This document shows positions 1-64,000 of a DNA stretch of 64,000 bases, one piece after another. Under the pieces are notes generated by a model, which did not search any database, was not told where the DNA came from, and worked only from the letters and a program-made list of their open reading frames with translations. Both the position numbers and the translations under genes were made by a program. The DNA comes from an uncultured Candidatus Saccharibacteria bacterium. GTDB taxonomy: Bacteria > Patescibacteriota > Minisyncoccia > Phycocordibacterales > SBAW01. The stretch's first letter is position 1. Each line of letters starts with the position of its first letter. The stretch spans positions 33,642 to 97,641 of the forward strand of contig CAYWJX010000001.1 in the NCBI GenBank assembly GCA_964459335.1, read 5' to 3'.

Positions 1-571
1 ATATCGCCCAAAAAACACAACCCTTGGCTGTCGGGGCGCGTAGCATTGGGTAATCCAAACTTTGCAGCCAATGCGCGCACTTCCGGTTTGCGCATTTCTC
101 CTATCGGGAAAAATGTGTGCTGCAACACCTCTTGTGGCACCATCCACAAAAAATAACTTTGGTCTTTTTCGGTATCGACTCCTGTATAGAGCAGTCCGTT
201 TTTTACCCGCGCGTAGTGCCCCGTTGCGACACACTCGGCGCCATGTGCGCGGGCAAAATCATAAAAAGCCCCGAATTTTATTTTTTGATTGCAAAGCGTA
301 TCCGGGTTTGGCGTCCTCCCCTTTCGCAGTTCGGAGATGGTGTGCGCAAATACTTCGTCCGCGTACTCTTTCGACAAATCAATTTCAATAAAAGGAATCT
401 TGAGGTGCGCAGCAACACGTTGAGCACTTATCTTATCCTCGCCCGCGCTACACGGATAGCCAGGTAGAGCAATGCGTATAAAAACACCGGTCACTTCATG
501 CCCCTGTTGTTGCAAAAGAGCCGCCGAAACAGCGGAGTCGACTCCTCCTGAGAGGCCTACAAATACTTTCA
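1..571 (-). CDS. mnmA: tRNA 2-thiouridine(34) synthase MnmA, C-terminally truncated by the window edge
   Basis: The reverse translation from about 571 starts MKVFVGLSGGVDSAVSAALLQQQGHEVTGVF and continues with the PP-loop SGGxDS and later MnmA motifs (CNQKIKFGAFYDFA, ATGHYAR). The plus-strand ORFs at 62..391 and 117..467 are antisense artefacts. Confidence 0.85.
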
Positions 572-590
572 TAAGATTGTTATAGCCTTT

Positions 591-676
591 TTATACAAAA
601 AGAAAAAGCCCCGGACACTGTGTTATCCAGGGCTTAAGTTGCAAAGCCCGCTTATACTGCGCGGGTTGTTATTTTT
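591..676. terminator. Intergenic hairpins with flanking T/A runs between mnmA and the downstream hypothetical gene; likely a rho-independent terminator or terminators
   Basis: On the minus strand, the hairpin aagccccgg..ccagggctt (606-636) is followed by a T-rich run (rc of aaaaagaaaaa at 591-607). A second hairpin cccgc-N9-gcggg (647-665) is followed by ttgttattttt on the plus strand. Confidence 0.45.
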
Positions 677-1209
677 CAAGCGTGGCGTAGAGTTCGACGA
701 GATTCCCGCCTTTTTTTCAAGAGGGGGAACTCTATGTCCATATTCTTAAGCCTACGACAGCTTTCGAGGTCGGACTCACGTGCTTTCTCAATTACCACGT
801 AGGCCTCTTTGTACAGATAAATACGACCTTCTCGAGTCGTCGGGTCATATTTCACTGCAACAAAGAGTTGCTGGGCGTCCGGGGTATTCGTCCCGGCCTG
901 CTCTTGGATAGCAAACCAATAGTCATGCGCGATGAAACCGAATATTAGATCGTCGCCACCGTTGTCAGTGTTGACCACGCTGACCATAATACTAATCTCT
1001 TCCGTCACCCAGTCTTCAAGGACGAAGGTGTAAAGCGCAGGAATATTATTGCGGTGCGTGTTGCGCGGCGGATAGAGCTGATAGATGAGATCTAGCTTGC
1101 CAGCCGCCTTACCTTTAACCAACGGCAGGCAGATGGCTTTTTTCGGGTCCGACAGATCTAACAACGCTCGGACGATTCGAGGATGAAAAAGTGCATATCT
1201 TGCGGTCAT
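676..1209 (-). CDS. Hypothetical protein; the probable ATG start is at MTARYALFHPRIV inside the longer 676..1293 ORF
   Basis: Long ORF with a terminator-like hairpin downstream. I recognise no family. Confidence 0.45.
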   Translation of the reverse strand: MTARYALFHPRIVRALLDLSDPKKAICLPLVKGKAAGKLDLIYQLYPPRNTHRNNIPALYTFVLEDWVTEEISIMVSVVNTDNGGDDLIFGFIAHDYWFAIQEQAGTNTPDAQQLFVAVKYDPTTREGRIYLYKEAYVVIEKARESDLESCRRLKNMDIEFPLLKKRRESRRTLRHA

Positions 1210-1339
1210 AACGACCTCCCACTTGTTGCCTTTCTGAGAGGCAGGAAAGGCGTCTGCCCTTCTCTTGACCTCACGGCCAAGCGACCAGTTCATAACGAAC
1301 TGGAATTCTGGATTGATTATACAATTTTCAAAACAAATG

Positions 1340-2389
1340 TCAATTGTTTAAATATTTTTTCTCGTTTGCCAATTGACAGGCAAAGGTTGCGCAGTAATGC
1401 ATCGTGCCATTGAGATCGGAGAGGTAATACAGATCTTTGGTTTTAGTTGGCATTACTGCGGCTAAAATCGAGTCGAGGCTCGGGTTCGATATCGGCCCCG
1501 GCGGCAACCCTGCGTATACATAGGTGTTGTAGGGCGAGTCGGTTTGCAAGTCGGCGCGGGTCAATTGGAGCGAATTGACGCCGATAATGTAGGGGAACAC
1601 CGAGTCGACCTGGAGCTTCATGCCGATTGCGATGCGATGCCACAAAATACCCGCTATCATCTCGCGGTCTTTGGTGGTGGCGCCTTCTTTTTCCAAAATA
1701 GAGGCCATAGTAAGAATCTGATTTTGTGATTTGCCAAATGTAGCTATCGCGGCGGCCGTGCTCGAGGCGGTTATATGATTTTGAAAGTTGGTAAGCAGAG
1801 CGTTTAAGACTTCGTCCGAATTTTCGCCCGGCAAAAAGAGATACGTATCCGGAAACAGCATGCCTTCGTCTGGTTTTGCCGCTTGCAAAAACGCGTTTGC
1901 ATCAAAGTCCGGGATATCTTGCGCAAGGAGCGCGGCTATTTGAGTTGAAGTTGCCCCCTCGGGGATGCGCACGCGCACCGGCGAAAGTTCCCTATCGCCG
2001 TGTACCAAACGCCACACCACAGTAAAAAGATTTTCCGAACCCGGGAAAAAGTACTCGCCCGACACAAGAGGGGCATTGTGACCATAAAAATGTAACACCA
2101 ACCTAAACAAATACGGAGAGTTTATAACATGTCGCTCTTCGAGCAATGTAGCCACCTGACTCGGCGTTGAACCGCTTGGTACGTTAAGAAGTGACGCGTT
2201 TGGAAAATTAAGAGGTGCAGCTATGGTAACAAAATAGATGAGAAAAATGAGAATGCCGCCCAAAAACGCGGCCGGTAACACGCGGTCATACATGCGCGCT
2301 TCGCGGCACCACGCGTCGCATACGTCTTTGGTGCGGATTATATGCTGACGCACACGATGATGGAAGGGGGCCGGTTTTTCTGGGTCCAT
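1340..2389 (-). CDS. mltG: Endolytic murein transglycosylase MltG (YceG-like)
   Basis: 349 aa with one N-terminal TM helix. It carries the C-terminal YceG signature NTYVYAGLPPGPISNPSLDSILAAVMP. Confidence 0.8.
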   Translation of the reverse strand: MDPEKPAPFHHRVRQHIIRTKDVCDAWCREARMYDRVLPAAFLGGILIFLIYFVTIAAPLNFPNASLLNVPSGSTPSQVATLLEERHVINSPYLFRLVLHFYGHNAPLVSGEYFFPGSENLFTVVWRLVHGDRELSPVRVRIPEGATSTQIAALLAQDIPDFDANAFLQAAKPDEGMLFPDTYLFLPGENSDEVLNALLTNFQNHITASSTAAAIATFGKSQNQILTMASILEKEGATTKDREMIAGILWHRIAIGMKLQVDSVFPYIIGVNSLQLTRADLQTDSPYNTYVYAGLPPGPISNPSLDSILAAVMPTKTKDLYYLSDLNGTMHYCATFACQLANEKKYLNN

Positions 2390-2407
2390 GAAAAAAAGAA
2401 AGGATGA

Positions 2408-3754
2408 TTATATCGGTAAATTTGCCGGAGCTTCGGCGCGACGGCTGGGCATGCGCTGTAAGGTTGGCGTATGCGCCACCTTGCCCGGCAAGTGCCACAA
2501 CGAAGCAAGCTCTTCGGTATTGAGCGCGATGTGGAAGTCTTTGTTCGGAGGATAAAAATACTGCCTTGTCACGTAACCTTGATAAAACTTTTTCTTAAGC
2601 CAGCGTCTGCGGATACCCATAAAATCATGCCATGGAACGTTAAAAGGGCCTACCCAAAAAATAGGTTTAAGACCATTAAGCCCTATACCGTTGGAACCGT
2701 GTTCAAACGAGCGGAACATGGTCGGGATAGGACTGTTGCGAATACTGCCCTTCCACACCTCTTTGCGCGCAATATAAAAAGTGCGGATGCCAACATCAAA
2801 AATGGGTTTATTGAGCTTCTCGCCTATTGCTTTAATAGCCTCTTTGTCTTCATCCGGCACACGCGAAAAGTTTGGAATAGCTTTGCCTTCGGCTGTTTTG
2901 TCGACATTATATTTTTTGCCGATTTCATCTACGACGATTCGGGCCCAATGATCGAGACGCAGGGCGTGATAATGTGCTTCTTCACTGTCTTCCGACCAAT
3001 AGCACTTGGTGTGGCCCCTAATGATGATTTGTGACCATACATGCTCGCCCGGACCGATGGAGCCCATAAACTCAATAACCGAGTTGAGCGGGTCGGTCTT
3101 AAACTCCTCTTTCATGTCGGCCTTGTCCAAGCCCCATGCCTTGTAAGTCATGATGGGGTACGGGTCGGGTTTTTGCAGTTGCTGTTCAACTCCCCACAAA
3201 TCGTACTCGCCGGAGCTCCACGGCACGGCGAGCGTGTAATCGGGCACTTCCGCCACTTGCACCGATGGGTAGTGCGCATACAGTTGCGACTTGATCCTTT
3301 CTTTGAATTTATCGCGAGTCCAAATATAAAAGCGAACTGCGCCTTCGGTCGAAACTATCTCAAGTGAGAACCACGGTTTGGTAAAGCCAAGCCATCCATG
3401 CAACGGTGTATCAACCTCGCCGGTATCGTATAGCGTACGGATAACCAGCTCGGCCGCAGCGGGGCTCTGGGTAATTTCCTCTGGAAGCTTGATTTCAAGC
3501 AATGTGTGCTTGGTGCTCCAGTATTTTTTTTGCTGCCGGTATTCAAGCCCTGCATTGTTTGCTAACAGATACAGTAACACCGGCAACACAAACGGCGCCG
3601 ATGCGAGCAAAAACCCCCATATTAAAATCCATTCATCAAAATGGAAGGGTATCCACACCACCATAAAATACAACAACACCAGCGTAACGTACGGGACGTC
3701 CAACGCATATGTCATGAGATTTTTACGGAACGTCTCCTTATAGAACTCTCCCAT
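2408..3754 (-). CDS. Hypothetical polytopic membrane protein (448 aa), function unknown
   Basis: The N-terminus has several hydrophobic helices and is followed by a large soluble domain. I recognise no motif. Confidence 0.5.
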   Translation of the reverse strand: MGEFYKETFRKNLMTYALDVPYVTLVLLYFMVVWIPFHFDEWILIWGFLLASAPFVLPVLLYLLANNAGLEYRQQKKYWSTKHTLLEIKLPEEITQSPAAAELVIRTLYDTGEVDTPLHGWLGFTKPWFSLEIVSTEGAVRFYIWTRDKFKERIKSQLYAHYPSVQVAEVPDYTLAVPWSSGEYDLWGVEQQLQKPDPYPIMTYKAWGLDKADMKEEFKTDPLNSVIEFMGSIGPGEHVWSQIIIRGHTKCYWSEDSEEAHYHALRLDHWARIVVDEIGKKYNVDKTAEGKAIPNFSRVPDEDKEAIKAIGEKLNKPIFDVGIRTFYIARKEVWKGSIRNSPIPTMFRSFEHGSNGIGLNGLKPIFWVGPFNVPWHDFMGIRRRWLKKKFYQGYVTRQYFYPPNKDFHIALNTEELASLWHLPGKVAHTPTLQRMPSRRAEAPANLPI

Positions 3755-3795
3755 GCAAATATCTTAGCACACGAAAAATCCCCTTTCGGGGGATT

Positions 3796-4839
3796 TTATT
3801 TCAATAAAGTAAACTTGCCGTCTTTGCCGCGCTTAAAGTATTTTTGATTTTGGAGGTTGACCACCACCGTGCCCGGTTTTACATGGCGCTCTTTAAGCAC
3901 CTTTTCGACAATTTGCTCGCGGGTCAAGGGGCCGGTTTCGCGCAAGATGTTGCGGATAACGTCGCGCACGACGCCCTCGGCATATCCCCACTCCTTGAGC
4001 GCGTACATGCCGCGGCCCACCAACACAAAGCGGTCGTCTTTGATAAGCTCGTTGTGCGTAGTGGCCACGTGCGCCGCGCGGTTAAACATCTTTTCGATAA
4101 GCGCGGCAACTTCTTTAAAATGGAGCGGTGAGCCGTGTTTTTTAACCGCCAAATAAGCATAGTCACGAATGCCTTTAGTCCGCACATTGCTCGAGTGCGC
4201 CTGACCCCACTCGCCGAGCGGATTTTTGCCGACTTTTTTAGAAATTTTAAGCCAGCGCTTGATGACCTCGTCGTTGCGATGCTTGTCGTTAACCTCTTGG
4301 AGCTCTTTGAGGAAGCGGTCTATCATCTCGCCCTCGGGTATCAAGTCTTCGTCGGAGAGGCCTTCGTATAGATTTTTGAGCGCGCTCTCAACTTTGGTGG
4401 CAAGCTCCAGGTCGACATACCAACAACGATTGATTTCGTCGTCCTCTTTTTTGTATTTAAACGAGTCGCCAAGCACGAGGAGGAAGTAGATGTGATTTTG
4501 CATCGACTTGTCTTTGGTGATGAAATTAAGCAAATCATCCTCGCATACGATGCCGCCCAAGCTGTCGACAATGCGCTCAAGCTCGTGGAAGGCGGCTTCG
4601 GCCTCGCCAAAAGCAGGCGATTTTTTAAGGGTGCCTAGTGCGTGATTTTCAATCTGGCGAACGCGCTCGCGTGTGATGCCGTATTTTTTGCCTATCGACT
4701 CGAGCGTGACGCGCTCGGGGAGCACGCCCAAACCAAAACGCGCCTCAAGCACCGTGCGCGAGCGCTCGGGGAGGCTCTGGAGCAATTTGCGCACTATTGC
4801 TTTGGGTTTAAAACCGGTTTTGTCGCCTGTGGGTGCCAT
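3796..4839 (-). CDS. Sigma-70 region-4-like HTH protein with a C-terminal winged-helix (HARE-HTH-like) domain
   Basis: The N-terminus SRTVLEARFGLG..LESIGKKYGITRERVRQIENHAL is a typical sigma-70 region 4 / LuxR-type HTH. The C-terminus AYLAVKKHGSPLHFKEVAALIEKMF...VGRGMYALKEWGY resembles the RNAP delta / HARE-HTH fold. Confidence 0.55.
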   Translation of the reverse strand: MAPTGDKTGFKPKAIVRKLLQSLPERSRTVLEARFGLGVLPERVTLESIGKKYGITRERVRQIENHALGTLKKSPAFGEAEAAFHELERIVDSLGGIVCEDDLLNFITKDKSMQNHIYFLLVLGDSFKYKKEDDEINRCWYVDLELATKVESALKNLYEGLSDEDLIPEGEMIDRFLKELQEVNDKHRNDEVIKRWLKISKKVGKNPLGEWGQAHSSNVRTKGIRDYAYLAVKKHGSPLHFKEVAALIEKMFNRAAHVATTHNELIKDDRFVLVGRGMYALKEWGYAEGVVRDVIRNILRETGPLTREQIVEKVLKERHVKPGTVVVNLQNQKYFKRGKDGKFTLLK

Positions 4840-4917
4840 ATCGTGTGTCTTAATATATCACACTCTACTGCGGGGGTCAAACACTGTCAACTCCGACGCT
4901 TTGGTCGGAGCCCCGAC

Positions 4918-7260
4918 CTATGCGTCGGGGATCTCTTCCATTACTACGAAGTTAATAATCCGCCCCGGGACATAAATTGTCTTAACTTCCTTGCCCTTTG
5001 CGAGCCAAGCGGCCACAGCCGGGTTGGCGCGGGCTGCCGCCAGAGCCTCCGCCTCCGGAGCATCCGTAGCGAGTTCAATTGAGCCGCGCACCTTGCCGTT
5101 TATTTGTAGGGCAATAGTAACCGTTGCCGAAACGAGTTTTGAAACATCTGCCGAAGGCCAAGCGGATATGTGGATAGACTCTGCATGCCCAAGATCCTCC
5201 CACAGCTCATCGGCAATGTGCGGCGCAAAGGGCGCGAATATTTGTAAAAACTTTTCCCACTGCATGCGACCGACCGTGCCCTCTTTTTCGAAAGCATTGA
5301 GACAAATCATCATCTGACTTATTGCCGTATTAAATTTAAACGCCTCAATATCTTCACTCACCTTTTTAACCGCCTGCTCAATAATGGAGTCGAGCGCCGG
5401 TACTTGCTCATCCACGATCTTTTCGTGCAGCCTCCACACACGCTCGACAAACCGTGCGGTGCCAACGATTGCATTAGTATTCCAGAGGGTAGTGTTTTCG
5501 AACGGACCTATAAACATCTCATATAAACGGAAGGTGTCGGCGCCATACTGAGCCACTACATCGTCAGGGTTGATGATGTTGCCGTATCGTTTGCTCATTT
5601 TGCGCCCGTCTTCGGCCAAAATAAAACCAAGGAACTCAAGCCGCTTAAATGGCTCCGGCACAGTCACCGCGCCGATGTCATACAAAAATTTGTGCCAAAA
5701 TCGCGCGTAAATAAGATGCCGGACCGCATGGTCACCGCCGACATACACATCTACCGGGTCCCAATACGCCTCACGTTCTTTGCCGACCAGTACTTCTGTA
5801 TTGCGCGGGTCCATAAATCGCAAATAGTACCAGCTTGAGCCTGCCCATTGCGGCATGGTGTTGGTCTCGCGCTTGGCAGGGCCCCCACATGTGGGGCACG
5901 TGGTATTGACCCACTCGGGAATGTTAGCCAACGGTGACTCGCCGGTGCCGCTTGGTTCGTAAGCCTCTACATCAGGCAAAAGCACAGGCAAATCTTTTTC
6001 GGGTACGGCAACGGCGCCATCTTTAGGACAGTGGATTATCGGTATAGGCTCGCCCCAATATCGCTGGCGCGAAAAGACCCAATCTTTGAGCTTGTACATG
6101 GTGGTCATCCGGCCGCCAACCTGCTCTGTTATTTTTTTGCCGTCAACAAATGGCTCATCTTTTACCGGCAAATCAAATTTTTTGGCAAACTCCGCGTCAC
6201 GCTCGTCGTGCGCGGGCACGGCCATAATAGCTCCGGTGCCGTAGCCGTCGAGCACGTAATCGGCAATAAACACCGGGATCTCTTCTTGATTGGCAGGATT
6301 GATTGCTTTGATTCCTTTAAGCTCAATGCCGGTTTTTTCCTTCCCTTCCGCATTGCGCTCGATATCGCTTTTTGCTCGGGATGCTTCGATATATCGAAGT
6401 ACCTCGTCTTTATTTTGTATCTCCGCCAAAAGTTCTCGTATCAGCATATGCTCCGGTGCAAGCACCATATAGGTTGCACCGAAGAGCGTATCCGGCCGCG
6501 TGGTAAACACTTTTATTTTTTTGTCCGAGCTTTTGATAGCAAAATCTATTTCGGCGCCTTCGCTCCTGCCAATCCAGTTGCGCTGCGCTTCTTTGATATG
6601 CTCGGGCCAGTCGAGCAAACTAAGGTCGTCGAGCATGCGGTCGGCGTAGGCGGTTATTTTAAGTACCCATTGCGGGAGTGCCTTTTTTTCCACCTTAGTG
6701 CCGCAACGCTCACACAAGTCGCCGTCCAAGTCTTCGTTGGCAAGGCCGGTCATACATGAAGGACACCAATTGATGGGCTCGTTTGACTGGTAGGCCAAGC
6801 CTTTTTTAAACAGTTGCAAAAAAATCCACTGCGTCCATTTGTAATACTCCGGGTCGGTCGTGTTAATCTCGCGGCTCCAATCGTAGTCAAAACCAATTTT
6901 AGAAAGCTGTGATTTAAAATTGGCTATATTTTTTTCGACCGCCTTGCGCGGGTGCACGTTATTTTTGAGCGCGTAATTTTCGGCGGGAAGGCCAAAGGCG
7001 TCCCACCCCATCGGATGTAAAACATTTTTGCCTTGCATGCGGCAGTGGCGCGAGTAGATGTCGGTTGCAATATATCCGCGCGGGTGCCCCACGTGGAGCC
7101 CCTCCCCCGACGGGTACGGAAACATATCGAGCACAAATGTTTTTGGCTTATCCGAGTTTTCGGCTGTTTTGTATATGCCGGATTCTTCCCACTTTTTTTG
7201 CCACTTTTTTTCGATTTTTTTATGGTCGTACGTACTCATGCGCAAAGGTTCTGTAGACAC
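4918..7260 (-). CDS. leuS: Leucine--tRNA ligase
   Basis: The ORF is 780 aa. It has the class I HIGH motif (PYPSGEGLHVGHPRGY) and a KMSKS motif (KMSKRYGN) and is LeuRS-like throughout. The true start may be the second Met (MSTYDHKKIEKKW, about 7239). Confidence 0.95.
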   Translation of the reverse strand: MSTEPLRMSTYDHKKIEKKWQKKWEESGIYKTAENSDKPKTFVLDMFPYPSGEGLHVGHPRGYIATDIYSRHCRMQGKNVLHPMGWDAFGLPAENYALKNNVHPRKAVEKNIANFKSQLSKIGFDYDWSREINTTDPEYYKWTQWIFLQLFKKGLAYQSNEPINWCPSCMTGLANEDLDGDLCERCGTKVEKKALPQWVLKITAYADRMLDDLSLLDWPEHIKEAQRNWIGRSEGAEIDFAIKSSDKKIKVFTTRPDTLFGATYMVLAPEHMLIRELLAEIQNKDEVLRYIEASRAKSDIERNAEGKEKTGIELKGIKAINPANQEEIPVFIADYVLDGYGTGAIMAVPAHDERDAEFAKKFDLPVKDEPFVDGKKITEQVGGRMTTMYKLKDWVFSRQRYWGEPIPIIHCPKDGAVAVPEKDLPVLLPDVEAYEPSGTGESPLANIPEWVNTTCPTCGGPAKRETNTMPQWAGSSWYYLRFMDPRNTEVLVGKEREAYWDPVDVYVGGDHAVRHLIYARFWHKFLYDIGAVTVPEPFKRLEFLGFILAEDGRKMSKRYGNIINPDDVVAQYGADTFRLYEMFIGPFENTTLWNTNAIVGTARFVERVWRLHEKIVDEQVPALDSIIEQAVKKVSEDIEAFKFNTAISQMMICLNAFEKEGTVGRMQWEKFLQIFAPFAPHIADELWEDLGHAESIHISAWPSADVSKLVSATVTIALQINGKVRGSIELATDAPEAEALAAARANPAVAAWLAKGKEVKTIYVPGRIINFVVMEEIPDA

Positions 7261-7276
7261 GCCGTGTCTACCAAAT

Positions 7277-8317
7277 TTATTTAACGGGAGTAGTGGCGTT
7301 TACCGGATACAGCGCCGGGTCGATAGTGCGGATAAAGCATGTTTGGCCCGTGCCATGCTGCCAATTGTTGCCCATCGAAAGAGTACCACCCACGCTGCCC
7401 GCCGGCACGGGCACACTTGCGTAGCCGCTCGTTGGCTGAGGCTCGCCGTTGCTATCGCGGCCAAACGTGGCGCATAACTCAAAAGTATGAGCACCATCGA
7501 CAACATATCGATATGATTGCCCATTTTGCGGGTCGGTGGGCACGCTGTAGTTGGAGATAGAGTCGTTGAGTTCTGCAATCCCGCCGGGTAGTTTGCCCTC
7601 GTGCTGCCAGTAATACAACACTTGCGATTGAATATTTTGAAGGTCGGCCACGCGCTCCGAGTCGAGGAGCGCAACGCGTGCTTGCATCGGCGTGCCGACG
7701 ATAAAAAATCCCGCGCCGATGGCGAGCACTACTAACAAGCCCGCACCATAGCCCACGCGATGCAAGCGCTCAGGGAACTCTCCCCAATATCCCCACAAGT
7801 CGGCAATAAAGTGCATACACACCCCCGCCGATACCAAAAACACCAGCGCCACTTTAAAGAGGAAGGGTGTTGTAAGCGTCTCACCACTGAGAAAGGTGTT
7901 AAGCAACACAATGAGGTCAATGGCCATGGTGATGCCCGCTATAAAAAGCGTAAACACCAGCGCCCATCGGCGTACCCACACCTCGCTGCGATTCCGGTCG
8001 CGCGCAATATCGCGATGTATCAAGTACATAAGCACAAAAAAGAGCGGGAACATTACAATGAGCGATGCCATGTAGTAGCTAATGCCGCTTTGATAGGGAT
8101 CGACATAATATCCTTGGAACAGATTGGGAAACGCGTAGTCGAGATATTTAAACAAGAGGCTCAAAAAAGAAAAAACACTCATGTAAAGCGACACCATCGC
8201 TCCCGCCCAGAGAAAGAAATCTTTTGGTGTTGTCCGTGGCTTGTCCATATATAAAAAATAATTAGAGAATATGTTTACAGCATAGCATATTTGAGCTTCT
8301 GTCAAAATCTGGTACAA
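7277..8317 (-). CDS. Hypothetical integral membrane protein (about 7 predicted TM helices plus a C-terminal extracytoplasmic domain)
   Basis: The hydrophobicity pattern supports several TM helices. An alternative start is MDKPRTTPKDFF near 8248. No family recognised. Confidence 0.5.
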   Translation of the reverse strand: MYQILTEAQICYAVNIFSNYFLYMDKPRTTPKDFFLWAGAMVSLYMSVFSFLSLLFKYLDYAFPNLFQGYYVDPYQSGISYYMASLIVMFPLFFVLMYLIHRDIARDRNRSEVWVRRWALVFTLFIAGITMAIDLIVLLNTFLSGETLTTPFLFKVALVFLVSAGVCMHFIADLWGYWGEFPERLHRVGYGAGLLVVLAIGAGFFIVGTPMQARVALLDSERVADLQNIQSQVLYYWQHEGKLPGGIAELNDSISNYSVPTDPQNGQSYRYVVDGAHTFELCATFGRDSNGEPQPTSGYASVPVPAGSVGGTLSMGNNWQHGTGQTCFIRTIDPALYPVNATTPVK

Positions 8318-8328
8318 AGATAGTAGAT

Positions 8329-8592
8329 TTGACCTTGAAAGGCTCTATCATGACCAAAGAACAGCTGAGGCAACTGCCACTAACTAGCCAGGAAGACATC
8401 TATAGGCAATTTTATTCGGCTTATCTCATTGCAGTCGAATCAGATCAAATGGATTTGGAAATACGTTACGTCAAATGTATTAACCAGTTTCGTGAGATAT
8501 TTAATTTCTCAACTGCGACTATAGAAAAACTGGAAGCGGCCGTACGCTACTCCCATAAATGGGCCGCAAAAATTCTTCGGGAGCACAGATAG
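8329..8592 (+). CDS. Small hypothetical protein (87 aa)
   Basis: A lone plus-strand ORF between two minus-strand genes. It is followed by a hairpin plus T-run at 8593-8620. Confidence 0.3.
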   Translation: MTLKGSIMTKEQLRQLPLTSQEDIYRQFYSAYLIAVESDQMDLEIRYVKCINQFREIFNFSTATIEKLEAAVRYSHKWAAKILREHR

Positions 8593-8620
8593 TCTGTACT
8601 ATATGTACGGACTTTTTTAT
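8593..8620 (+). terminator. Putative rho-independent terminator
   Basis: Hairpin gtctgtac-tatat-gtacggac (one G:U pair) followed by tttttt. Confidence 0.4.
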
Positions 8621-8623
8621 TTA

Positions 8624-9601
8624 CTAACTGTGTAAAAACTCTATCACATCGCCGTCTTTGACGACGTACTCCTTCCCTTCTGTTTTGAGGAGGCCAAGCT
8701 CGCGCGCTTTTGCGTACGAGCCCGCATCAAGCAACGTTTGCCAGTTGATCACCTCGGCGCGGATAAACTTATGGTAAAAGTCGGTGTGTATCGCCGCGCC
8801 CGCCTCGGGCGCGGTAGAGCCTAAGGGAACAGTCCACGCACGGCTCTCGTCGGCGCCGGTGGTAAAAAAACTCATAAGGCCGAGCAATTGGTATGCGCCA
8901 ACGATAAGCCCGCCCACACCGTCATCAAAGACGCCGTACTCTTGCCTAAAACTTGCTTTATCGTCGCCTTGCAAATCGCGTAACTCGTTTTCGATGTTGG
9001 CATCGACGACCACCCATTGTTTGTCCGCCAAAAAATCCATGAGCCTCATCCAGCGCTCGTCATGCGGTGTCTCGTCCAAATTGTGGCCGCCCGCTTCGCG
9101 GTTGAGTACGTACAGCATCGGTTTTTCGGATAATTTTTTGAGCGGCGGCAACTCCTTGCCTTTTTTTGCTTCGCGTCTTTCTTCTTGTTCCAAATCGGCG
9201 AGTTCGAGCTCGGTGTTAACAAGCCCGATGTCATGCACCGGATCAAGGTAAGGCTGCGTGCTGGCGATGTTGGGGTTTTCGAATATCCGCACCACGTGCG
9301 CAATGGCATCAACCTCGCGGATGTGGGATAAAAATTGATTGCCCAACCCCTCGCCCTCGGAGGCACCCTTAACGAGGCCGGCAATATCGACAAACTCGAT
9401 AGCCGCCGGCACCACTTTTGCCGAGCTCGAAAACGCGGCAAGCTTGTCGAGCCTCTCATCCGGCACGGCAACAACACCCACCGACGGGTCAATGGTTGCA
9501 AAAGGATAGTTGGCAATCAGTACGCTCTTTTTGGTAATAGCCTGAAAGAGCGTCGACTTGCCGACATTGGGCAACCCCACGATGCCTACCGATAATCCCA
9601 T
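8624..9601 (-). CDS. ychF: Ribosome-binding ATPase YchF (Obg-like GTPase family)
   Basis: The N-terminal G1 motif GIVGLPNVGKSTLF, DIAGLVKGAS, and the C-terminal TGS-like domain (YVVKDGDVIEF) are present. Confidence 0.85.
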   Translation of the reverse strand: MGLSVGIVGLPNVGKSTLFQAITKKSVLIANYPFATIDPSVGVVAVPDERLDKLAAFSSSAKVVPAAIEFVDIAGLVKGASEGEGLGNQFLSHIREVDAIAHVVRIFENPNIASTQPYLDPVHDIGLVNTELELADLEQEERREAKKGKELPPLKKLSEKPMLYVLNREAGGHNLDETPHDERWMRLMDFLADKQWVVVDANIENELRDLQGDDKASFRQEYGVFDDGVGGLIVGAYQLLGLMSFFTTGADESRAWTVPLGSTAPEAGAAIHTDFYHKFIRAEVINWQTLLDAGSYAKARELGLLKTEGKEYVVKDGDVIEFLHS

Positions 9602-9654
9602 AGATGCCTTGCACTATATACTTTTTTTGCCTATTCGGCCAATTGGGTGAGTTT

Positions 9655-10596
9655 TTATTTCTTTGCTTCTAACTCCGCGGGATTTTTAGGCATGACATTA
9701 AGCGCCATTGCCGAGGTTCCGCCGGGGAGCGTGGTGAGCGTCGATTTTGGCTCCGGAGATGGCACCGGCGTGGTTGGCGTTGCGGGGAGCGACACGGTAT
9801 CAGAGCCGGGGGTTGCGGGTATTGGTTGGAGTGCCGGTACCTTTGGCAAAAACGGCGTGTCGGTTACTTTGATGCCGGGCGAAGCGGGGCTGGTGGGCAC
9901 AGGCGCAGACAGATCCGGAATAATTTTTATCTCTTTGGGCGGAATAAAATCTTTGGGCAAGGAAATCGGTTCGGGCATAGGAGGTGGCGGTGGCGGAGGT
10001 GCAACTTTAACTGGTGCAGGTGTAGGAATAGGTGCAGGAGCTGCATGAGGTATTTTTGCGGGAGGAGGTGGTGTCGGTTTTTTTGTTAGTGTTGTTTTTT
10101 TGTCACGGCGCATGACTACCAGTGCCTCCCAACACAACACAAAGCCGACAAGCCACACAGCATAGAGCGTGCCGAGATTAAACCACGTAGTGACCGGTGC
10201 CAAAATGTGTACCAAAAAAAGCGCGTACCACGTGCCGCCGATAATCCCCTCGACAACACTGAGTTTGCTTACGCGGCGTAATAAGGTAAGCGCTATTGCC
10301 AACACTATGAGCACCCACTTAAAGAGGAAGGCCGAGGCAAACACGGTGGCACTCTCCCCCGCTGTGAGATGCAGCGCTGTGATGCCGAGGCCCGAGAGGA
10401 CGATGAGCCAAAGTGCAACGACCATTACGCGCTTTATTGCGCGGGCGTATTGCGTCTCCTTCTCGTCCACTATGCCGTCGCGCATTGAGATGAGGTAAGC
10501 GGCAAGCATGATGGTCTCAGCCCCAACGCCGAGTGTTACGCCGAGTTGCTGTGCACAATAAAAAATGAGATTTAAAAAATCAGCACTCAAAAACAT
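9655..10596 (-). CDS. Hypothetical membrane protein with a Pro/Thr-rich C-terminal low-complexity tail
   Basis: Four to five N-terminal TM helices, then a tail of PPPPAKIPHAAPAPIPTPAPVKVAPPPPPPP. The overlapping plus-strand Gly-rich ORFs are artefacts of this GC/Pro-rich stretch. Confidence 0.5.
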   Translation of the reverse strand: MFLSADFLNLIFYCAQQLGVTLGVGAETIMLAAYLISMRDGIVDEKETQYARAIKRVMVVALWLIVLSGLGITALHLTAGESATVFASAFLFKWVLIVLAIALTLLRRVSKLSVVEGIIGGTWYALFLVHILAPVTTWFNLGTLYAVWLVGFVLCWEALVVMRRDKKTTLTKKPTPPPPAKIPHAAPAPIPTPAPVKVAPPPPPPPMPEPISLPKDFIPPKEIKIIPDLSAPVPTSPASPGIKVTDTPFLPKVPALQPIPATPGSDTVSLPATPTTPVPSPEPKSTLTTLPGGTSAMALNVMPKNPAELEAKK

Positions 10597-10621
10597 ACCA
10601 AAATTGTATCATGAGTTTTTT

Positions 10622-10695
10622 GTGGTGGACCTACGGGGAGTCGGACCCCGACCTCGTCCATGCCATGGACGCGTTCTACCGCTGAACTATAGGCC
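10622..10695 (-). tRNA. tRNA-Ala (anticodon GGC), CCA encoded
   Basis: The reverse complement GGGCCTATAGTTCAGCGGTAGAACGCGTCCATGGCATGGACGAGGTCGGGGTCCGACTCCCCGTAGGTCCACCA folds as a cloverleaf. G3:U70 is the Ala identity pair and the anticodon loop is ATGGCAT. Confidence 0.8.
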
Positions 10696-10792
10696 CAGAA
10701 TACGGAGGTTAAACCTTCGTAAGTTTGAATAATAACTTAAACAGGAATCGAAACCAAGAAAAATGACCCAGCCTAAGCTGAGTCATCAAATG

Positions 10793-11035
10793 TCATCGGC
10801 CTTCTCGCCGACGTAAGTTGTCATCGAGGAGACCAAAGTCATCCTCTTTTGCAAGATGCTTGTCATTCCACCGGTTGCTTCGCTCGACAATCTCGAGAAA
10901 ACCGCCGAGCATAAGGGCTATCACAGTTGCCCACCACGGTACGGTTATAATCATGGAAACCCTCCCCCAAACAAACTCGGGAACCGATCCGCGAGATATT
11001 ATACCACTTATATAAAAATAGAAAAGCCCCAGCAT
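10793..11035 (-). CDS. Small hypothetical membrane protein (80 aa)
   Basis: Two predicted TM segments. It is bracketed by copies of the hairpin motif acggaggtt(t)aacctccgt. Confidence 0.3.
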   Translation of the reverse strand: MLGLFYFYISGIISRGSVPEFVWGRVSMIITVPWWATVIALMLGGFLEIVERSNRWNDKHLAKEDDFGLLDDNLRRREGR

Positions 11036-11076
11036 ATGGAGGTTTAACCTTTGACGGAGGTTTAACCTCCGTAAGG

Positions 11077-11313
11077 TTACAAAACTACGGTCGCACCGTC
11101 GCGGCGGACTTCTAGGACGCCGCCAAGGATTTGGAAGGTTTGGTCGGGCTCCTCGCCACCCAACCTTACTGTTATCACGCCCGCTTTGAGCGTGGTGATG
11201 AGCGGCATGTGCTCCGGGAGTACCGTCAACTGCCCTTCCGCGCCGGGCAAGGTCATTGAGACGGCTTCGCCGTCAAAAAGATTTTCGTTTACTTTTGCAA
11301 TTACAACTTTCAT
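11077..11313 (-). CDS. atpC: F0F1 ATP synthase subunit epsilon
   Basis: MKVVIAKVNENLFDGEAVSMTLPGAEGQLTVLPEHMPLITTLKAGVI is typical of the epsilon N-terminal beta-sandwich. It lies immediately downstream of atpD. Confidence 0.85.
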   Translation of the reverse strand: MKVVIAKVNENLFDGEAVSMTLPGAEGQLTVLPEHMPLITTLKAGVITVRLGGEEPDQTFQILGGVLEVRRDGATVVL

Positions 11314-11403
11314 GTTATTAGTTCCTGCCGCCAAAGTTTAAAAGAGTGCACTCCGGGCCGCTAGGCCAAGTCTAACCCTCTTTTAAACTTCGTCGTCATA
11401 CAC

Positions 11404-12786
<1,383 letters not shown>

Positions 12787-12798
12787 TTATATTTTTAT

Positions 12799-13818
12799 TT
12801 AGTTTGCCATGGCCTCCATACCGCCGGTAATTTCGCTCACTTCGCGCGTAATCGACGCTTGTCGCGCTTTGTTAAATTGGAGCGTAAACGAGGTCTCAAG
12901 CTCCACCGCTTTGTCCGAAGCCGACTTCATCGACACCATCCGGGCGCTGTGCTCGGAGGCTTGCGACTCGAGCAATGCATGGTAAACAAAAATAGAAGCA
13001 AGACGCGGAAGGATGGCGGCAAGCACTTCGCCCTCGGACGGTTCTATGGTGTAGTTTAGGCGGGCTGCAGTTACTATGCCTCCGCCCTCGTCATCGGATG
13101 CGCGCGTCAGCATAGTAACTGCAACCCGCTCCTGCGTGGCAGGTGACCCGCGCCTTATTTGAATATCATCCACCACCCTTTCGAGCTCGATGAGCGAGAG
13201 TGGAAAAATGACGCGCAACGTGGGGCGCTGCTCAAAGGTTGAAATAAAATTTTGATAGGCAACTTTAACGACATCAACCCCACCCTGCGCAAAGCGCGCG
13301 GCCGCTTCGTGCACGAGCTCGGCGATAAATACCGAGTCGAGCTGGTCGGTGTTGGCATGATGCAAATCAACCGCAAATCCGCGCGCCACAAAAAAATCGT
13401 TGGCTTTGCGGCCGATTGCAACAATCGAAATATGTTCTTTTGAAAGACCGCTTGCCGCAATGTCGGCAGATGTTGCGCGGAGCACCGCTGAATTTAATGC
13501 GCCAGCCAAGCCTTTGTCGGATGTGATAACAATGTAGAGCGCTTGGCGCGGAGCAGTTGCCATGATGCCGTGCGCATCCGATGACGAGGACGGCAGCGTG
13601 GCAACTGCTCCGCGCGTCAACGGATTGTTTACAAGTTCACGCGCACCCGAAACGCGCACGAGGATTGAGACGGCCGCGCGAGCGTACGCGCGGCCTGCAA
13701 AAGCCCTACTCTGTGCCTTGCGCATTTTTGCAGCCGAAACCGCCTCCATGGCTTTGGTCACCTTTTGAGTTTTTTCGATCGAACGTATTTTTGTTTTTAT
13801 TGCTTTGAGTCCTGCCAT
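12799..13818 (-). CDS. atpG: F0F1 ATP synthase subunit gamma
   Basis: The N-terminus MAGLKAIKTKIRSIEKTQKVTKAMEAVSAAKMRKAQ is the gamma signature, and the C-terminal helix ITREVSEITGGMEAMA matches too. Confidence 0.9.
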   Translation of the reverse strand: MAGLKAIKTKIRSIEKTQKVTKAMEAVSAAKMRKAQSRAFAGRAYARAAVSILVRVSGARELVNNPLTRGAVATLPSSSSDAHGIMATAPRQALYIVITSDKGLAGALNSAVLRATSADIAASGLSKEHISIVAIGRKANDFFVARGFAVDLHHANTDQLDSVFIAELVHEAAARFAQGGVDVVKVAYQNFISTFEQRPTLRVIFPLSLIELERVVDDIQIRRGSPATQERVAVTMLTRASDDEGGGIVTAARLNYTIEPSEGEVLAAILPRLASIFVYHALLESQASEHSARMVSMKSASDKAVELETSFTLQFNKARQASITREVSEITGGMEAMAN

Positions 13819-13821
13819 ACA

Positions 13822-15381
13822 TTATTGGAAGAGGTCGGGGTGTGTCTCTTTAAACGCACCAAGTTGCGTTTTAAGTTCTGCCTCTGTTTGTGCCGCCAAG
13901 TCGCGCGAGATTGCAATGCTACTCAGAATTTCTGGCGCCTCGGCTTGCAAAAACGCGAGCAATTTTTGCTCAAACTCGCCAATACGCGCCACTGGCACTT
14001 GTGCAAGGTAGCCGTTGACTGCCGCGTAAATGACGACAGCTTGTTCTTGAAACGGCAGTGGCTCCGCATTTTTTTGGCGAAGCACTGCCGTGAGGCGCTG
14101 GCCCGACTCGATGCTACGTTTGGTGTCGGCATCCAAATCTTGGCTAAACTGCATAAACGCCTCGAGCTCTCTAAATTGTGCGAGCTCAAGTTTTATTTTG
14201 CCGGAAACCTTTTTCATCGCTTTGGTCTGTGCGCTTGAGCCCACGCGCGACACCGAGTTGCCCACGTTGATAGCGGGGCGCGAGCCTTTGTTAAAAAGGT
14301 CGGTCTCCAAAAAGATTTGCCCGTCGGTAATCGAGATGACGTTGGTTGGGATGTAGCCCGAGATGTCGCCTTCTTGCGTTTCGATAATCGGGAGTGCAGT
14401 GAGCGAGCCGCCGCCGTTTGCTTCATTTAATTTTGCAGCGCGCTCAAGCAAGCGTGAGTGGAGATAAAACACATCGCCCGGATATGCCTCGCGGCCCGGC
14501 GGGCGGCGGAGGAGTAGCGATAGCTGGCGGTAGGCCACGGCATGCTTGGAGAGGTCGTCATATATAATGAGCGCGTCCATGCCTTTTTGCATAAAATATT
14601 CGCCGATGGCGGCGCCTGCAAACGGTGCCAAATATTGGAGCGCCGCCGGAGCCGACGCGCCTGCGTTCACCACAATCGTGTACTCCATCGCACCTGCCTC
14701 TTTAAGGAGCCCCACGAGGCGCGCGGTCTTGCTCTCTTTTTGACCTATAGCAACATAGATGCACACCGGGCGCGTTTCTTTGGGCTCGTTCTTTTGATTT
14801 AAAATCGTGTCCGTTGCGATGGTGGTTTTACCGGTGCCGCGGTCGCCGATGATAAGCTCGCGCTGTCCCCTGCCAATCGGGATCATCGAGTCGATTGCTT
14901 TAATGCCCGTATGGATCGGTGTGTTAACTCCTTTGCGGTCCATCACGCCGTAGGCCTCGCGCTCAACCGGATTGCGCTTTGTCGTTTCCATTTTACCAAG
15001 GCCGTCTTGCGGCTCGCCCAAGGGCGACACCACGCGGCCGAGCAATGCCTCGCCCACCGGTATCGAAAGTATCTCGCCTGTCGATACAACGGTCATACCC
15101 TCTTTAACTTTGCCCGCGTCGCCCAAAATAATTGCGCGGATCGACTCTTCCTCAAGATTTAAAATAACGCCAAAGACTTCGGAAACGGAATCAAGCGCGT
15201 TGGCAAGCGGCTTGCCTTCGTAGGTTTCAAAACGGATCATCTCGGACATCACCGCGCCTTCTAACCCATCGATTTCGGCAACGCCGTCGCCGACGCGTAT
15301 CACGTGGCCGAGGTTGTACGGCATCGCCTCGGGCGTAAATCCTTGTATCTCTTTTTTAAATTGTTCTATAAAATTTTCCAT
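13822..15381 (-). CDS. atpA: F0F1 ATP synthase subunit alpha
   Basis: Walker A GDRGTGKTTIA is present and the sequence is alpha-like throughout. The start is chosen at MENFIEQFKKEIQ. The longer 13822..15420 ORF would overlap atpH. Confidence 0.95.
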   Translation of the reverse strand: MENFIEQFKKEIQGFTPEAMPYNLGHVIRVGDGVAEIDGLEGAVMSEMIRFETYEGKPLANALDSVSEVFGVILNLEEESIRAIILGDAGKVKEGMTVVSTGEILSIPVGEALLGRVVSPLGEPQDGLGKMETTKRNPVEREAYGVMDRKGVNTPIHTGIKAIDSMIPIGRGQRELIIGDRGTGKTTIATDTILNQKNEPKETRPVCIYVAIGQKESKTARLVGLLKEAGAMEYTIVVNAGASAPAALQYLAPFAGAAIGEYFMQKGMDALIIYDDLSKHAVAYRQLSLLLRRPPGREAYPGDVFYLHSRLLERAAKLNEANGGGSLTALPIIETQEGDISGYIPTNVISITDGQIFLETDLFNKGSRPAINVGNSVSRVGSSAQTKAMKKVSGKIKLELAQFRELEAFMQFSQDLDADTKRSIESGQRLTAVLRQKNAEPLPFQEQAVVIYAAVNGYLAQVPVARIGEFEQKLLAFLQAEAPEILSSIAISRDLAAQTEAELKTQLGAFKETHPDLFQ

Positions 15382-15406
15382 GGCTATGTATGGTGAGCTT
15401 GTCGAA

Positions 15407-15667
15407 CTATTTTGTTTCAATCAGTTTTTTGTAGAGGCCGAGCAGGATGCGTGTGCGTTCTTTTAGGGGTGTGACGGCACTGCTTCGTGCCGCCCGCTCG
15501 GCTCCAATCTCGAGCTTTTGATACTCGCTTACTATTTTTGGCAGCAGTTTGAGATGCCCGCGCTTTGCCAAACTCGCGCGCAAGTTGGCAATGTATGTTG
15601 CACTCTTGCTTGGATTATTTAATACCAATTGGTGGAGCGCTCGTGCGTAGGATGCGGCGATAGTCAT
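15407..15667 (-). CDS. atpH: F0F1 ATP synthase subunit delta (OSCP), unusually short (86 aa)
   Basis: It sits between atpF and atpA. The N-terminus MTIAASYARALHQLV resembles the delta N-terminus (YAxALfeLA). Confidence 0.55.
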   Translation of the reverse strand: MTIAASYARALHQLVLNNPSKSATYIANLRASLAKRGHLKLLPKIVSEYQKLEIGAERAARSSAVTPLKERTRILLGLYKKLIETK

Positions 15668-15670
15668 ATA

Positions 15671-16135
15671 TTATTTTGTGAGCACTTGTGCTGAGTCTTG
15701 TCGAAGCATCTTTTCCATCCCCAACACGACCAGCTTTGCAACTTCTTGCTTGCTCTCCTCGATGGCCTGCGTTTTGAGCTCAACCGCCGCCGCTGCCGCC
15801 TCGGCAGTGGTGCGGGCCGCCGCCGCCTCGGCGGCGGCTACCATAGCGCGCTCCTTTTCCTCTGCGGATTTGCGCGCCTTTTTGAGCATCTCATCAGCCT
15901 CCTGCCCTGCCTCCGCAAGGATGCCGCTCTTTGCCGCCTCTATCTCGCGCAATTTAATCCCCGCCTGCTCGGCATTGTGCACGCCCTCGGCCACCTTTTG
16001 CCGGCGAGCTTCAAGCACACGCATGAGCGGCGCATAGAGAAAGTACCACAGCGCAAGCACTAAAAGCCCGAAGTTAATCGAGTCGATGAGGAGGAGTCTC
16101 CAATCAATGCCAAATGCTGCAAATACCGCGGACAT
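15671..16135 (-). CDS. atpF: F0F1 ATP synthase subunit b
   Basis: One N-terminal TM helix, then a long Ala/Glu/Lys-rich helix. It lies between atpE and atpH. Confidence 0.8.
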   Translation of the reverse strand: MSAVFAAFGIDWRLLLIDSINFGLLVLALWYFLYAPLMRVLEARRQKVAEGVHNAEQAGIKLREIEAAKSGILAEAGQEADEMLKKARKSAEEKERAMVAAAEAAAARTTAEAAAAAVELKTQAIEESKQEVAKLVVLGMEKMLRQDSAQVLTK

Positions 16136-16184
16136 CAGTTAATTCAGATAAACCAGTAAATTTAATTCTTCTTATATTGCATCA

Positions 16185-16421
<237 letters not shown>

Positions 16422-16447
16422 CTATTTAATGCTAACTAATAAATAAT

Positions 16448-17218
16448 TTAATGTGCTCCTTCCCTATGGGCCTCTTCTCCATGAGGTTCCATAATGGCCA
16501 ACTTGATAAACACCAAGGTGAGAAGCGCAAATATAGCCGCTTGGAGGAGACCGACAAAGGTCTCAAACAACATGAGCGGTACCGGGAGAAGATACGGCAA
16601 AAACGCCATTGCCACGGCCACCAGCACCTCGCCGGCGAAGATATTTCCAAAAAGACGGAAGGAAAACGATACGAGGCGCGCAAGATTGCCGATGATCTCC
16701 AAAAGCCCGACAAAAAAGCCCATCACGCCAGTTTTAAAGTTAACAAATTTTGAACCATACTTCAAGATGCCGAGCGCCACGATGCCGGAGACTTCGATGG
16801 TGACAAACGAAATAATTGCGAGCGCGAGCGTCATGTTGAGGTCGGCAGTGGCGGCGCGGAGTATCGGCACAAACACGCCGTTTTGCGTAACGCCTACCGA
16901 GCCAATGAGCGGAAAAAACTCAAGCTCGTTGGCGGTAAATACAAAAAGAAAAATCGTCACAATGAGAGGAAAAAAGCGTTCTGCAAGCGCGCGCGAGCCA
17001 AGTGTCTCTTCCATATAGTTGAGGACAAACTCAAAGAGCATCTCAAACACGTTTTGCATCTTGCCAGGTATCAAAGTAGGCCTGCGGCCGATAAAAAAAG
17101 CCGCAACAATAAGAACAATGATAGTAGCCCATGCGGCCACGAGCCCGTTGGTGATGGGGATACCAAACACACTCCCTAAGCGCTCCGCTGCGAGCGAAAT
17201 ATGCAAACCACCGCTCAT
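16448..17218 (-). CDS. atpB: F0F1 ATP synthase subunit a
   Basis: Polytopic, with the conserved Arg region LVSFSFRLFGNIFAGEV. The start is chosen at MSGGLHIS. Confidence 0.85.
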   Translation of the reverse strand: MSGGLHISLAAERLGSVFGIPITNGLVAAWATIIVLIVAAFFIGRRPTLIPGKMQNVFEMLFEFVLNYMEETLGSRALAERFFPLIVTIFLFVFTANELEFFPLIGSVGVTQNGVFVPILRAATADLNMTLALAIISFVTIEVSGIVALGILKYGSKFVNFKTGVMGFFVGLLEIIGNLARLVSFSFRLFGNIFAGEVLVAVAMAFLPYLLPVPLMLFETFVGLLQAAIFALLTLVFIKLAIMEPHGEEAHREGAH

Positions 17219-17228
17219 ATATGGCCCA

Positions 17229-17735
17229 CTATAACATAAAAACGCCAAAGATTCCTAACACCACCACTGCCACAATGAGGCCTGCTTCGCGGAGTAAATA
17301 CAGCGGATTGGTAGACTCTTTTTGAATTGCGGAGTGGAACTTTTGCAATGGCTCCATCCAATGCCAGCGCATTGTATAGTAGACAAACTGCAAGCCATCA
17401 GGCATCTGCCCTGCAAATGCACCGAGAAGTACGATGTAGAGCGGCACGTGGAAAAAATAAAAAAGAATGAGCGTTGCGAGTGCAAAGCCGAGCAAAGAAT
17501 CGGCAAGCACTATCGCAATGTCGTGCAAAAAATTTATACCGTGTTGTATGTGTGTTTGCAAAACGTCCTGCTTATTTTTTACCATCGAGCGCATAAAAAA
17601 GTGGCCCTCGTTCCAATGCGGGATAGAGTCGATAACAAAATGGCTTGCAAAGCCTAAAGCAAACCCAATCAAAGGCTGGCTAGGCACCAAGCTAGCGCAA
17701 GCAGCACCAACAACAGCATGAGTCGTTAAAGTCAT
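17229..17735 (-). CDS. Hypothetical membrane protein upstream of the atp operon; possibly a membrane-bound metal-dependent hydrolase (YdjM/DUF457-like)
   Basis: Multiple TM helices with His-rich motifs (DSIPHWNEGH, HIQHGINFLHD). The assignment is weak. Confidence 0.4.
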   Translation of the reverse strand: MTLTTHAVVGAACASLVPSQPLIGFALGFASHFVIDSIPHWNEGHFFMRSMVKNKQDVLQTHIQHGINFLHDIAIVLADSLLGFALATLILFYFFHVPLYIVLLGAFAGQMPDGLQFVYYTMRWHWMEPLQKFHSAIQKESTNPLYLLREAGLIVAVVVLGIFGVFML

Positions 17736-17862
17736 ATACTCAGTATAAACAAAATCATGGACAAAAGCATGCTCGTGTTATATCGTGTGGGCGGAGTCTA
17801 AGGACTCCTTGCCCTACGGGGCCGGTGGAACCACGGTTCCTTGAAATAGGTGGAGAAGATCG

Positions 17863-18588
17863 ATGTCTAAGGTCGGATTGGAACGATTTCGTGAAGATAA
17901 TCGCAAACTCGAAGAAATCAAACTCCAAGAACGCAAAAATCTTTTGGAAGACATGATTACGGACGAGAAAGAAGAGGGCGCTGCAAGCTTGCTCTCTTAC
18001 GTCAAAGAAGGTGTCTTGGGGTGCGCAAAATACAAAGAAGGAGAACATGATTGGGCTCTCTATGCGGTTACCTTGATGCCCTCTCTGTTCAAATTTGAGT
18101 ATTACGACCGTTTTGCGGAGTTAAAATACGCAATTTGGAAAGATGTAGTCGAGGCATGGCTCACTACTCCAACGCCGGAAGAAGAAAGGTTATTCTTGCA
18201 AGCTCTGCTTGGCAAACCGCACGAACAACCACGTGCCGATCAACCAGAAGGGCGGAAAATATGCGAAAAGCTCAAATCGATTATGCGCGATGCGATTAAC
18301 GCACATACGCACTATGGGAACATTGACAGGCTCGTACGAGCGCTCACGGCAGGGGCGGTCGAGGGTAATCTGCTTATTGACTCGCGTAACTATGATTTTG
18401 TGAACCTAATCAGCATGGCAATTGCCAAGCACTCAAGCCATTACCAAAATCGAGTCGCTGCTTTGTTTCTCGAGTTGTTTGGTATGAGTACCACTCCCTC
18501 AGAGGTAACTGATATAGCTCTCTACAAAGCTTTGGAACAAAACAAAGAATTGATAGCACAAGAGATTGCAAAATCTCAAAAATCTTAA
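17863..18588 (+). CDS. Hypothetical protein (241 aa)
   Basis: Clean ORF followed by a strong terminator. No family recognised. Confidence 0.5.
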   Translation: MSKVGLERFREDNRKLEEIKLQERKNLLEDMITDEKEEGAASLLSYVKEGVLGCAKYKEGEHDWALYAVTLMPSLFKFEYYDRFAELKYAIWKDVVEAWLTTPTPEEERLFLQALLGKPHEQPRADQPEGRKICEKLKSIMRDAINAHTHYGNIDRLVRALTAGAVEGNLLIDSRNYDFVNLISMAIAKHSSHYQNRVAALFLELFGMSTTPSEVTDIALYKALEQNKELIAQEIAKSQKS

Positions 18589-18606
18589 CTCAAGTACTTT
18601 AACCAC

Positions 18607-18645
18607 CCCGCGACAAAATTCTGTCGCGGGTTTTTATTTTTTTCT
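18607..18645 (+). terminator. Rho-independent terminator
   Basis: Perfect hairpin cccgcgacaaaattctgtcgcggg followed by tttttattttttt. Confidence 0.65.
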
Positions 18646-18718
18646 GTGGACCGTAGCGGAGTCGAACCGCTGACCTCGTCAATGCGAATGACGCGCTCTA
18701 CCAGCTGAGCTAACGGCC
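18646..18718 (-). tRNA. tRNA-Ala (anticodon CGC), no encoded CCA
   Basis: The reverse complement GGGCCGTTAGCTCAGCTGGTAGAGCGCGTCATTCGCATTGACGAGGTCAGCGGTTCGACTCCGCTACGGTCCA has G3:U70 and the anticodon loop TTCGCAT. Confidence 0.8.
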
Positions 18719-18952
18719 CAATTTTTTCTTGAGAAAACGTCTGCCGGCCGCAGATTTAAAATAAACTTCACGCTTTCTCGCCTCTACAAAGGTATCAAAT
18801 TTTTCAACGTATACAACTGCCAATTCTTTCATGCGAGAAGTTGTCTTTGTTTTTCCTTGGGAATGTTCGATCAGTCTTCTTGGTAAATTATTTGTTACTC
18901 CCTTGTAAAATTTACCCTTATTATCCTGTAACACATATGCACTATATTCCAT
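18710..18952 (-). CDS. GIY-YIG nuclease family protein (small, UPF0213-like)
   Basis: YVLQDNKGKFYKGVTNNLPRRLIEH matches the GIY-x10-YIG motif. Its 3' end overlaps the tRNA-Ala(CGC) 5' end by about 9 nt. Confidence 0.65.
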   Translation of the reverse strand: MEYSAYVLQDNKGKFYKGVTNNLPRRLIEHSQGKTKTTSRMKELAVVYVEKFDTFVEARKREVYFKSAAGRRFLKKKLGR

Positions 18953-18972
18953 ATTTTATTTTTGCCTCAGCA

Positions 18973-19064
18973 ACCCGCCCGTACCGGACGTAGTCCGCTA
19001 CGTTCGGGCGGGTGCGAATGCAGCGTTTCCCGCCCGAACGACTGAGCTCGTTCAGTCGGGCGGG
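18973..19064. repeat. Two tandem GC-rich hairpins that share outer stem sequences (cccgcccg / cgggcggg)
   Basis: 18973-19013 is acccgcccg..cgggcgggt with an inner acgtag/ctacgt stem. 19029-19064 is cccgcccga..tcgggcggg with an inner actga/tcagt stem. They lie downstream of tRNA-Pro on the minus strand. Confidence 0.45.
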
Positions 19065-19117
19065 TACCACTTAACTACGGGCCCTAATATAAAAAAATAT
19101 ATTAGTCAAAATCTAAG

Positions 19118-19188
19118 TCGGGGCGCCGAGAATCGAACTCGGGTTTCACCCACCCGAAGGGTGTATAATGCCACTATAAGACGCCCCG
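19118..19188 (-). tRNA. tRNA-Pro (anticodon CGG), no encoded CCA, atypical D-arm
   Basis: The reverse complement CGGGGCGTCTTATAGTGGCATTATACACCCTTCGGGTGGGTGAAACCCGAGTTCGATTCTCGGCGCCCCGA has the anticodon loop TTCGGGT (G37), a normal T-arm TTCGATT, and flanks that extend the acceptor stem. Confidence 0.7.
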
Positions 19189-19206
19189 ACTTAGATTTCG
19201 ACCGGC

Positions 19207-19235
19207 TGTATAACTCCACTATAAGACGCCCCGAC
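19207..19235. repeat. 29-nt direct repeat (2 mismatches) of 19162-19190, the 5' acceptor and D-arm portion of the tRNA-Pro gene
   Basis: tgtataatgccactataagacgccccgac is matched by tgtataactccactataagacgccccgac, 44 nt further right. Confidence 0.55.
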
Positions 19236-19329
19236 ACTGCCTCCGACTAACGTTGCAAATATAGCAATAAAAAAAGGGCCGAGCAACGCTCGACCCTTAA
19301 AGCATTCCGCATTTGTTTCTGAAATGCGG

Positions 19330-19698
19330 CTAATGGGGCGCCAAGCCATTGATCATATTACCAAGACAAGTGGCTGCGATTCCTAAATGTTTAGCGAAGG
19401 GCAGAAATTCCTTAATACGCCGCAGATGTTCTACTTCTGCAACGCGCCGCGGTTTGTTCTCTTCCATGATAAGTATGCTGCGGATCTCCCAATGATGTTC
19501 TTTGCGTCCGCCGTCGACAGCGCAAACGACCACCCTAACGTTGAGATGCTTGTCCGCCTTGCGATAAAAATCGAGTTCAACGCGGTCAACGTCGTCAGAA
19601 AAGCTTCCGAAAACGGTAGCCGATCTTACGATTTTGAATTCATTTCCTCCCACCACAACAGGGACGCGACTTTCTGTCTCTCGAAGCCGGAAGTCCAT
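19330..19698 (-). CDS. Hypothetical protein (122 aa), low confidence
   Basis: An ORF only. The surrounding region is rich in hairpins and tRNAs, and the overlapping plus-strand ORF 19387..20010 runs through tRNA-Val and is rejected. Confidence 0.3.
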   Translation of the reverse strand: MDFRLRETESRVPVVVGGNEFKIVRSATVFGSFSDDVDRVELDFYRKADKHLNVRVVVCAVDGGRKEHHWEIRSILIMEENKPRRVAEVEHLRRIKEFLPFAKHLGIAATCLGNMINGLAPH

Positions 19699-19901
19699 TT
19701 TTTCTTTTCCTTCCCCAATGTTCTTGTTGTCCGCTTGGCCTCATGTCAGCGGCACGGTAAAAACTTTACCACTAAATTTAGCCCTGTCCAGTTTTATTAT
19801 GAACAGACAACTTTGTGGTCACGAGTCGACTTTGCTCGTCAGCAAAGTCGCTCGCTACCCCGCCTCACTGCTACGCAAATGCGTAGCAACGTTCCGGCCT
19901 G

Positions 19902-19949
19902 CACCAAGACAAAAGAATCTGCCGCAGGGCAGATTCTTTTGTCTTGGTG
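19902..19949 (-). terminator. Long perfect hairpin at the 3' end of tRNA-Val (22-bp stem) whose right arm includes the encoded CCA end
   Basis: caccaagacaaaagaatctgcc-gcag-ggcagattcttttgtcttggtg. It lies immediately downstream of tRNA-Val on the minus strand. Confidence 0.45.
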
Positions 19950-20019
19950 CACCCTTCAGGATTCGAACCTGAGGCCTCACCCGTGTGAAGGGTGCGCTCT
20001 AACCAACTGAGCTAAGGGT
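19944..20019 (-). tRNA. tRNA-Val (anticodon CAC), CCA encoded
   Basis: The reverse complement GCACCCTTAGCTCAGTTGGTTAGAGCGCACCCTTCACACGGGTGAGGCCTCAGGTTCGAATCCTGAAGGGTGCACCA is a canonical cloverleaf. Confidence 0.85.
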
Positions 20020-20071
20020 GCAAACATATACAGATTGCAATATATAGAGATTTTAGTAAAGTAATGAAGCA

Positions 20072-20144
20072 AGGGCCCTTAGCTCATTTGGTAGAGCGCC
20101 TCATTTGCAATGAGGAGGTGACCGGTTCGATCCCGGTAGGGTCC
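20072..20144 (+). tRNA. tRNA-Ala (anticodon TGC), no encoded CCA
   Basis: GGGCCCTTAGCTCATTTGGTAGAGCGCCTCATTTGCAATGAGGAGGTGACCGGTTCGATCCCGGTAGGGTCCA has G3:U70 and the anticodon loop TTTGCAA. Confidence 0.85.
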
Positions 20145-21637
20145 ACAGAAGCAGACATCGGAGACAAAACTAGGTCTTTCGCCTTGAAAACAGAGGATAT
20201 TTTGTTGGTTCCAAAAACTTTGCCATCAAACGTCATACCTAAGGGGAATTGGAACCATTGCAGCTTGGTTTGTGTTGCAATACTAGCTTTTTTCCATATT
20301 TTGCTTGGCGCTTGCAGATACTCTGACGTGAAGTCGATTGCCTCCTCCGGCGATATATCGATATTGTTCAAGAGTGCAAGGCTCGCGTGTGCGTCGGTAG
20401 TTTCTTTTTCTACAAGCGCGAGCTGTTGCTTTAGTACAGCATCGCTTAACACGCCCTGTATATTTTTCTTAACAAGAGCTGTTTGTTGCTCGGCGAGTTG
20501 CTCTATATGTTTCTGTAATCTCTCAGCTTCCTTTCGTGCATCCGCCGTAGCCTCATAAAACTCTTTCTTAACCAAACGCTTAAGCTTGGCAATATGTTCG
20601 TTCTCAAATGCGTAAGAGTCCATCTTAAAGGCAAACTGCCGCTCGAACTCATCCCGCTGGTAGTTGCTACCTTTGCCTCCAAAGCGATAGAAAGCATATT
20701 TGGTGCCGGAGCGCCCGCTCGACCAGCTCCCCGTCAATTTCAAGCCCTCAGGATTGAATATAAAACGGCGGAGGGGAAAGTCGGCATTATCCTTTTTGTA
20801 CTCGTTTACCTTGTATCCTTTGTTTTTGAGTACGCGCTGCACTTGTTCAAATAAAGTATCGGTTACTATCGCTTCAAACAATCCTCGATGACTCTCTCCA
20901 AACTTCTCTATAACACGCGTATAGAGCCTATTACGCAGCATCTCGCGGAAGTATTGGCTAGAGACAGGCCTGCCACCTTTTACTTTCAAACCATCTTTTA
21001 CCATCCTGCGCCAAACGTCCTCTGTGGTGTACAAGCCTGTGGCGATAAGCTGAAAACTCCTTAACACGAGCGGAGCCATTTCGTTAGGAGCGATAGTGGG
21101 CTTGCCGTTGAGTTGTGCTCCATTTGAGTAACCGACTGGGGCACCCCATACATAGCGTCCATCGCGTACCGCATCGCGCATACCGTTGGAGCAACGCTCG
21201 GCACGTACCTCGTTATCAAACTGCGCGATGCTTGCCATCGTATTTTCCATGAAGCGTCCTGCGGGATTGTTCTCAAAAAGCTCAGTGGTGGATTTAATTT
21301 CCACTCCGTAACGCTTTAACAAGATGCGGAGCTGGCTGTAGTCATCGGTGTTGCGGGAGAGACGGTCAATTTTGTATACGATAACTGCGGATATTTGATT
21401 TTTCTTTTGAGTACAATAACCGAGCATCTTTTGGAGCTGTGTACGGTCTGCGGTCTTAGCACTCTCGCCACGCTCGATGAATACCTCCACAACGTCAAAA
21501 CCATTTTTACTCGCATACTCGCGGCAAATCTTTTCCTGCGTGGCAAGAGAGTTACCCTCCTCGGCCTGCTCCATAGTGGAGACACGGACATAGACAACGG
21601 CTCGCTTATTATTTGGTTGGCTGTTTGATTGGTACAT
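20084..21637 (-). CDS. Large serine recombinase (resolvase/invertase N-terminal domain plus recombinase and zinc-ribbon domains)
   Basis: The N-terminus AVVYVRVSTMEQAEEGNSLATQ carries the catalytic Ser, and VIVYKIDRLSRN is the resolvase motif. Total length is 517 aa. The last 19 codons (DPTGIEPVTSSLQMRRSTK) are the reverse reading of the tRNA-Ala(TGC) 3' half. Confidence 0.85.
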   Translation of the reverse strand: MYQSNSQPNNKRAVVYVRVSTMEQAEEGNSLATQEKICREYASKNGFDVVEVFIERGESAKTADRTQLQKMLGYCTQKKNQISAVIVYKIDRLSRNTDDYSQLRILLKRYGVEIKSTTELFENNPAGRFMENTMASIAQFDNEVRAERCSNGMRDAVRDGRYVWGAPVGYSNGAQLNGKPTIAPNEMAPLVLRSFQLIATGLYTTEDVWRRMVKDGLKVKGGRPVSSQYFREMLRNRLYTRVIEKFGESHRGLFEAIVTDTLFEQVQRVLKNKGYKVNEYKKDNADFPLRRFIFNPEGLKLTGSWSSGRSGTKYAFYRFGGKGSNYQRDEFERQFAFKMDSYAFENEHIAKLKRLVKKEFYEATADARKEAERLQKHIEQLAEQQTALVKKNIQGVLSDAVLKQQLALVEKETTDAHASLALLNNIDISPEEAIDFTSEYLQAPSKIWKKASIATQTKLQWFQFPLGMTFDGKVFGTNKISSVFKAKDLVLSPMSASVDPTGIEPVTSSLQMRRSTK

Positions 21638-22295
21638 AATTTTTTTGTTCCAAATATGCCTCTACAATAATTTTTGCAAGATACGCCAAGGCATCATCCT
21701 CATTAGTAATTATACCCTCGGCCATAGATGTTGGAGGGTCATGTTTATTGTCTGGTTTATAAGGCTTGTCGGGTAACATAAAGATAAAAAATTATGTACA
21801 CCCAAAGGAGTAGCTCCAATGGTCGACTCTCCAAAACATTTGAAGAGCCGACTTCTAGTGCCCTCGCAGTCAGGGCAGAAGAAATAAAAAAGCCCGACTG
21901 AATATCAGCTAGGTTTTTTGGTAAGCGCACAAAGTGTGCTCAAGCAAAATACCTAAGTTAATCTGAATCCAGCCGGGGGGACATCACATGCAAACTTCTT
22001 ACGTTGCTTTATAGTTCCAGGCTATAGCCCTTACCGCTTCAACACACCCTAAGGCCACAGACATATCCATGACGTTGTGACTTCCATGCACTAGGGTGGC
22101 TCCATCACGCTAAAGACCCGTTTATGTTTAACATCTAACTGCCATCAGTGTATTCCTACCAGACAGAGGGGTAAACTTTACACGGCAGCTCTAACCGTGT
22201 CGTGGTATCAACCCCTTTGCCGATGTCATGTAAATAGAATGAGGAGACATGGAAGCAGCTGGACAGCGCAGCGGCGGCGCAGTAGGATTTCCCCG

Positions 22296-22631
22296 ATGTC
22301 CGTAGATACCTATTCCTACTTCCTCATCATCCTGTCCGGCTTTTTTACCGTATGGGGGTACCGCAAAGCGAGCCAATGGATGCTCGTCTCAAACAAAAAG
22401 CCAAGCGACTTTGAATACCTCGCCTACAGCGCTTTCTGGGGCATCATACTTCTCGCGTTGTACGAGGAAATTGAGCGCCATCATCCCGACCAAATATCTA
22501 AGCTCCTTACCAACCCATATTCTGCAGGCGTGTTACTTTCCGTATTGGGCATGGTCGTGGGAATCTGCACATTCTTTACCCTCGTCATGCTAAAAACTTT
22601 CTTCAATAACTTTAGAGGCTCACGTTTTTAA
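22296..22631 (+). CDS. Small hypothetical membrane protein (111 aa from the internal Met)
   Basis: Three predicted TM helices. It is convergent with, and overlaps, the 3' end of the tyrosine recombinase gene. Low confidence. Confidence 0.3.
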   Translation: MSVDTYSYFLIILSGFFTVWGYRKASQWMLVSNKKPSDFEYLAYSAFWGIILLALYEEIERHHPDQISKLLTNPYSAGVLLSVLGMVVGICTFFTLVMLKTFFNNFRGSRF

Positions 22632-23517
22632 AGCACCGAAATACCTCTCTCGACTGTAACTTGGCATCCAGCTCGTCGTTATACACCAGTAACATGTCGA
22701 GCGAGTGATGGCGTGTAAACTTTCGCGCATCCATCGGGTTAAGCCTCCGCAGTATAGTGGTCGCATAATAGTGTCTGCACCCGTGCACCACTTTTTTAAT
22801 GCCGAGCGGCTTCATAAGCCGGTGCATGTCTCTCTTTATAGTCATGGTGCTTAGCCGCGCCGCTTTGCGGTTGCTAAAGCTTCTGAACAGCACCCCCGAA
22901 GATATCCCCGCAGCTCGTAGATATTGTCGCAATGCTGTTACTGTCTGTGGTGCGAGGTATATAGGTTCTTTATCATCGCGGCCTTTGCCTTGTATGTATG
23001 CGATGCCAGTTGGCAGGCGCAAGTCTTCCACATCGAGCCTTGTAACTTCTATTTGCCGCAAGCCCTGCACGATTAGCAGAGCAAAAACGGCTCGAAGTCG
23101 GGCATTGTATGGTGTTGGCGGCAACTTCCGCATCATGCGTGCCATTGCCTGCACCTCCTCCTCGGTGAGCCCCTCCCTGCGGTGCAGTTTACTTTGTCGA
23201 AAGCCTTTGATGCCTGCGGATATGTCGGCGGGTATTGCTCCTATGCGGTATAGCTCGCGCACAAACACCTTCGCCACGGTAAAGTATTTATTTTTACTCG
23301 CGATAGATAGCCGTTCATCCCGCGCTAGCATCCGCTTGTACTCAACAACTGAGTTTCGATTAAAGCCGATCCGGCCGACAAAAGACACAAACAGCTCCAC
23401 CCGTTGCCGGTACTCTTTGCGCGTTCCCTCGCATACATCGAGCCCGTCAAATACCTCGGTAAGTTTGTCCGCAGCGTTTGGTTTTAAAAGTATCGCCAAC
23501 TGCGGAGTAGTGGTCAT
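22612..23517 (-). CDS. Tyrosine-type site-specific recombinase / integrase (XerC/D-like)
   Basis: The C-terminal catalytic region is HGCRHYYATTILRR (HxxR) ... LLVY (Tyr nucleophile), with an N-terminal SAM-like domain. 301 aa. Confidence 0.85.
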   Translation of the reverse strand: MTTTPQLAILLKPNAADKLTEVFDGLDVCEGTRKEYRQRVELFVSFVGRIGFNRNSVVEYKRMLARDERLSIASKNKYFTVAKVFVRELYRIGAIPADISAGIKGFRQSKLHRREGLTEEEVQAMARMMRKLPPTPYNARLRAVFALLIVQGLRQIEVTRLDVEDLRLPTGIAYIQGKGRDDKEPIYLAPQTVTALRQYLRAAGISSGVLFRSFSNRKAARLSTMTIKRDMHRLMKPLGIKKVVHGCRHYYATTILRRLNPMDARKFTRHHSLDMLLVYNDELDAKLQSREVFRCFKNVSL

Positions 23518-23519
23518 GG

Positions 23520-23933
23520 CTAGTGTTCACCCTCTTCGTAAAGGATATGCCGCATCTCAACGCCATGCTGTGCAAAAGGCGGTTCCAACATTTTGCTTCG
23601 GTGGCATTTTGTCGGGTCGCTCTCACTGCATAGCACGCACATTTGCTCCCCGCGCTGTACCATGCGCACCAATTCTTTTATAGCCCCCTCGTAATCACGG
23701 TTAGCGCCTCGTCCACCGAGTCTGTCGCCATAGAAGGTGTATTGGATATGTGCCAGTGTAAGCGCCTCTTGTAAGGGCTTCTGAGAAAAATGCGGGTGTC
23801 TGTGACTGAAGGGATAGGAACGTACGTCTATAACATGCTCGACGCCGTTGTCGCGGAGCTTGTCTAAAAAAGTGGAGAGAGAATGATTACCGTGCCCAAG
23901 AGATTTAAGAAATAACTGACGTTGTTTTTGCAT
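23520..23933 (-). CDS. DUF488 family protein
   Basis: LKSLGHGNHSLSTFLDKLRDNGVEHVIDVRSYPFSHRHPHF...YTFYGDRLGGRG matches the DUF488 (YeaO-like) pattern. It lies directly upstream of the integrase with a 2-nt gap. Confidence 0.6.
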   Translation of the reverse strand: MQKQRQLFLKSLGHGNHSLSTFLDKLRDNGVEHVIDVRSYPFSHRHPHFSQKPLQEALTLAHIQYTFYGDRLGGRGANRDYEGAIKELVRMVQRGEQMCVLCSESDPTKCHRSKMLEPPFAQHGVEMRHILYEEGEH

Positions 23934-24041
23934 ACTTTAATCCTAAGAGACACCAGACCAAATGCAATCAAGCGACTAAGTTTAGCCACTTTTAAAGCGT
24001 AAAGGTTTTCCAGTCTCTGTGGACAACTTTTCCCCATTAGG

Positions 24042-24215
24042 TTACTCGGACTTTGTTTCCCAACACGTGATTGCGATAAGCATGGCACTGAGGAGCCAAA
24101 ACACAGTTGCGGATACGTTCCCAAATATCGCCGTTATGGCACCTATAACCCAAAAAATACCAATGATGTTGCCCTGTGCGGTTGTGTAATGGTTTTTTAA
24201 CTTATTTTTCCCCAT
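24042..24215 (-). CDS. Small membrane protein (57 aa)
   Basis: MGKNKLKNHYTTAQGNIIGIFWVIGAITAIFGNVSATVFWLLSAMLIAITCW has two TM helices. It is in tandem with the frameshifted gene below. Confidence 0.4.
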   Translation of the reverse strand: MGKNKLKNHYTTAQGNIIGIFWVIGAITAIFGNVSATVFWLLSAMLIAITCWETKSE

Positions 24216-24217
24216 AA

Positions 24218-24396
24218 CTATTTTTTTACCGCCCACACTAAGGCAACTACCCACCCTATAAGGGTCCAACCCAAAAAGAAGTTCAACACAGCTATTGCAA
24301 CCCTATTCTCTTTTTCGTAAGTAAAAGCAATAATACTCGGAAGCCAATACACACCTCCTACTACTAGTACAAGAAGCGCTACCAATATTCCAGCCA
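24218..24396 (-). pseudogene. Superinfection-immunity-like (Imm_superinfect family) small membrane protein gene, disrupted by an apparent 1-nt frameshift
   Basis: One frame gives MAGILVALLVLV then a stop. The other frame gives ...GGVYWLPSIIAFTYEKENRVAIAVLNFFLGWTLIGWVVALVWAVKK, which matches the family signature (LPSIIA...LGWTxIGWxxALxWA). The 179-nt span is not a multiple of 3. Confidence 0.45.
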
Positions 24397-24800
24397 TAGA
24401 TTAATACATTTAGCTATTAATCCTAGTGATGAACACAAAGCCCGCCACCAGGAGGCCTTGCGGCCCTATACAAGTTTCCCTGTATAACGTAAGTCACGCC
24501 CTGATAACGGGTTTTCTGTGACTTACGATTTTCGCCCTTACCCTAGCACTGCTAGGGGTTAGGACCTTACTCCTATTAAGTTTTTACATCTGTAATCATA
24601 CCAAACCAACCGCAAGCGTCTATAGGCATTGTTAGAAAGGCTCTATCCCGCGCTAGCTCCCTCTAAGCCTACACAGCTGTTGCTGTGTGGAGTAAGTATA
24701 CTTTTTATAGAATACACTTCTAAATGCTTAAAATGGGAGGCAATACGGTCAAACCTCTTCCGATGGATAAAAATTTCGAACGAGCGTATCATTCTTGCTA

Positions 24801-27416
24801 ATGGATGACATCTATCAGCAAATAGTCAAATGGTCATCTGATAGACCCCTTTGGCTGCGTGATGCTCTGCGTCGCCTTGTTCTCAATGGTTCTTTGGAAC
24901 AAAGGGACTATAACGAACTGGCGGATATCTGCAAAACACAGCGTGGAATTGATGTTGGTCATCCTGTTCCCAAACCACTACCTTTGACCGCCGAACATGT
25001 TCCAAACGCTACAAGCTTGGGTGGCTCTATTGCACTCACGGAGTTGCATAATTTTCGAGGTATAAACCGTATCTCACAAGAAGCTAAACTTAGCCTTGAA
25101 CCTGTTGGACTCAATGTCGTATATGGCGAGAATGGAGCTGGCAAGTCGGGATATACTCGTGTGCTTAAAAAAATCTGTCGTGCACGTGGTAACAACGATG
25201 AAGAAATATACCAAGATATATTTTCCGAGGATGAGGAAGAGCAAGGTGCAGAGGTCAATTTTACTGAAGGCGGTCAAGTAAGAACATTTAAATGGGAGCC
25301 TGATGCGCTAGTTCCTCAAGAGCTCTCAGCTATAAGTGTTTTCGACAGCGAGTGCGCACTTGTGCATGTAGATGGAAGCAACGAACTTGCATACCAACCA
25401 TTTGGTTTGGACTTGATGACACGAGTAGCAGAAGTTGCCACTACACTCAGCGCCCGCTTTAGAGCCGACTATGCAGTCTCTAAAAAAGCCGCGGACAATT
25501 TTAGTGACTTTCTGGCAGGCACTCAAACCTACGGCAAATTGAATAATCTACACGCAGGCTTGAGCGAAACCACTCTTAAAGAGCTGTTTGAGTTTACCGG
25601 TGCAGAAAAAAAGGAGTTAACAGCTGTAGCCAAGCAATTATCTGACTTTAAAACAAACGACCCTGGTAAAAAAATCCTTGAACTGAGTGGCCAAATAAGG
25701 CGGCTAGAAGAGCTCAACACTCATCTCGACACTTTGGTTCGTACTTATTCAAAACCAGCACTAGACCGAATCGTAGTGCTCAGAGAAAAGCTTTTCGCCG
25801 CAAAAGAAACCGTAGCCCTAAGCAGAAAGAGCTTCGAGGACGCTTCAGTACAAGGTGTCGGAGGAGACGCCTGGATGCAGTTATGGGAATCAGCTCGTCG
25901 CTACTTTGAGCATGAAGCGTACCCAACTAAAACTTTTCCTGTAGACCGAGGTGTTCGGTGTGTTCTCTGCCAACAGGAACTTTCCACCGAGGCTAAAGAC
26001 AGGCTTCGTCACTTCGAGGGGTTTGTACAGGCGGAAGCCCAGCAAGCGTATGATGTAGCTCAAGAAGCGCTTGTAGAAGCGCAGGAAGCGTTGGAAGGGA
26101 TAGAAATGCTGCCCGCGCACATAAAACCTACACTTCAAGAAGATATCCCTGCTCTGCATAAACAACTTAGTGGCGAGATAACAGAGATTCTAAAAGGCAT
26201 AAAAATACTTCAAACATCGGTACCGTATCTTGCGGCAGAAAGGTGCAGTGCTTTGGAACTTAAGGTAACAAACACGGTTACGCTCACTATAAAGAAGTTG
26301 GTGACCGCGCTGGAGAAGGAGCGTAATACTTATATAAAATTGCAAAATGACAGTACTGCTGTAATACGGCCATTAGAACACCAAGCGAATGAGCTACAAG
26401 CAGCCCAACAAGCCGCTCGCTCCTTTGAACGTATAAGGAAGGAAATATCTCGCCAAAAGCTTGAGAACAAACTTGAGTCTTGCATTGCCGACACTGATAC
26501 TACAGGTATAACACGCAAAGCAGATGCTTTGAGCAAAGTAATAACCAAAGACTTATGCCAACGGTTTTCTGCAGAGGCAAAAGGGCTGGATGTTGGAAAT
26601 AAGATAGACATTAGTCTTGAAGTGTCAGAGGCGAAGAAGGGAGCCTCATACCACCAGATTGTCCTTTCCTCCTCCACCCAAGATGTTCCCGTGAGCAAGA
26701 TATTAAGCGAGGGAGAGAATCGTGCAATAGCGCTTGCATCTTTTTTAACAGAGGTAGCGCTGGCTCCTTTTCCATCAGCCATTGTGTTGGATGACCCAGT
26801 TTCTTCTCTTGACCACAAGCGGCGAGAAAGAATTGCTCGCCGACTAGTTGAGGAGGCAACCAAACGCCAAGTTATTGTTTTCACGCACGACTTGCGCTTT
26901 GTGTTTGACCTCCAAAACGCTACTGATACAGTTGGAGGTTCAGTAAACTTTCAGACTGCTTATGCCACCAACAGCGATACTGGTCGTATTGATGAGGGAT
27001 TGCCTTGGGAAGGTATGACTGCAGAAGCTCGCTTGAAGACGTTGCGGGGTCATTTACAACGAGCTGGAGCCTTGTATAAAGCTGACGAGATTAGAGAGTA
27101 TAAACGAGATGTAAAGCAAATATATCGCGACCTGAGGGAAACATGGGAACGAGCTGTCGAGCTTAATCTTCTAGGAGGCGTAGTAACTCGCTTTAATGCT
27201 GATATTCGTACGAAAAAGAAAGGACTTATGCCGTTAGTAGATATATCAGCAGAAGATTGTGAGATAGTTGATGCAGCGGTAACTCGTTGCAGCAACTTTG
27301 CACACGATGCAGCCTTTGAAGGTGTTCCATCTATACCACCGCCCGATGAGGTTAGCCAAGACATAGAGCAACTTTGGTCGTGGATTTCTGAAATTAAGAC
27401 TCGGCGTGCGCATTAA
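24801..27416 (+). CDS. Rad50/SMC-like AAA ATPase of the AAA_13 (RloC/PrrC-like) type, with a coiled-coil insert, a CxxC zinc hook and an uncharacterised C-terminal domain of about 170 aa
   Basis: Motifs: Walker A GENGAGKSG; a long coiled-coil insert between the ATPase lobes; CVLC (DRGVRCVLCQQEL) in mid-coil; the ABC signature LSEGENRAIALASFL; Walker B IVLDDPVSSLD; and the H-loop VIVFTHD. The ATG at 24801 is used rather than the TTG at 24795. Confidence 0.8.
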   Translation: MDDIYQQIVKWSSDRPLWLRDALRRLVLNGSLEQRDYNELADICKTQRGIDVGHPVPKPLPLTAEHVPNATSLGGSIALTELHNFRGINRISQEAKLSLEPVGLNVVYGENGAGKSGYTRVLKKICRARGNNDEEIYQDIFSEDEEEQGAEVNFTEGGQVRTFKWEPDALVPQELSAISVFDSECALVHVDGSNELAYQPFGLDLMTRVAEVATTLSARFRADYAVSKKAADNFSDFLAGTQTYGKLNNLHAGLSETTLKELFEFTGAEKKELTAVAKQLSDFKTNDPGKKILELSGQIRRLEELNTHLDTLVRTYSKPALDRIVVLREKLFAAKETVALSRKSFEDASVQGVGGDAWMQLWESARRYFEHEAYPTKTFPVDRGVRCVLCQQELSTEAKDRLRHFEGFVQAEAQQAYDVAQEALVEAQEALEGIEMLPAHIKPTLQEDIPALHKQLSGEITEILKGIKILQTSVPYLAAERCSALELKVTNTVTLTIKKLVTALEKERNTYIKLQNDSTAVIRPLEHQANELQAAQQAARSFERIRKEISRQKLENKLESCIADTDTTGITRKADALSKVITKDLCQRFSAEAKGLDVGNKIDISLEVSEAKKGASYHQIVLSSSTQDVPVSKILSEGENRAIALASFLTEVALAPFPSAIVLDDPVSSLDHKRRERIARRLVEEATKRQVIVFTHDLRFVFDLQNATDTVGGSVNFQTAYATNSDTGRIDEGLPWEGMTAEARLKTLRGHLQRAGALYKADEIREYKRDVKQIYRDLRETWERAVELNLLGGVVTRFNADIRTKKKGLMPLVDISAEDCEIVDAAVTRCSNFAHDAAFEGVPSIPPPDEVSQDIEQLWSWISEIKTRRAH

Positions 27417-27450
27417 TTAATGGAAATGATTGAGGTTAAAATATAAATCT

Positions 27451-27855
27451 ATGCACCGATACCTTGCCTATGGCTCAAATATGAGCGCAGAACAAATGGC
27501 TAAAATAGACCGCGCACCCGATTCGCACAAGTTAGGTGTGGCGGAACTCCCAAACTATGAGTTTTTTATAAACGCCCGGGGCGTCGCTTCCATCCGAGAA
27601 AAACAAGGCAAAATAGTATGGGGAATACTGTATGAGCTTTCGGAAATGGACGAAGCAAGGTTGGATAAAAAAGAGGGTATCCCTAGATTTTATGTAAAGA
27701 AAAACCTACCAACTCTCAACGCTTTTTCTTATATTGCCCAACCAGCCGACGACGGCAGGCCGCGAGAGGGATATTTGGAGAGAATAATAAAAGCTGCACA
27801 GGACAATGCATTTCCGGTTGAGTACGTTGAGGAGTTAAAGGAATGGAGTGATTAA
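27451..27855 (+). CDS. Gamma-glutamyl cyclotransferase-like (GGCT/AIG2 family) protein
   Basis: The N-terminus MHRYLAYGSNMSAEQM has the YxAYGSNM motif of the GGCT fold. It starts 35 nt after the ATPase stop on the same strand. Confidence 0.7.
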   Translation: MHRYLAYGSNMSAEQMAKIDRAPDSHKLGVAELPNYEFFINARGVASIREKQGKIVWGILYELSEMDEARLDKKEGIPRFYVKKNLPTLNAFSYIAQPADDGRPREGYLERIIKAAQDNAFPVEYVEELKEWSD

Positions 27856-28313
27856 TGCCTTGTAATGGGAATGAGGTAACATGGAACCTATGGCCGACCA
27901 TCCCGAGGACACTCCACTTGATGAGGAGGATATAGCCCAACTTGCCCAAATCTTTGACCTACTAGCGCAATGGGACTGGGAGCAAAAAGAGCGCGAAAGA
28001 GGGCCCCATTGACCTACGGTTGCATTATATGTTTTTAGCCACATTTTGGTTGCGGTGTCCTGTTTTATTTTTTGACGCCCTTATCAATACCTTCGACCAA
28101 CTTTTCTGCGGCGTGCTCAATGTAACCTCCTACACTTAGACCCATCTTTTCTCCTTTCTTAAGACTGTTGTTCTAACTCTCTACTGTAGTTACCCTCCGC
28201 CGATAAAACTGGGCTCTATAAGACCACCATGTTCACTCTTAAGTATGTCTGCTAGTTGATTGCACTCTAGCGCAAAGTGGTTCCAAAATGCTACGCTGGA
28301 GTCCACCATAGTT

Positions 28314-28661
28314 TTACGCAGTTGTGCCAATGGCGTCGATTTTGGCTGCAAGGATGAAGTCATTCATTGAGAGGCCTTTTGTTGCGTGTGTTGAAAGATC
28401 AACTTTTACTTTCCCATAACTCACTGCAAGGTCGGGATGGTGACCCTCCTCTTCAGCAATTGCCGCGATTTTATTTACAAACACCATTGTCGCTTTAAAG
28501 TCGGGGAAGATATAATTCTTACTGATTGAGAGCGCGTCGTTTGCAAGCGTCCAGCCTTGGAGCCTCTCCAGCAACGCTTTTGCATCGGCAGGCACGATAG
28601 GCGCCGTGCCGCCTTCGCATGGGATGCACTTTTGCTCGGTAAGTGGTTTTTCAATTTCCAT
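28314..28661 (-). CDS. Pterin-4a-carbinolamine dehydratase (PCD/DCoH)
   Basis: EEEGHHPDLAVSYGKVKVDLSTH is the PCD signature. Confidence 0.8.
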   Translation of the reverse strand: MEIEKPLTEQKCIPCEGGTAPIVPADAKALLERLQGWTLANDALSISKNYIFPDFKATMVFVNKIAAIAEEEGHHPDLAVSYGKVKVDLSTHATKGLSMNDFILAAKIDAIGTTA

Positions 28662-28665
28662 ATTT

Positions 28666-29655
28666 TTATTCTGTCTCTACTTTCGGTTTGAGCGCGAGCG
28701 TTATCACATGGTCGACAAACTGCGAGAGCGTTGCGCCACCTGCTTTAAGCGCTTTGGGCAGGAGCGACTCGCCGGTAAGCCCCACAGCCGGCGCGCTGTT
28801 GATTTCCAAAAAATAAATCCCGCGTTTGCCGACAATAAAGTCGGAGCGCGAGTAGTGCAAGAGGCCTAAGCTTTCGTGCACCGCTTTGGCAATGGCAATG
28901 AGTTGGTCTTTTTCGTCGCGGCTAAAGTTGCCCGGCACGCGCTCGATTGTCTCGCCGCCGTATTTTGCATCATACGAAAAAAAACCATGGCCTTTGGGCG
29001 GCACTATCTCAACCGGCATCAATGCATAAAATTTTTCGTTTCTAAAATTGTCGATGACACCCACGGTTGCCTCTTTGCCGAGGATATATTCCTCAATAAG
29101 TATTTGTGGCCCCACAGCACTCGCGCGCTCGAGCCCGCGCAGGAGTGCCTCAAAGCTGTTAGCGATGGTGACGCCCACCGACGAGCCGGCGGCAACTGGC
29201 TTAACCACCGCCGGATGTGGAAACGAGCGGAAGATGTTTTGCGCTGTTTTATCGAAGTCGGATATTTTTGAAGCGTCAACAACAATACCGTGCGCAACTT
29301 TAACGCCAAGCCTTGCAACAGCCTCTTTGGTGCGTTGCTTATCAAATGAAAGCTTTGACACCGCGGCGCTCGAGCCCGTGTACGGGATATTAAACGCGTC
29401 GAGTATCTCGTGCAGGCGGCCATCCTCGCCATACTCGCCGTGTATGACGTTAAACACCACGTCGGCTTCGCGCAGTGCCCTCTCGGGCAACACCGGTACG
29501 CCGTGCAAGTGCCATTGCCCGTCGCGCGAGACAAATAAGTCGAGCGGCTCGTATTTTTCTTGGTCGAGCGCCGCAAGCACACTCGCGCCGCTTTTAAGCG
29601 ACACCTCATACTCGCTCGAGGGCCCGCCGCGTAACACTCCTACTACGGTGCGCAT
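28666..29655 (-). CDS. ddl: D-alanine--D-alanine ligase
   Basis: From MRTVVGVLRGGPSSEYEVSLKSG the protein is Ddl-like, including the ATP-grasp region EEYILGKEATVGVI and FLEINSAPAVG. The longer ORF extension (to 30042) overlaps uvrC in another frame and is rejected. Confidence 0.9.
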   Translation of the reverse strand: MRTVVGVLRGGPSSEYEVSLKSGASVLAALDQEKYEPLDLFVSRDGQWHLHGVPVLPERALREADVVFNVIHGEYGEDGRLHEILDAFNIPYTGSSAAVSKLSFDKQRTKEAVARLGVKVAHGIVVDASKISDFDKTAQNIFRSFPHPAVVKPVAAGSSVGVTIANSFEALLRGLERASAVGPQILIEEYILGKEATVGVIDNFRNEKFYALMPVEIVPPKGHGFFSYDAKYGGETIERVPGNFSRDEKDQLIAIAKAVHESLGLLHYSRSDFIVGKRGIYFLEINSAPAVGLTGESLLPKALKAGGATLSQFVDHVITLALKPKVETE

Positions 29656-29662
29656 ATGCGTA

Positions 29663-30976
29663 TTATAACCCCATTTCTTTGTTGCGAAGTTTCCGATGAT
29701 ACGCAATCGCAAAACGATGAGCCTCCGCGTTGGCGAGCAAGATGTCGTGTTCGTGGCCAGTGATAACTCCCCTGTCGCCTTGTATCGCCCGCGGACGATG
29801 CTTGTCGTCTTTGGTGACACCAACCACCGGTATGCGGACGCCGAACGAGGCGAGCACTTTGTCGGCGGCATTAAGCTGAGCCGCACTGCCATCAACCACA
29901 ATAATGCGGGGGCTCGGCCACTCGTTGTGCGCCAGGCGGCGCGAGAGCATCTCGCGCAAAGCTCCAATGTCGTCGCCAGCGCCTGCGGCTTTGATTTTAA
30001 ATTTGCGGTACTCGTTTTTGAGCGCCGTGCCATTTTCGACAACGGTCATCACGCCCACCATCGCACTGCCGCCCAAATGTGCCGCGTCGTAAGCCTCGAT
30101 TCGTGTCCCGCGAATCGCCCCGAGGGAAGTCGAGGGGCTACGAAATTCTTCTTTTATCAAAGAGATATCTTGGATGTGCTTAAGCGCAAATAGTTGGCTA
30201 CGTAACTTGGCCGCCTCTTCAAACCGCTCGGCTTTTGCAAGCTTTTTCATGTCGCGCTCGAGCGATTTTATCAACTCACTTTTTTTACCTTGAAAGAGCA
30301 TCACGATGCGGCGCACAATTTTGCGATACTCTGTTTTATTAATCGCGCCAGAACATACGCCAGGGCACAATCCTATCGCGGCGTTAAAACAGGCTTTGGT
30401 ATGTGGTGTACACGTATCGCGGTACGGAAATATCTTTCGGATAATTTTTAAAGCTTCTTTGAGTTGCGCGCCGTGTGGAAATGGACCAAATGTATGAGCA
30501 GCAGGAAAAGCTCGCGGCTGTTTATGCACGAGCGCAGAAAAATCCTGCGTCTGCTCACCTTGGCAGCTCGCAGCGTGAGCCGCCACAGAATTTTTCTGCG
30601 CTAATTCCTTTCCTCTCACTAACAACACTCTTGGAAAATCCTCTTTAGTAACAACTACGTAGTTCCACGATTTGTCGTCTTTTAAATCGGTGTTGTGTTT
30701 GGGTTTGTGGCGCTTAATTAAATTGGCCTCGAGTATCAACGCCTCCAAAACCGAGTCGGTTGCACGCCACTCGATGCTCGCGGCTTTTTTAACCATCTCG
30801 ACAATGAGCGGCCCGCGCGAGCGGTGGAGGTCGGCGGCAAAGTAGCTGCGCACGCGGCTGCGCAAGCTGGTGGCTTTGCCGATGTACAAGATTTTTTTAC
30901 GCGCATCCAAAAAAAAGTACACACCCGGCCCATCGGGCAAAGTACTCATCCGTTTTTTAAACTGCTCAAGCGTCAT
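29663..30976 (-). CDS. uvrC: Excinuclease ABC subunit C (short form lacking the C-terminal (HhH)2 domain), with an in-frame element of about 23 aa
   Basis: The N-terminal GIY-YIG domain (GPGVYFFLDARKKILYIGKATSLRSRV) and the RNase H-like endonuclease domain (IEAYDAAHLGGS) are present. The inserted peptide is VAAHAASCQGEQTQDFSALV. Confidence 0.9.
   Translation of the reverse strand: MTLEQFKKRMSTLPDGPGVYFFLDARKKILYIGKATSLRSRVRSYFAADLHRSRGPLIVEMVKKAASIEWRATDSVLEALILEANLIKRHKPKHNTDLKDDKSWNYVVVTKEDFPRVLLVRGKELAQKNSVAAHAASCQGEQTQDFSALVHKQPRAFPAAHTFGPFPHGAQLKEALKIIRKIFPYRDTCTPHTKACFNAAIGLCPGVCSGAINKTEYRKIVRRIVMLFQGKKSELIKSLERDMKKLAKAERFEEAAKLRSQLFALKHIQDISLIKEEFRSPSTSLGAIRGTRIEAYDAAHLGGSAMVGVMTVVENGTALKNEYRKFKIKAAGAGDDIGALREMLSRRLAHNEWPSPRIIVVDGSAAQLNAADKVLASFGVRIPVVGVTKDDKHRPRAIQGDRGVITGHEHDILLANAEAHRFAIAYHRKLRNKEMGL
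30532..30601. repeat. Hairpin element copy A (core variant 1) inside uvrC
   Basis: The inverted repeat gcgcagaaaaat / atttttctgcgc flanks the core tgctcaccttggcagctcgcagcgtgagc. The uvrC reading frame is preserved through it. Confidence 0.7.
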
Positions 30977-30985
30977 AGGCTTATC

Positions 30986-33589
<2,604 letters not shown>

Positions 33590-33842
33590 ATGTTGTTTAC
33601 CTTAGCCTCTTTCTGCAATGCGCGGTACACAAATTTCTGTGGACAAACGCCATAATAGCCCCGAGGCATGTCCTAGGGGTTATCTATGTCACTTTAGTAT
33701 AACAGAAACAGAGAGGGGCGCACGCTTGAAAGCGCGCGCCCCAAGGCCCGGGGACCAACGAGCGACCCGGACCTCTCACCGGGGGTGGTAAGTCCCCAGT
33801 GGAACGTTCTGCAAGATACAATACACAGATTGATGATTATTG

Positions 33843-36014
33843 TCAAGCTTTTGTCTTTTTTGATTTTTTTGCAGATGCGCCGCCCATTAAGGCCGCTATT
33901 TCGTCTCTTAGGATGGCGGCAGTTTCGAAGTCGAGGTTTTTAACGGCTTCGGCCATGTCGCGCTTTTTTTGCGCAATAAAGCTGCGCGGATTCTTTTTGT
34001 ACTCGCCCTGCTCTATCTCGAGCATCTCGTGCACTGCCTTGCCGTGCTCGGTGCGCAACTCGTCGGTAATGTCTCGTATTGCTTTGTGGATTGAGACCGG
34101 CGTGATGTGATGCTCTTTGTTGTACGCAACTTGCACCGCGCGGCGGCGGTTGGTCTCGCCTATCGCTTTTTTAAGCGAGTCGGTTTCTTGGTCGGCATAG
34201 AGTATCACGCGACCCTCAATGTTGCGCGCGGCGCGGCCGATGGTTTGTATCAGCGACGTTTCGGAGCGTAAAAATCCTTCTTTGTCGGCGTCGAGTATCG
34301 CCACCAACTGCACCTCGGGCAAGTCGAGCCCTTCGCGCAAAAGATTGACGCCCACGAGCACGTCATAGGCGCCCTTGCGCAAGTCGGTGAGCGTCGTGAT
34401 ACGGTCCAACGTTTCGATATCGCTGTGCAAATAGGCCGCTTTAATCTGCCTATCTTTTAAATAGTCGGCCAAATCCTCAGCCATTTTTTTGGTGAGTGTC
34501 GTGACCATCACGCGCCCGCCATTTTTAATCACCTTTTCAGCCTCATTTAAAAAGTCTTGCACTTGGCCTAGAGAAGGCCGATTCTGTGAGCGCTGCGAGC
34601 TGCCAAGGGGAGCAGAATCGGCCTTCTCTAGGCTTTCAACTGGCAATGAAGAAACCTGCTGATACTCACCTTGGCAGCTCGCAGCGTGAGTCTCATCAGG
34701 TTTCTTCATCGCTCCTCCCGTGACCGGTCGCACAATAATCTCCGGGTCAATCAAGCCGGTGGGCCTAATGATTTGCTCGACCACTTTGGTGGAGTGCGCT
34801 TTTTCATACGCGCCCGGCGTGGCGCTGGTGTAGATGGTCTGCCCCACATTTTTTTCGAACTCATCAAACATGAGCGGGCGGTTGTCGACAGCCGACGGCA
34901 GGCGGAATCCAAAGTCGACTAAATTTTCTTTACGCGCTCTGTCGCCTGCATACATGCCGCCAAGTTGCGGCACGGTGACATGGCTCTCGTCGATGATTGT
35001 CAAAAAGTCGGGCGTGCCATCGGCCTTGTGCGGGAAGTAGTCGAGCAAGGTAAACGGCGGTTGGCCGGGGCTCCGGCCGTCAAAATGCCACGAGTAATTC
35101 TCTATCCCGTTGCAATAGCCAATCTCGCGTATCATCGCGAGGTCGTAGGTGGTGCGGCGTTTTAAACGCTCGGCCTCAAGTAACTTGCCAGCGCGTTCAA
35201 ACTTTTTTAACTGTTCTTTAAGCTCAAGTTTAATATCCTCCACCGCTCGCGCGCGCTCGTCCTCGGGCGTCACATAATGTTTTGCCGGGAAAAGAAATAG
35301 CGACGCCTTTGGCTCAAGCTCGGCGCGCGTTATAGCATCAATCACGCGCACTTTCTCAATAAAATCTCCGTTGAACTCTACGCGATACAGCACGCGTTCG
35401 CCTGTCGGCATTATCTCAACGCTGTTGCCGAGTGCACGAAACGTACCCGGCGTTACATCGGCCGTCGTGCGCGTAAAATATACGCCAATGAGATCGCGGA
35501 TGAGCTCGGCGCGATTTTTTTTGACGCCTGCGGCAAGCTCGAGATGCACTTTGCGATATTGCTCGGGCGAGCCCAAACCATAAATACACGAAACGCTTGC
35601 TACAATTATTACATCACTACGGCTAAGCAGAGCCTGTGTTGAGGCATGGCGGAGCCTGTCAATCTCTTCGTTTATCTGCGCTTCCTTCTCGATATAGGTG
35701 TCGCTCGTGGGGATGTACGCCTCGGGCTGATAATAGTCGTAATACGAAACAAAATATTGCACGGATGCGTCGGGGAAAAACTCTCGATACTCCTGCGCGA
35801 GCTGAGCCGCGAGCGTTTTGTTGTGTGCAATCACGAGCGTAGGCTTTTGCGTTTGCGCAATAACATTGGCCACGGTAAAAGTCTTGCCCGAGCCGGTAAC
35901 ACCGAGTAAAGTTTGATGCCGCTCTCCACTCTTTAGCCCTGCCACGAGCTCGGTAATGGCCTTGGGCTGGTCGCCCGCCGGCTGATAAGGTGATTTGAGT
36001 TTAAACGTTGCCAT
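33843..36014 (-). CDS. uvrB: Excinuclease ABC subunit B, with an in-frame insertion of about 47 aa made of two hairpin elements
   Basis: The helicase motif GVTGSGKTF and the UvrB-specific domains are present throughout. The segment KKPDETHAASCQGEYQQVSSLPVESLEKADSAPLGSSQRSQNRPSLG replaces the short loop between VRPV and QVQDFLNEAEK. Confidence 0.95.
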   Translation of the reverse strand: MATFKLKSPYQPAGDQPKAITELVAGLKSGERHQTLLGVTGSGKTFTVANVIAQTQKPTLVIAHNKTLAAQLAQEYREFFPDASVQYFVSYYDYYQPEAYIPTSDTYIEKEAQINEEIDRLRHASTQALLSRSDVIIVASVSCIYGLGSPEQYRKVHLELAAGVKKNRAELIRDLIGVYFTRTTADVTPGTFRALGNSVEIMPTGERVLYRVEFNGDFIEKVRVIDAITRAELEPKASLFLFPAKHYVTPEDERARAVEDIKLELKEQLKKFERAGKLLEAERLKRRTTYDLAMIREIGYCNGIENYSWHFDGRSPGQPPFTLLDYFPHKADGTPDFLTIIDESHVTVPQLGGMYAGDRARKENLVDFGFRLPSAVDNRPLMFDEFEKNVGQTIYTSATPGAYEKAHSTKVVEQIIRPTGLIDPEIIVRPVTGGAMKKPDETHAASCQGEYQQVSSLPVESLEKADSAPLGSSQRSQNRPSLGQVQDFLNEAEKVIKNGGRVMVTTLTKKMAEDLADYLKDRQIKAAYLHSDIETLDRITTLTDLRKGAYDVLVGVNLLREGLDLPEVQLVAILDADKEGFLRSETSLIQTIGRAARNIEGRVILYADQETDSLKKAIGETNRRRAVQVAYNKEHHITPVSIHKAIRDITDELRTEHGKAVHEMLEIEQGEYKKNPRSFIAQKKRDMAEAVKNLDFETAAILRDEIAALMGGASAKKSKKTKA
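34568..34631. repeat. Hairpin element copy B (core variant 2, opposite orientation) inside uvrB
   Basis: The inverted repeat ctagagaaggccgattctg / cagaatcggccttctctag flanks tgagcgctgcgagctgccaaggggag. Confidence 0.7.
34646..34709. repeat. Hairpin element copy C (core variant 1) inside uvrB, 14 nt from copy B
   Basis: The inverted repeat atgaagaaacctg / caggtttcttcat flanks ctgatactcaccttggcagctcgcagcgtgagtctcat. Confidence 0.7.
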
Positions 36015-36019
36015 CCAAT

Positions 36020-36703
36020 TTACTGTACCGCATTTCGTTCAAACTTGGGAGTTAAACTCCCAAGTAGCCATTGCATTTCCTTTTCTTGCTTTTTACGCTC
36101 AACAATCATTTCTAGAGCTTCATTAGCAAATTTTTTATACGCATCTGGACTCTCAAACTGTCCTAAAATAACTTCCTTTTCGCATATAGATCCCATATGA
36201 CCCAATTCTGAGTCCATATATTCCGTCCAGCTTGAAGCACTGAGCTTGGGAGTTAAGCTCCCAAGCTGGTTATTAAGATTTACATAAACGCTTGTGTGCA
36301 AAAGCTGCTCGTTTGATTCGACATGAACAGATTTATACGTGCCTTGGAATAGGCCGCCGGACCTTGAGTATTTTTCATTGAAATAGTTGGTGTAACCGGT
36401 TCCAAGCCTCTGCATAAATTTTTGAATTCCTTTTTCGGACGTTTGCTTCAAAAGCAAATGAAAATGATTTGGGTTAAGACAATAACACACCACATCAACC
36501 AATTTGGGAGTTAAACTCCCAAGTTGTGTTTCTTTTTGGAAGCGATGTTCAAACAAGCTGCCAATAGGATTAGGCAAATTAAATGCTTGGATACTCTCTA
36601 AAAATCTGCTCAGATCATCTGCGTCTGAGAATATGTCGCGTTTTTCGACGCCACGATTAAACACGTGGTAAAATTCCCCTTGCTCTAAAACTATCGGTCT
36701 CAT
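36020..36703 (-). CDS. IS200/IS605-family HUH (Y1) transposase / REP-associated tyrosine transposase-like
   Basis: GEFYHVFNRGVEKRDIF, the HUH motif NHFHLLL, and the catalytic-Tyr region GTYKSVHVESNEQLLHTSVYVNLNN are present. The ATG start is at MRPIVLEQ. The ORF-track TTG start at 36739 lies inside palindrome P4. The ORF carries three in-frame palindrome copies, each translated LGSLTPK. Confidence 0.75.
   Translation of the reverse strand: MRPIVLEQGEFYHVFNRGVEKRDIFSDADDLSRFLESIQAFNLPNPIGSLFEHRFQKETQLGSLTPKLVDVVCYCLNPNHFHLLLKQTSEKGIQKFMQRLGTGYTNYFNEKYSRSGGLFQGTYKSVHVESNEQLLHTSVYVNLNNQLGSLTPKLSASSWTEYMDSELGHMGSICEKEVILGQFESPDAYKKFANEALEMIVERKKQEKEMQWLLGSLTPKFERNAVQ
36043..36065. repeat. Palindrome P1 (acttgggagttaaactcccaagt)
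   Basis: Perfect palindrome at the 3' end of the transposase CDS. Confidence 0.8.
36243..36267. repeat. Palindrome P2 (agcttgggag-ttaag-ctcccaagct)
   Basis: 10-bp arms. Internal to the CDS and translated QLGSLTPKL. Confidence 0.8.
36501..36525. repeat. Palindrome P3 (aatttgggagttaaactcccaagtt)
   Basis: Imperfect, with one mismatch. Internal to the CDS. Confidence 0.7.
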
Positions 36704-36716
36704 GGCCGCGACTATA

Positions 36717-36743
36717 CCACTTGGGAGTTGAACTCCCAAGTGG
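36717..36743. repeat. Palindrome P4 (ccacttgggagtt-g-aactcccaagtgg)
   Basis: 13-bp perfect arms, immediately upstream of the transposase ATG. Confidence 0.8.
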
Positions 36744-37997
36744 TTAGCGAAATTTATACTGCTCTAAAAAATCGTTTTTAAATTGTGAAAAAGTGCCGTT
36801 TAAAATACTTTCGCGGGCTTGCTCACACAGGCGCGTCAAAAAACGGATGTTGTGCTGGCTCGCGAGGATTTGCCCCAGCATTTCGTGCGTCCGAAAAAGA
36901 TGGTGCACGTAGGCGCGGGTGTGATGCGTGCACACGATGCAATCGCACTCTTTGTCTATCGGGCCAAAGTCGCTTATATACTCCGCATTGGGTATCTGTA
37001 TCTTCCCTTTTGTTGTAAACAACCCGCCGTTGCGGCCGTTGCGCGTGGGGATGACACAATCAAAGGTGTCGACGCCATACTCGATGCCGAGCAAAATATC
37101 CGCGGGCTCGCCAACGCCGAGCCCATGCACCGGTATGTCCTCCGGCAACTCGGCAAGCATCGCAAGCGCCGACTCGAGCGAGTGTTCGCCGTATTTTTTA
37201 CTAAATGAGCCGCCGAGCCCAAAGCCGTCAAAGCCCATCTCGCCGATGGTTTGCGCACTCTTAAGGCGCAAGTCGTCAAACTGACCGCCTTGCGCGATGC
37301 CGTATATCATTTGCTTTTTATTTGCCTCAAAATTTTGACGGTGAGCGGCGAGACTCCGTTTGGCCCACGCATGTGTGCGCTCCATTGCTTCTTTTTGAAA
37401 CTCATAGGTGGCGGTGGGCGCGGTGCATTGGTCAAACGCAAAAAAGATATCCGCGCCAAGCTTGTGTTGTATCTCGACCGAGCGCTCGGGCGTAAAGCGA
37501 TGGAGCGAGCCGTCGATATGCGAAGTAAACGTAACACCGTCGTCGTCGATAATGGCGAGCTTGCCGTGGCTGGTCGCAAGTTCTTCGTCCCAAAAAGCCG
37601 GAAGAGGAAGTGAAGCTGGAGGAGGAGTTGCCGTCTGCTCACCTTGGCAGCTCGCAGCGTGAGCATCCAACAACTCCTCCTCCGGTTCCGGTTTTGAGAA
37701 TTTTGATATCTTCTTTCCAAATCCTTCTCCCAATGAAAATACTTGAAAGCCACCCGAGTCGGTCATGATGGGGCCGTCAAATCCCATAAACTTGTGGATA
37801 CCGCCCGCTTGGGCTATCAACTCCTCGCCCGGCGATAAATATAAATGATATGTGTTGGCAATGACCGTTTGCACGCCGAGCGCGCCAAATTGCGTTACAT
37901 CGACGCCTTTAACATCGGCTTTGGTAGCCACGGCAACAAACGCCGGCGTGTTGATGTCACCGTGCGGCGTATGTATTACTCTGGCTCTCGCTCGCAT
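36744..37997 (-). CDS. tgt: Queuine tRNA-ribosyltransferase, with an in-frame hairpin-element insertion
   Basis: The N-terminus IHTPHGDINTPAFVAVATKADVKGV and the zinc site CDCIVCTHHTRAYVHHLF are present. The inserted segment is ...EEELLDAHAASCQGEQTATPPPASLP... Confidence 0.9.
   Translation of the reverse strand: MRARARVIHTPHGDINTPAFVAVATKADVKGVDVTQFGALGVQTVIANTYHLYLSPGEELIAQAGGIHKFMGFDGPIMTDSGGFQVFSLGEGFGKKISKFSKPEPEEELLDAHAASCQGEQTATPPPASLPLPAFWDEELATSHGKLAIIDDDGVTFTSHIDGSLHRFTPERSVEIQHKLGADIFFAFDQCTAPTATYEFQKEAMERTHAWAKRSLAAHRQNFEANKKQMIYGIAQGGQFDDLRLKSAQTIGEMGFDGFGLGGSFSKKYGEHSLESALAMLAELPEDIPVHGLGVGEPADILLGIEYGVDTFDCVIPTRNGRNGGLFTTKGKIQIPNAEYISDFGPIDKECDCIVCTHHTRAYVHHLFRTHEMLGQILASQHNIRFLTRLCEQARESILNGTFSQFKNDFLEQYKFR
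37618..37683. repeat. Hairpin element copy D (core variant 1) inside tgt
   Basis: The inverted repeat ggaggaggagttg / caactcctcctcc flanks ccgtctgctcaccttggcagctcgcagcgtgagcatc. It is 66 nt long and frame-preserving. Confidence 0.7.
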
Positions 37998-38477
37998 TTA
38001 TTGCGCCGCCGCACCCTCCGGCAATGGTGCCGTATCGGTCGCGACCGTAACATTTAGGAGATCTACCTCAAAGGTGAGTGTCGAGTTGGCCGGTATGGGG
38101 CCATACGCTTGCGAGCCATAGGCAAGATTAGGTGGGATGATAAGTATGCGCTTGCCGCCAACCTTCATGCCGACGAGGCCTTGGTCCCATCCGGGGATAA
38201 CATTGCCTGCGCCGAGTACAAATTGAAACGGCGCTTTGCCGATGGAGGTGTCAAACACCGTGCCGTCGGCGAGCTTGCCCGTGTAATTGACAGTAACCGT
38301 GTCGCCTGCCTGTGCCACTGGCCCAGTGCCCACAACCTCGTCTTGTACGACCAAACCACCGCTCGTAGCGGAATTAGAAGAAGTATTTTGCATAAACGGA
38401 TTAAAAATAAAAAAGAGAACAACGACCACAATCGCGGCCGTAACCGCAATGGCTACTTGCATGGTGCGTGATGACAT
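37998..38477 (-). CDS. FKBP-type peptidyl-prolyl cis-trans isomerase with an N-terminal membrane anchor
   Basis: [21 protein letters not shown]...[38 protein letters not shown] is a canonical FKBP domain. Confidence 0.85.
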
Positions 38478-38491
38478 ATCTATATATTACT

Positions 38492-39568
38492 CTACTTGGA
38501 GCTCCGGCGTAAAGGAGTGTAAGGGAAAAGCGCGTAGCCCACTTCGGCGGCGTCGGTATTGATAACGACACCCGAGGATGCTGTGGCTTCAAGCGGGCTG
38601 GCCATTTGCGATGTACTCCGCCCGTTGCCTCCCCCGCCGCCCGTGAGGAGCGAGTTGATACCCAAAAGTGAGAGTGCCAAGAGTGCAACAAATGCACCGT
38701 TAATAAGCAAGTGCACCGGTTGAATTTGCAGATGCGTAAAAAAGGTAAGCGCGACAGCCAACACGAGTATTGCAGCGCAAAATCCCAGTATCCAATTGCT
38801 TGTGGTGACCGGCTCGGCAAACGCGCGCAAAGCTTGTTTTACAAACGACTGTATATTGGAGTTAAAGTCATTGGCCGCAATCGAAACAGGCGCTATTTGT
38901 ACCGATGCGCCCTCCACTTGTGCACCGGAAGGTAAAGGCGAGGTTACAGAAACGGTAGTGGTTGGCGCCGATGCCAAAACAGATGTAGTGCTCGAAGTTG
39001 CTACAGACACCGGTTGCACCGCGACAACTTGTTCAACCGAAGCACTCTCAAGCGGCGCGGCAAAATATTGCACAACATACGTTGCGCTTTGCCCTTCATA
39101 CATACCTTGCGCCACGCCGACGCCAATGGAGGTGTACACCGGCTTTACGATATTGGCGCGATGCGAGGGCGATGCCATCCACGCGTTGACCACATCCGAG
39201 GAGTCGATAAAACGCACGGCCAAATTCTCGCCCGCATATTGATATTGATAGCCTGCCTCCGTTATCCACTGCCACGGCGTTTTGCCGTCGGGCCCGACGT
39301 GGGAAAAATAACCGTTTTGCGCCATGTCGTCGGCCTTTGCCTGCGCGGCTTTGTCGAGCAATGCGTCTTCGGAGAGAGCTCCGACATTGTTTTGCGCGCG
39401 CTCGGAGTTGGTGAGCGCAATAATCTCGGCGGGAACCACGGCGGCCAAAAAAGTTTGGCTCGTTTGTCGCGCGATAAGATTGGAGACCAAAAAGCCCTCG
39501 GTGGCGAGGATAACGACAAAAAAGACAATAAGCCATTGCCGGTGCAAGATATGCCCTAAAGGCTTCAT
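38492..39568 (-). CDS. CAP/SCP/PR1-like (YkwD-type) domain protein with a Thr/Ser-rich linker and a C-terminal TM segment
   Basis: GYFSHVGPDGKTPWQW...AGENLA...AWMASPSHRANI are CAP-domain motifs. Confidence 0.65.
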   Translation of the reverse strand: MKPLGHILHRQWLIVFFVVILATEGFLVSNLIARQTSQTFLAAVVPAEIIALTNSERAQNNVGALSEDALLDKAAQAKADDMAQNGYFSHVGPDGKTPWQWITEAGYQYQYAGENLAVRFIDSSDVVNAWMASPSHRANIVKPVYTSIGVGVAQGMYEGQSATYVVQYFAAPLESASVEQVVAVQPVSVATSSTTSVLASAPTTTVSVTSPLPSGAQVEGASVQIAPVSIAANDFNSNIQSFVKQALRAFAEPVTTSNWILGFCAAILVLAVALTFFTHLQIQPVHLLINGAFVALLALSLLGINSLLTGGGGGNGRSTSQMASPLEATASSGVVINTDAAEVGYALFPYTPLRRSSK

Positions 39569-39623
39569 ACGCCTATTTTAACATAAAGAAAAAGGCGCCC
39601 CACAAAATGCGGAGCGCCCTGCG

Positions 39624-40652
39624 TCAACGAATGTTCATCACGCTCTTTTGGAAGTCGCCGAGGCTTTGGCCCCAGAGCATTTTAAAAGCGCGGCGCATCT
39701 GCTTGAGATAGTCTTCGATAACGCTTGCGGGAGCGACCATGCTGCGCACCCTTGCAACATGCTCCGGATTCGTGGGATCGAGTTTATCGATACCCATCTC
39801 AATCCCCCAAATACGAAGCGCTTGCTTGTCCATGGGCGCCGGCAGGCGTGCCGGAAAACATGCCTCGTATTCCGCAAGACTCCAAAAACGAGTGCAGTCC
39901 GGCGTCCATGCCTCGTCTCCCAAAACGAGATCGCCGAGCTTGCCGTTTGCTAATCGTCGGCGCCCATACTCACATTTAGAATCGGCGCCGATAACACCGC
40001 GTCCGAGAGAATACCCCGCAAAGAGTTCGAAGTCTCGGAGCGCTGTTTCTTCGAGCTCTATGCCATGACTCTCGCGAACTTTTCGGTAGTTAAGAGGCTT
40101 ATCGTGGCCAACCTTTGCCTTGGTTGTCGGAGTAAAGAGAGGCTCTTGAAGTTTTGCTCCCTTGATTAAGCCTTCCGGCAAAAGGTGCCCGCAATAGGTA
40201 CGCTTGCCTTTTTTGCCTTTCTTGTAGGCCTTCATTAAATTGCCGACCGCATGGCCGCGAACGACGCACTCTATATCTTCCATGGTGAGCACATGGACGA
40301 CCGTGGCACACTGATGAAGCTCAGGATTCCCCCGCAGTTTAACCGGGAGAAAATGGTCGATATCGGGACCATAGGCAAGCAAATCATCTTGAGAAGCCGG
40401 GTCTGCGATTCTCCTGTAGAGTCTGGCGGCAATGTTAAACGCATTGAGTATCTCCCCCTTGCCGGGGATAAGAAAGCCGAGCCTAAAGTCAAAGATGCTT
40501 GCGCGGTGGCTCACAATCGGCAGTGCATTCGGCAGATTATGCCACTTGCCCGGCAAACGATAGGTATCGCGCACCTTCCCCACGCGAGGAAGATGCAGAG
40601 ACTCCACCAATTGCACGCGCAACGGTGACGAGTCGAGCGTTATGTGGGGCAT
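39624..40652 (-). CDS. purC: SAICAR synthetase-like protein (PurC family, long form)
   Basis: GKVRDTY, then IVSHRASIFDF, resemble the PurC GKVRDxY and TDRISAFD motifs. 342 aa. Confidence 0.55.
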   Translation of the reverse strand: MPHITLDSSPLRVQLVESLHLPRVGKVRDTYRLPGKWHNLPNALPIVSHRASIFDFRLGFLIPGKGEILNAFNIAARLYRRIADPASQDDLLAYGPDIDHFLPVKLRGNPELHQCATVVHVLTMEDIECVVRGHAVGNLMKAYKKGKKGKRTYCGHLLPEGLIKGAKLQEPLFTPTTKAKVGHDKPLNYRKVRESHGIELEETALRDFELFAGYSLGRGVIGADSKCEYGRRRLANGKLGDLVLGDEAWTPDCTRFWSLAEYEACFPARLPAPMDKQALRIWGIEMGIDKLDPTNPEHVARVRSMVAPASVIEDYLKQMRRAFKMLWGQSLGDFQKSVMNIR

Positions 40653-40761
40653 CTTCTCTTTCTCCTCTAACCTCTAGAGACAGTAACTAGTCCTCACATA
40701 CCTTAGTTTTTTTCCACTTTTCTGTCAAAGGAAGCCAAAAAGTTGAGGTATACTTTTACAT

Positions 40762-41220
40762 ATGAAAAAAACAGTGATAATACTCTTTTGTACGTGCTCT
40801 ATACTGTTCGGGCTCCCCGCCCTCGCACTAGCTTCATCGGTAGACTCTTCGGCGCCGATTCAAAAAGACATTGCCAATGTCTCGCCCACCGCGGCACAAG
40901 ATGCACAACCGCTCTTTGTCGCGCTCGACAGCTTTCGCTCGTCAATGGCCGGCGTGCTCGACTCACAACTTGCTTTTGCACAAGCAAAACTTGCCGGCAC
41001 ACCTCAACTGTCTATCACTGACATCTCTGCAACCAAAGACGCCGCAGTTTCAAATCCGTGGAGTACGTTTTGGTATGCGTTATATATGCTGTATTTTTAC
41101 GCACTCACTGTCCTGCGCTGGGTAGTCGGCAACGCGATAGTTTTTTATCCTGTCTTTGTATTGCTCGTGTTGTATATCCTCCTGCGCCTGTTTAGCTGGT
41201 GGCGCCGTCCGAGGTACTAA
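40762..41220 (+). CDS. Hypothetical protein with a signal peptide and a C-terminal TM region
   Basis: N-terminal signal-like MKKTVIILFCTCSILFGLPALALA and a hydrophobic C-terminus. Confidence 0.45.
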   Translation: MKKTVIILFCTCSILFGLPALALASSVDSSAPIQKDIANVSPTAAQDAQPLFVALDSFRSSMAGVLDSQLAFAQAKLAGTPQLSITDISATKDAAVSNPWSTFWYALYMLYFYALTVLRWVVGNAIVFYPVFVLLVLYILLRLFSWWRRPRY

Positions 41221-41235
41221 TACTCAAAGTATTTA

Positions 41236-41340
41236 GCGCGCAACTAAAAAAGAAAAAGCCAGGCGGGGGCGTGCCGCTTTTTAAGGAGCGAAGCGACTAT
41301 AAAAAGTGGGGTTAAAGCTTTTTCTTTTTTAGTTGCGCGC
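41236..41340. repeat. Large inverted repeat (24-bp perfect arms, about 57-nt spacer) between convergent genes; a bidirectional terminator or structured RNA
   Basis: Arms gcgcgcaactaaaaaagaaaaagc and gctttttcttttttagttgcgcgc. Confidence 0.5.
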
Positions 41341-41772
41341 TATTCTCCAATGCCAAAGCGCTATCCCAAACAGCACCAGCGTTGTCACGGCCGAAAGGCC
41401 GCAATAGAGGCACAGCGCGTGTATCACGATATATTGAAACAGCTCAAAACAAATCGAGCACACAAGGCCGATTGTTGCATACGCGAGCACATAAAGGCGG
41501 AGCTTTTGTGAGAGCGGTTTTATAGCAAGAAACGTAGCAAGTCCGAGCATGTATATATAGTAGAAGAGTCCGATGTAGGCAAAAGGCACGCCAAACGGCG
41601 TGGCATAAGGGCTGGAGAGCACAATCTCGCATCCACCGACGGCACAGGTGGGTATGATGCCAAGGAGGTGATAATACGAAAGATACAGCGTGTCACCCAA
41701 GCCAATAAAGGTGGCTGCAATGAGCCAAAAAGGCGTGAGCAAAACTTTTTCAACCGCATTTTGTGGAGGCAT
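41329..41772 (-). CDS. Vitamin K epoxide reductase (VKOR) family membrane protein
   Basis: Polytopic, with CAVGGC and the TM CxxC site (LCLYCGLSA). It lies adjacent to msrA. Confidence 0.6.
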   Translation of the reverse strand: MPPQNAVEKVLLTPFWLIAATFIGLGDTLYLSYYHLLGIIPTCAVGGCEIVLSSPYATPFGVPFAYIGLFYYIYMLGLATFLAIKPLSQKLRLYVLAYATIGLVCSICFELFQYIVIHALCLYCGLSAVTTLVLFGIALWHWRIARN

Positions 41773-41776
41773 ACTT

Positions 41777-42334
41777 TTATTTTAACAGATTCTTAAATTT
41801 GTCCTGCACCTTCTCGACTTTGGGGGTAATTATCAATTGACAGTACGGCGCGTTTTTGTGATGCTCAAAATATTGTTGGTGATAGTCCTCGGCTTTGTAA
41901 AATTGCACAAGTGGCTCGACCGACGTAACAATTTTTTTCGGCACGAGCATTTGGATGTTGGTTATGTATGTCTCCGACATTTGCTTTTGCCGCTCCGTGG
42001 TGTAAAAAATCGCCGAGCGATATTGCGGCCCCACATCGTTGCCTTGGCGGTTGGGCATGGTTGGATCATGGCTCGCAAAATATATTTGCAAAAGCTCGGG
42101 GAAGGCTATGAGGTCGGGGTTATACACAATTTTTGCCGACTCAACATAGGGAGTGGTGCCGGTTGAGACTTCATCGTAGCTCGGACCCTGCCTACCGGCA
42201 GGCAGGCCTATGTCATTTTTGTATACAGGCCCCGCGTATCCGGGCTCGACGCTCTCAACTCCCTTGATCATCAAAAAAACCGCCTCGGTGCACCAAAAGC
42301 ATCCTCCTCCAAAAACAATAGTCTCGGTATGCAT
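41777..42334 (-). CDS. msrA: Peptide-methionine (S)-S-oxide reductase MsrA
   Basis: The N-terminus TIVFGGGCFWCTEAVF has the GCFWC active site. Confidence 0.9.
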   Translation of the reverse strand: MHTETIVFGGGCFWCTEAVFLMIKGVESVEPGYAGPVYKNDIGLPAGRQGPSYDEVSTGTTPYVESAKIVYNPDLIAFPELLQIYFASHDPTMPNRQGNDVGPQYRSAIFYTTERQKQMSETYITNIQMLVPKKIVTSVEPLVQFYKAEDYHQQYFEHHKNAPYCQLIITPKVEKVQDKFKNLLK

Positions 42335-42416
42335 AAAAATAGTTTTGACTTATCCGGCAAACATAAGTATTATACCGCGCGGAACCGATCTAAGGCGAAA
42401 TACGGGGGAAACGTAA

Positions 42417-42647
42417 ATGAAGGTCATCATTCACACTAACAATGAGCTTACAAAGTCTCGTTTGTCGCAAGAAGCAAAACGTCTATATCCTGAGGACGAA
42501 AGGCTCTTCACGAAGACACTCGACGAACTCAAAAAAGTTCTCGACGAACATTGCCCCGGAGTTGTCAGAATCTTCTTCGCTGGCGCTCAACTCGACGTCT
42601 TTGAAGCTCGCGAACACATTGAGCGGGCACGAGGCGTGCAAGTATGA
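42417..42647 (+). CDS. Small hypothetical protein (76 aa)
   Basis: An ORF only. Confidence 0.3.
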   Translation: MKVIIHTNNELTKSRLSQEAKRLYPEDERLFTKTLDELKKVLDEHCPGVVRIFFAGAQLDVFEAREHIERARGVQV

Positions 42648-42677
42648 GCATTCAACTCCGCATCTTGCGGAGCTTTT

Positions 42678-43868
42678 TTATTTTAGATATTTTTTATTTT
42701 TTAATTTGTCGGGCAAATAGCTTTCTTTGTCGTACATTTTATAGCCTTTGTGGTAGCCGATATCCTTCATCAACTTTGTCGGTGCGTTACGCACCTTCAT
42801 GGGGATTGCCAGATTGCCGAGCTTTTTAACATCGTCAGCCGCCTCAAAATACGCGTCATATGAACGGCGCGATTTTTTGCACTGAGCCAGGTAGGCAACG
42901 CCGTGCGCGAGGTTGATGGCGCACTCCGGATAGCCAATGGTTTCGCACGCGCGAAAGACCGCGTTGGCAACAACGAGCGCGGTGGGCACCGCGAGCCCCA
43001 CATCCTCGCTCGCAAACACCACCATGCGCCGCGCGATAAACAGCGGGTCCTCCCCTGCTTCGACCATGCGCGCAAGATAGTAGAGCGCCGCGTCGGGCTG
43101 TGATGCGCGCATGCTTTTAATAAACGCACTGATGGTGTTGTAGTGCTCCTCGCCCATTTTGTCGTAGCGCAGATGTTGGGATTGTATGGACCGCTTGAGC
43201 GTGTCGACATTTATTGTGCCATAAAACATATGCGCGTTTTCGATAGCGTTGAGTGCCTGTCGCGCATCGCCTTGTGCAAACGCCACAAGCCAGTTGCGCG
43301 CGTCTTTGGGGACTTTCATTTTTGTATGCACGATTATTTTTTCTATCTCCTTTTCGCTCAGCTCATTGAGCACAAACACGCGGCAGCGCGAGAGGAGCGC
43401 ACCAATCACTTCAAAGCTCGGATTCTCGGTCGTGGCACCCACCAAAGTTAAATCGCCGCGCTCGACAAACGGTAACAAAAAATCCTGTTGCGCTTTATTA
43501 AACCGGTGGATTTCGTCGATGAACAAAACTTTGGGACGGGTAGCAACCGTGCTGGTAGCAAACGGTAGACTCACGCCTAGCGGCCCGGAGCGCCGTTTGT
43601 CTCCGGCACGGTTGCTACCCAACACATTTTTAATATCGTCCTTGCCTGCATCAACCGCCGAAAGCTCATAAAAATCGGCGTTGAGCGCGTTGGCGTAGAT
43701 ACGCGCAAGGGTTGTTTTGCCGCTCCCTGGTGGTCCCCACAAGATAAAAGAAAAAAGATGTTTGCCCTCGATAGCCTCGCGCAAAGGCTTGCCTTTTCCT
43801 ACCAGATGCTCCTGCCCCACAAACTCATCCAAGCTTTTGGGGCGGATTTTGTTCGCCAAAGGCTCCAT
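42678..43868 (-). CDS. rarA: Replication-associated recombination protein A (AAA ATPase, MgsA/WRNIP family)
   Basis: Walker A GPPGSGKTTLA, Walker B LFIDEIHRFNKAQQD, and a MgsA C-terminal domain. Confidence 0.9.
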   Translation of the reverse strand: MEPLANKIRPKSLDEFVGQEHLVGKGKPLREAIEGKHLFSFILWGPPGSGKTTLARIYANALNADFYELSAVDAGKDDIKNVLGSNRAGDKRRSGPLGVSLPFATSTVATRPKVLFIDEIHRFNKAQQDFLLPFVERGDLTLVGATTENPSFEVIGALLSRCRVFVLNELSEKEIEKIIVHTKMKVPKDARNWLVAFAQGDARQALNAIENAHMFYGTINVDTLKRSIQSQHLRYDKMGEEHYNTISAFIKSMRASQPDAALYYLARMVEAGEDPLFIARRMVVFASEDVGLAVPTALVVANAVFRACETIGYPECAINLAHGVAYLAQCKKSRRSYDAYFEAADDVKKLGNLAIPMKVRNAPTKLMKDIGYHKGYKMYDKESYLPDKLKNKKYLK

Positions 43869-43934
43869 ATATATAGTATACGCTTCGCGTGTAAGAGCGG
43901 TACACTTATTTTAAGAAACCCTTAGCGGGGCTTG

Positions 43935-44219
43935 TTATTGGCAATTGAGAGCCGCTAGGCACTGCGCTTTTTGAACACCTTGATACTCGCCGCATGCGGC
44001 GCATTGCTCGGCAGTACCCTTTGGTGCATTGGGGTCGTAGACACCGCCGGCGCCTTGGTCGGGTGCGGGTTTTTGCTCTGCAGACGACGTTTGCGTTGCC
44101 GCTTGCGGTGTTGTCGTTGCCACCGTTGGCGCGCTGGTTACGGTTGGCTCACTCGTATACGCATACACGGCTCCTCCGATAACAATAAGCGCGACAAGAA
44201 TAAGCACTTTCTTATTCAT
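43935..44219 (-). CDS. Small secreted Cys-containing hypothetical protein
   Basis: Signal/TM N-terminus, a Thr/Pro/Gln-rich region and a C-terminal CAACGEY...CLAALNC. Confidence 0.4.
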   Translation of the reverse strand: MNKKVLILVALIVIGGAVYAYTSEPTVTSAPTVATTTPQAATQTSSAEQKPAPDQGAGGVYDPNAPKGTAEQCAACGEYQGVQKAQCLAALNCQ

Positions 44220-44248
44220 ATGCAGTAAGTATACAATAGTCAGTATCC

Positions 44249-44818
44249 ATGGACACGAGCGATGAAGAACTCATACGCGCTTATCTTGGCGGTAACGAGA
44301 GTGCTTTTGCGGAGCTTACCAAACGACACCTAAGCGGCGTCTATTCTTTTGTCGTGCGTTTTGTGGGCAATGCCGAGGAAGCCGAGGACATCACGCAAGA
44401 GACATTTCTCAAGGCGTGGAAGAACCTCAAAAAATACGATTCTTCCTCGAGTAAATTTAAAACATGGCTCTTTCGGATTGCGCGCAACACCGCCATCGAC
44501 TTTTTGCGCAAAAAAAAGCACGTGCCATTTTCGCAATTTGATACGGAAGGCGGCGTCAATGTGCTCACCGAAACCATCCCCGACACCGAGGAGCTCCCCG
44601 ACGAGACTCTCATGAAGCTCGAAGACGCCAACGAACTCCACGCCGTCCTCGAGCGCCTGCCTCCCAAGGGGCGCGAAATTTTGTTGTTGTATTATACCAA
44701 TGAGCTCACGTTTGAGGAGATAGGCGAGGCTTTAGGAGAGCCGGCAAACACGGTTAAAAGCCGGCACCGGAGAGCCTTACAGACGCTCCGTAAAATATTG
44801 GAAGAACCTCCGGAGTGA
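44249..44818 (+). CDS. RNA polymerase ECF-type sigma-70 factor
   Basis: Region 2 (DITQETFLKAWKNLKKYD) and region 4 (LTFEEIGEALGEPANTVKSRHRRAL). Confidence 0.85.
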   Translation: MDTSDEELIRAYLGGNESAFAELTKRHLSGVYSFVVRFVGNAEEAEDITQETFLKAWKNLKKYDSSSSKFKTWLFRIARNTAIDFLRKKKHVPFSQFDTEGGVNVLTETIPDTEELPDETLMKLEDANELHAVLERLPPKGREILLLYYTNELTFEEIGEALGEPANTVKSRHRRALQTLRKILEEPPE

Positions 44819-44866
44819 TAAGGCCTGTAGTTGCACCAAATATAAGCTAACAGACGTATAAAAGGT

Positions 44867-45277
44867 ATGGAAAAAGGGCAAAAAATAAGCGTATATCTCC
44901 AAACTATCGAACCCGCGGCGGGTCTCTATGGCGCCGTTATGGAACGCATTGCCTACGCCAAGCGCCGCCAGGCACGCATGAGGAGCGGCCTTTTTGCCGC
45001 GCTTGCCATTGTGTCTGGTGCCGCGTTGGTGCCGGCGTTTCAATACACAGCCGAGCAATTTTATGTGTCGGGTTTTTACGATTATTTTACGCTCGTATTT
45101 TCCGACCGCGGATTTGTGCTCACCTATTGGCGGCAGTTTAGCCTCTCTCTTGTAGAGTCGCTGCCTTCTTTGGCACTCCTTTTGCTCTTGCCGATCGTAT
45201 GCGCACTCGGGTACTCACTGTATCGTTTGACGCAAACGAGCCGCATTGCGTTTACCGCCGTGCATGCAAGCGCATAA
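44867..45277 (+). CDS. Putative anti-sigma factor (membrane protein) downstream of the ECF sigma gene
   Basis: Short cytoplasmic N-terminus plus TM helices. Assigned by position. Confidence 0.4.
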   Translation: MEKGQKISVYLQTIEPAAGLYGAVMERIAYAKRRQARMRSGLFAALAIVSGAALVPAFQYTAEQFYVSGFYDYFTLVFSDRGFVLTYWRQFSLSLVESLPSLALLLLLPIVCALGYSLYRLTQTSRIAFTAVHASA

Positions 45278-45284
45278 TTATCGT

Positions 45285-45755
45285 ATGCTTGAAGATTATT
45301 TTTTTACCAAACGTACAAAGTGGGTGCTGTGGGGATTGCTCGCGCTCATCGTGGCCGCACTCATCTTCCACGCGGGCGTCGTGGTGGGACTCCACGACCG
45401 CGGCATGCCCGGCCACGATTTTGATAAAAGTTGGTTTGATGCACAAATACCGTTTGGTGGAGGAATTCTCCCCCTGCCGCAAGGTTTTATACCGGGCGGC
45501 CATGGGGCGTTTGGCACGATTGCCTCCATTACACTGCCTGCCGTCACGCTTACCACACGCGACGGCGTTACACTCACGGTTAAGGTTGATGAGGACACGC
45601 AAATTGTGGGTGCCACTCCCGAGGGCACGAGTAGCCCCACAGCGCTTAAGGTGGGAGACGTGATAGTTGTGCTCGGCGATCCGGATGATATAAGCTCAAG
45701 TAGCACGGTAGACGCACGGCTTATCCGCATATTACCTCCTCCTATTAATAAATAA
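45285..45755 (+). CDS. Hypothetical membrane-anchored protein
   Basis: The internal Met start MLEDYFFTKRTKWVLWG is followed by a TM helix and a Gly-rich domain. Confidence 0.4.
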   Translation: MLEDYFFTKRTKWVLWGLLALIVAALIFHAGVVVGLHDRGMPGHDFDKSWFDAQIPFGGGILPLPQGFIPGGHGAFGTIASITLPAVTLTTRDGVTLTVKVDEDTQIVGATPEGTSSPTALKVGDVIVVLGDPDDISSSSTVDARLIRILPPPINK

Positions 45756-45760
45756 TATAT

Positions 45761-47545
45761 ATGATCAAAAAAATAGCGGCCTGGTTTAACGCAGTTAAAA
45801 AATATGCATTCGCACACAAAATAATAAGTGCGATTGTGCTTGTCGTAGTGCTCGGCGGCGCGTGGTATATCTATGGGGCCACTACCTCGACGAGCGGTCA
45901 AACCCGCTATGTGCTCGGTGTAGTGGCAAGCAGCACCATTATCTCGACCGTGTCCGAGAGCGGACAAGTGAGCGCGAGCGATACGCTCACCATTACACCG
46001 CAAGTTTCCGGACAGGTGATATCGGTCAATGTGACGCCTGGGGAAGAAGTACATGCCGGGCAACAGATTGCCGAAATCGACCCTACTAATGCATTGCAGG
46101 CGGTGCAAAGCGCCAAAGAAAATTTGCAGAGCGCTCAGCTCGCTTTGCAAAAATTGCAGGAGCCGGCCACCACGCTCACGCTTACGCAACAGCAAAACAA
46201 CATTACGCAAAGCCAGCAAAGCCTTACCACGCTCTATCAAAGCAGTTATAGCGACGTCATCAATACCTTTGTCGACTTGCCCGCTATCATATCGGGGCTC
46301 CAAGATGTTGACCTCGGTAACGAGGCGGCGGGCGCATCCCAATGGAACATCGACTACTACTCGAGCCAGGCAAGCAAATATAATAGCCAGGCGAGCACCT
46401 ATCGCAATACCGCGTATAATGACTATCTTGCCGCACGCGCTTCGTACGACCAGACCTTTGCCGACTACCAGGCGCTCCCTTCCGTTCCCGACCAAACCAC
46501 TATCACCAACATTCTGCAGGAAACGTCGAGCACGACAGCCACCATTGCGACCGCCGTTAAAAGCGCCAACAACCTTATACAATTTTACAATGATCAGCTG
46601 ACCGAAAACGGCGGCACTCCTAAAGCTATCGCCGCTACACAAATAACCAATCTTAACTCCTATTTGAGCAAGGCGCAGACGCACATCAATACGCTCCTCG
46701 GCGACACAAACAGTCTCGTTAGTGATCAGCAAAGCATCACGATAGCCGAGCAAACACTTGCGCAAACACAAACAGGCGCCGACCCGCTCGATGTGCAAGG
46801 CGACCAGCTCAGCGTGCAAAAAGCACAGGAAGCACTCGACCAGGCCAACCAAACGCTCGCCGAATATTATGTCACCGCTCCGTTTGCGGGCCAGATAGCA
46901 TCGGTGCCGGTTAACCAATACGACCAAGCCGGCAGCGGCACCACGCTCGCAACGTTGGTGACGACACAGCAATACGCCGACCTTTCGCTCAACGAAGTGG
47001 ATGCGGCAAAAATACAGCTGGGCAATAAAGCAACAATTACTTTTGACGCGATACCGAGCCTCACCTTGACCGGCACGGTGGCTCAAATCGACCCGGTCGG
47101 CACCGTTTCGCAGGGTGTGGTTACCTACGACGTAAAAATTTCTTTTGACACGCAAGACTCGCGCGTTAAAACGGGCATGTCGGTCAATGCCAACATACAA
47201 ACCGCTGTTGCCGAAGGGGCACTCACGGTGCCCTCGGCAGCAATTAAAACAACCAACGGCGTGAGTTATATACAAGTGTTTAACCCGCCGCTCTCGACTA
47301 CGGGCGCAACGGTGAGCCAGGGCGTCGTCTCGGTTACCGCTCCTCAAAATGTCATGGTAACGACCGGCATCTCCGATACCACCAACACGCAGATTCTCTC
47401 CGGATTAACTCCCGGTGAGCAGATAGTGGTGCGCACAACGACGGGTAGTACGGCAACGGTAAGCGCCGCGGCGGCCGCAACGAGCCGCACCGGTGGCGCA
47501 GGCGGAGGGTTTGGTGGTGGAGGCGGTGCGGCGGTGCGATTGTAG
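45761..47545 (+). CDS. HlyD-family periplasmic adaptor (membrane fusion protein) of a MacAB-like efflux system
   Basis: N-terminal TM helix, a long coiled coil (Gln/Ala-rich heptads), barrel-sandwich and lipoyl-like motifs, and a Gly-rich C-terminus. The 683-aa antisense ORF at 45296..47347 is rejected. Confidence 0.75.
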   Translation: MIKKIAAWFNAVKKYAFAHKIISAIVLVVVLGGAWYIYGATTSTSGQTRYVLGVVASSTIISTVSESGQVSASDTLTITPQVSGQVISVNVTPGEEVHAGQQIAEIDPTNALQAVQSAKENLQSAQLALQKLQEPATTLTLTQQQNNITQSQQSLTTLYQSSYSDVINTFVDLPAIISGLQDVDLGNEAAGASQWNIDYYSSQASKYNSQASTYRNTAYNDYLAARASYDQTFADYQALPSVPDQTTITNILQETSSTTATIATAVKSANNLIQFYNDQLTENGGTPKAIAATQITNLNSYLSKAQTHINTLLGDTNSLVSDQQSITIAEQTLAQTQTGADPLDVQGDQLSVQKAQEALDQANQTLAEYYVTAPFAGQIASVPVNQYDQAGSGTTLATLVTTQQYADLSLNEVDAAKIQLGNKATITFDAIPSLTLTGTVAQIDPVGTVSQGVVTYDVKISFDTQDSRVKTGMSVNANIQTAVAEGALTVPSAAIKTTNGVSYIQVFNPPLSTTGATVSQGVVSVTAPQNVMVTTGISDTTNTQILSGLTPGEQIVVRTTTGSTATVSAAAAATSRTGGAGGGFGGGGGAAVRL

Positions 47546-47657
47546 TAGAAATTAAATTTATGGAGTGTTCGCAGGCCTGACGAGGCCGGAGATAGGAAAT
47601 TTTCAGCAGAAAATTTCTGCACTCCAGAAAATTAATTTCTACGAAAAACAAAATACC

Positions 47658-48371
47658 ATGATCGAAGTAAAAAACATCACCAAAACATACGGCTACGGCG
47701 ACACGGCCTTCCAAGCGCTTAACGGAGTTTCCTTTACGATTGAAGACGGCGAATTTGTCGCCATTATGGGACCTTCGGGCTCGGGCAAGTCGACGATGAT
47801 GCACATCCTCGGTTGTCTCGATACACCCACCTCCGGCACGTACCACCTCGACGGCAAGGACGTATCAAAGATGGACGACGAGGAACTCGCCGAAATTCGC
47901 AAAGATAAAATCGGATTTGTCTTCCAAGCATTCAACCTTCTTCCGCGCACCACGGTGTTACGCAACGTCATGTTGCCGCTTATGTATGCCGGTGTACCCG
48001 AGGACGAGCGCGTGGCGCGTGCCAAAGAGGCGCTACATTCCGCGGGTATGGTGGAGACGCATTTTATGCACAAGAGCAATGAGCTCTCGGGCGGCCAGAT
48101 ACAACGCGTCGCTATCGCACGCGCGCTTGTTAACGACCCATCACTTATTTTGGCCGACGAACCAACCGGAAACCTCGACACTAAAACGGGCGAGATTGTT
48201 CTCGGCACCTTTCAAAAACTCAACAAAGACTTTGGCAGTACTATCGTACTCATTACCCATGAGCCCGACATTGCCGAGCATGCCGAGCGCATTATTATGC
48301 TCCGCGACGGCGTGATTGTTTCGGATACCAAAAATCACAAACAAAGGCTCGCCCCTATTCATGAAAAATAA
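47658..48371 (+). CDS. ABC transporter ATP-binding protein (MacB/LolD-like)
   Basis: [24 protein letters not shown] and [11 protein letters not shown]. Confidence 0.9.
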
Positions 48372-48412
48372 AAAAGATTTATATTAAATCTTTTTATTTT
48401 CTTTAAAATTAT

Positions 48413-49660
48413 ATGACTTTCAAAGATACACTCGAAGAAACCTATGCCGCACTCTCCGCAAATAGAGTGCGTTCGAGTCTCACGATACTTGGCATCGTCA
48501 TCGGCATCTCATCGGTTATTGCGCTTGTCTCGGTGGGTCAAGGCGCATCGGCATCCATATCCTCCAGTGTCAATGCACTCGGCTCCAACCTGCTTGAAAT
48601 AACACCGGGCGCCACGCGCCAAATAGGCGCAGGTGTCTCCGCTGGGCGCGGTACGGCACAGACGCTAACACAAGGCGACTCCGATGCCATATCCGCACAG
48701 GTTGCAAATGTACAATCGGTTGCCGACGAAGTCACCGGCAACTATCAGGTCGTGGCGCAAGGAAACAACACACGCGTTACCGTCGATGGCGTGAGCGAGG
48801 ACTATCCGCAAATACGCAACGTTGCCATCGACCAGGGCGCATTTGTTACCGACCAGCAAAGCATATCGCTCAACAAAGTGGCCGTGCTTGGTCCTACCGT
48901 AGCCGCCGACCTCTTTGGGACCGATACAACGCAGCCTGATGGGCTCCCAACCGGCATCGTGGGCCAAACCATCCGCATCAACAACATCGATTTTACCGTC
49001 ATAGGCATCGATGTTGCCAAGGGCGGCACGAGCTTTGGCTCCCAAGACAACGAGGTTTTTATTCCCGTTCAAACCGCTCAGCGATTTCTTACCGGCAACA
49101 ACTATCTCTCGACCATCGACGTACAGGCAAATAGTTCAACCGTGATGACGCAGGTACAAAACGATATCACCACTCTCCTTTTGGCCCGGCACAACATTAC
49201 CAATCCGACGCTGGCCGATTTTAGCGTGCTCAATCAGGCCGACATTTTGGCAAGCGCCTCATCAATCGGTACCACGCTTACGTATCTCCTTGGCGCCATT
49301 GCGGGCATCTCGCTTTTGGTGGGCGGCATCGGCATTATGAACATGATGCTCACCACCGTGACCGAGCGCACGCGCGAGATCGGCTTGCGCAAAGCTATCG
49401 GCGCGCGCAAGAGCGACATCAGCACGCAATTTTTAGTGGAGGCGGTCGCGCTTACGGTTATCGGCGGCATTATCGGCATTGTGCTCGGGGTTTCGATATC
49501 ACTTGGGGTGTCGTGGTCGGGACTCATCACCACCAGTATCTCGTGGGAGGCCATCGTACTCGCGTTTGGCGTCTCCGCCGCTATCGGTATCGCGTTTGGT
49601 TGGTATCCCGCGCGCCGCGCCGCCGGGCTCAACCCAATTGAGGCTCTGCGTTTTGAGTAG
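48413..49660 (+). CDS. ABC transporter permease, FtsX/MacB-type
   Basis: N-terminal TM helix, a large periplasmic domain, and a C-terminal FtsX four-TM bundle. Confidence 0.85.
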   Translation: MTFKDTLEETYAALSANRVRSSLTILGIVIGISSVIALVSVGQGASASISSSVNALGSNLLEITPGATRQIGAGVSAGRGTAQTLTQGDSDAISAQVANVQSVADEVTGNYQVVAQGNNTRVTVDGVSEDYPQIRNVAIDQGAFVTDQQSISLNKVAVLGPTVAADLFGTDTTQPDGLPTGIVGQTIRINNIDFTVIGIDVAKGGTSFGSQDNEVFIPVQTAQRFLTGNNYLSTIDVQANSSTVMTQVQNDITTLLLARHNITNPTLADFSVLNQADILASASSIGTTLTYLLGAIAGISLLVGGIGIMNMMLTTVTERTREIGLRKAIGARKSDISTQFLVEAVALTVIGGIIGIVLGVSISLGVSWSGLITTSISWEAIVLAFGVSAAIGIAFGWYPARRAAGLNPIEALRFE

Positions 49661-49695
49661 CAAAAAGCCTCTATGGTACACTTATAATTCTCACT

Positions 49696-50493
49696 ATGGC
49701 TGAACGCGCAAATATTATTGACGTAAAAAATCTTACCAAGACATTTGGGGAGATGCGCGCGGTCGACAATATATCTTTTTCCGTTGCCGAGGGCGAGCGG
49801 TTTGCCTTCCTCGGTCCCAACGGCGCCGGCAAGTCGACAACAATAAAAATGCTCACCACGCTACTTTCCCCCACTTCGGGCAGTATTGTACTTGCGGGAC
49901 ACAATCCGGTCGAGGATGCCGATGCCGCGCGCAAAAGCTTTGGCATCGTCTTCCAGGACCCGTCGCTCGACGAGGACTTGACCGCGTGGGAAAACATGGA
50001 GTTCCACGGCGTACTTTACAGCGTGCCAAAGGAAACGCGCCGCAAACGCATCGACGAACTTCTCAATTTTGTCGAGCTCTACGACCGCAAAGACAGTTTT
50101 GTGCGCGACTTCTCCGGCGGCATGAAGCGCCGGCTCGAGATAGCGCGCGGCCTTTTGCATCATCCAAAAATAATCTTCCTCGACGAGCCGACGCTCGGCC
50201 TCGACCCGCAAACCCGCAATCACATGTGGCAATATTTGGAAAAGTTAAACAAAGAGGAGGGTATCACCGTATTTTTTACTACACACTACATGGATGAGGC
50301 CGATAGGGTTGCCGAGCGCATTGCTATTATCGACCACGGCAAAATCATCGCTACCGGGAGCGGCGAAGAGTTAAAAAAGCAAACCGGCACCGCAACACTC
50401 GAAGACGCCTTCCTCAAACTCACCGGCAGTGAGATACGCGAAGAAGGCGCCGACTCGCTCGCGCATATGCGCATGCGGCACGGCGGAAGATAA
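49696..50493 (+). CDS. ABC transporter ATP-binding protein (ABC-2/DrrA-like)
   Basis: GPNGAGKSTT, FSGGMKRRLEIARGL and IFLDEPTLGLD. Confidence 0.9.
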   Translation: MAERANIIDVKNLTKTFGEMRAVDNISFSVAEGERFAFLGPNGAGKSTTIKMLTTLLSPTSGSIVLAGHNPVEDADAARKSFGIVFQDPSLDEDLTAWENMEFHGVLYSVPKETRRKRIDELLNFVELYDRKDSFVRDFSGGMKRRLEIARGLLHHPKIIFLDEPTLGLDPQTRNHMWQYLEKLNKEEGITVFFTTHYMDEADRVAERIAIIDHGKIIATGSGEELKKQTGTATLEDAFLKLTGSEIREEGADSLAHMRMRHGGR

Positions 50494-50503
50494 TTCACTA
50501 TAT

Positions 50504-51250
50504 ATGAACGCAATTTACATCATGTGGCTCCGCGAAGTTAAGCGTTTTTCGCGCTCCAAGTCGCGTATTGTAGGCTCGCTTATGCAACCGCTCCTCTTTT
50601 TAATTTCGTTTGGATACGGCTTTGGCGCGGTGTTTGCGGCGGCAGGCCAAGGCAGTTACATCAGTTTTTTGGCGCCCGGCATCATTGGCATGAGCATCAT
50701 CTTTACCTCCATCTTTAACGGCATGCAGGTCATTTGGGATAGACAATTTGGATTTCTCAAAGAAACGCTCGTAGCGCCCGTGCCACGCATCGCCATCATG
50801 TTTGGCCGCACATTGGGCGGCGCCACCGTGGCAACGCTCCAAGGCTGTATCGTGCTCGTGATGACGCTGTTTGTCGGCTTCCACCCCGTGTCGTGGGTGC
50901 TGGTCGTGCCGGCGATACTCATCATGCTTTTTATCGGGACGCTCTTTTCGGCGCTTGGCATGATGGTCGCCTCGCTCATGCGCGACATGCAGGGCTTCCA
51001 GCTGGTGATGAACTTTATGGTTATGCCGCTCTTCTTTCTCTCCGGCGCGCTCTTCCCGCTCACCTCGGTGCCGCAAGTCTTGCAGTGGATAGCGGCGGCC
51101 GACCCGCTCTCCTACGGCATCGACGCGATGCGCATCCTGCTCATTAACAACGCACACTACGGTTTGCCGCTCGACTTGGCCGTACTCACCGCTTTTACGC
51201 TCCTCTTTTTGAGCCTTGGTTCTTACTTCTTTTCAAAAATCCAAGTATAA
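50504..51250 (+). CDS. ABC-2 type transporter permease
   Basis: Six TM helices. The start is at MNAIYIMWLREVKRF. It is paired with the upstream ATPase. Confidence 0.8.
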   Translation: MNAIYIMWLREVKRFSRSKSRIVGSLMQPLLFLISFGYGFGAVFAAAGQGSYISFLAPGIIGMSIIFTSIFNGMQVIWDRQFGFLKETLVAPVPRIAIMFGRTLGGATVATLQGCIVLVMTLFVGFHPVSWVLVVPAILIMLFIGTLFSALGMMVASLMRDMQGFQLVMNFMVMPLFFLSGALFPLTSVPQVLQWIAAADPLSYGIDAMRILLINNAHYGLPLDLAVLTAFTLLFLSLGSYFFSKIQV

Positions 51251-51304
51251 TGGTGCGCACTGGAGCCGTGCACCTTCTTATAAACCTTTAACGTATACAG
51301 TGAT

Positions 51305-51751
51305 ATGAATAAAAACCAATTAATTGGGGTCATTGTCGCTTTAGTTGTAGTGGGCGGAGGAGCTTTTTATGGTGGTATGAGTTATGCGGGGAGTCAGACG
51401 CCTGCAAAGAGCAACACTTTTGCGGCGGGCGCGGGCGGCTTTGCGGGGCGCACCGGTGCTCGCGGCGCCGCGGGAGGCGGCTTTACGGCAGGTACCATCG
51501 TGGCAAGCAGTAACGGCAGTATCTCGATACAACAGCAAAACGGCTCGAGCACCGAGATAGTGCTTGTTGGTCCATCAACACAAATACTCAAGACAGTCGC
51601 GGGCAGTGCAAGTGATTTGAGCGTCGGTACCACGGTTACGATTACGGGCACCGGGAACAGCGACGGTTCAATGACCGCCAACTCAATCCAGATCCGCCCT
51701 GCAGGTATGGGTTTGCCCGGCCGCACTGCAACACCCGCGTCGGGACAATAA
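51305..51751 (+). CDS. Hypothetical secreted Gly/Ala-rich protein
   Basis: N-terminal TM/signal helix, then Gly-rich low complexity and a beta-rich domain. Confidence 0.4.
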   Translation: MNKNQLIGVIVALVVVGGGAFYGGMSYAGSQTPAKSNTFAAGAGGFAGRTGARGAAGGGFTAGTIVASSNGSISIQQQNGSSTEIVLVGPSTQILKTVAGSASDLSVGTTVTITGTGNSDGSMTANSIQIRPAGMGLPGRTATPASGQ

Positions 51752-51767
51752 TATATAGTTAGGAGTC

Positions 51768-52205
51768 ATGCTTCATCCTGTTGTTGTTTTAATTCATTTA
51801 ATGGCACTCGCAGTTGCCGGGTGCGGCGTACTTGTCGCCGACAAAGTAGGCCTTTCGTGGATACGCGGTAAAACGCGCATGCTCTCGCGCCGCACCCTGC
51901 ACATCCTGCACAAAACAATCTCGTATGCGCTTGCCACGCTCATTTTGAGCGGCCTCTATCTTTTTTGGCCTGTACGCGATTATCTGTTGCACCAAAATCT
52001 GTTTTTGTTAAAAATGTTTTTTGTTGCGGTACTCGTTATCAACTCACTAGTGATCGACAGGCTCATGTTGGTGGCAACTAAAGTGCCGTTTACGATGATA
52101 AGCGGCAAAGGCAAAGTGGTGCTCCTTATGAGCGGGGCAATTTCTTTTATCTGCTGGACTGGAGCGTTCATTGCCGCAGTACTCCTCTTTTTCTTTGGAC
52201 TATAA
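51768..52205 (+). CDS. Hypothetical membrane protein (145 aa)
   Basis: Four predicted TM helices. Confidence 0.4.
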   Translation: MLHPVVVLIHLMALAVAGCGVLVADKVGLSWIRGKTRMLSRRTLHILHKTISYALATLILSGLYLFWPVRDYLLHQNLFLLKMFFVAVLVINSLVIDRLMLVATKVPFTMISGKGKVVLLMSGAISFICWTGAFIAAVLLFFFGL

Positions 52206-52298
52206 AAATCAGCAAAAATAATGTCCAGAGAGGGTTAGACTGGGGGCTCGGCCCGGAGCGCGCTCTCGGGAGATTATTTTGCGGGGTTTTTATGTTGC

Positions 52299-52372
52299 TA
52301 GAAAAGCAAAAGTTTAATTTTGCTCCCCTTGGCAGCTCGCAGCGCTCCCAAAATTAAACTTTTGCTTTTCTA
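52299..52372. repeat. Hairpin element copy E (core variant 2), intergenic
   Basis: A perfect 24-bp inverted repeat tagaaaagcaaaagtttaattttg / caaaattaaacttttgcttttcta flanks ctccccttggcagctcgcagcgctcc. The right arm supplies the stop codon of the MBL gene. Confidence 0.75.
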
Positions 52373-53014
52373 AAATTCTCTACTTTCGCCGTCGGCTAGG
52401 CTCACATACTCGGTTTCGGGCACAAAGTTTTTTATAATCATCCCAACAAAGCCGCGTGAGCTTGGGGCTATCATGCCATCATGCACACCAAGAGCAATGC
52501 GCGCCTTAATTGCTTTTGCAAAATCGATGCACTCACTGAGCTTCATCCACGGGCCGGCAACCGGTAGTGCCAGCACCTCAACCGTTTTGTGCGGTTGCTC
52601 AAAATTATCGCCCGGGAAGTAAAAAGCGTTCGCCACCATATAGCCGGTGTTTTCGCACAGCCCCATGTTGGGCGGATACACGAGCGCGTGGTCTTTTCCA
52701 AAACCCTCTATCAACACTCCTTTTATGGAGACACTTTCTCCATCCCCCACTATCGTTACCGCGGGAGCTACATTGTCTTTTTTGACGAGTGCGGCAACGG
52801 CATTGTTGCACACCACGGTCGCATGGGGATTGTTTTTGAGCACGGCCGCAACCGACTCCGCGTGAAAGTGGTCACCATGCTCATGCGTAATAAGCACAAT
52901 ATCAATGCCGGTCAAATCATTTTGCGCGGTCGTATAACTCCCCGGGTCGGTCAACATCTTAACGCCATTGATATCCAATACTAAACAGCAATGTCCAAGT
53001 TTGGTGATAGTCAT
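52370..53014 (-). CDS. MBL-fold metallo-hydrolase
   Basis: LITHEHGDHF (HxHxDH) and downstream His/Asp ligands. Confidence 0.8.
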   Translation of the reverse strand: MTITKLGHCCLVLDINGVKMLTDPGSYTTAQNDLTGIDIVLITHEHGDHFHAESVAAVLKNNPHATVVCNNAVAALVKKDNVAPAVTIVGDGESVSIKGVLIEGFGKDHALVYPPNMGLCENTGYMVANAFYFPGDNFEQPHKTVEVLALPVAGPWMKLSECIDFAKAIKARIALGVHDGMIAPSSRGFVGMIIKNFVPETEYVSLADGESREF

Positions 53015-53036
53015 CGCTCCATTATACCAAATCTGC

Positions 53037-53327
53037 TTATTTATCTTCTCGATGGATACGAGTATGAATTTCTAATGCTTTAACTCGATGCCCTAAATTG
53101 GAAAGTTCCTCATGGTGATAGCCGAGACGCTTATGTACCTCGTCAAATTCTTCATGCATTTCAGTACCGAGTTTTTTGACTTCTGCCCGAATTAAAGTAG
53201 TTTCCCCAAAGAATTCTTCGCGCACTTCTTGAAAACCGCGTGCGGTCATAGCTGCCAAATCATCTATTGACTTTGCCACGGTTTCTAGTGTTATTTTTTT
53301 CTTCGCCATACATAAAGAGTATAGCAA
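53037..53327 (-). CDS. Hypothetical coiled-coil protein (96 aa)
   Basis: An ORF only. Confidence 0.4.
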   Translation of the reverse strand: MLYSLCMAKKKITLETVAKSIDDLAAMTARGFQEVREEFFGETTLIRAEVKKLGTEMHEEFDEVHKRLGYHHEELSNLGHRVKALEIHTRIHREDK

Positions 53328-53416
53328 CTATTTTCCTGCCTGCAAACGCAACGATTATGTTGGGACCATGACTGTAAAAGAAAATGCCACCTTGCGGGTG
53401 GCTTGAGGAAATTAGG

Positions 53417-53857
53417 TCACATCATCCCCTCAGTTAAAGACATAAGTTCTTGGGGAGGGATGAGCGACACAGCTTCGACTGTTGGTTGTGGAACAGTAGT
53501 ACACCAGAGTCCGGGTCCGCTATCCCTAACTCTTTTGAATATCGACGGGTCAACACGACATTTGTAGGGTGCAATTGGATTACGCGTCGCATCTTCCGCA
53601 GGACAAGCAAAGCTGTCCGGAACTTCGTTGGGCATTTGCCCCCAATACTGACGAATACATTTCTGCAACTGTTTTTCGTCGGTATGAAGGGAACAGAATT
53701 TGCCCTCGATTGTTGGGTTGCCAGATTTCTTGATAGACCAGAGTTGGCACACCAGTACGTTGTCCATCGATGCTTCGAGTTGACACTCGGATGGTTTGTC
53801 CTCTTCTCTTGAAGCTGACCTGATCAGCGTTTCATCGGAGAATCCTTCGGCTATCAT
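53417..53857 (-). CDS. Hypothetical Cys-rich protein (146 aa)
   Basis: An ORF only. Confidence 0.4.
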   Translation of the reverse strand: MIAEGFSDETLIRSASREEDKPSECQLEASMDNVLVCQLWSIKKSGNPTIEGKFCSLHTDEKQLQKCIRQYWGQMPNEVPDSFACPAEDATRNPIAPYKCRVDPSIFKRVRDSGPGLWCTTVPQPTVEAVSLIPPQELMSLTEGMM

Positions 53858-53967
53858 GACTTTCTCCCGTATTTGCTCATCGGGTAACTAACCAAAAAAG
53901 ATATTACAACAATATACTTAAAAAATCGATAGCATCGATTTTACAAAATTATTGCTATACTTATGGT

Positions 53968-54780
53968 ATGTCCGCACGACATATTGGCACGCATCATCAC
54001 CGCATGATGAGTTATCCGCGCTCGCTTGTCCAAAGCGTGTATACGATCTTTTTCTTCCCGCTCCTCACCGTGGCACTAGCGGCGGTTTTTTTGCGCGGGT
54101 TTGCCGCTGTGGTGCCTGCCGAACAGCTTTCGTTCGGCGCCGTGCTGGTTGCGCTTGCCCTCACGTTTATAAGGCTCCTGATTGCTTATCTTTTTTCAAT
54201 TGCCTTTGCCATCCCGCTTGCGCTCCTCGTAACCGAGAGCGCGTGGGCCGAGCGCGTGTTTTTGCCCGTGTTTGACATCATGCAGTCGGTCCCGGTGCTC
54301 GCGTTTTTCCCCGTCATCATCGTCTTTTTTGTGCACTACGGTCTCTACAGTAGCGCCGCTATTTTTATCCTTTTCCTCAGCATGCTGTGGAACATTGTGT
54401 TTTCGCTCGTGGGAGGCTTGCACTCGATACCCACCGACATCAAGTCGGTTGGCGCGCTCTTTGGCTTGCGCGGGTTTGCGTATCTTAAAAAAATCATCTT
54501 GCCAAGCGTCTTCCCCTACCTCATAACCGGCTCGCTCCTCGCGTGGGCGCAAGGATGGAACATTGTGATTGTTGCGGAGGTGCTCCATGTGTACATCCCC
54601 GGCGCTACGGCAAGCAGTGATATTGTGGGTATCGGCAGTATGTTGGTGCACGCATCGGCGGCGGGGGCTACGCAGGCGTTTCTTTTAGCGATAGCCGCGC
54701 TCGTGACCGCTGTTGCACTTATAAACTTTTTTGTCTGGCAGAGACTCTTAAAATATGCAGAACGATTTAGATTTGAATAA
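53968..54780 (+). CDS. ABC transporter permease (binding-protein-dependent, NitT/TauT-like)
   Basis: Six TM helices and an EAA-like loop. It overlaps the start of the downstream ATPase. Confidence 0.75.
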   Translation: MSARHIGTHHHRMMSYPRSLVQSVYTIFFFPLLTVALAAVFLRGFAAVVPAEQLSFGAVLVALALTFIRLLIAYLFSIAFAIPLALLVTESAWAERVFLPVFDIMQSVPVLAFFPVIIVFFVHYGLYSSAAIFILFLSMLWNIVFSLVGGLHSIPTDIKSVGALFGLRGFAYLKKIILPSVFPYLITGSLLAWAQGWNIVIVAEVLHVYIPGATASSDIVGIGSMLVHASAAGATQAFLLAIAALVTAVALINFFVWQRLLKYAERFRFE

Positions 54781-55492
54781 AAACAAAGATGCCATCGTGC
54801 TCGAGCACGTAAGCAAACTCTACCCCGAGGCCGAGAGCTCCGCACTGGTAGGCGTTTCGCTCACCGTAAAACCAGCCGAGTTTGTGTGCATCATCGGGCC
54901 CTCGGGCTGCGGCAAATCAACCTTGGTAAAAATAATCGCGCGGCTCGAGCGTGCAACCACCGGCACGGTGGAGTTGCCGCAAAAAGTGGGCCTCGTGTTC
55001 CAAAGCGGGGCGCTCCTGCCGTGGCTCACGGTTGAGGAAAACGCCGCGTTTGGCCTCCGTGCCGAGCATGCGGCCGAGGCAGTGGTGCGGGAGCGCGTCA
55101 AAAAATATCTTGCAATGGTCGGGCTCGAAGCGTTTGCAAAAAAATATCCGCACGAACTCTCGGGCGGCCAGCGCCAGCGCGTGGGCATTGCGCGCGCACT
55201 CGCCCCGGAGCCGCAAGTGCTTTTGCTCGACGAGCCTTTTTCGGCACTCGACCCAAAAACAACCGAGGAGCTCCATAAAGACGTCTTGGCCATTTGGCGC
55301 GAGACAAAAATTACCGTCGTGATGGTCTCGCACCTCATTGAGGAGGCAGTATCGCTTGGCGAGCGCGTCGTGCTGATGAAAGACGGCAAAATTGAGGAGA
55401 TATATACCATCGGCCTCCCCTATCCGAGGCGCGAGAGCGGCATAGCCTTCCACGACACGGTCCAAAAAATCCGCGCCAAATTTTTTGCCTAG
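54755..55492 (+). CDS. ABC transporter ATP-binding protein (NitT/TauT family)
   Basis: GPSGCGKSTL, LSGGQRQRVGIARAL and LLLDEPFSALD. Confidence 0.9.
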   Translation: MQNDLDLNKNKDAIVLEHVSKLYPEAESSALVGVSLTVKPAEFVCIIGPSGCGKSTLVKIIARLERATTGTVELPQKVGLVFQSGALLPWLTVEENAAFGLRAEHAAEAVVRERVKKYLAMVGLEAFAKKYPHELSGGQRQRVGIARALAPEPQVLLLDEPFSALDPKTTEELHKDVLAIWRETKITVVMVSHLIEEAVSLGERVVLMKDGKIEEIYTIGLPYPRRESGIAFHDTVQKIRAKFFA

Positions 55493-55494
55493 TA

Positions 55495-56127
55495 TTATTT
55501 ATTTTTAACGCGCAGTAGCCACCACAATACAAAGCTTGCTACCAGGAGACATCCTAAAGTAAAGGCCCATGCGGCGGCGACTATCAATGTCAGTGCACCT
55601 TCGCGCACCTCAACCTCGCGCAAGCTCCTGCCTGCGGCCACGTAGAGCGGGCCATCTGGCGCGGGGATGTACACCAGCACAACTGCTTGCCGCACGCTAG
55701 GCGTTGGTTGCCACGTAAAACGGTACTCATCATTCTTCCATACGGGCTCATCTATCAACGCATGGGCATGCGTGTCAAACACGCCTTGCGGCAAGCTGGG
55801 CGCACTGCCGCCGAGCGTTGCATTGGAGCCAATAATGTTGCCATAGCCGTTGTAAACGGCCACCCACGGCGCGAGCGAGTTGGCAACATCAACCGTACCA
55901 CTTGGCACCACGAGGCTCGGGCTTGTGCCTGCCACAATCTGTGCGGCCGCGTCCTCGGCCATTTGTATTTGCGGGTCGTTGGCGTTTTGCCGATAGTTTT
56001 GTTGTACCGCGCCGTATATCAAGGCGCATATACCTGTGACGGCAATTGCCGCGTATAGCCACCACAAGAACGGCTCCCACAGAGTGTTTTTAATCATATC
56101 TAGATGATAACGCGCCAGAGAGCACAT
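55495..56127 (-). CDS. Hypothetical membrane-anchored protein
   Basis: N-terminal and C-terminal TM helices with a periplasmic middle. The start is possibly MIKNTLWEPF. Confidence 0.45.
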   Translation of the reverse strand: MCSLARYHLDMIKNTLWEPFLWWLYAAIAVTGICALIYGAVQQNYRQNANDPQIQMAEDAAAQIVAGTSPSLVVPSGTVDVANSLAPWVAVYNGYGNIIGSNATLGGSAPSLPQGVFDTHAHALIDEPVWKNDEYRFTWQPTPSVRQAVVLVYIPAPDGPLYVAAGRSLREVEVREGALTLIVAAAWAFTLGCLLVASFVLWWLLRVKNK

Positions 56128-56148
56128 GCGTTACGGGAGTAGCAAATG

Positions 56149-56298
56149 TTAGAGCGGATTTTCGCCGCGGATAAGACGGATGAGTATCATGATAATTGCC
56201 AACACGAGCAGTATATAAATAAACCCGCCGAGCGTGTACGAGGTTACGACACCGAGGAGCCACAAAATGATAAGAATGATCGCGATGGTGTATAGCAT
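56149..56298 (-). CDS. Small membrane protein (49 aa); below the ORF-track cutoff
   Basis: MLYTIAIILIILWLLGVVTSYTLGGFIYILLVLAIIMILIRLIRGENPL, with two TM helices. Confidence 0.45.
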   Translation of the reverse strand: MLYTIAIILIILWLLGVVTSYTLGGFIYILLVLAIIMILIRLIRGENPL

Positions 56299-56371
56299 AC
56301 GAAAAAAGTTATTTAATAAAGATATCTCAGTATGCCGACATCTTCATGTGGTGTAGATGAAGAGCTCAGCT

Positions 56372-56677
56372 TTACTTCTCTCCGGACAGCATCTGCGCGG
56401 TTTGCTCTTTGAGTGCCTTTTCTATCCGGCCTTCAAACATCCGCATCATGAGGGGGAGTTTTGCGTTGATATCAAACACCGTGTCGCGCACCTCGAGCGT
56501 GCCACCAATGCTTTGCCCTTGGATGTCGGCCACAAAGTTGAGCGTGTCGCCTACCCACTCCTCCTTTTCGATCTTCGCTTTGTCGCCAAGATGCGGGCGC
56601 ATTTCAATAAGTGCGGCTTTAACGCGAGCCGTCGCCTCGGTTTTGGTTTTAAACTTGTGCGGGATGTCTAGATGCAT
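56372..56677 (-). CDS. Polyhydroxyalkanoic-acid-system (PHA_gran_rgn)-like small protein, tentative
   Basis: About 100 aa. The N-terminus MHLDIPHKFKTKTEATARVKAAL fits that family pattern, but the assignment is weak. Confidence 0.35.
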   Translation of the reverse strand: MHLDIPHKFKTKTEATARVKAALIEMRPHLGDKAKIEKEEWVGDTLNFVADIQGQSIGGTLEVRDTVFDINAKLPLMMRMFEGRIEKALKEQTAQMLSGEK

Positions 56678-56693
56678 AGGTTTGTTAGTATAT

Positions 56694-56767
56694 CAAAAAA
56701 ACAGAAATTTGATTTTGTGAGCGCTGCGAGCTGCCAAGGGGAGCAAAATTAAACTTTTGTTTTTTTG
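56694..56767. repeat. Hairpin element copy F (core variant 2, opposite orientation to E), intergenic
   Basis: The inverted repeat caaaaaaacagaaatttgattttg / caaaattaaacttttgtttttttg (3 mismatches) flanks tgagcgctgcgagctgccaaggggag. The arms are related to those of copy E. Confidence 0.7.
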
Positions 56768-56785
56768 AAAACTCAGCATGTTCTT

Positions 56786-57556
56786 TTATATTTGCGAAAC
56801 ATCCCTACGCGCTAGCGCTTCGGGATGTTTCGCACTCCACGCAAAGAGCGCAACCGCCGCCGAGGCGGCCACGTTGAGCGACTCGCAGCGCGGGTGCATC
56901 GGTATAGAGAGTGTTGTGTCACAAAGCGCGCGAACATTGGCCTCAATGCCGGCTCCTTCGTTGCCAAACACAAAGAGCCCCGCCTTTGCAAAAGGCTCAG
57001 TCTCGATGCTGTGCGAGCCTTTGCCGGCCAGCGCGTAGATGGTCATGCCGCGTTTTTTGAGCATCGCCAAGGCTTGCGGGACGTTCTCTACCATCACGAG
57101 CGGCACTCTAAAAGCCATGCCCGCCGACACTTTGATAACTGCCGCGGTAACCGGCGAGGCGCCTTGCGCTTGCATGAGTACTCCGCTCGCGCCAAACGCG
57201 GCGGCCGAGCGGATAATCGCGCCGGCGTTGTGCGGGTCTTGCACGCCGCTCAAAAAAACGAGGCTAGTCGATGGCGTAATTTCGAGCCCTTCTAAAAACT
57301 TTTCAAAAGGTACTACCAAATTTTGCAAAGAAAGTTGCGCGACAATCCCCTGCTGGGCGTTGCCGCCTTTAATGTCGGCGCGCGTGACACCTTTGTTGAG
57401 CGGCGCTTTTTCGACTCCGCTCTGTTCAACAAACTTCATGAGCTCGGGGTCGGTAAACCCGCGCTCAACATAAACGCGCACCACCGCGTGGGGCGAGTGT
57501 AAAATAGCCTCCCGCACAGCATGCTTGCCATATATATAGAGCTTGTTTGTTTTCAT
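56786..57556 (-). CDS. rlmB: SpoU/TrmH-family RNA 2'-O-methyltransferase (RlmB-like)
   Basis: An N-terminal substrate-binding domain plus SPOUT motifs (LSGVQDPHNAGAIIRSAAAFG, LFVFGNEGAGI, ESLNVAASAAVALF). Confidence 0.8.
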   Translation of the reverse strand: MKTNKLYIYGKHAVREAILHSPHAVVRVYVERGFTDPELMKFVEQSGVEKAPLNKGVTRADIKGGNAQQGIVAQLSLQNLVVPFEKFLEGLEITPSTSLVFLSGVQDPHNAGAIIRSAAAFGASGVLMQAQGASPVTAAVIKVSAGMAFRVPLVMVENVPQALAMLKKRGMTIYALAGKGSHSIETEPFAKAGLFVFGNEGAGIEANVRALCDTTLSIPMHPRCESLNVAASAAVALFAWSAKHPEALARRDVSQI

Positions 57557-57818
57557 AGCAGCGTAATATCCCCAAGATACAGCAAATATGTCTAACTAGC
57601 CACCCAGCAAGCAAAAAGAAAACAGCCCTTTTGGGCTGATAAGATAAGTGGCGAGTGGGGACAAGGCCGCACATCAACGCATGCCAAGTTCCTTCTCTTC
57701 CCCGGATTGTCACGCGCACATAGAACCGCGCTTTTACCTTTTAAGAAAGATCGGGTACTCTCGCCACCCAAAAGTATACAAGTTTTAAGGGCGATATTGA
57801 AGCATCTATATTAAAAAG

Positions 57819-58127
57819 TCACTTTTTTGTCTTAGCTCTTTTATTAAGTATCCCTTGTACCGAGGGGCTGATTTTTTTGTCGGTACGATGAATACACCCA
57901 ATCCAACAACACGGCCGGCGCATGCCCTCTTTAAGCTCCGACACCACTCTCTTTATATGATTGCTCCTCGTCTCCGGCGTTTTAACGGAGATAGTCCAGC
58001 AAATCCACTCATTGCGCGCAAGCGGTGTGAGGCTCTCCCACACGGCGAGCGCTTTGGTGTCGGCAGCAAGAGCTTTCCGCAAATCCGGCGGCAAGGTGTG
58101 CACGACACCTCCGGCAAGTTTTTTCAT
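57819..58127 (-). CDS. YdeI/OmpD-associated family protein
   Basis: LPPDLRKALAADTKALAVWESLTPLARNEWICWTISVKTPETRSNHIKRVV fits that family. Confidence 0.55.
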   Translation of the reverse strand: MKKLAGGVVHTLPPDLRKALAADTKALAVWESLTPLARNEWICWTISVKTPETRSNHIKRVVSELKEGMRRPCCWIGCIHRTDKKISPSVQGILNKRAKTKK

Positions 58128-58130
58128 ACG

Positions 58131-58310
58131 CTACTTCCAGCGGTAGACGTGGGCTGCAATGTACATCGCGAGCATCCCGATGAAAAATCCGGCGCACACG
58201 CCAAGCGCATCATGGAAGCGGGGCGCACCCCACATCCACACTCCATACAGGAGCACTACCCACACAACAATGCACGCGAGTACATACACATAGAGAGGGC
58301 GTTTGTTCAT
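58131..58310 (-). CDS. Small membrane protein (59 aa); below the ORF-track cutoff
   Basis: MNKRPLYVYVLACIVVWVVLLYGVWMWGAPRFHDALGVCAGFFIGMLAMYIAAHVYRWK. Confidence 0.4.
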   Translation of the reverse strand: MNKRPLYVYVLACIVVWVVLLYGVWMWGAPRFHDALGVCAGFFIGMLAMYIAAHVYRWK

Positions 58311-58342
58311 AAAGAAATTATATCATTTAAACGCGTATGCCA

Positions 58343-59020
58343 TTACCACACAAACGGCACCAAGCGGCATCTCACTTGTCTTTTGTACTCGAGATAACCG
58401 GAAAGATCTCTTGCTAAAACTCGTTCTTCGTCGAGGAGCCTCCAGATAATAACAGCCGTTATGGGGATGATTGTTAAGACTCCCCACCACGAACCAAGCG
58501 CAAGGGGTGTACCTATGAGGAGAATAAGCGCCCCAATGTACATCGGATGGCGCACCCATGCATACGGCCCTGTTGCTATGACCTTTTGTCCGGTTGTCAC
58601 TTCTACCAATGCCGATGCATACGTATTTTCTTTAAATACGAGAAATACAATATAGAAACCGATAACAACAAGGATGTCACCCGCTATGTTTACATACGGC
58701 GGTACTATGGACCATCCGAAGCGATGATCAAGCACCGGGAAAATGATCACCAAGAGAAATGAGGCTTGGGCGAGCGATTGTATTATCTTTTGGCTTGTCT
58801 CTTTCTCATCGGTGGGACCGACGGTGATGCGCCGTTCCAAGAGCGCAGGATCCATTTTCATCAGATAAATCGTGATCGCGAAGGCAGACCCGAAGAACGC
58901 AATAAGAAAGACCCAGGCCTGCCAGTAATCGAGTGTCCATGCCGAGCCAAACAGTACTGCCGCGGTAATAACGAGAAGTGTAAAAGATCCAATAAACGCT
59001 TTTACGTTAACTCTTTTCAT
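58343..59020 (-). CDS. Isoprenylcysteine carboxyl methyltransferase / phospholipid methyltransferase family protein
   Basis: GPYAWVRHPMYIGALILLIGTPLALGSWW is the ICMT/PEMT C-terminal signature. Confidence 0.75.
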   Translation of the reverse strand: MKRVNVKAFIGSFTLLVITAAVLFGSAWTLDYWQAWVFLIAFFGSAFAITIYLMKMDPALLERRITVGPTDEKETSQKIIQSLAQASFLLVIIFPVLDHRFGWSIVPPYVNIAGDILVVIGFYIVFLVFKENTYASALVEVTTGQKVIATGPYAWVRHPMYIGALILLIGTPLALGSWWGVLTIIPITAVIIWRLLDEERVLARDLSGYLEYKRQVRCRLVPFVW

Positions 59021-59178
59021 TATTTGAATGCGTAAGCCATCAATACGATAGTCAAAGCATTCAAAATTACCAACGCTGTCGCTGTCTGCACGCGTGTTGG
59101 TAAAGGGTTCATCAAGATATAAACCGTGTAAAGTATTGCGACAATCGCCGCACCAATAAAATTTCCTCTTATTATCAT
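59020..59178 (-). CDS. Small membrane protein (52 aa); below the ORF-track cutoff
   Basis: MIIRGNFIGAAIVAILYTVYILMNPLPTRVQTATALVILNALTIVLMAYAFK. Its stop overlaps the ICMT start. Confidence 0.35.
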   Translation of the reverse strand: MIIRGNFIGAAIVAILYTVYILMNPLPTRVQTATALVILNALTIVLMAYAFK

Positions 59179-59275
59179 ATAGTGTCGCTTAGATTAGTTA
59201 ATACCCTAAGTATAGCAGAGCATTTACACGGCGGGAGCAATGTGGCAGAATGGCGCCGGACAGATCAACGCGAGA

Positions 59276-59836
59276 ATGGAGGGAACGATGAAGAAGAGGT
59301 GGTTCAAAGGAAAACGGAAGATTGTGACCTTAATCGGCATGCCTACTGCACGCAAGACCAGCATTGGCCGCTTGGTTGCAGAAGAGCTCGGATGCGCCTT
59401 CGCCGACATCGACGACCGCATCATAGACCATTTTCGAGTAAGCGGAGTGCAGGAGGTGGTCGACCGTCTTTCGGCAAAAGATTTTGCTCTTGCCGAGGAG
59501 TCAATCGCGATACTGACGGCAATGACCTTGCCGTCACCGGGGATTATTGCAACCGGCGGCAGCGTGGCCTGCTGCAAAAAAGCCATGAAGTACCTCAAAA
59601 AAATCTCGCGTGTTGTACGTCTACACGCCTCGCTCAAGAAGATCACAGAAAGGATCGCGAAGCACCCGAACCGCGGCATTACCTTCAAAAAGGGCGAGAC
59701 TCTTCCCGATTTGTACAAGAGGCGCAAGCCTCTCTACAAAAAGTGGGCGGACGAAACATTGTCGTCCAATGGCAATCGAGCAAAAGTTGCTCGAAAGCTC
59801 AAAAAGAAGCTCATCAGTCAAGGATTCGTCTCATAG
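59276..59836 (+). CDS. aroK: Shikimate-kinase-like protein with a degenerate P-loop
   Basis: IVTLIGMPTARKTSIGRLVAEELGCAFADID aligns with the shikimate-kinase pattern I recall (IVLIGMPGAGKSTIGRLLA..LG..F.D.D), but the Walker A is GMPTARKTS rather than GxxGxGKST. Confidence 0.6.
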   Translation: MEGTMKKRWFKGKRKIVTLIGMPTARKTSIGRLVAEELGCAFADIDDRIIDHFRVSGVQEVVDRLSAKDFALAEESIAILTAMTLPSPGIIATGGSVACCKKAMKYLKKISRVVRLHASLKKITERIAKHPNRGITFKKGETLPDLYKRRKPLYKKWADETLSSNGNRAKVARKLKKKLISQGFVS

Positions 59837-59846
59837 ACACACCGAC

Positions 59847-59888
59847 CCCCGTCGCGGCTTAAGCCGCGACGGGGATTTTATTTTTATT
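59847..59888 (+). terminator. Rho-independent terminator
   Basis: Perfect 12-bp stem ccccgtcgcggc-ttaa-gccgcgacgggg followed by attttatttttattt. Confidence 0.7.
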
Positions 59889-60514
59889 TACTGCGTAAAC
59901 GTAAACGAATTTTGGAACGCCGTGTAATCACTTTGTGACAACCCATAGGCACTCACCACGTAGGTGTTGTGATTATGCGTGGTGATGAGCACATTTCCCG
60001 ATGTCGGCGCCCCCATAAACGGCACCACGACCGAAGCAGAAATCGCGGCATTACCCAAAAACTGCGACTGCGGCTCCGCCGTGACTTTGGTCCCCGGATA
60101 TTTGGAGTTGATTATCGTACCAAACATCTGTAGCGCGCCGGTCAGATAATTGCTCGAAAATTGGTAAGTCGCCGGATAATGGAAGACCACGATCATATAC
60201 AGTACCCCCTTCCCATTTGCCGAGGACACGAATGTATAATCCGTTTCCGAAATCGAGCCGGCGGATGGTGATGTAATCGTTTTCGTATTCGCTTGTGGAG
60301 TCCCCGGCAAGTTTACCGAGAAGCCGCCGTCAGACGACGTATAGAGACTTGCGGATGCAGGTGTCGGTTGCCCGGGTTGTGTTTGGGTAGTTGCGCCGGT
60401 TTGTGCCGACTGTGGCTGTGGTGTTTGAGAAGCACCATGACTCCCCAACATAAAGAACGCGGCAATTAAAACAACGGCAACTACAACAACGGCAATGATA
60501 GTATTTTTGTTCAT
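59888..60514 (-). CDS. Hypothetical secreted protein (208 aa)
   Basis: N-terminal TM/signal helix, then a Gln/Thr/Pro-rich linker and a beta-rich domain. Confidence 0.45.
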   Translation of the reverse strand: MNKNTIIAVVVVAVVLIAAFFMLGSHGASQTPQPQSAQTGATTQTQPGQPTPASASLYTSSDGGFSVNLPGTPQANTKTITSPSAGSISETDYTFVSSANGKGVLYMIVVFHYPATYQFSSNYLTGALQMFGTIINSKYPGTKVTAEPQSQFLGNAAISASVVVPFMGAPTSGNVLITTHNHNTYVVSAYGLSQSDYTAFQNSFTFTQ

Positions 60515-60588
60515 AGATTTTTATTAAAAAACTTTTAAAAACTTAAACATTTCGATCTCTGCAATTATATACCTATATATACTTATCA

Positions 60589-60987
60589 CTATTTCTTATT
60601 CATTACCGTGACGGTGAGTTGGAGCACCGAGGCAAAGCTTACCCACGCCAGATATGGCAGGTTGATATACGCAACCCATGGCACGAGCGGCAGCACCGCA
60701 AGCAACGCCCACACCAAAGTCACCCACACCGCCAGCACATCCAAGGCCGCGAGTGTAAAATTGTGCCAACGGAACTGAATAGTGGTAAACAGAGCATTAA
60801 AAATAAGGTTGAGCGCAAATGGAAGCTCAACACTCGCGGAAAGAACGCCCGTGGCCCACATATAGCCGACATAGCCAAACGATATCGCTATCAGGATATA
60901 CAGCACGGTCCATACCGGGCCAAAAGCCCACGCCGGAGGCGCCCACGAGGGTTTTTTGTACGAGCGATATTGAGAATACGTGCGCAT
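60589..60987 (-). CDS. tspO: TspO/MBR family tryptophan-rich sensory protein (short form)
   Basis: PSWAPPAWAFGPVWTVLYILIAISFGYV is the TspO N-terminal signature. The protein is Trp-rich. Confidence 0.75.
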   Translation of the reverse strand: MRTYSQYRSYKKPSWAPPAWAFGPVWTVLYILIAISFGYVGYMWATGVLSASVELPFALNLIFNALFTTIQFRWHNFTLAALDVLAVWVTLVWALLAVLPLVPWVAYINLPYLAWVSFASVLQLTVTVMNKK

Positions 60988-61090
60988 GTGAGTAAGTATA
61001 TCTCACTGCGGGTCGATGTTGGAACCATTGTCGCAAAAGAAAAAGCCGCCCACACTCCAGTTGGAGGGAGCGGCCAAAACGCGGTGGTCT

Positions 61091-61333
61091 TTACTGCTTC
61101 TTCTTCGCGAAGGGGGCAAAAATCCATGCAACGCCCGCGTACGAAATCGCGAAGAGCGTTAGCAGGGACAGGGCAACCTTCCACCGCGGGGCATCTTGCA
61201 GGACCTCCCACACCACCTGTTTTGATTGGTCCCACGTAAGACCGCCGAGGTGGTAGGTGTAGTCGGCGAGCGAGTAGAACGATGACACGGCCAACATCAC
61301 AAAAAAGGCCAAGCAAGCAAGAATGAAGCGCAT
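61091..61333 (-). CDS. Small hypothetical membrane protein (80 aa)
   Basis: Two TM helices. Confidence 0.4.
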   Translation of the reverse strand: MRFILACLAFFVMLAVSSFYSLADYTYHLGGLTWDQSKQVVWEVLQDAPRWKVALSLLTLFAISYAGVAWIFAPFAKKKQ

Positions 61334-61454
61334 GGGATTCTCCCGTATTAGTCCGAATATATAATAAATACAAACGTATTAAAAGTCAATAGCTGGCCGT
61401 CTGGGACGATATCCGAACTATTTTAAGCCATTAATTGAGTGTTTTGAGACTTTT

Positions 61455-61895
61455 CTAATTGCTCATCAATGATTTAAAGAGCGTATTATACTCGTCTGCA
61501 GTTATTTGTGTAGATGAAGCTTCATCGCTTGAGTACTCTTGATAGAGATCATTGATTTGACCAAGGACTGTATCATCTTCTAAAACGATTGTATTCTCAT
61601 AAATATTGTAAAGGAAATTGCTATATGCAATTCCTGTAGTTGTATTGTTCCAATCTTCTGTCATCGTGGCGTAACAATTTCCATCTTGTGTGTTGTAGTG
61701 ATCGAAGTAGTCAGGACTAATTTGATACTTGATTGTCGCCATAGTTTGCACTTGTTGGTCGTGCCAGCTTTTTGCCGCTGTTGAACATTCAACTGACATT
61801 TCCTGTTCGTGAGTGGTTTTGATGTAATTTAAGTATAAAAATCCAACTAGAGCCAAAACGATGATGCTACCAGAAATGACAAGTGAGGATTTCAT
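61455..61895 (-). CDS. Hypothetical secreted protein (146 aa) in an AT-rich segment
   Basis: N-terminal signal/TM helix. Codon usage is AT-rich, unlike the bulk of the window. Confidence 0.4.
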   Translation of the reverse strand: MKSSLVISGSIIVLALVGFLYLNYIKTTHEQEMSVECSTAAKSWHDQQVQTMATIKYQISPDYFDHYNTQDGNCYATMTEDWNNTTTGIAYSNFLYNIYENTIVLEDDTVLGQINDLYQEYSSDEASSTQITADEYNTLFKSLMSN

Positions 61896-61975
61896 GATTG
61901 GTCTTTATTAATATAGCTTAAATATTAGCACTTAGCATTGATTGGCCGTCTAGGATGATATCTGAACGGCTTTGC

Positions 61976-62509
61976 TCACTCTTTAGGCATCAGAGAAGCG
62001 ACGTAATCATCAAAGTCTTTTTTAGCTCTATCGTACTCAAAAGGATCACCCCCGATCTTCATTTTTTCATTGGCCTCATTTGCTCTCTTCGACAGTTCCA
62101 TTATCTTCTGTGTTTCGTCGAGTGTCACACCTACACCAAGCTTCAAGCGAGTAAGCTTTTCAATAAATGAATCCATTTCACCCTCACTTAGAGGTTTGTT
62201 TAATATGGATATTTCTCTGGTTATTTCCTTACGCCACTTAGGTTCAACATCTTTTTCGCTATTGATCCAATTCGTCAGTCCCTCTTTTTGACTTTTTAAA
62301 ATTATGTCTGTTTCGAACCGCGAATTAACAAAAGCGGCCTTTTTTTCGCCAAATAGTTCGGAAAAAACTTTTAGGCGTTGTTCACTATTCATGTTAAAAA
62401 TCGAGTCAAAATCTAGACCCAACAATTGCGCAGCTTCTTGTTTGGTTAGACAATCCTCAATTGCAATAATTGGACTGCCCTTTTTAAACCAGTTAAATGT
62501 GATTTTCAT
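61976..62509 (-). CDS. Hypothetical protein (177 aa), AT-rich
   Basis: An ORF only. It lies directly downstream of the nuclease-like gene on the same strand. Confidence 0.4.
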   Translation of the reverse strand: MKITFNWFKKGSPIIAIEDCLTKQEAAQLLGLDFDSIFNMNSEQRLKVFSELFGEKKAAFVNSRFETDIILKSQKEGLTNWINSEKDVEPKWRKEITREISILNKPLSEGEMDSFIEKLTRLKLGVGVTLDETQKIMELSKRANEANEKMKIGGDPFEYDRAKKDFDDYVASLMPKE

Positions 62510-62514
62510 TTTCT

Positions 62515-62955
62515 TTAGGGTTTTTGAGTTACTTCTTCAGGGACTCGATATTCATGCCAACGCACCCTTTTCTCATTTACGACATCGCGTAATTTTCTTT
62601 GATTGGGGTTGAGTTGAGAGTTTCCGGATTTTATTTCAACAAAGACAACTTCGCTTATATCTTGCTCATCCATTCCTTTGAAGATAATAAAGTCAATCGG
62701 TTTTCCTATAAACCGTGCCTCGGAAGCTTTTAAATCTAATGGAAAATCAGGAAGGAACGGAGCAACCTGTTCAGAGATTAAACCTCCTAGAATTGACCTA
62801 GATTTTTTCTGACCACGTTTCCACAATTCTGATTCATTCGCTTTGCCGTAGAAAAAACCAATAAAAAATACTAAAGTTCCAGCGATAATCAAAATCACTA
62901 TGACTATCAAAAGCCAAGAAAGTCCGAAAACAAGAGGGTTTAAATTGAGTACCAT
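62515..62955 (-). CDS. Membrane-anchored PD-(D/E)xK-fold nuclease-like protein (Hjc/NucS-like core), tentative
   Basis: Two N-terminal TM helices, then ...PIDFIIFKGMDEQDISEVVFVEIKSGNSQLNPNQRKLRDVV, which has the D...(E/Q)xK arrangement of restriction-endonuclease-fold enzymes. Confidence 0.45.
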   Translation of the reverse strand: MVLNLNPLVFGLSWLLIVIVILIIAGTLVFFIGFFYGKANESELWKRGQKKSRSILGGLISEQVAPFLPDFPLDLKASEARFIGKPIDFIIFKGMDEQDISEVVFVEIKSGNSQLNPNQRKLRDVVNEKRVRWHEYRVPEEVTQKP

Positions 62956-63018
62956 ACGCTGTTGTAACCATTATGCAATCATGCTATGGTGTTGTCCAGA
63001 TAAGACAGAGAGGCCAAA

Positions 63019-63255
63019 ATGGCAAACTTCGATGAAGCAACCGAGCAGACACATCCTCTGCTCGATCAGTACAAGAAAGCATGGACGACCATTTACGATC
63101 CCGCCAAAGTTGCGGAGCTGAAATTGAAACTCAAAAAGCAGGTAGCCCAGCTCCCCTTGCAACATCCCGAGCTTGTGGAATATTTTGAGAGCCAATGTTG
63201 GCAAATTGAACAACGCTGGGCTCGGCCACAAGAAAAAGACCACTCGGTCAATTGA
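63019..63255 (+). CDS. Small hypothetical protein (78 aa)
   Basis: An ORF only. Confidence 0.3.
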   Translation: MANFDEATEQTHPLLDQYKKAWTTIYDPAKVAELKLKLKKQVAQLPLQHPELVEYFESQCWQIEQRWARPQEKDHSVN

Positions 63256-63355
63256 TACCTCAACGAACGGAAGCCCACCATGGTGGGCTTTTTATTTTTG
63301 TACAAGTTCCAACCATCTTAATCCCTTATCTAAAAAATTCTTATGTCTTAACGAG

Positions 63356-63426
63356 CTGCCCGACAGGGATTCGAACCCCAATTAATGGCTTCAAAGGCCA
63401 CTGTCCTACCATTAGACGATCGGGCA
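63356..63426 (-). tRNA. tRNA-Gln (anticodon TTG), no encoded CCA
   Basis: The reverse complement TGCCCGATCGTCTAATGGTAGGACAGTGGCCTTTGAAGCCATTAATTGGGGTTCGAATCCCTGTCGGGCAG has a 7-bp acceptor, U8, D-stem GTCT/GGAC, anticodon loop CTTTGAA and T-loop TTCGAAT. Confidence 0.75.
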
Positions 63427-63497
63427 ATACTCAAAAGAGTACACTTTTTAAGGACTTTTTTCCACTCCCCCAGTTTGGCAAAATGATATAGTAATTT

Positions 63498-64000
63498 TAT
63501 GGATATAAAAATTGTTTCCTGGAACATCTGGTGTGATGGTCACTTTGACCAAATCGCAGAGTTTCTTAAAGGTTGCAACGCGGATATTATCGGCCTGCAA
63601 GAGGTGCTCTCCCACAGCAAGCAAATACCGGTTGTTGATTTACTGACATCGCTCGGCTATACGCATGCCTATGGGCAGGCGTTTACCATGTCGCTCGCCA
63701 ATGGCAAGACTGAAGAAATGGGCAATGCGGTATTTAGCAAATATCCGATTGTAGGCAGCACAGTTCATGCGCTGTCTGAAGAAAAGAAGCGTATTGCCGT
63801 GCAAGCTGATATTAATGTGTCAGGAACAGTATTGCATGTGTTTTCTACGCATTTGGTACACAGCCATCAGCAGCCTTCAGAGATCCAAGAGTTGCAGGCG
63901 GAGACTCTCATAAAAGCGCTTCCAAAAGAAAAGACGATTGTCATGGGAGATTTTAATGCAACCCCCGATAGCAATGCGGTAAAACAAATGAGGAGCGCAC
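63498..64000 (+). CDS. Endonuclease/exonuclease/phosphatase (EEP) family protein, 3' truncated by the window edge
   Basis: MDIKIVSWNIWCDGHF...IIGLQEV...VMGDFNATPDS are the EEP motifs (catalytic N, E and D residues). Confidence 0.75.

Follow-up and report, generated by a model that had tools for sequence, protein, structure and literature searches.

An integrative island at a tRNA-Ala gene in a Paceibacterota genome, likely delimited by a serine recombinase whose gene is split between its two ends

Which part of this locus is mobile, where does it begin and end, and which of its recombinases set its limits? In the window, by which we mean the whole 64,000-nucleotide stretch of DNA that was analysed, a group of tRNA genes is separated from the housekeeping genes PCD, ddl and uvrCAB by two recombinase genes, a large ATPase gene and several small ORFs. 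The host was placed in our analysis within the Paceibacterota (candidate phyla radiation). We conclude that positions 20147-28306 most likely form a single integrative island of ~8.16 kb, delimited by its large serine recombinase (LSR) and inserted at the 3′ end of tRNA-Ala(UGC), with mobility being inferred. The features on which this reading rests are as follows.

18646-18719, minus strand: tRNA-Ala(cgc), outside the island
19117-19188, minus strand: tRNA-Pro(cgg), outside the island
19945-20021, minus strand: tRNA-Val(cac), outside the island
20073-20146, plus strand: tRNA-Ala(tgc/UGC), likely integration target, its 3′ end facing the island (ARAGORN; Rfam 65.8 bits)
20084-21637, minus strand: LSR, integrated form, 517 aa (Pfam Resolvase and Recombinase; PHROG 95 integrase, 2e-71)
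20141-20146, plus strand: attL core GTCCAC, final bases of the tRNA acceptor stem (alignments; hexamer identical to that of attR)
21609-21779, minus strand: small conserved ORF, its stop inside the LSR start region; conserved part MAEGIITNEDDALAYLAKIIVEAYLEQKNY
22299-22631, plus strand: predicted small membrane protein, 110 aa (from an internal Met of ORF 22197-22631)
22612-23517, minus strand: Xer-like tyrosine recombinase, 301 aa (Pfam Phage_integrase, 2e-16)
23520-23933, minus strand: DUF488 protein (Pfam DUF488, 7e-17; PADLOC PDC-M45B, 1.5e-29)
24042-24269, minus strand: small hydrophobic ORF, 75 aa, overlapping the end of the Imm_superinfect gene
24218-24397, minus strand: Imm_superinfect small membrane protein, 59 aa (PF14373, 64.3 bits, profile 1-42/42; PHROG 1039, 9e-16)
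24425-24565, minus strand: LOOT RNA with a conserved 3′ extension (Rfam RF03000 part, 24453-24565)
24795-27416, plus strand: AAA_13/Rad50-like ATPase (Pfam AAA_13; PADLOC PDC-S06)
27430-27855, plus strand: GGACT/AIG2-like protein, gamma-glutamyl cyclotransferase fold (Pfam; PHROG 2520), 13 nt past the ATPase gene
27856-28189, no strand: unassigned spacer, short ORFs only
28190-28306, minus strand: 3′ exon of the LSR in detached form, encoding VDSSVAFWNHFALECNQLADILKSEHGGLIEPSFIGGG and a stop codon and continuing the reading frame of the core (alignment, translation, tail HMM)
28301-28306, plus strand: attR core GTCCAC, 8 nt from the PCD stop codon
28314-28661, minus strand: PCD, with ddl and uvrCAB next

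That the nearest relative is without the segment was shown directly. By blastn, window positions 20148 to ~28239 were missing from L002, the nearest genome whose sequence could be used (91% identity in Ddl). Its homology to the window continues to 20147, the end of tRNA-Ala(UGC), with 94% identity in the tRNA as far as the final base, and restarts at ~28240; the whole interval lies on one contig, with 133 bp where the window has 8.1 kb. Another genome (L001; Ddl 92% identical) stops 150 nt past ddl and is therefore uninformative on the island. Among 80 Ddl-anchored relatives, the PCD-to-atpB interval ranged from 0.9 to 10.6 kb, and the island genes, LSR homologues excepted, were not found in them; besides L002, ~20 relatives bridge the stretch from PCD to atpB and carry no island genes. 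The composition of the segment is also distinct. Its GC content (20148-28239) is 0.464 versus 0.502 for the window, the lowest of any 8.1-kb stretch, and its ATPase and GGACT genes have a GC3 of 0.39-0.44, against 0.57-0.66 for core genes (LSR, 0.52; tyrosine recombinase, 0.58; ATPase, 0.386; GGACT, 0.44).

These results bear on an earlier note, made from the sequence alone, that had proposed a mobile island beside the tRNA cluster. The proposal held, with insertion specifically at tRNA-Ala(UGC), as did the AT-richness judged by eye, and all of the features it listed (the tRNAs, both recombinases, DUF488, the small ORFs, the ATPase, the GGCT-like gene and PCD-ddl-uvrCAB) were present. A conserved gene order without a compositional shift would have refuted it; when the comparison was run, the order was not conserved and the shift was clear. 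The proposed left limit, 19207, failed: the island begins at 20147, which excludes tRNA-Val, tRNA-Ala and orf122. The short repeat noted at tRNA-Pro was confirmed as a partial duplication of the 5′ part of that gene (32 nt, 19159-19190 versus 19204-19235, 91%).

Clean attL and attR sites had been reported as missing, which proved incorrect, since both ends carry the hexamer GTCCAC; this shared core is directly shown. No long direct repeat, tRNA-derived or other, was found between the island ends. Read on the opposite strand, the attL core consists of LSR codons V498-D499 (GTG GAC), and the attachment site of the element thus lies inside its integrase gene, a feature that the earlier note missed. 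The core-plus-arm pattern GTGGAC-N12-TTTYSRAAC occurs once in the window (chance expectation, 0.08) and was recovered at the matching place and orientation in seven sibling islands (L067, L084-L086, L088, L101 and L102). Neither the tRNA 3′ end nor the core-arm motif recurs between 20148 and 28279. The repeat reaches 11-21 nt in some sibling clades, compared with 6 bp here. The predicted attP junction is ...TCTGCTTCTGTGGACTCCAGCGTAGCATTTTGGAAC... and the predicted attB junction is ...GGTAGGGTCCACCATAGTTTTACGCAG..., neither being supported by junction reads.

That the LSR gene is split was likewise observed directly. The element itself encodes residues 1-499; the 18 residues that follow, and the stop codon, come from the tRNA read on its antisense strand, and a tRNA-encoded tail in the same frame also ends the LSRs of L019, L026, L067 and L050. 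The conserved final ~36 residues of the LSR (FWN.F..E...L..IL) are encoded 8.1 kb from the body, where the arm keeps the reading frame and encodes a conserved peptide (31-40 aa). In the window this exon has 38 codons and matches the tail HMM with 69 bits (E 1e-18), and no match to that HMM was obtained in L002 or L003. In L089 and L090 the LSR runs on without interruption into this tail peptide; 12 other integrated islands have it detached from the LSR. Contigs of the contiguous type showed no circular overlap, so their status as free forms is inferred. A detached tail is evident in the tRNA-Ala clade only; in the tRNA-Glu(ttc) clade, the core sits 2 codons ahead of the LSR stop. Overall, the window LSR gene was probably cut in two by the integration of its own element, although recombination activity is inferred. 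Two gaps previously described as ORF-free are affected by these findings. The one of ~450 bp was only partly so: it contains the detached last exon next to the spacer 27856-28189, which has short ORFs only, no Pfam or Rfam match and no homology to L002. The one of ~550 bp contains the conserved small ORF upstream of the LSR.

The domain content of the LSR fits a large serine recombinase, except for the zinc ribbon, whose lack counts against the reading. The Resolvase domain (PF00239) matched at 7e-35 over profile positions 1-145/145, with VYVRVSTMEQ present, the Recombinase domain (PF07508) scored 24.5 bits against a cut-off of 21.1 (3e-5), and the TP901-1 integrase catalytic domain matched at 4e-11. 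The protein fell below the NCBIfam equivalog cut-offs, and Pfam returned no PF13408/Zn_ribbon_recom match; the zinc-ribbon pattern C..C...C..C is found in L019 and L026, and its cysteines are absent in the window LSR and L067. The small ORF shows codon-like conservation 5′ of the LSR at 14 or more loci. An HMM of its motif matched this ORF alone in the window (E 4e-18), and it has no Pfam match; we infer that it may be a regulator or a directionality factor.

A like layout across many sibling loci was also directly shown. Among the 64 metagenomic LSR loci with enough sequence, the 3′ end of the LSR gene faces a convergent tRNA in 54; in 48 of these the ORF overlaps it, and every locus that has both an LSR of at least 36% identity and a tRNA (12/12) is at a tRNA-Ala gene. 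Independent LSR-tRNA cases are L161 (tRNA-Asn), L169/L170 (tRNA-Gly), L163 and L164. The delimited sibling islands span 2.5-10.6 kb and carry defence genes. L050 has CBASS, and L019 a type I restriction-modification system. Type I restriction-modification genes were also seen in L174 (precomputed Pfam matches), and a methyltransferase-type restriction-modification gene in L161. L094 and L050 bear additional tRNA 3′-end scars beyond the tail exon, and two distant LSR relatives on viral-classed contigs are tRNA-adjacent too.

The claim of two recombinases of different families held as well; both are members of the island, with the LSR delimiting it. The tyrosine recombinase has the R-H-R-H-Y residues, as seen by eye, and homologues of ~50% identity across CPR lineages. 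It scored below the NCBIfam XerA-type cut-off (92 versus 220 bits), and identification as a XerC/XerD dimer resolvase was rejected, as both equivalog cut-offs were missed (XerC, 67.5 versus 335; XerD, 59.9 versus 330). DUF488 lies only 2 nt upstream, so the two genes form an operon-like pair. This pair also occurs in L128 and L172-L175, recurs upstream of LSRs, and lies within LSR islands at three other tRNA types with order and orientation unchanged; in L172 and L173 it stands beside a tRNA cluster without a visible LSR. Its role is unknown, and cargo shuffling, multimer resolution or help in excision are all conceivable.

We weighed several other explanations. The least tenable holds that there is no island, only native genes whose apparent variability stems from incomplete metagenome bins. 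The truncation of L001 is consistent with it, but the single contig of L002, with 133 bp replacing 8.1 kb, and the ~20 additional spanning relatives without the genes all but exclude it. A small prophage or phage satellite is suggested by the PHROG matches to integrases, superinfection immunity and gamma-glutamyl cyclotransferase and by the two LSR relatives beside tRNAs on viral-classed contigs. We consider it very unlikely, since the tested ORFs yielded no gene for capsid, terminase, portal, tail or replication with Pfam, PHROGs, NCBIfam or PADLOC, and the island has merely 8.2 kb, in keeping with its defence-carrying siblings.

Two alternatives cannot be dismissed. The segment may be a composite of an LSR element and a tyrosine-recombinase/DUF488 element, perhaps with a separate ATPase module, accreted at a tRNA hot spot. 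The heterogeneous GC3 of its genes, the pair without a visible LSR in L172 and L173, and the additional scars in L094 and L050 favour this; the lack of internal tRNA 3′-end or core-arm copies and the occurrence of the pair in islands with an LSR at three further tRNA types speak against it. So does the position of the whole segment between the body and the tail exon of the LSR gene, from which LSR-mediated excision would be expected to release the entire 8.16 kb. Alternatively, the island may be an old, immobilised remnant, inserted before the lineages of the window, L002 and L003 split and no longer moving. In L003 (Ddl 82% identical), just 41 nt of the LSR 3′ end remain, at 94% identity, and L002 retains a decayed attR remnant beside PCD, so it is not a virgin attB; because of this remnant, we attribute the loss of its island to imprecise deletion. 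Both remnants suggest long residence at the locus, and the present copy could by now be fixed. The absence of a long direct repeat also favours a remnant. Against it, the LSR body, the small ORF and the tail exon are all intact, and a fresh copy re-invading the site would account for relics and intact genes alike. Neither a circular junction nor an empty-site read was seen, and the sole other copy (L176) is 100% identical and likewise integrated; that the island can still excise is only inferred.

Returning to the preferred reading of a single LSR-delimited island, strand exchange would take place inside GTCCAC, the Val-Asp codon pair near the end of the LSR gene on the opposite strand. The free (attP) form would encode an LSR of ~535 aa with the conserved amphipathic tail. 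Upon integration, body residues 1-499 would remain tRNA-adjacent and gain 18 unrelated residues from the tRNA antisense strand, and the tail exon would be displaced 8.1 kb to attR, beside the PCD stop codon. This swap may alter how active the LSR is or in which direction it works, perhaps in concert with the upstream small ORF; the function of the tail is an inference. A bolder and more tentative reading is that the LSR rewrites its own C-terminus at every recombination, as a built-in directionality switch. The 535-aa form, with its conserved helical tail, would favour integration, and the 517-aa form, with its tRNA-antisense tail, would have a different activity, being excision-competent or silenced. 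If true, this would be the first parallel to the archaeal ‘suicidal’ integrases that is bacterial and of the serine type, and it would serve the tRNA-targeting defence islets that form a large family in Patescibacteria.

Partition of an integrase gene by its own insertion has so far been reported only for archaeal tyrosine integrases (per the review PMC8371274). Those SSV-type enzymes, described as archaea-only, have their att site within their own gene, target a tRNA gene and leave the integrase gene partitioned on integration (PMC8371274). The window LSR shares all three properties, but it is a serine recombinase in a bacterial host, and it detaches only its ~36 last residues, so that the catalytic and DNA-binding domains stay joined. 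With the serine integrases of phages and ICEs (TP901-1, Bxb1, phiC31, A118 and CcrB) it shares the N-terminal resolvase catalytic and recombinase domains, short att sites and a very short identical core. Known large serine integrases mostly target protein-coding or intergenic sites, with attP outside the integrase ORF. In contrast, the window family targets tRNA 3′ ends, its attP lies in its own 3′ coding region, and the window clade is without zinc-ribbon cysteines. Similarly, tRNA islands of the Islander/TIGER type show 3′-end insertion, an integrase gene where tRNA and island meet, variable cargo, low GC and a restored tRNA, as here, but have tyrosine integrases and repeats of tens of bases rather than a serine integrase and a 6-bp repeat. 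Among 937 Prochlorococcus tycheposons and cryptic elements, 27 have a large serine, not tyrosine, recombinase (preprint). Tycheposons are likewise small cargo-carrying elements at tRNA genes, but in a different phylum, and a split integrase is not known from them. In the integration-dependent immunity of mycobacteriophages (Broussard et al. 2013), attP reportedly lies in an element gene and integration changes the C-terminus and behaviour of its product. There, the altered gene is a repressor and the integrase a tyrosine recombinase, whereas here the integrase would rewrite its own C-terminus.

The cargo, of which the DUF488/tyrosine recombinase pair is a part, resembles, by inference, a small defence or exclusion set. 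The ATPase matches PDC-S06 over its full length (7.7e-201; residues 6-871 on profile 3-857/858), which makes it a candidate single-gene defence system of this type, with phage protection inferred. Its AAA_13 match covers profile positions 257-583 of 713, the CxxC hook motif reads CVLC, and the closest non-identical homologue is just 39% identical, with named homologues found in other phyla. RloC/PrrC anticodon nucleases combine such a head and hook with a nuclease motif near the C-terminus, and the RloC likeness named in the earlier note rests here on head and hook alone. The GGACT-like gene is absent beside the two closest ATPase homologues. The predicted small membrane protein and the small hydrophobic ORF, annotated in L176 as genes of 111 and 70 aa, respectively, have no family match. 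The superinfection-immunity gene had been called frameshifted; the evidence does not bear this out, as its 59-aa ORF spans the full Pfam domain. Upstream of it, we identified a LOOT RNA that had been missed, scoring 71.9 bits against a gathering score of 46.4 over model positions 1-121/121, and 125 bits with a purpose-built model (R1), with support for a long-range helix. A promoter-like site lies at 24622-24595 and the Imm_superinfect start codon 56 nt downstream of the RNA, which, judged by this placement, is the 5′ leader of the gene.

The gene content of the island region was examined by ORF listing, ARAGORN and Pfam. The earlier note, made without database searches, had proposed a putative integrated island with two recombinases of different families at 19207-28310, and all the genes it named were confirmed. 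The features of the region are as follows.

18646-18719 (-): tRNA-Ala(cgc), ARAGORN
19117-19188 (-): tRNA-Pro(cgg), ARAGORN
19945-20021 (-): tRNA-Val(cac), ARAGORN
20073-20146 (+): tRNA-Ala(tgc), ARAGORN
20084-21637 (-): large serine recombinase (LSR), ORF listing and Pfam
22612-23517 (-): tyrosine recombinase, ORF listing and Pfam
23520-23933 (-): DUF488 gene, ORF listing and Pfam
24453-24565 (-): LOOT RNA (RF03000), Rfam, 71.9 bits against a gathering score of 46.4
24795-27416 (+): AAA_13 ATPase, ORF listing and Pfam
27430-27855 (+): GGACT/AIG2 gene, ORF listing and Pfam

Beyond the DUF488 gene, the order runs through two small ORFs, the ATPase and the GGACT/AIG2 gene to PCD, ddl and uvrCAB. 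The suggested AT-richness of the segment also held: the GC content of 20148-28239 is 0.464, the minimum among all 8.1-kb windows of the 64 kb, and the ATPase and GGACT genes have a GC3 of 0.39-0.44, versus 0.57-0.66 for the atp, ddl and uvr genes. Two features had been missed, namely the LOOT RNA and the extension of the LSR ORF by 63 nt, antisense, into tRNA-Ala(UGC). Short ORFs in the two gaps described as ORF-free had no Pfam match, and an HMM ruled out that one of 43 aa (27881-28012) duplicates the small ORF located ahead of the LSR. Elsewhere in the window, two further low-GC stretches could represent other insertions: 61000-63500 (GC 0.37-0.41), which adjoins tRNA-Gln at 63355-63426, and 36000-37000 (GC 0.42), after uvrB.

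Comparison with relatives showed the segment to be an insertion. A Ddl-anchored scan using one genome per species yielded 80 Paceibacterota loci, typically ordered uvrBAC-ddl-PCD, tRNA cluster, atpBEFHA, with a PCD-to-atpB interval of 0.9 to 10.6 kb. In the relative L002, whose Ddl is 91% identical, homology to the window is unbroken through the last base of tRNA-Ala(UGC), 20147, and restarts near 28240, with 133 bp where the window has 8.1 kb. The island genes are absent from the 80 loci except for LSR homologues in L019, L026 and L067 and a fragment in L050; in L003 (Ddl 82% identical), the tRNA-adjoining remnant consists only of 41 nt of the LSR 3' end. The earlier note had stated that the same gene order conserved in distant relatives, with no compositional shift, would refute an island. 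We checked this and did not find it, since the segment is missing in L002, its genes are nearly absent from relatives and the GC content shifts. An alternative reading of L002, that it preserves a virgin attB, was ruled out: a decayed attR arm persists beside PCD, indicating that an island was lost there by imprecise deletion. The 95 nt that follow the tRNA in L002 align with nothing in the window.

The ends of the insertion were found inside the integrase gene itself. No clean attL/attR repeat had been reported initially, and this held for a long repeat, as no tRNA-Ala 3' repeat that could serve as attR was present in the window (24-mer or 14-mer with up to 3 mismatches; short-word blastn), but a 6-bp core, GTCCAC, was found at 20141-20146 (attL) and 28301-28306 (attR). 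In four loci where no tRNA follows the LSR (L089, L090, L093, L119), only a few tRNA 3'-end bases precede a common sequence. The pattern GTGGAC-N12-TTTYSRAAC, derived from such clade members, matches the window once; the match covers 28280-28306 (-) and lies 8 nt away from the stop codon of PCD, with 0.08 matches expected by chance even when one mismatch is allowed. L067, L084, L085, L086, L088, L101 and L102 also have the exact pattern, placed upstream of the LSR and in its orientation.

These arms encode a detached piece of the LSR. When aligned, they are conserved over about 120 nt, with variation mostly at third codon positions, and read in frame from GTG GAC as VD.S..FWN.F..E...L..IL..., with a stop after 31-40 codons; the arm in the window translates as VDSSVAFWNHFALECNQLADILKSEHGGLIEPSFIGGG, followed by a stop. 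A profile of this tail recovered the peptide as the contiguous C-terminus of full-length LSRs in L089 (526-aa open segment) and L090 (534 aa); in the window and in 12 further integrated islands it stands alone, as a detached fragment at the distal end. Joining the two halves in the window gives 535 aa, in agreement with these contiguous LSRs; the integrated form is 517 aa long. Recombination inside GTCCAC, which forms the final bases of the tRNA acceptor stem, therefore parts LSR residues 1-499 from the last approximately 36. The predicted attP junction, in LSR orientation, is GTCTCCGATGTCTGCTTCTGTGGACTCCAGCGTAGCATTTTGGAAC, and the predicted attB junction, on the window + strand, is CCGGTAGGGTCCACCATAGTTTTACGCAGTTG; the restored attB would be a tRNA gene ending ...GGGTCCACCA. 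No terminal overlap indicating circularity was found in the contigs with a contiguous LSR. An attachment site inside the integrase gene might allow direction control without a separate factor; this possibility is inferred, and neither current mobility nor the function of the tail swap has been tested.

A long detached tail is not supported as a general feature of distant clades. In the tRNA-Glu(ttc) clade the core lies just 2 codons ahead of the LSR stop, and the long tail is therefore a feature of the tRNA-Ala clade; what is general across clades is the position of the core at the very 3' end of the LSR ORF. Searching 1.84 billion representative proteins with the tail peptide, and a word-indexed database with the C-terminal region, was uninformative, the queries being too short or too divergent. 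As a side result, the public gene call P0242, a 57-aa hypothetical protein at 28190-28363 (-), proved to be an artefact that fuses the LSR tail exon to an antisense frame of the PCD 3' end.

The LSR belongs to a family that recurs at tRNA genes. Its homologues in L019, L026, L067 and L050 (25-52% identity) run in the same frame into tRNA-Ala(UGC) and share identical tRNA-encoded terminal residues. Querying metagenomes with a tail-trimmed LSR alignment yielded 80 additional loci. Among the 64 with at least 110 nt past the LSR match, 54 had a convergent tRNA gene beyond the LSR, which the ORF overlapped by 21-220 nt in 48 cases. Of the LSRs that have a tRNA, the 12 whose identity is 36% or more all lie at tRNA-Ala genes; more distant LSRs were found at Glu, Pro, Leu, Arg, Ser, Asp, Phe and Ala genes. 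The same layout was repeated in loci retrieved with unrelated queries, at tRNA-Asn (L161) and tRNA-Gly (L169/L170) and in the viral-classed L163 and L164. In some clades the final 11-21 nt of the tRNA recur as a direct repeat that marks the far end, which sizes these islands at 5.7-10.6 kb.

Some loci bear traces of rearrangement. Relative to ddl-PCD, tRNA-Ala(UGC) is inverted in the window, L002, L003, L021 and L050 and co-oriented in most relatives; it was inverted in some lineages, probably along with an island. Extra direct and inverted tRNA-Ala 3'-end fragments, probably scars of past integration or inversion, lie just outside the LSR tail exon in L094 (2149-2163, 2270-2285) and L050 (11309-11321, 11410-11433).

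The cargo of these islands includes defense genes. The ATPase in the window matches the PADLOC candidate PDC-S06 over its full length (7.7e-201). Its nearest non-identical homologue is just 39% identical, the organism-named homologues come from other phyla, and one of the two closest is carried in another LSR/tRNA island. Sibling islands carry CBASS (L050), type I restriction-modification (L019) and a methyltransferase-type restriction-modification gene (L161). The GGACT gene was rejected as a fixed PDC-S06 partner: it is missing beside the two closest homologues, which have a CoiA_N-like neighbor instead. The L161 island (4871-14511, 9.6 kb), which contains the 39%-identical homologue, has a tRNA-Asn(gtt) overlapped by an LSR at one end and an 11-nt copy of the tRNA end at the other; a methyltransferase/restriction gene and a CoiA_N-like gene are also present.

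The LOOT RNA is a further recurrent component. Using Rfam and our own model, we located it in the LSR islands of L067, L086, L087, L088, L094, L103, L105/L106, L109, L115 and L141, in all of them on the side facing the island, with the LSR start about 0.5-3 kb downstream. It also occurs in L029 without an LSR or tRNA in view, and is thus not exclusive to islands. In six of six loci examined, a hydrophobic ORF, short in four, begins 25-60 nt after the RNA; in the window this ORF is an intact Imm_superinfect gene, and a promoter-like site precedes the RNA. Because of this placement, LOOT is inferred to be more likely a cis-acting leader than a free small RNA. A conserved 3' extension past the Rfam model, GTGGCGGGCTTTGTG, forms a long-range helix of 17 pairs with the hairpin 3 loop of that model; 10 of these pairs changed on both sides across 12 sequences. 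In this helix 93.5% of cells are paired; when the 3' partners were shifted by 1-3 columns, 33-48% of the cells of the whole LOOT structure paired. Coordinates of LOOT with its 3' extension are as follows.

Window: 24425-24565 (-)
L067: 13344-13492
L086: 5871-6020
L087: 1445-1581
L088: 7062-7207
L094: 6426-6574

The second recombinase is Xer-like, although under every equivalog cut-off, and has homologues of about 50% identity across CPR lineages; the sole return of a further copy was an identical 6.8-kb contig. In three settings, a DUF488 gene followed by this tyrosine recombinase is again found upstream of an LSR that has the same orientation.

L128: DUF488, tyrosine recombinase and LSR, at tRNA-Ser
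L174/L175: DUF488, tyrosine recombinase and LSR, with a type I restriction-modification system in between
L169-L171: at tRNA-Gly, with an unannotated 182-aa gene in the DUF488 position

The pair also occurs in L172/L173 with no LSR in view. No recombination site was found for the tyrosine recombinase; a 33-nt motif downstream of it, common to L172 and L174, was rejected as it is missing from the window and other loci. Nothing useful on DUF488 or the LOOT motif was found in the literature searched.

Upstream of the LSR, a small ORF (21609-21779) ending within the LSR start region, with a product of 38 aa, encodes the motif EDDAL.YLAK.LVEAY..QK, and this motif is retained ahead of at least 14 related LSRs. 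It matched no family, and we can only infer that it may be a regulator or directionality factor. A perfect 14-nt inverted repeat flanks it (21632-21645 and 21786-21799) and is predicted by a minimum-free-energy fold (z = -1.96) to sequester the LSR start codon in the LSR mRNA; the repeat is not conserved in sibling loci.

The island is very probably of an ordinary type, a cargo island linked to a tRNA gene, unusually built. Its integrase belongs to the serine family instead of the tyrosine family, the core measures 6 bp and the att site lies within the integrase ORF. The sole described parallel we found for an att site in the integrase gene is that of the "suicidal" tyrosine integrases, which are exclusive to archaea according to a review (PMC8371274); LSR-bearing tRNA-associated elements are mentioned among tycheposons. 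No paper on tRNA-targeting LSRs in Patescibacteria was found in the literature searched, the coverage of which was incomplete. Patescibacteria have tiny genomes, and little is known of their gene exchange. Located at tRNA 3' ends and measuring about 2.5-10.6 kb, the islands with their distinct LSR clade point to a recurrent vehicle for such exchange, its mobility being inferred, that is loaded with defense systems (CBASS, restriction-modification, PDC-S06). As tools for genome engineering, serine integrases are also of practical interest when their sites are short, well defined and located in highly conserved tRNA genes. The orphan LOOT RNA gains a defined context before small membrane-protein genes, often inside LSR islands, where its role as a leader is inferred.

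Smaller differences were observed in the adjacent tRNA cluster. The short tRNA-Pro repeat noticed initially is a real partial duplicate of the tRNA-Pro 5' part; its 32 nt (19204-19235) lie at the edge of an indel spanning 19190-19750. That region, containing orf122, and hyp241 (17863-18588 (+)) are missing or replaced in L002; apart from the island, the cluster therefore holds several small and independent indels. Between tRNA-Ala(cgc) and tRNA-Pro, an 80-aa GIY-YIG gene (18710-18952 (-), GC 0.37) overlaps the 5' end of tRNA-Ala(cgc) by 10 nt. It is missing in L002, in which 10 nt separate the two tRNAs, and tblastn found homologues in L004, L005, L021, L118, L133, L135 and L145.

Follow-up and report, generated by a model that had tools for sequence, protein, structure and literature searches.

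RloC is an anticodon nuclease that excises the wobble nucleotide, for example in Geobacillus kaustophilus (PMC2610378, PMC3458546), and its catalytic triad R-x3-E...H (R692/E696/H737 in GkaRloC) is shared by PrrC (R320/E324/H356) (PMC2610378). The HEPN RNase layout used here for the positional comparison of active-site residues was taken from PMC3710099. PDCs, the class to which PADLOC PDC-S06 belongs, are untested candidates that lie within loci of BREX, DISARM or type I R-M systems (bioRxiv 10.1101/2024.01.29.577857).

A 64,000-nucleotide stretch of DNA from an uncultured Candidatus Saccharibacteria bacterium, hereafter the window, was analyzed with a focus on an ABC ATPase gene and the GGCT/AIG2-like gene that follows it, which a sequence-only reading had proposed to form a two-gene defense module. 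With modest confidence, the ATPase is interpreted as a self-contained, single-protein RloC-like ABC–zinc-hook–HEPN candidate for defense or abortive infection, and the GGCT gene as separate cargo. The defense candidacy proposed earlier stands, the ATPase being catalogued as the untested candidate PADLOC PDC-S06, whereas GGCT as a member of the module does not.

Island and ATPase architecture

Both the ATPase gene and the GGCT gene are cargo of an integrative island in a Paceibacterota-like Patescibacteria genome (Table 1). In a related genome (L255), nothing separates Ddl, Pterin_4a, tRNA-Ala(tgc) and tRNA-Pro, showing that the island is missing there, and GC content is 0.435–0.46 across 24–28 kb versus ~0.53 in the flanks. 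The two recombinases and the superinfection-immunity-like gene named earlier were recognized by Pfam as a serine recombinase, a tyrosine integrase and Imm_superinfect, the 3' end of the serine recombinase gene overlapping tRNA-Ala(tgc).

Table 1. Features of the island and its cargo, in window coordinates
Feature	Position	Strand	Basis or remark
Integrative island, ~8.2 kb, tRNA-Ala(tgc) to the gap before Pterin_4a	20073..28300	.	right edge approximate
tRNA-Ala(tgc)	20073-20146		reached by 3' end of serine recombinase gene
Large serine recombinase	20084..21637	-	Pfam Resolvase 7e-35 + Recombinase
Tyrosine integrase	22612-23517	-	Pfam; comes after DUF488 gene
DUF488 gene	23520-23933	-	Pfam; PADLOC PDC-M45B at 1.7e-29
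Imm_superinfect gene	24218-24397	-	Pfam 8.6e-18; divergent from ATPase
LOOT RNA motif, 5' leader of Imm_superinfect gene	24453-24565	-	Rfam RF03000, 71.9 bits vs gathering 46.4
PDC-S06-family ATPase, stand-alone, zinc hook + HEPN-like tail (candidate)	24801..27416	+	871 aa
N-terminal three-helix domain, aa 1-50	24801..24950	+	helices 4-12, 17-29, 34-47, pLDDT 82-97
ABC head N-lobe	25026..25400	+	Walker A GENGAGKS, 25125-25148
Helical coiled-coil insert, aa 204-595, ~390 aa	25410..26585	+	DSSP of AlphaFold model
CVLC, aa 387-390, putative zinc hook, coiled-coil middle	25959..25970	+	invariant Cys
ABC head C-lobe	26586..27005	+	LSEGE 26703-26717, AIVLDDP 26778-26798, FTHD 26880-26891
C-terminal four-helix HEPN-like domain, aa 741-870	27021..27410	+	candidate site R779, E783, E787, R797, R829, H835
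GGCT/AIG2-like gene, 134 aa, neighboring cargo	27451..27855	+	Pfam AIG2_2, GGACT

Both open reading frames were recovered where the sequence-only reading had placed them, and translation confirmed the Walker A, LSEGE, Walker B, H-loop and CVLC motifs. The ATPase call comprises 871 aa and a stop codon, the 872 aa given earlier including the stop; an alternative in-frame TTG start lies at 24795, but homologues start at the ATG. More than 1,599 full-length homologues of ~865 aa each indicate that this is not a chance ORF. The protein is a full-length match to PADLOC PDC-S06 (PDLC04891, E = 7.8e-201, aa 4–869 against model positions 3–857 of 858), with a second PDC-S06 model, PDLC04893, matching at E = 3.3e-180. 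Pfam assigned AAA_13, AAA_21 and SMC_N, the AAA_13 alignment being limited to aa 386–710 (model positions 257–583 of 713).

At 50% identity, PDC-S06-type proteins fall into more than 2,600 clusters, which span many phyla, plasmids and some prophages, with genes on at least 159 plasmids; ~21 full-length copies of the ATPase (at least 90% of the query) were found on IMG/VR viral/prophage contigs. Annotation pipelines label PDC-S06-type proteins merely "AAA family ATPase" or, wrongly, transporter subunits.

AlphaFold modeled the full-length ATPase confidently (pLDDT 87.2): a coiled coil interrupts a Rad50/SMC-type ABC head, which is preceded by a small helical domain at the N-terminus and followed by a four-helix domain at the C-terminus. 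Residue conservation was counted over 119 homologous sequences. The ABC motifs are invariant in the family: Walker A occupies aa 109–116 by translation (G109 and K115 invariant in 119/119), followed by the signature LSEGE at aa 635–639, Walker B AIVLDDP at aa 660–666 with the Walker B/D-loop stretch reading AIVLDDP..SLD, and the H-loop FTHD at aa 694–697, with S636, G638, E639, D664, D665 and H696 invariant. The ABC N-lobe matches the N-lobes of GajA, PtuA, LmuB and AriA, and sequence matches in the PDB (AriA, Rad50) are confined to the C-lobe stretch containing the signature and Walker B region. Foldseek with the full-length model returned Rad50, SMC heads with coiled coil, Lamassu LmuB and Wadjet JetC as the best solved structures.

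CVLC sits at the midpoint of the coiled coil, as proposed earlier; the coiled coil itself is ~390 aa long in the model rather than ~450 aa. The loop that holds the motif separates helices 356–373 and 396–409, and C387 and C390 are invariant (119/119), as is the flanking F379-P380. By analogy with Rad50 and RloC (PMC2610378), this hook would bind zinc and mediate dimerization. The N-terminal domain, with invariant W11, S12 and W18, matches PDLC04891 and PDLC04893 only in PADLOC, and Pfam gave one chance-level match (E = 0.25) and nothing convincing; on these profile comparisons, it is specific to the family of this ATPase. The RloC architecture recognized by the sequence-only reading, i.e. a Rad50-type ABC ATPase with a CxxC coiled coil and a C-terminal effector-like domain, is thus present.

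C-terminal domain and its proposed function

In the model, the C-terminal domain consists of helices 741–760, 764–790, 817–834 and 848–870, with an insert at 791–816 between the second and third, a four-helix layout that fits the description of HEPN RNases (PMC3710099). Translation gives the motifs R779-E-T-W-E783, with an additional E780-x3-R784, and R829-CSNFA-H835-D; R779 and E783 are placed in helix 2, ahead of the insert, and R829-x5-H835 at the end of helix 3. Both the R-x3-E pattern and the remote His noted earlier are near-invariant or invariant across the family and occupy HEPN/PrrC/RloC-like positions: 118/119 sequences have R779, no variation occurs at E783, E787, R797 or H835, and D836 is near-invariant. 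Both E783 and E787 sit in helix 764–790, matching the acidic residues conserved near the motif in helix 2 of the HEPN superfamily. Such an invariant charged and polar set is more typical of a catalytic site than of a packing bundle. This is probably an RNA-cutting, HEPN-like domain with R779, E783 and H835 in its candidate active site, the RNase activity being our inference.

The sequence-only reading had found the spacing of this domain unlike that of PrrC or RloC, and the count bears this out (51 residues from Glu to His in the ATPase, 31 in PrrC, 40 in RloC). It had also suggested a Foldseek search with the domain, in which HEPN proteins ranked best and none was significant. Searched alone or as 25 sequences, the domain matched no Pfam family, and it had no sequence match in the PDB; PADLOC returned PDC-S06 only, with no match to a HEPN, RloC or PrrC profile. 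Ahead of the His, the family mostly carries K-x7-H (102/119), with K/R-x5-H in 14/119 and Lys as the basic residue in 114/119, so that most members depart from the canonical HEPN Rx4-6H, the copy in the window having R829-x5-H835. Across 2,636 clusters the domain occurs solely at the C-terminus of this ATPase architecture, and sister PDC-S06 subfamilies have the head and hook in common and a different C-terminal domain, as expected of a swappable effector.

PDC-S06-type genes usually adjoin integrases or restriction-modification (R-M), BREX or toxin-antitoxin genes. No conserved neighbor was found across 84 loci of ATPase homologues, where the commonest were a serine recombinase of the same family as in the window (10 loci), SbcD-like phosphoesterase genes (9, accompanied, where annotated, by their own YhaN-type ATPase), P4-type integrases (6), and HsdM, type III mod, res and a giant SF1 helicase (5 each). 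Plasmid copies adjoin BREX, YhaN-type, toxin-antitoxin or methyltransferase genes. A housekeeping Rad50/SbcC-Mre11/SbcD role is not supported: the ORF and Pfam scan detected no phosphoesterase (Mre11/SbcD) gene in the island, SbcD-like genes adjoin only 9/84 loci, and the island is missing from the relative.

These data bear on a second, rather unlikely reading, in which the C-terminal domain is not a nuclease and instead forms a regulatory, dimerization or partner-binding bundle, the protein being a Rad50/SMC-like DNA tether or sensor whose effector acts in trans or is missing altogether, as in plasmid or mobile-element maintenance or repair. It would accommodate the subsignificant HEPN matches in Foldseek, the sequence profiles that match nothing, the K-x7-H of most members, the many copies on conjugative plasmids and the SbcD-like neighbors, but it sits poorly with invariant charged and polar residues that look catalytic and occupy HEPN active-site positions, with the exchange of the C-terminal domain between sister subfamilies, and with the lack of a conserved partner, the SbcD-like genes bringing a YhaN/SbcC-type ATPase with them and being missing from most loci.

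In the favored reading of a single-protein ABC–zinc-hook–HEPN system, and by analogy with RloC throughout, the ATPase, coiled coil and hook would act as a sensor or switch for DNA ends, DNA damage or foreign DNA; ATP-driven engagement of the heads, or rearrangement of the hook, would release or assemble the HEPN-like domains; these would cut RNA, most likely tRNA, by a metal-free reaction using H835 with R779, E783 and R797; and the cut would stop translation and abort the infection. Both the DNA trigger and the RNA target are extrapolated from RloC.

The PDC-S06-type family is very large and spans phyla, and a probable HEPN site (R779, E783, H835) joined to an RloC-like switch supplies a direct hypothesis for this candidate. 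Should it hold, the family would provide the first assigned active site of a zinc-hook ABC-HEPN system outside RloC proper, independently of the GGCT gene. The locus also shows that, in reduced Patescibacteria genomes, PDC-S06-type systems travel on small serine-recombinase islands.

The neighboring GGCT-like gene

The GGCT-fold gene reported downstream of the ATPase was supported by Pfam matches above the gathering thresholds (AIG2_2, 1.3e-11, 45.2 bits against 27; GGACT, 4.1e-9, 37.5 bits against 22.8). Its product begins MHRYLAYGSNM, and homologues reaching 68% identity indicate that it is not a chance ORF. The Y(F/L)AYGSN(M/L) motif is nearly invariant (Y4, A6, Y7, G8, S9 and N10 in at least 90% of sequences), and E75-G76 is invariant; the conserved Glu is, from GGCT and GGACT structures, presumably the catalytic residue. 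Judged by these residues, the protein looks catalytically intact.

[quoted passage not shown] This arrangement, the shared island, and the defense genes that often adjoin relatives of the GGCT clade (R-M, a TIR protein, a HEPN-like ORF) are what speaks for a dedicated two-gene module, in which the ATPase would do the sensing and the cyclotransferase would be its effector or a co-factor. Neighborhood conservation had been put forward together with that module as its test, and the module fails it: no GGCT-like ORF was detected (phmmer or family HMM, E ≤ 1) in 83 genome and metagenome neighborhoods of ATPase homologues, 73 of them with at least 1 kb downstream, the count for plasmid and viral neighborhoods was 0/31, and none of 166 neighborhoods of GGCT homologues contained an ATPase-family ORF. 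The two closest ATPase relatives (36–37% identity) lie in similar serine-recombinase islands and have no GGCT gene, and the ATPase has a conserved effector-like domain of its own. The co-occurrence counts largely refute the module, which we regard as highly improbable; the GGCT gene is a chance neighbor, separate island cargo outside the ATPase system. Recognition that the pairing is a coincidence keeps a spurious "new two-gene system" from being claimed.

A different context emerged for the closest relatives of the GGCT protein, a clade 52–68% identical to the copy in the window, which lies between Mod and Res genes in Type III-like R-M operons on Patescibacteria-type contigs. Four diverged loci have this mod-GGCT-res order with gaps of 4–8 nt or overlaps, their Mod proteins being 64–75% and their Res proteins 65–69% identical to each other, and no description of the context was found in the literature. 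Among other relatives, one lies 2.5 kb from a methyltransferase and ResIII/SNF2 pair, two (L177, L178) adjoin a 175-aa ORF with an Rx4H motif (HEPN-like), and one (L179) sits between RmuC and a TIR protein.

It is conceivable, though improbable, that this clade is an undescribed, portable defense or counter-defense accessory, conserved with Mod/Res in Patescibacteria, where it would serve Type III-like R-M in the closest relatives, and sometimes moved beside other immune effectors, be it a TIR protein, a small ORF resembling HEPN or, in the window, the ABC-HEPN protein. The tight spacing in four diverged operons and the neighbors of the other relatives argue for it, as do the good record of guilt-by-embedding in the discovery of defense genes and the fact that PADLOC has no model for the GGCT-like protein. 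On the other side, members of the wider family have metabolic neighbors (biotin carboxylase, Nramp) or, very commonly, lie with Amidoligase_2 in phages; the R-M-embedded instances number four and the ATPase-adjacent instance one; and no Mod or Res remnant was detected in the window. If true, gamma-glutamyl-cyclotransferase chemistry would enter phage defense, and GGCT might, speculatively, strip a gamma-glutamyl-type modification made by phage amidoligase modules. The mod-GGCT-res operons are a more promising, still thin, lead to new biology than the ATPase-GGCT pairing.

Comparison with known systems

The GGCT-like protein keeps the YGSN-type loop motif and conserved Glu of the GGCT, GGACT, AIG2, ChaC and BtrG fold enzymes. 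Phage modules of Amidoligase_2 and GGCT contain more distant relatives (37–40% identity), its closest clade lying in the Type III-like R-M operons.

The ATPase shares the ABC head and antiparallel coiled coil of Rad50/SbcC, SMC, LmuB and JetC, and with Rad50 also the CxxC hook. They depend on nucleases or kleisins that are proteins of their own (Mre11/SbcD, LmuA, JetABD), whereas the ATPase, which has no conserved partner, has an effector-like domain fused to it, and their sequence similarity to it is limited to the signature and Walker B region. PrrC, which acts in defense, resembles the ATPase in joining an ABC ATPase to a C-terminal domain with the R-x3-E...H pattern, in PrrC a HEPN anticodon nuclease. 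It lacks the coiled-coil/zinc-hook insert, however, and resides in type I R-M, by which it is silenced; its PADLOC model matches the ATPase in the Walker B and H-loop stretch only (E = 1.9e-4).

No structural difference separates the ATPase from PDC-S06, its N- and C-terminal domains both being included in the match. The PDC-S06 label spans 11 further HMMs with different C-termini, and it denotes a bioinformatic candidate without an assigned effector or mechanism, of which this ATPase is a full-length member.

RloC is the closest described system. Like RloC, the ATPase is a single polypeptide whose ABC head is split by a long coiled coil that has CxxC, the zinc-hook motif, at its center, and whose C-terminal, all-helical domain, a candidate effector here, carries the R-x3-E...H pattern; both are laterally transferred, have no obligatory partner and are only occasionally linked to R-M. 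The ATPase differs from RloC in having no detectable sequence homology in the C-terminal domain, the AAA_13 match ending at model position 583 of 713, in its longer Glu-to-His spacing (51 against 40) and the predominance in its family of K-x7-H over Rx4-6H, and in the extra conserved N-terminal three-helix domain of its family.

The two genes and their island

Both open reading frames (ORFs) of the sequence-only reading are present as described (table), the ATPase being 871 aa long; the 872 aa of that reading counted the stop codon. In Pfam the GGCT protein exceeded the thresholds of both AIG2_2 and GGACT. Its gene begins at Met18 in one public gene call, by which the YGSN motif is lost, and comparison with homologues identified the ATG at 27451 as the homologous start. 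Contigs with identical GGCT proteins were considered as separate loci and rejected, as they represent a single locus with differing start-codon calls. A promoter and terminator scan returned signals at background level only. Public labels for the ATPase are 'energy-coupling factor transporter ATP-binding protein EcfA2' (JGI) and 'AAA family ATPase' or 'hemin importer ATP-binding subunit' (RefSeq plasmids), of which the transporter labels misname a coiled-coil ABC protein.

Among the island neighbours, Pfam identified two recombinases (a large serine recombinase and a tyrosine integrase), a DUF488 protein and an Imm_superinfect protein. By its best UvrB matches the host lineage belongs to Patescibacteria (Minisyncoccia, Paceibacterota, Adlerbacteria). 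L255, a related genome without the island, has a UvrB 84% identical to that of the window and shares with it the block UvrB-UvrA-UvrC-Ddl-Pterin_4a, which in L255 is directly followed by tRNA-Ala(tgc), tRNA-Pro(cgg), tRNA-Ala(cgc) and the ATP synthase a-subunit gene. In the window, ~8.2 kb (roughly 20.07-28.3 kb) separates Pterin_4a from tRNA-Ala(tgc), and GC content is 0.435-0.46 over 24-28 kb versus ~0.53 beyond the island. On the strength of this synteny comparison and GC contrast, the ATPase and GGCT genes are carried as cargo by a single small integrative island. A direct-repeat search for att sites found no tRNA-derived repeat flanking the island, as expected for a serine recombinase, and the island limits were set by comparison with L255. 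The window tRNA-Ala(tgc), at the island end opposite Pterin_4a, is inverted relative to the flanking synteny, and the serine recombinase ORF runs 63 nt into it in antisense, which suggests either inversion of the tRNA together with the island or a tRNA copy carried by the island.

Further features were recorded in and beside the island. The DUF488 protein, encoded 3 nt upstream of the tyrosine integrase gene, matches PADLOC PDC-M45B (E 1.7e-29) and PDC-M19A, and is a second defence-candidate cargo of the same island. A full-length Rfam match to LOOT RNA (71.9 bits, gathering score 46.4) lies directly 5' of the Imm_superinfect gene, within the 400-nt gap ahead of the ATPase start, and may be a cis-regulatory leader of this membrane protein gene. 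Near the tRNA genes, a direct repeat duplicates the 5' part of the adjoining tRNA-Pro(cgg), and a tRNA-Val(cac) and a 122-aa ORF occur at this site in the window only, relative to L255; the three may be traces of another insertion.

Coordinates of the features in the window, in homologue loci (L numbers) and in the ATPase protein (motifs by codon translation)
Feature	Sequence	Position	Strand	Details
ATPase gene	window	24801-27416	+	871 aa
GGCT gene	window	27451-27855		134 aa, N-terminus MHRYLAYGSNM; begins 34 nt past ATPase stop
tRNA-Ala(tgc)	window	20073-20146	+	98.7% identical to L255 20301-20376
DUF488 gene	window	23520-23933	-
LOOT RNA (RF03000)	window	24453-24565	-
Direct repeat	window	19159-19190 / 19204-19235		32 nt, 91% identical
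tRNA-Val(cac)	window	19945-20021
ORF	window	19330-19698		122 aa
mod-GGCT-res	L087	3062-7905
mod-GGCT-res	L176	346-5079
mod-GGCT-res	L175	1-2392		partial
mod-GGCT-res	L085	3-4525		extra T5orf172 gene inserted
GGCT homologue, then 175-aa ORF	L177	536-1060		18-nt overlap
GGCT homologue, then 175-aa ORF	L178	4281-4805		18-nt overlap
RmuC, GGCT homologue, TIR-domain protein	L179	3861-7054
Exonuclease gene, YhaN-type ATPase	L253	1220-5937
N-terminal domain	ATPase	aa 4-47		three helices; W11, S12, W18 invariant (model and alignment)
Walker A GENGAGKS	ATPase	aa 109-116
Helical insert	ATPase	aa 204-595		between ABC N-lobe and ABC C-lobe; CVLC in mid-insert loop (model)
CVLC	ATPase	aa 387-390
LSEGE	ATPase	aa 635-639
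AIVLDDP	ATPase	aa 660-666
FTHD	ATPase	aa 694-697
C-terminal domain helices	ATPase	aa 741-760, 764-790, 806-814, 817-834, 848-870		all-helical (model)
RETWE	ATPase	aa 779-783
RCSNFAHD	ATPase	aa 829-836

Co-inheritance and the relatives of the GGCT gene

The sequence-only reading had proposed, as its central claim, a candidate two-gene defence module, to be refuted if the partner were absent from homologue neighbourhoods. A scan of genome contigs with a single ATPase sequence gave no match, and a scan with an alignment supplied the genomes for a set of 83 neighbourhoods, comprising 80 species-representative genomes from many phyla and the closest metagenomic relatives, with at least 1 kb of downstream sequence in 73 loci and at least 3 kb in 65. 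A GGCT-like ORF was found in none of the 83 neighbourhoods (phmmer with the window GGCT protein, and an HMM of 27 GGCT homologues, E<=1) and in none of 31 further plasmid and viral ATPase loci, and the ATPase HMM matched in 0/166 neighbourhoods of GGCT homologues. The two nearest ATPase relatives (36-37% identity) reside in comparable serine-recombinase elements without a GGCT gene. The proposed module fails on co-inheritance: among the neighbourhoods surveyed the pairing is unique to the window locus, and a two-gene system is not supported. A 114-aa ORF following the closest ATPase homologue (P0002) was considered as a diverged GGCT and rejected, having neither an HMM nor a Pfam match.

Within the GGCT family Glu75-Gly76 is invariant and the Y(F/L)AYGSN(M/L) motif nearly so, and since the window protein keeps both, it is probably an active enzyme. 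Members abound on viral contigs, with at least 538 confirmed matches in IMG/VR, often after Amidoligase_2 and ahead of a second GGACT gene, and more distant members occur in metabolic settings, next to biotin carboxylase or Nramp. The relatives closest to the window protein (52-68% identity) recur in Type III-like restriction-modification operons, in the order N6_N4 methyltransferase (Mod, ~600 aa), GGCT (133-134 aa) and ResIII helicase-nuclease (Res, 847-848 aa), adjacent genes being separated by, or overlapping over, 4-13 nt. The four such loci are diverged from one another (Mod 64-75%, Res 65-69% identical), and no account was found of a Type III-like system that contains a cyclotransferase-fold gene. 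Another relative lies near a pair formed by a methyltransferase and ResIII/SNF2. In two further loci (L177 and L178), a ~43% identical homologue precedes a 175-aa ORF with KIRNNVFHG (Rx4H, a HEPN-like motif) and no Pfam match, and in L179 a homologue lies between RmuC and a TIR-domain protein. No PADLOC model matches the GGCT protein, and tblastn found no Mod or Res remnant near its gene in the window. The GGCT gene is best seen as independent, mobile and possibly defence-associated, having landed after the ATPase by chance. The clade embedded in restriction-modification operons is where new biology may remain, on evidence that is still thin.

Family, genomic setting and anatomy of the ATPase

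Over its whole length the ATPase matches the PADLOC PDC-S06 models PDLC04891 (E 7.8e-201) and PDLC04893 (E 3.3e-180), and it is a member of this candidate family. PDCs are candidate single- or multi-gene phage defences drawn from genes embedded in BREX, DISARM and type I R-M loci (bioRxiv 10.1101/2024.01.29.577857). The ATPase family is large and uniform, one search returning >1,599 homologues of ~865 aa. A profile of the C-terminal domain matched 2,636 clusters at 50% identity, the domain being C-terminal in every match listed, mostly in ~860-aa proteins, with shorter matches resembling fragments. Plasmids hold 289 family records, of which 159 cover the full length and carry only the label 'AAA family ATPase', and IMG/VR contigs hold ~21 full-length copies (>=90% of the query); none was found in the GenBank phage collection.

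When all flanking ORFs from 84 loci were clustered, no conserved neighbour emerged. Those seen most often were a large serine recombinase (10/84 loci), P4-type integrases, HsdM, type III Mod and Res, a ~1,980-aa helicase-nuclease, SbcD-like proteins and RadC. Of two annotated plasmid loci, one has BrxL, a YhaO/YhaN pair, the ATPase homologue and then a PIN/AbrB toxin-antitoxin, and the other a DNA methyltransferase and then the ATPase homologue. Given these mobile and defence surroundings and the lack of a conserved neighbour, the ATPase bears the signature of a self-sufficient gene travelling with mobile elements and defence regions. Genes for SbcD-like proteins or a 'DNA repair exonuclease' were seen near ATPase homologues in nine loci (L061, L074, L076, L080, L081, L018, L037, L078 and L082), at less than ~100 nt in several and kilobases away or on the opposite strand in others. 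In L253, the only annotated plasmid locus checked for this, the exonuclease gene has a separate YhaN-type ATPase as its partner, and the co-location looks like a recurrent, non-obligatory adjacency of two ABC-type systems.

An AlphaFold2 model produced from 119 sequences is confident (mean pLDDT 87.2). Searched against the PDB with Foldseek, the whole model matched Rad50, SMC/cohesin/condensin heads with coiled coils, Lamassu LmuB and Wadjet JetC; by sequence, the solved proteins matched were AriA and Rad50, with similarity confined to the stretch holding the signature and Walker B. All 119 sequences keep C387 and C390, together with the F379-P380 that precedes them, and with just two cysteines per chain the natural reading of CVLC is a putative intermolecular zinc hook of Rad50 type.

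The C-terminal domain and comparison with RloC

The C-terminal domain had no sequence match in Pfam (E<=10; one and 25 sequences), NCBIfam or the PDB (hmmsearch), and within PADLOC it is common only to the two closest PDC-S06 models. The sister models PDLC04888 and PDLC04892, aligned to window ATPase aa 59-804, share the head and hook region but neither terminal domain, suggesting that the C-terminal domain is a swappable effector module and that effector domains are swapped within the PDC-S06 group.

Conservation in the domain is mainly polar, with E783, E787, R797, H835 and P846 invariant across the 119 sequences and R779, Y767, W782, D819 and D836 present in 118/119. The models place R779, E783 and E787 on the second long helix, which is followed by an insert, and R829...H835 where the third helix ends and the loop to the last helix begins. 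Catalytic triads identified by mutation are R320/E324/H356 in PrrC and R692/E696/H737 in RloC (PMC2610378), and R-x3-E followed by a distant His is common to these proteins and the ATPase. When the domain model (pLDDT 79.6) was searched against the PDB with Foldseek, HEPN proteins took all of the first six positions (AF_0298, HepT, ST0689, SO_3166), the best E being only 0.012; instead of Rx4-6H, most of the family carries K-x7-H, and the window ATPase has R-x5-H. A HEPN/ACNase-like domain is the best-supported reading, short of proof.

In RloC, a DNA-dependent ATPase and a zinc hook form an internal nuclease switch (PMC3458546). Reasoning from RloC, the head, coiled coil and hook of the ATPase would sense DNA ends, damage or invading DNA, an ATP-driven rearrangement would free or pair the HEPN-like domains, and RNA, probably tRNA, would be cleaved and translation blocked. 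RloC with a mutated hook is constitutively toxic. The ATPase adds an N-terminal domain relative to RloC, and because of this, and because homology of the C-terminal domain to RloC was searched for and not detected, membership of the RloC family is not demonstrable. The architecture, conservation and genomic behaviour of the ATPase are direct observations, and by analogy it may work like RloC, as an already catalogued single-protein defence candidate of the ABC-zinc-hook-HEPN type.

Follow-up and report, generated by a model that had tools for sequence, protein, structure and literature searches.

The DNA analysed here (the window, meaning the whole stretch of 64,000 nt) contains a uvrB ORF in which two adjoining hairpins occupy positions 34566-34712, each formed around the exact 18-mer CCTTGGCAGCTCGCAGCG and with the two 18-mers in opposite orientations (Table 1). 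Copy B has 21-nt arms (34566-34586 and 34613-34633) that are 100% complementary, and its 26-nt loop, CTCCCCTTGGCAGCTCGCAGCGCTCA, contains the core on the minus strand at 34591-34608. Copy C has 27-nt arms (34643-34669 and 34686-34712) that are 89% complementary around a 16-nt centre; the core of this copy lies on the plus strand at 34669-34686 in the form CTCAC-core-GTGAG. The two cores lie 60 nt apart and each forms the apex of its own hairpin. When folded as single-stranded DNA, a 167-nt stretch adopts two separate hairpins with a free energy of -55.3 kcal/mol (z = -9.9 relative to shuffles). The initial annotation had described copy B as an inverted variant 2 and copy C as a variant 1, with which the sequence agrees. 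Its description of two oppositely oriented elements 14 nt apart holds as far as the two inverted copies are concerned, but the gap is 9 nt by the hairpin boundaries; this difference depends on where the hairpin ends are drawn.

Table 1. Genes, hairpin copies and other features of the window
Feature	Position in window	Strand	Remarks
uvrB (host gene)	33843-36014	minus	ORF, 723 aa; all UvrB Pfam domains present
Copy B, variant 2	34566-34633	minus	covariance model R1, 86.6 bits
Spacer between hairpins B and C	34634-34642		9 nt; part of codons P-V-E
Copy C, variant 1	34643-34712	plus	covariance model R1, 46.1 bits
UvrB extra loop, predicted disordered	34575-34715 (residues 434-480)		AlphaFold and structure alignment
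Y1_Tnp gene (IS200-like / RAYT-like)	36020-36700, with palindromes to 36741	minus	between uvrB and tgt
Variant 1 copy in frame in uvrC (29663-30976, minus)	30531-30602	plus	...KNSVAAHAASCQGEQTQDFSAL...
Variant 1 copy in frame in tgt (36744-37997, minus)	37618-37683	plus	...PEEELLDAHAASCQGEQTATPPP...
Variant 2 intergenic copy	52299-52372	plus	convergent ORFs either side; perfect 24-bp arms
Variant 2 intergenic copy	56693-56768	minus	convergent ORFs either side

The uvrB reading frame is uninterrupted across both elements, with copy B reading ...SLEKADSAPLGSSQRSQNRPSLG and copy C AMKKPDETHAASCQGEYQQVSSL, and the protein retains every UvrB domain recognised by Pfam. Solved UvrB structures match residues 2-433 and 480-710, and these solved proteins do not have the extra residues that lie between the two portions. 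This alignment gap coincides with a low-confidence loop in the AlphaFold model, where pLDDT falls below 50 (to about 30) over exactly residues 434-480 and where the loop is flanked by a confidently modelled strand (425-429) and helix (484-497). The prediction for the insert is a disordered loop of 47 residues where the C-terminal RecA-like domain begins. Structure alignment and model thus agree with the earlier suggestion that some 47 residues were added in frame to a loop of which canonical UvrB has only a short version; the model places them at the beginning of the C-terminal RecA-like domain and not, as had been proposed, between helicase domain 2 and the UvrC-binding region. Note that UvrB, which had been called an essential helicase, is non-essential in most bacteria. 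The predicted peptide of the insert region also includes ...KKPDETHAASCQGEYQQVSSLPVESLEK.

A dispersed repeat inside and between genes

Six exact copies of the 18-mer are present in the window against an expectation of 0.04, a count reached in 0 of 100 shuffles. Of these, uvrB contains two, uvrC and tgt have one each and two lie at intergenic sites; an unfiltered covariance model scan of the window returned the same six copies and zero decayed ones. Exact matches of 18-26 nt link the uvrB copies to those in uvrC, tgt and the intergenic regions. The two intergenic copies are 87% identical to each other, with the identity confined to the 78-nt element. The six exact cores, including those in uvrC and tgt, confirm that the uvrB segments are members of a dispersed repeat that is read through in frame. 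The density of this family is about 1 per 10 kb, and the window also has several other hairpin families that are built alike but unrelated. A search of the whole window against Rfam 15 at the gathering threshold matched only LOOT RNA and tRNAs, and a permissive Rfam search with two copies matched only hairpin models of the microRNA-precursor type, far below thresholds.

About 55 further distinct hairpin copies are found in MAGs and metagenome contigs of Patescibacteria, in relatives labelled Paceibacterota, Minisyncoccia or Adlerbacteria. This distribution is best explained by a family that is specific to one clade of Patescibacteria. Clear in-gene copies occur in UvrB, UvrC, RecG, Tgt, TsaD and ArgS, three of these six host proteins being encoded by DNA-repair genes, and a single codon phase is common to the copies in UvrB (two), UvrC, RecG (two), Tgt, TsaD and ArgS. 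By an ORF-based classification 24 of 58 copies lie inside ORFs, a few of these probably being 5' leaders. The intergenic copies lie mostly 3' of genes: neighbouring genes are convergent in 13 cases, tandem in 17 and divergent in 1, such that the spacer holds a gene's 3' end for 30 of the 31 classifiable intergenic copies.

In many pairs, the two copies have unrelated flanks yet arms that match at all but 3-8 of 48 positions (for example L058/L069, L047/L049 and the window copy at 52327 versus L076). Near-identical copies are thus dispersed to unrelated flanks, and the element spreads as a unit of arms plus centre. We considered whether the arms are made from the target by inverted duplication, and rejected this because arms are common to copies with unrelated flanks, a family arm consensus exists, and short UvrB alleles have neither arm. 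Among the flanks of the approximately 55 copies there is no consistent target-site duplication or conserved target motif. Conserved terminal inverted repeats were likewise not found in the family; the element ends are its least conserved part, with termini that loosely follow AG[CA]AAAAG...CTTTT[GT]CT. Core matches in viral contigs were discounted as chance (n = 2, both stemless). Matches in non-Patescibacteria genomes were set aside as well, about 24 of 35 being lone 18-mers that have no hairpin and lie in GC-rich genomes; for a collection of this size we estimate that some 17 would be expected by chance.

Conserved centres, covarying arms and turnover among relatives

Elements measure approximately 66-78 nt with inverted-repeat arms of 20-29 bp. 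Their centre, CTTGGCAGCTCGCAGC, is invariant and non-palindromic, whereas the outer arms vary between copies and yet remain Watson-Crick complementary. As most copies outside the window were retrieved by an exact-core search, the invariance of the centre is partly built in. The arms were analysed in 40 variant-2 copies: pairing holds in 94.3% of cells, and of the 24 pairs 19 show changes on both sides. Double-change cells number 202 in this set as compared to about 4 one-sided (G-U) changes, values that shuffle and slide controls come nowhere near. The same pattern is observed in locus L036, which was found via its UvrB protein: 6 arm positions of hairpin B differ from the window, each of them compensated, and the loops of B and C match at all 52 nucleotides. 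Whichever way the copies are transcribed, their arms are rich in A on the 5' side and in T on the 3' side.

The centre is also unchanged between orthologous copies with flank identities of only 60-75%, in coding and non-coding sites and in either orientation. A purely selfish element is not expected to keep its centre locus by locus, so this conservation at individual loci suggests selection at the level of the host, gene conversion or repeated re-insertion. In L079 the centre is intact while the arms have decayed. Furthermore, the orientation of the centre differs between orthologues. In one pair, window copy C and L079, arm markers favour inversion of the whole element (25 of 28 versus 21 of 28). 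At tsaD, the arms of L060 and L054 are alike at 25 of 28 and 26 of 28 positions, or have one mismatch per arm in another alignment, next to a downstream flank with an identity of only about 80%.

Of the 120 closest UvrBs, the doublet is present in one and a single copy in two, and many have 4-8 residues at this loop. Others of this set carry unrelated inserts at the same loop, at least one of which is palindromic, and there are UvrB relatives at 82-84% identity without an insert. P0003 and P0015/L079 have one copy only at the uvrB site. The uninserted allele that the initial annotation proposed to look for does exist among relatives, the closest short form being RPVTG-GASQLG-QVQDF (P0005/L037). 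The RPVTG-to-QVQDF interval covers 50 residues in the window UvrB, a net gain of 44 relative to this allele. Tgt shows the same turnover pattern as UvrB, with insert states that differ among relatives. The neighbourhood is mosaic: a comparison of the window with L036 gives 93% identity for UvrB but only about 69% for Tgt. As a separate observation, KPEEEPPSAPLPVFF is a possible arms-only allele of Tgt.

Interpretation of the uvrB insert

We consider it probable (roughly 0.6) that the uvrB segment represents two separate, adjacent insertions, one of each variant, of a non-autonomous palindromic mobile element. The anatomy, copy number, in-frame read-through, dispersal, arm covariation and gain and loss among relatives are direct observations; the mechanism that follows is our proposal. 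The element would spread as arms plus centre and then persist only at low-harm sites, either 3' of genes or in permissive protein surface loops. In-gene copies would be kept in the single codon phase that is free of stops and gives a hydrophilic peptide (LGSSQR or AASCQG, depending on the orientation), and the uvrB copies would be translated into the disordered 47-residue loop. After insertion the arms would drift, with template switching within the palindrome restoring Watson-Crick complementarity. The centre would stay constant as the recognition site, on the extruded single-stranded hairpin, of a protein that mobilises or maintains the element, for which an HUH/Y1-type enzyme is the most evident candidate.

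Template switching between inverted repeats homogenises arms and inverts the spacer (PMC8604942, PMC8794818, PMC13100816). Repeats maintained in this way share arm homogenisation, compensated double substitutions and spacer inversion with the uvrB element (PMC8604942, PMC8794818), but template switching is a mutational process and not an element, and it leaves the dispersal and the invariant centre unexplained. In regard to known elements, in-frame palindromic elements within genes (RPEs) are known from Rickettsia (PMC10969869). Like the uvrB element, RPEs belong to a bacterium with a reduced genome and are short palindromic repeats with many in-frame insertions in unrelated housekeeping ORFs, which are read through as fold-compatible extra peptide and which also occur between genes (PMC10969869). 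The uvrB family likewise is a multi-copy palindromic repeat that lies in frame and stop-free in unrelated ORFs, and in the UvrB model its insertion site is predicted to be a fold-compatible surface loop. RPEs, however, are about 100-150 bp long with full-length sequence and peptide conserved, whereas the uvrB element measures 66-78 nt, has only an asymmetric centre that is invariant, has arms that covary freely and shows its centre in either orientation at orthologous positions. The host phyla also differ, and the likeness is one of kind; given the differences in phylum and length, sequence homology to RPEs is unlikely. MITEs (Correia/NEMIS, ERIC, BOX, RUP) are similarly small non-autonomous inverted repeats that are sometimes fused to ORFs in frame, but MITEs are defined by two features that derive from a parent IS, conserved terminal inverted repeats and target-site duplications, and no consistent sign of these was seen at the ends and flanks of the approximately 55 copies.

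The alternative that comes closest is a host-maintained DNA signal for uptake, recombination or a nucleoid protein, with the hairpin as a scaffold and with selection or biased gene conversion as the conserving force. We regard this as improbable. It would account for a centre that stays unchanged across diverged flanks, in coding and non-coding sites and in either orientation, and that outlasts its arms in L079; the near-identical tsaD arms next to a diverged flank, the mosaic neighbourhood seen in the comparison with L036 and the presence of DNA-repair genes among the hosts (3 of 6) are also consistent with it. However, 6 of 6 window cores have arms and none occurs alone, unlike known uptake sequences, which weakens an uptake role. 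The density of the family is low for a signal, many close relatives lack the element or have an unrelated insert at the same loop, and the co-occurrence of several unrelated hairpin families with this architecture is a better fit to mobile families.

A more specific suggestion was that the head-to-head pair is a REPIN, mobilised as one unit by a RAYT transposase, possibly by the product of the Y1 gene 1.3 kb away. In a REPIN two REPs pair with each other across a variable spacer, the REPs being imperfect palindromes at the ends (PMC3337134). Copies B and C do have inverted cores and can pair mutually over 37 nt at 78%, and a second inverted doublet of the same geometry and similar spacing (72 nt) is present in RecG of L041. 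REP/REPIN-RAYT systems also resemble the family in being short dispersed hairpins, mostly 3' of genes, that persist at orthologous positions in genomes encoding Y1 (IS200-like) transposase homologues. Nonetheless, the stems of the individual hairpins are better (100% and 89% versus 78% core to core), the minimum-energy fold consists of two hairpins and not one, and B and C differ in both variant and arms. The anatomy is also the reverse of that of a REPIN, as the conserved part is a non-palindromic apex in the middle and the variable parts are the outer arms, and with nearly half of the copies in genes (24 of 58 by the ORF-based count) the family is not "predominantly extragenic". The single-copy alleles in P0003 and P0015/L079 indicate that the uvrB doublet arose by two events and not as one unit, and at least 50 copies elsewhere are singletons. 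Since the orientation of the centre differs between orthologues, an inverted pair would result by chance half the time.

The neighbouring Y1 gene does not change this. Its protein is weakly similar to the NCBIfam REP-associated tyrosine transposase (E = 1e-4, below cut-off), and some of its homologues are named RayT by JGI. However, this gene, which is the window's only Y1 gene, is not flanked by uvrB-element sequence; another palindrome, CTTGGGAGTTnAACTCCCAAG, lies on its flanks and within it, with four copies (at 36042, 36243, 36501 and 36718) that within the window are confined to the Y1 gene. The element motif is carried by none of 120 Y1 homologues, and the Y1 gene is absent from the matching position in L036 and in the P0003 contig. 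A tblastn search of the Y1 protein against all retrieved loci matched the window alone, and a PDB sequence search with this protein found no relative. The uvrB doublet is thus not supported as a REPIN, and mobilisation as one RAYT-dependent unit appears very unlikely.

Slightly less probable again is an RNA-level element, such as a terminator, an mRNA stabiliser or a translational pause site. The high stability of the hairpins and the 3'-end location of 30 of 31 classifiable intergenic copies would suit this role, and so would arms that are A-rich 5' and T-rich 3' in both transcription directions. Against this, G-U pairs are virtually absent among the 202 compensated cells, and Rfam gives no match beyond generic hairpin models far below thresholds. 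In addition, the centre changes its orientation relative to the gene between orthologues, so that the RNA loop would be the complement, and copies within coding sequences are in frame and stop-free and so are read through. Finally, an ancestral lineage-specific expansion of the UvrB loop at the protein level, unrelated to the other copies, agrees with the variable length of this loop across Patescibacteria but is refuted, leaving it next to no credence, by exact 18-26-nt nucleotide identity to copies in the unrelated uvrC and tgt genes and between genes, as well as by the different peptides from the two orientations and by relatives at 82-84% identity without an insert.

Returning to the preferred reading of two insertions of a mobile element, a constant apex with free arms, together with an apex that is kept at orthologous loci, points to an uncharacterised recognition mechanism, for which the Y1 family is a candidate. 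A broader and more speculative proposal, which we hold to be unlikely, is that Patescibacteria have a class of hairpins, comprising several families, that is defined by an invariant asymmetric apex held constant by an activity acting in trans, such as an HUH/Y1 nuclease. Such a nuclease might recognise or nick the loop of the extruded hairpin, leading to site-specific reinsertion or inversion; the class would make repeated use of loops in UvrB, UvrC, RecG, Tgt, TsaD, ArgS, ATP synthase gamma and MgsA, and the system would include the Y1 family, whose coding sequence has covarying hairpins of its own. If true, this would be a transposition or maintenance mechanism based on the apex that is not described for REP, RPE or MITE elements. 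In-frame palindromic mobile DNA in essential-type genes was previously a Rickettsia curiosity, and its occurrence in the candidate phyla radiation, in several families and at recurrent loops, suggests a general consequence of small genomes densely packed with genes. Palindromic inserts may drive real length variation of Patescibacteria proteins, and they are liable to be misread as lineage-specific protein domains or as MAG assembly errors. A resemblance of the core to a sigma-54 site or a LexA box, judged by eye, was rejected as the spacing does not fit and the intragenic site speaks against an operator.

Two hairpins in uvrB and their family

The initial annotation had described two opposed repeat copies in uvrB, and these are real since both could be located in the sequence as hairpins, together covering window positions 34566-34712 within the ORF. 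Their loop and arm sequences also confirm the variant labels it gave to copy B (variant 2) and copy C (variant 1). Specifically, copy B has a 26-nt loop (CTCCCCTTGGCAGCTCGCAGCGCTCA, minus-strand reading), while copy C carries CTTGGCAGCTCGCAGC (plus strand) with CTCAC/GTGAG at the inner ends of its arms. Folding the uvrB stretch as single-stranded DNA yielded two independent hairpins (-55.3 kcal/mol, z = -9.9). The 18-mer core common to both copies, CCTTGGCAGCTCGCAGCG, has six mismatch-free occurrences in the window where 0.04 are expected, and a structure-aware search of the window found no decayed copies.

Features of the window
Feature	Position	Strand	Details
uvrB, complete	33843-36014	minus	domains ResIII, UvrB_inter, Helicase_C, UvrB, UVR
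Copy B arms	34566-34586 / 34613-34633		21 nt, perfect
Copy C arms	34643-34669 / 34686-34712		27 nt, 89% complementary
Family-1 copy	30531-30602		in uvrC
Family-1 copy	37618-37683		in tgt
Family-1 copy	52299-52372		spacer of convergent ORFs
Family-1 copy	56693-56768		spacer of convergent ORFs
Y1_Tnp gene	36020-36700	minus	Y1_Tnp domain
CTTGGGAGTTnAACTCCCAAG, 4 copies	36020-36741	minus	at Y1_Tnp gene
Second-family copy	43538-43620		in frame in MgsA/RarA (AAA+ ATPase) ORF 42678-43868, minus
Second-family copy	11326-11398		intergenic
Second-family copy	52202-52293		intergenic, directly adjoins family-1 copy at 52299
ATP synthase gamma subunit gene	12799-13818	minus	ORF
Hairpins in gamma subunit gene	13054-13129, 13546-13621		in frame; arms 33 nt, loops 4 nt
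Perfect 24-bp hairpin	19900-19951		4-nt loop, abuts tRNA-Val
Perfect 26-bp inverted repeat	41234-41342		57-nt centre
LOOT RNA (Rfam RF03000)	24453-24565	minus	71.9 bits, above gathering score

Public genomes and metagenomes were searched with the core, and Patescibacteria contigs yielded about 55 distinct copies, every one of them long-armed; the remaining matches are chance 18-mers of GC-rich genomes. That no core in the window lacks arms weakens the reading of the sequence as a DNA-uptake-type signal. Copies within genes (UvrB, UvrC, RecG, Tgt, TsaD and ArgS) are always in a single phase, encoding LGSSQR forward and AASCQG in reverse, with the RecG copies forming a further inverted doublet. 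Intergenic copies lie in convergent (13), tandem (17) or divergent (1) spacers. Many copy pairs have nearly identical arms and unrelated flanks, and the intergenic window copies at 52299 and 56693 are alike over the element only, so arms and centre move together. The flanks of the roughly 55 copies showed neither a target-site duplication nor sharply conserved termini, Rfam holds no matching family, and viral contigs gave no real element copies.

The best-supported reading is that of a small non-autonomous palindromic mobile element, which permissive loops tolerate as an in-frame insert. Among described phenomena, the Rickettsia palindromic elements come closest, and full-text literature searches turned up no account of elements of this kind from Patescibacteria. 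In principle this is ordinary, selfish palindromic DNA that is read through in a loop; what is unusual is the reversed conservation pattern, the way several families repeatedly occupy the same protein loops, and the changes in orientation.

The insertion site in UvrB

Residues 2-433 and 480-710 of UvrB align with solved UvrB structures, with nothing aligned between. In an AlphaFold model built from 48 homologues, residues 434-480 have a pLDDT of ~30 and no secondary structure, and are flanked by a strand (425-429, IIVRP) and a helix (484-497), both modelled with confidence. The insert is thus predicted to be a disordered loop of ~47 residues where the C-terminal RecA-like domain begins, ahead of the Helicase_C match (residues 495-598). 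The proposal that the extra residues fill a loop therefore held, but the UvrC-binding region, which the initial annotation had raised as a possible neighbour, is not adjacent.

Among the 120 closest UvrBs, the best of which are labelled Paceibacterota, Minisyncoccia or Adlerbacteria (the window organism is a Patescibacterium), the loop between RPVTG and QVQDF is highly variable. For example, P0001 (93% identical) has the doublet as in the window, and P0003 and P0015 (85% and 82%) carry one variant-1 copy, oriented the other way (HLGSSQRE). The short-loop relatives that were sought also exist, with only GASQLG in P0005 and GASQLS in P0009. Many have 4-8 loop residues; still others have unrelated inserts, and the only such insert inspected as DNA (L078) is another small palindrome. 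This variation among close UvrBs, which includes single-copy and short alleles, argues for a young doublet built by two events. Note that the loop codons of the P0005 allele (locus L037), GGAGCTTCGCAGCTAGGC, match the element core GGCAGCTCGCAGC at 13/15 positions, and instead of a naive site this allele may be a deletion scar, left when the hairpin arms were lost.

The insert loops of UvrB and Tgt relatives (P0001-P0120 and P0121-P0240) hold several other recurring peptides (GPSL..AKGRSL, EQNGL..RGPF.KK, RRDE.DPNSS, (A)GLQGDxSE.D and LRASTLA.KESS). Some are common to both proteins, suggesting further mobile families.

Arms, centre and orientation

Forty variant-2 copies, aligned without gaps over 24 arm pairs, are essentially invariant in the central 38 nt (6-bp stem plus 26-nt loop) and variable in the 18 outer pairs. 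Pairing is kept in 94.3% of cells, 19 pairs show both-sided change, and 202 compensated cells stand against ~4 one-sided changes, far above shuffle and slide controls. G-U pairs are nearly absent, indicating that complementarity acts at the DNA level and not through RNA-fold selection. In the uvrB of L036, a relative found via its protein and not via the core, hairpin B differs from the window at six arm positions, all exactly compensated, and hairpin C shows two compensated changes and one G-T; the loop nucleotides are identical (52/52), and the flanks show 88-92% identity. Orthologous pairs further apart have an intact centre between arms whose divergence is close to that of the adjoining coding sequence (60-80%); this is partly by construction because these copies came from the core search. 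The 120 Tgt proteins, a less biased sample, contain 11 intact motifs, four that share the variant AASGQG and a small number of degenerate motifs, and the arm peptides of motif-bearing inserts are very different. A trans-acting protein that recognises the centre, gene conversion or a host-level function may each account for its constancy.

At orthologous sites the centre occurs in both directions. The window uvrC centre is flipped relative to relatives L061 and L027, as is the tsaD centre of L060 relative to L054. In this tsaD pair the two arms are almost the same (25/28 and 26/28; direct alignment shows a single mismatch in each) and the downstream flank is only ~80% identical. In published work, template switching between inverted-repeat arms makes the arms uniform and flips the spacer (PMC8604942, PMC8794818, PMC13100816), which would account for both perfect arms and centre flips. 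The comparison of copy C with L079, however, speaks for inversion of the whole element on its arm-asymmetry markers (25/28 vs 21/28), and L079 has decayed arms around an intact centre; the two states may thus stem from separate insertions, or from excision followed by reinsertion at that site. The centre flips, together with the lack of G-U pairs, make action at the RNA level unlikely.

The Y1 gene and other palindromes

The initial annotation had viewed the uvrB pair as a REPIN-like inverted doublet, with the geometry of elements that RAYTs mobilise. The family-1 element differs from REPINs in that its conserved part is the apex, its core is non-palindromic, each copy folds alone, most copies are singletons, and single-copy alleles exist at the uvrB site itself; anatomically it is thus not a REPIN. 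The adjacent Y1_Tnp gene, which weakly matches a REP-associated tyrosine transposase model, plausibly encodes a mobilising enzyme of the right kind. No link between this gene and the element was found, and its own palindrome is different, so that RAYT mobilisation was not borne out.

That palindrome lies once just upstream of the Y1 start, twice in frame within the coding sequence (QLGSLTPKL) and once in the C-terminal tail. A heptapeptide it encodes, LG[SG]x[TA][PS]K, recurs at the same 2-3 positions in ~70% of the best 120 Y1 homologues, whose taxonomic labels, where given, are all Patescibacteria. Within one protein, the variable residues of the heptapeptide covary from copy to copy (FGSRTPK/FGSRTPK, LGSSASK/LGSSASK), pointing to conserved, co-evolving hairpins within the transposase family's own genes. 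Compared with L036 (2972-2990) and the P0003 contig, where the tgt-uvrB gap is 9-17 nt, the Y1 gene is present in the window lineage only. Window and L036 are 93% identical in UvrB and only ~69% in Tgt, suggesting a mosaic neighbourhood with its junction at the Y1 gene.

A second family shares the architecture of family 1: its loop (GGTTAGACT...GCCTAGCGGCCCGGAG) is conserved and its long arms vary. The two related hairpins in the ATP synthase gamma subunit gene belong to a palindromic family distinct from the uvrB element.
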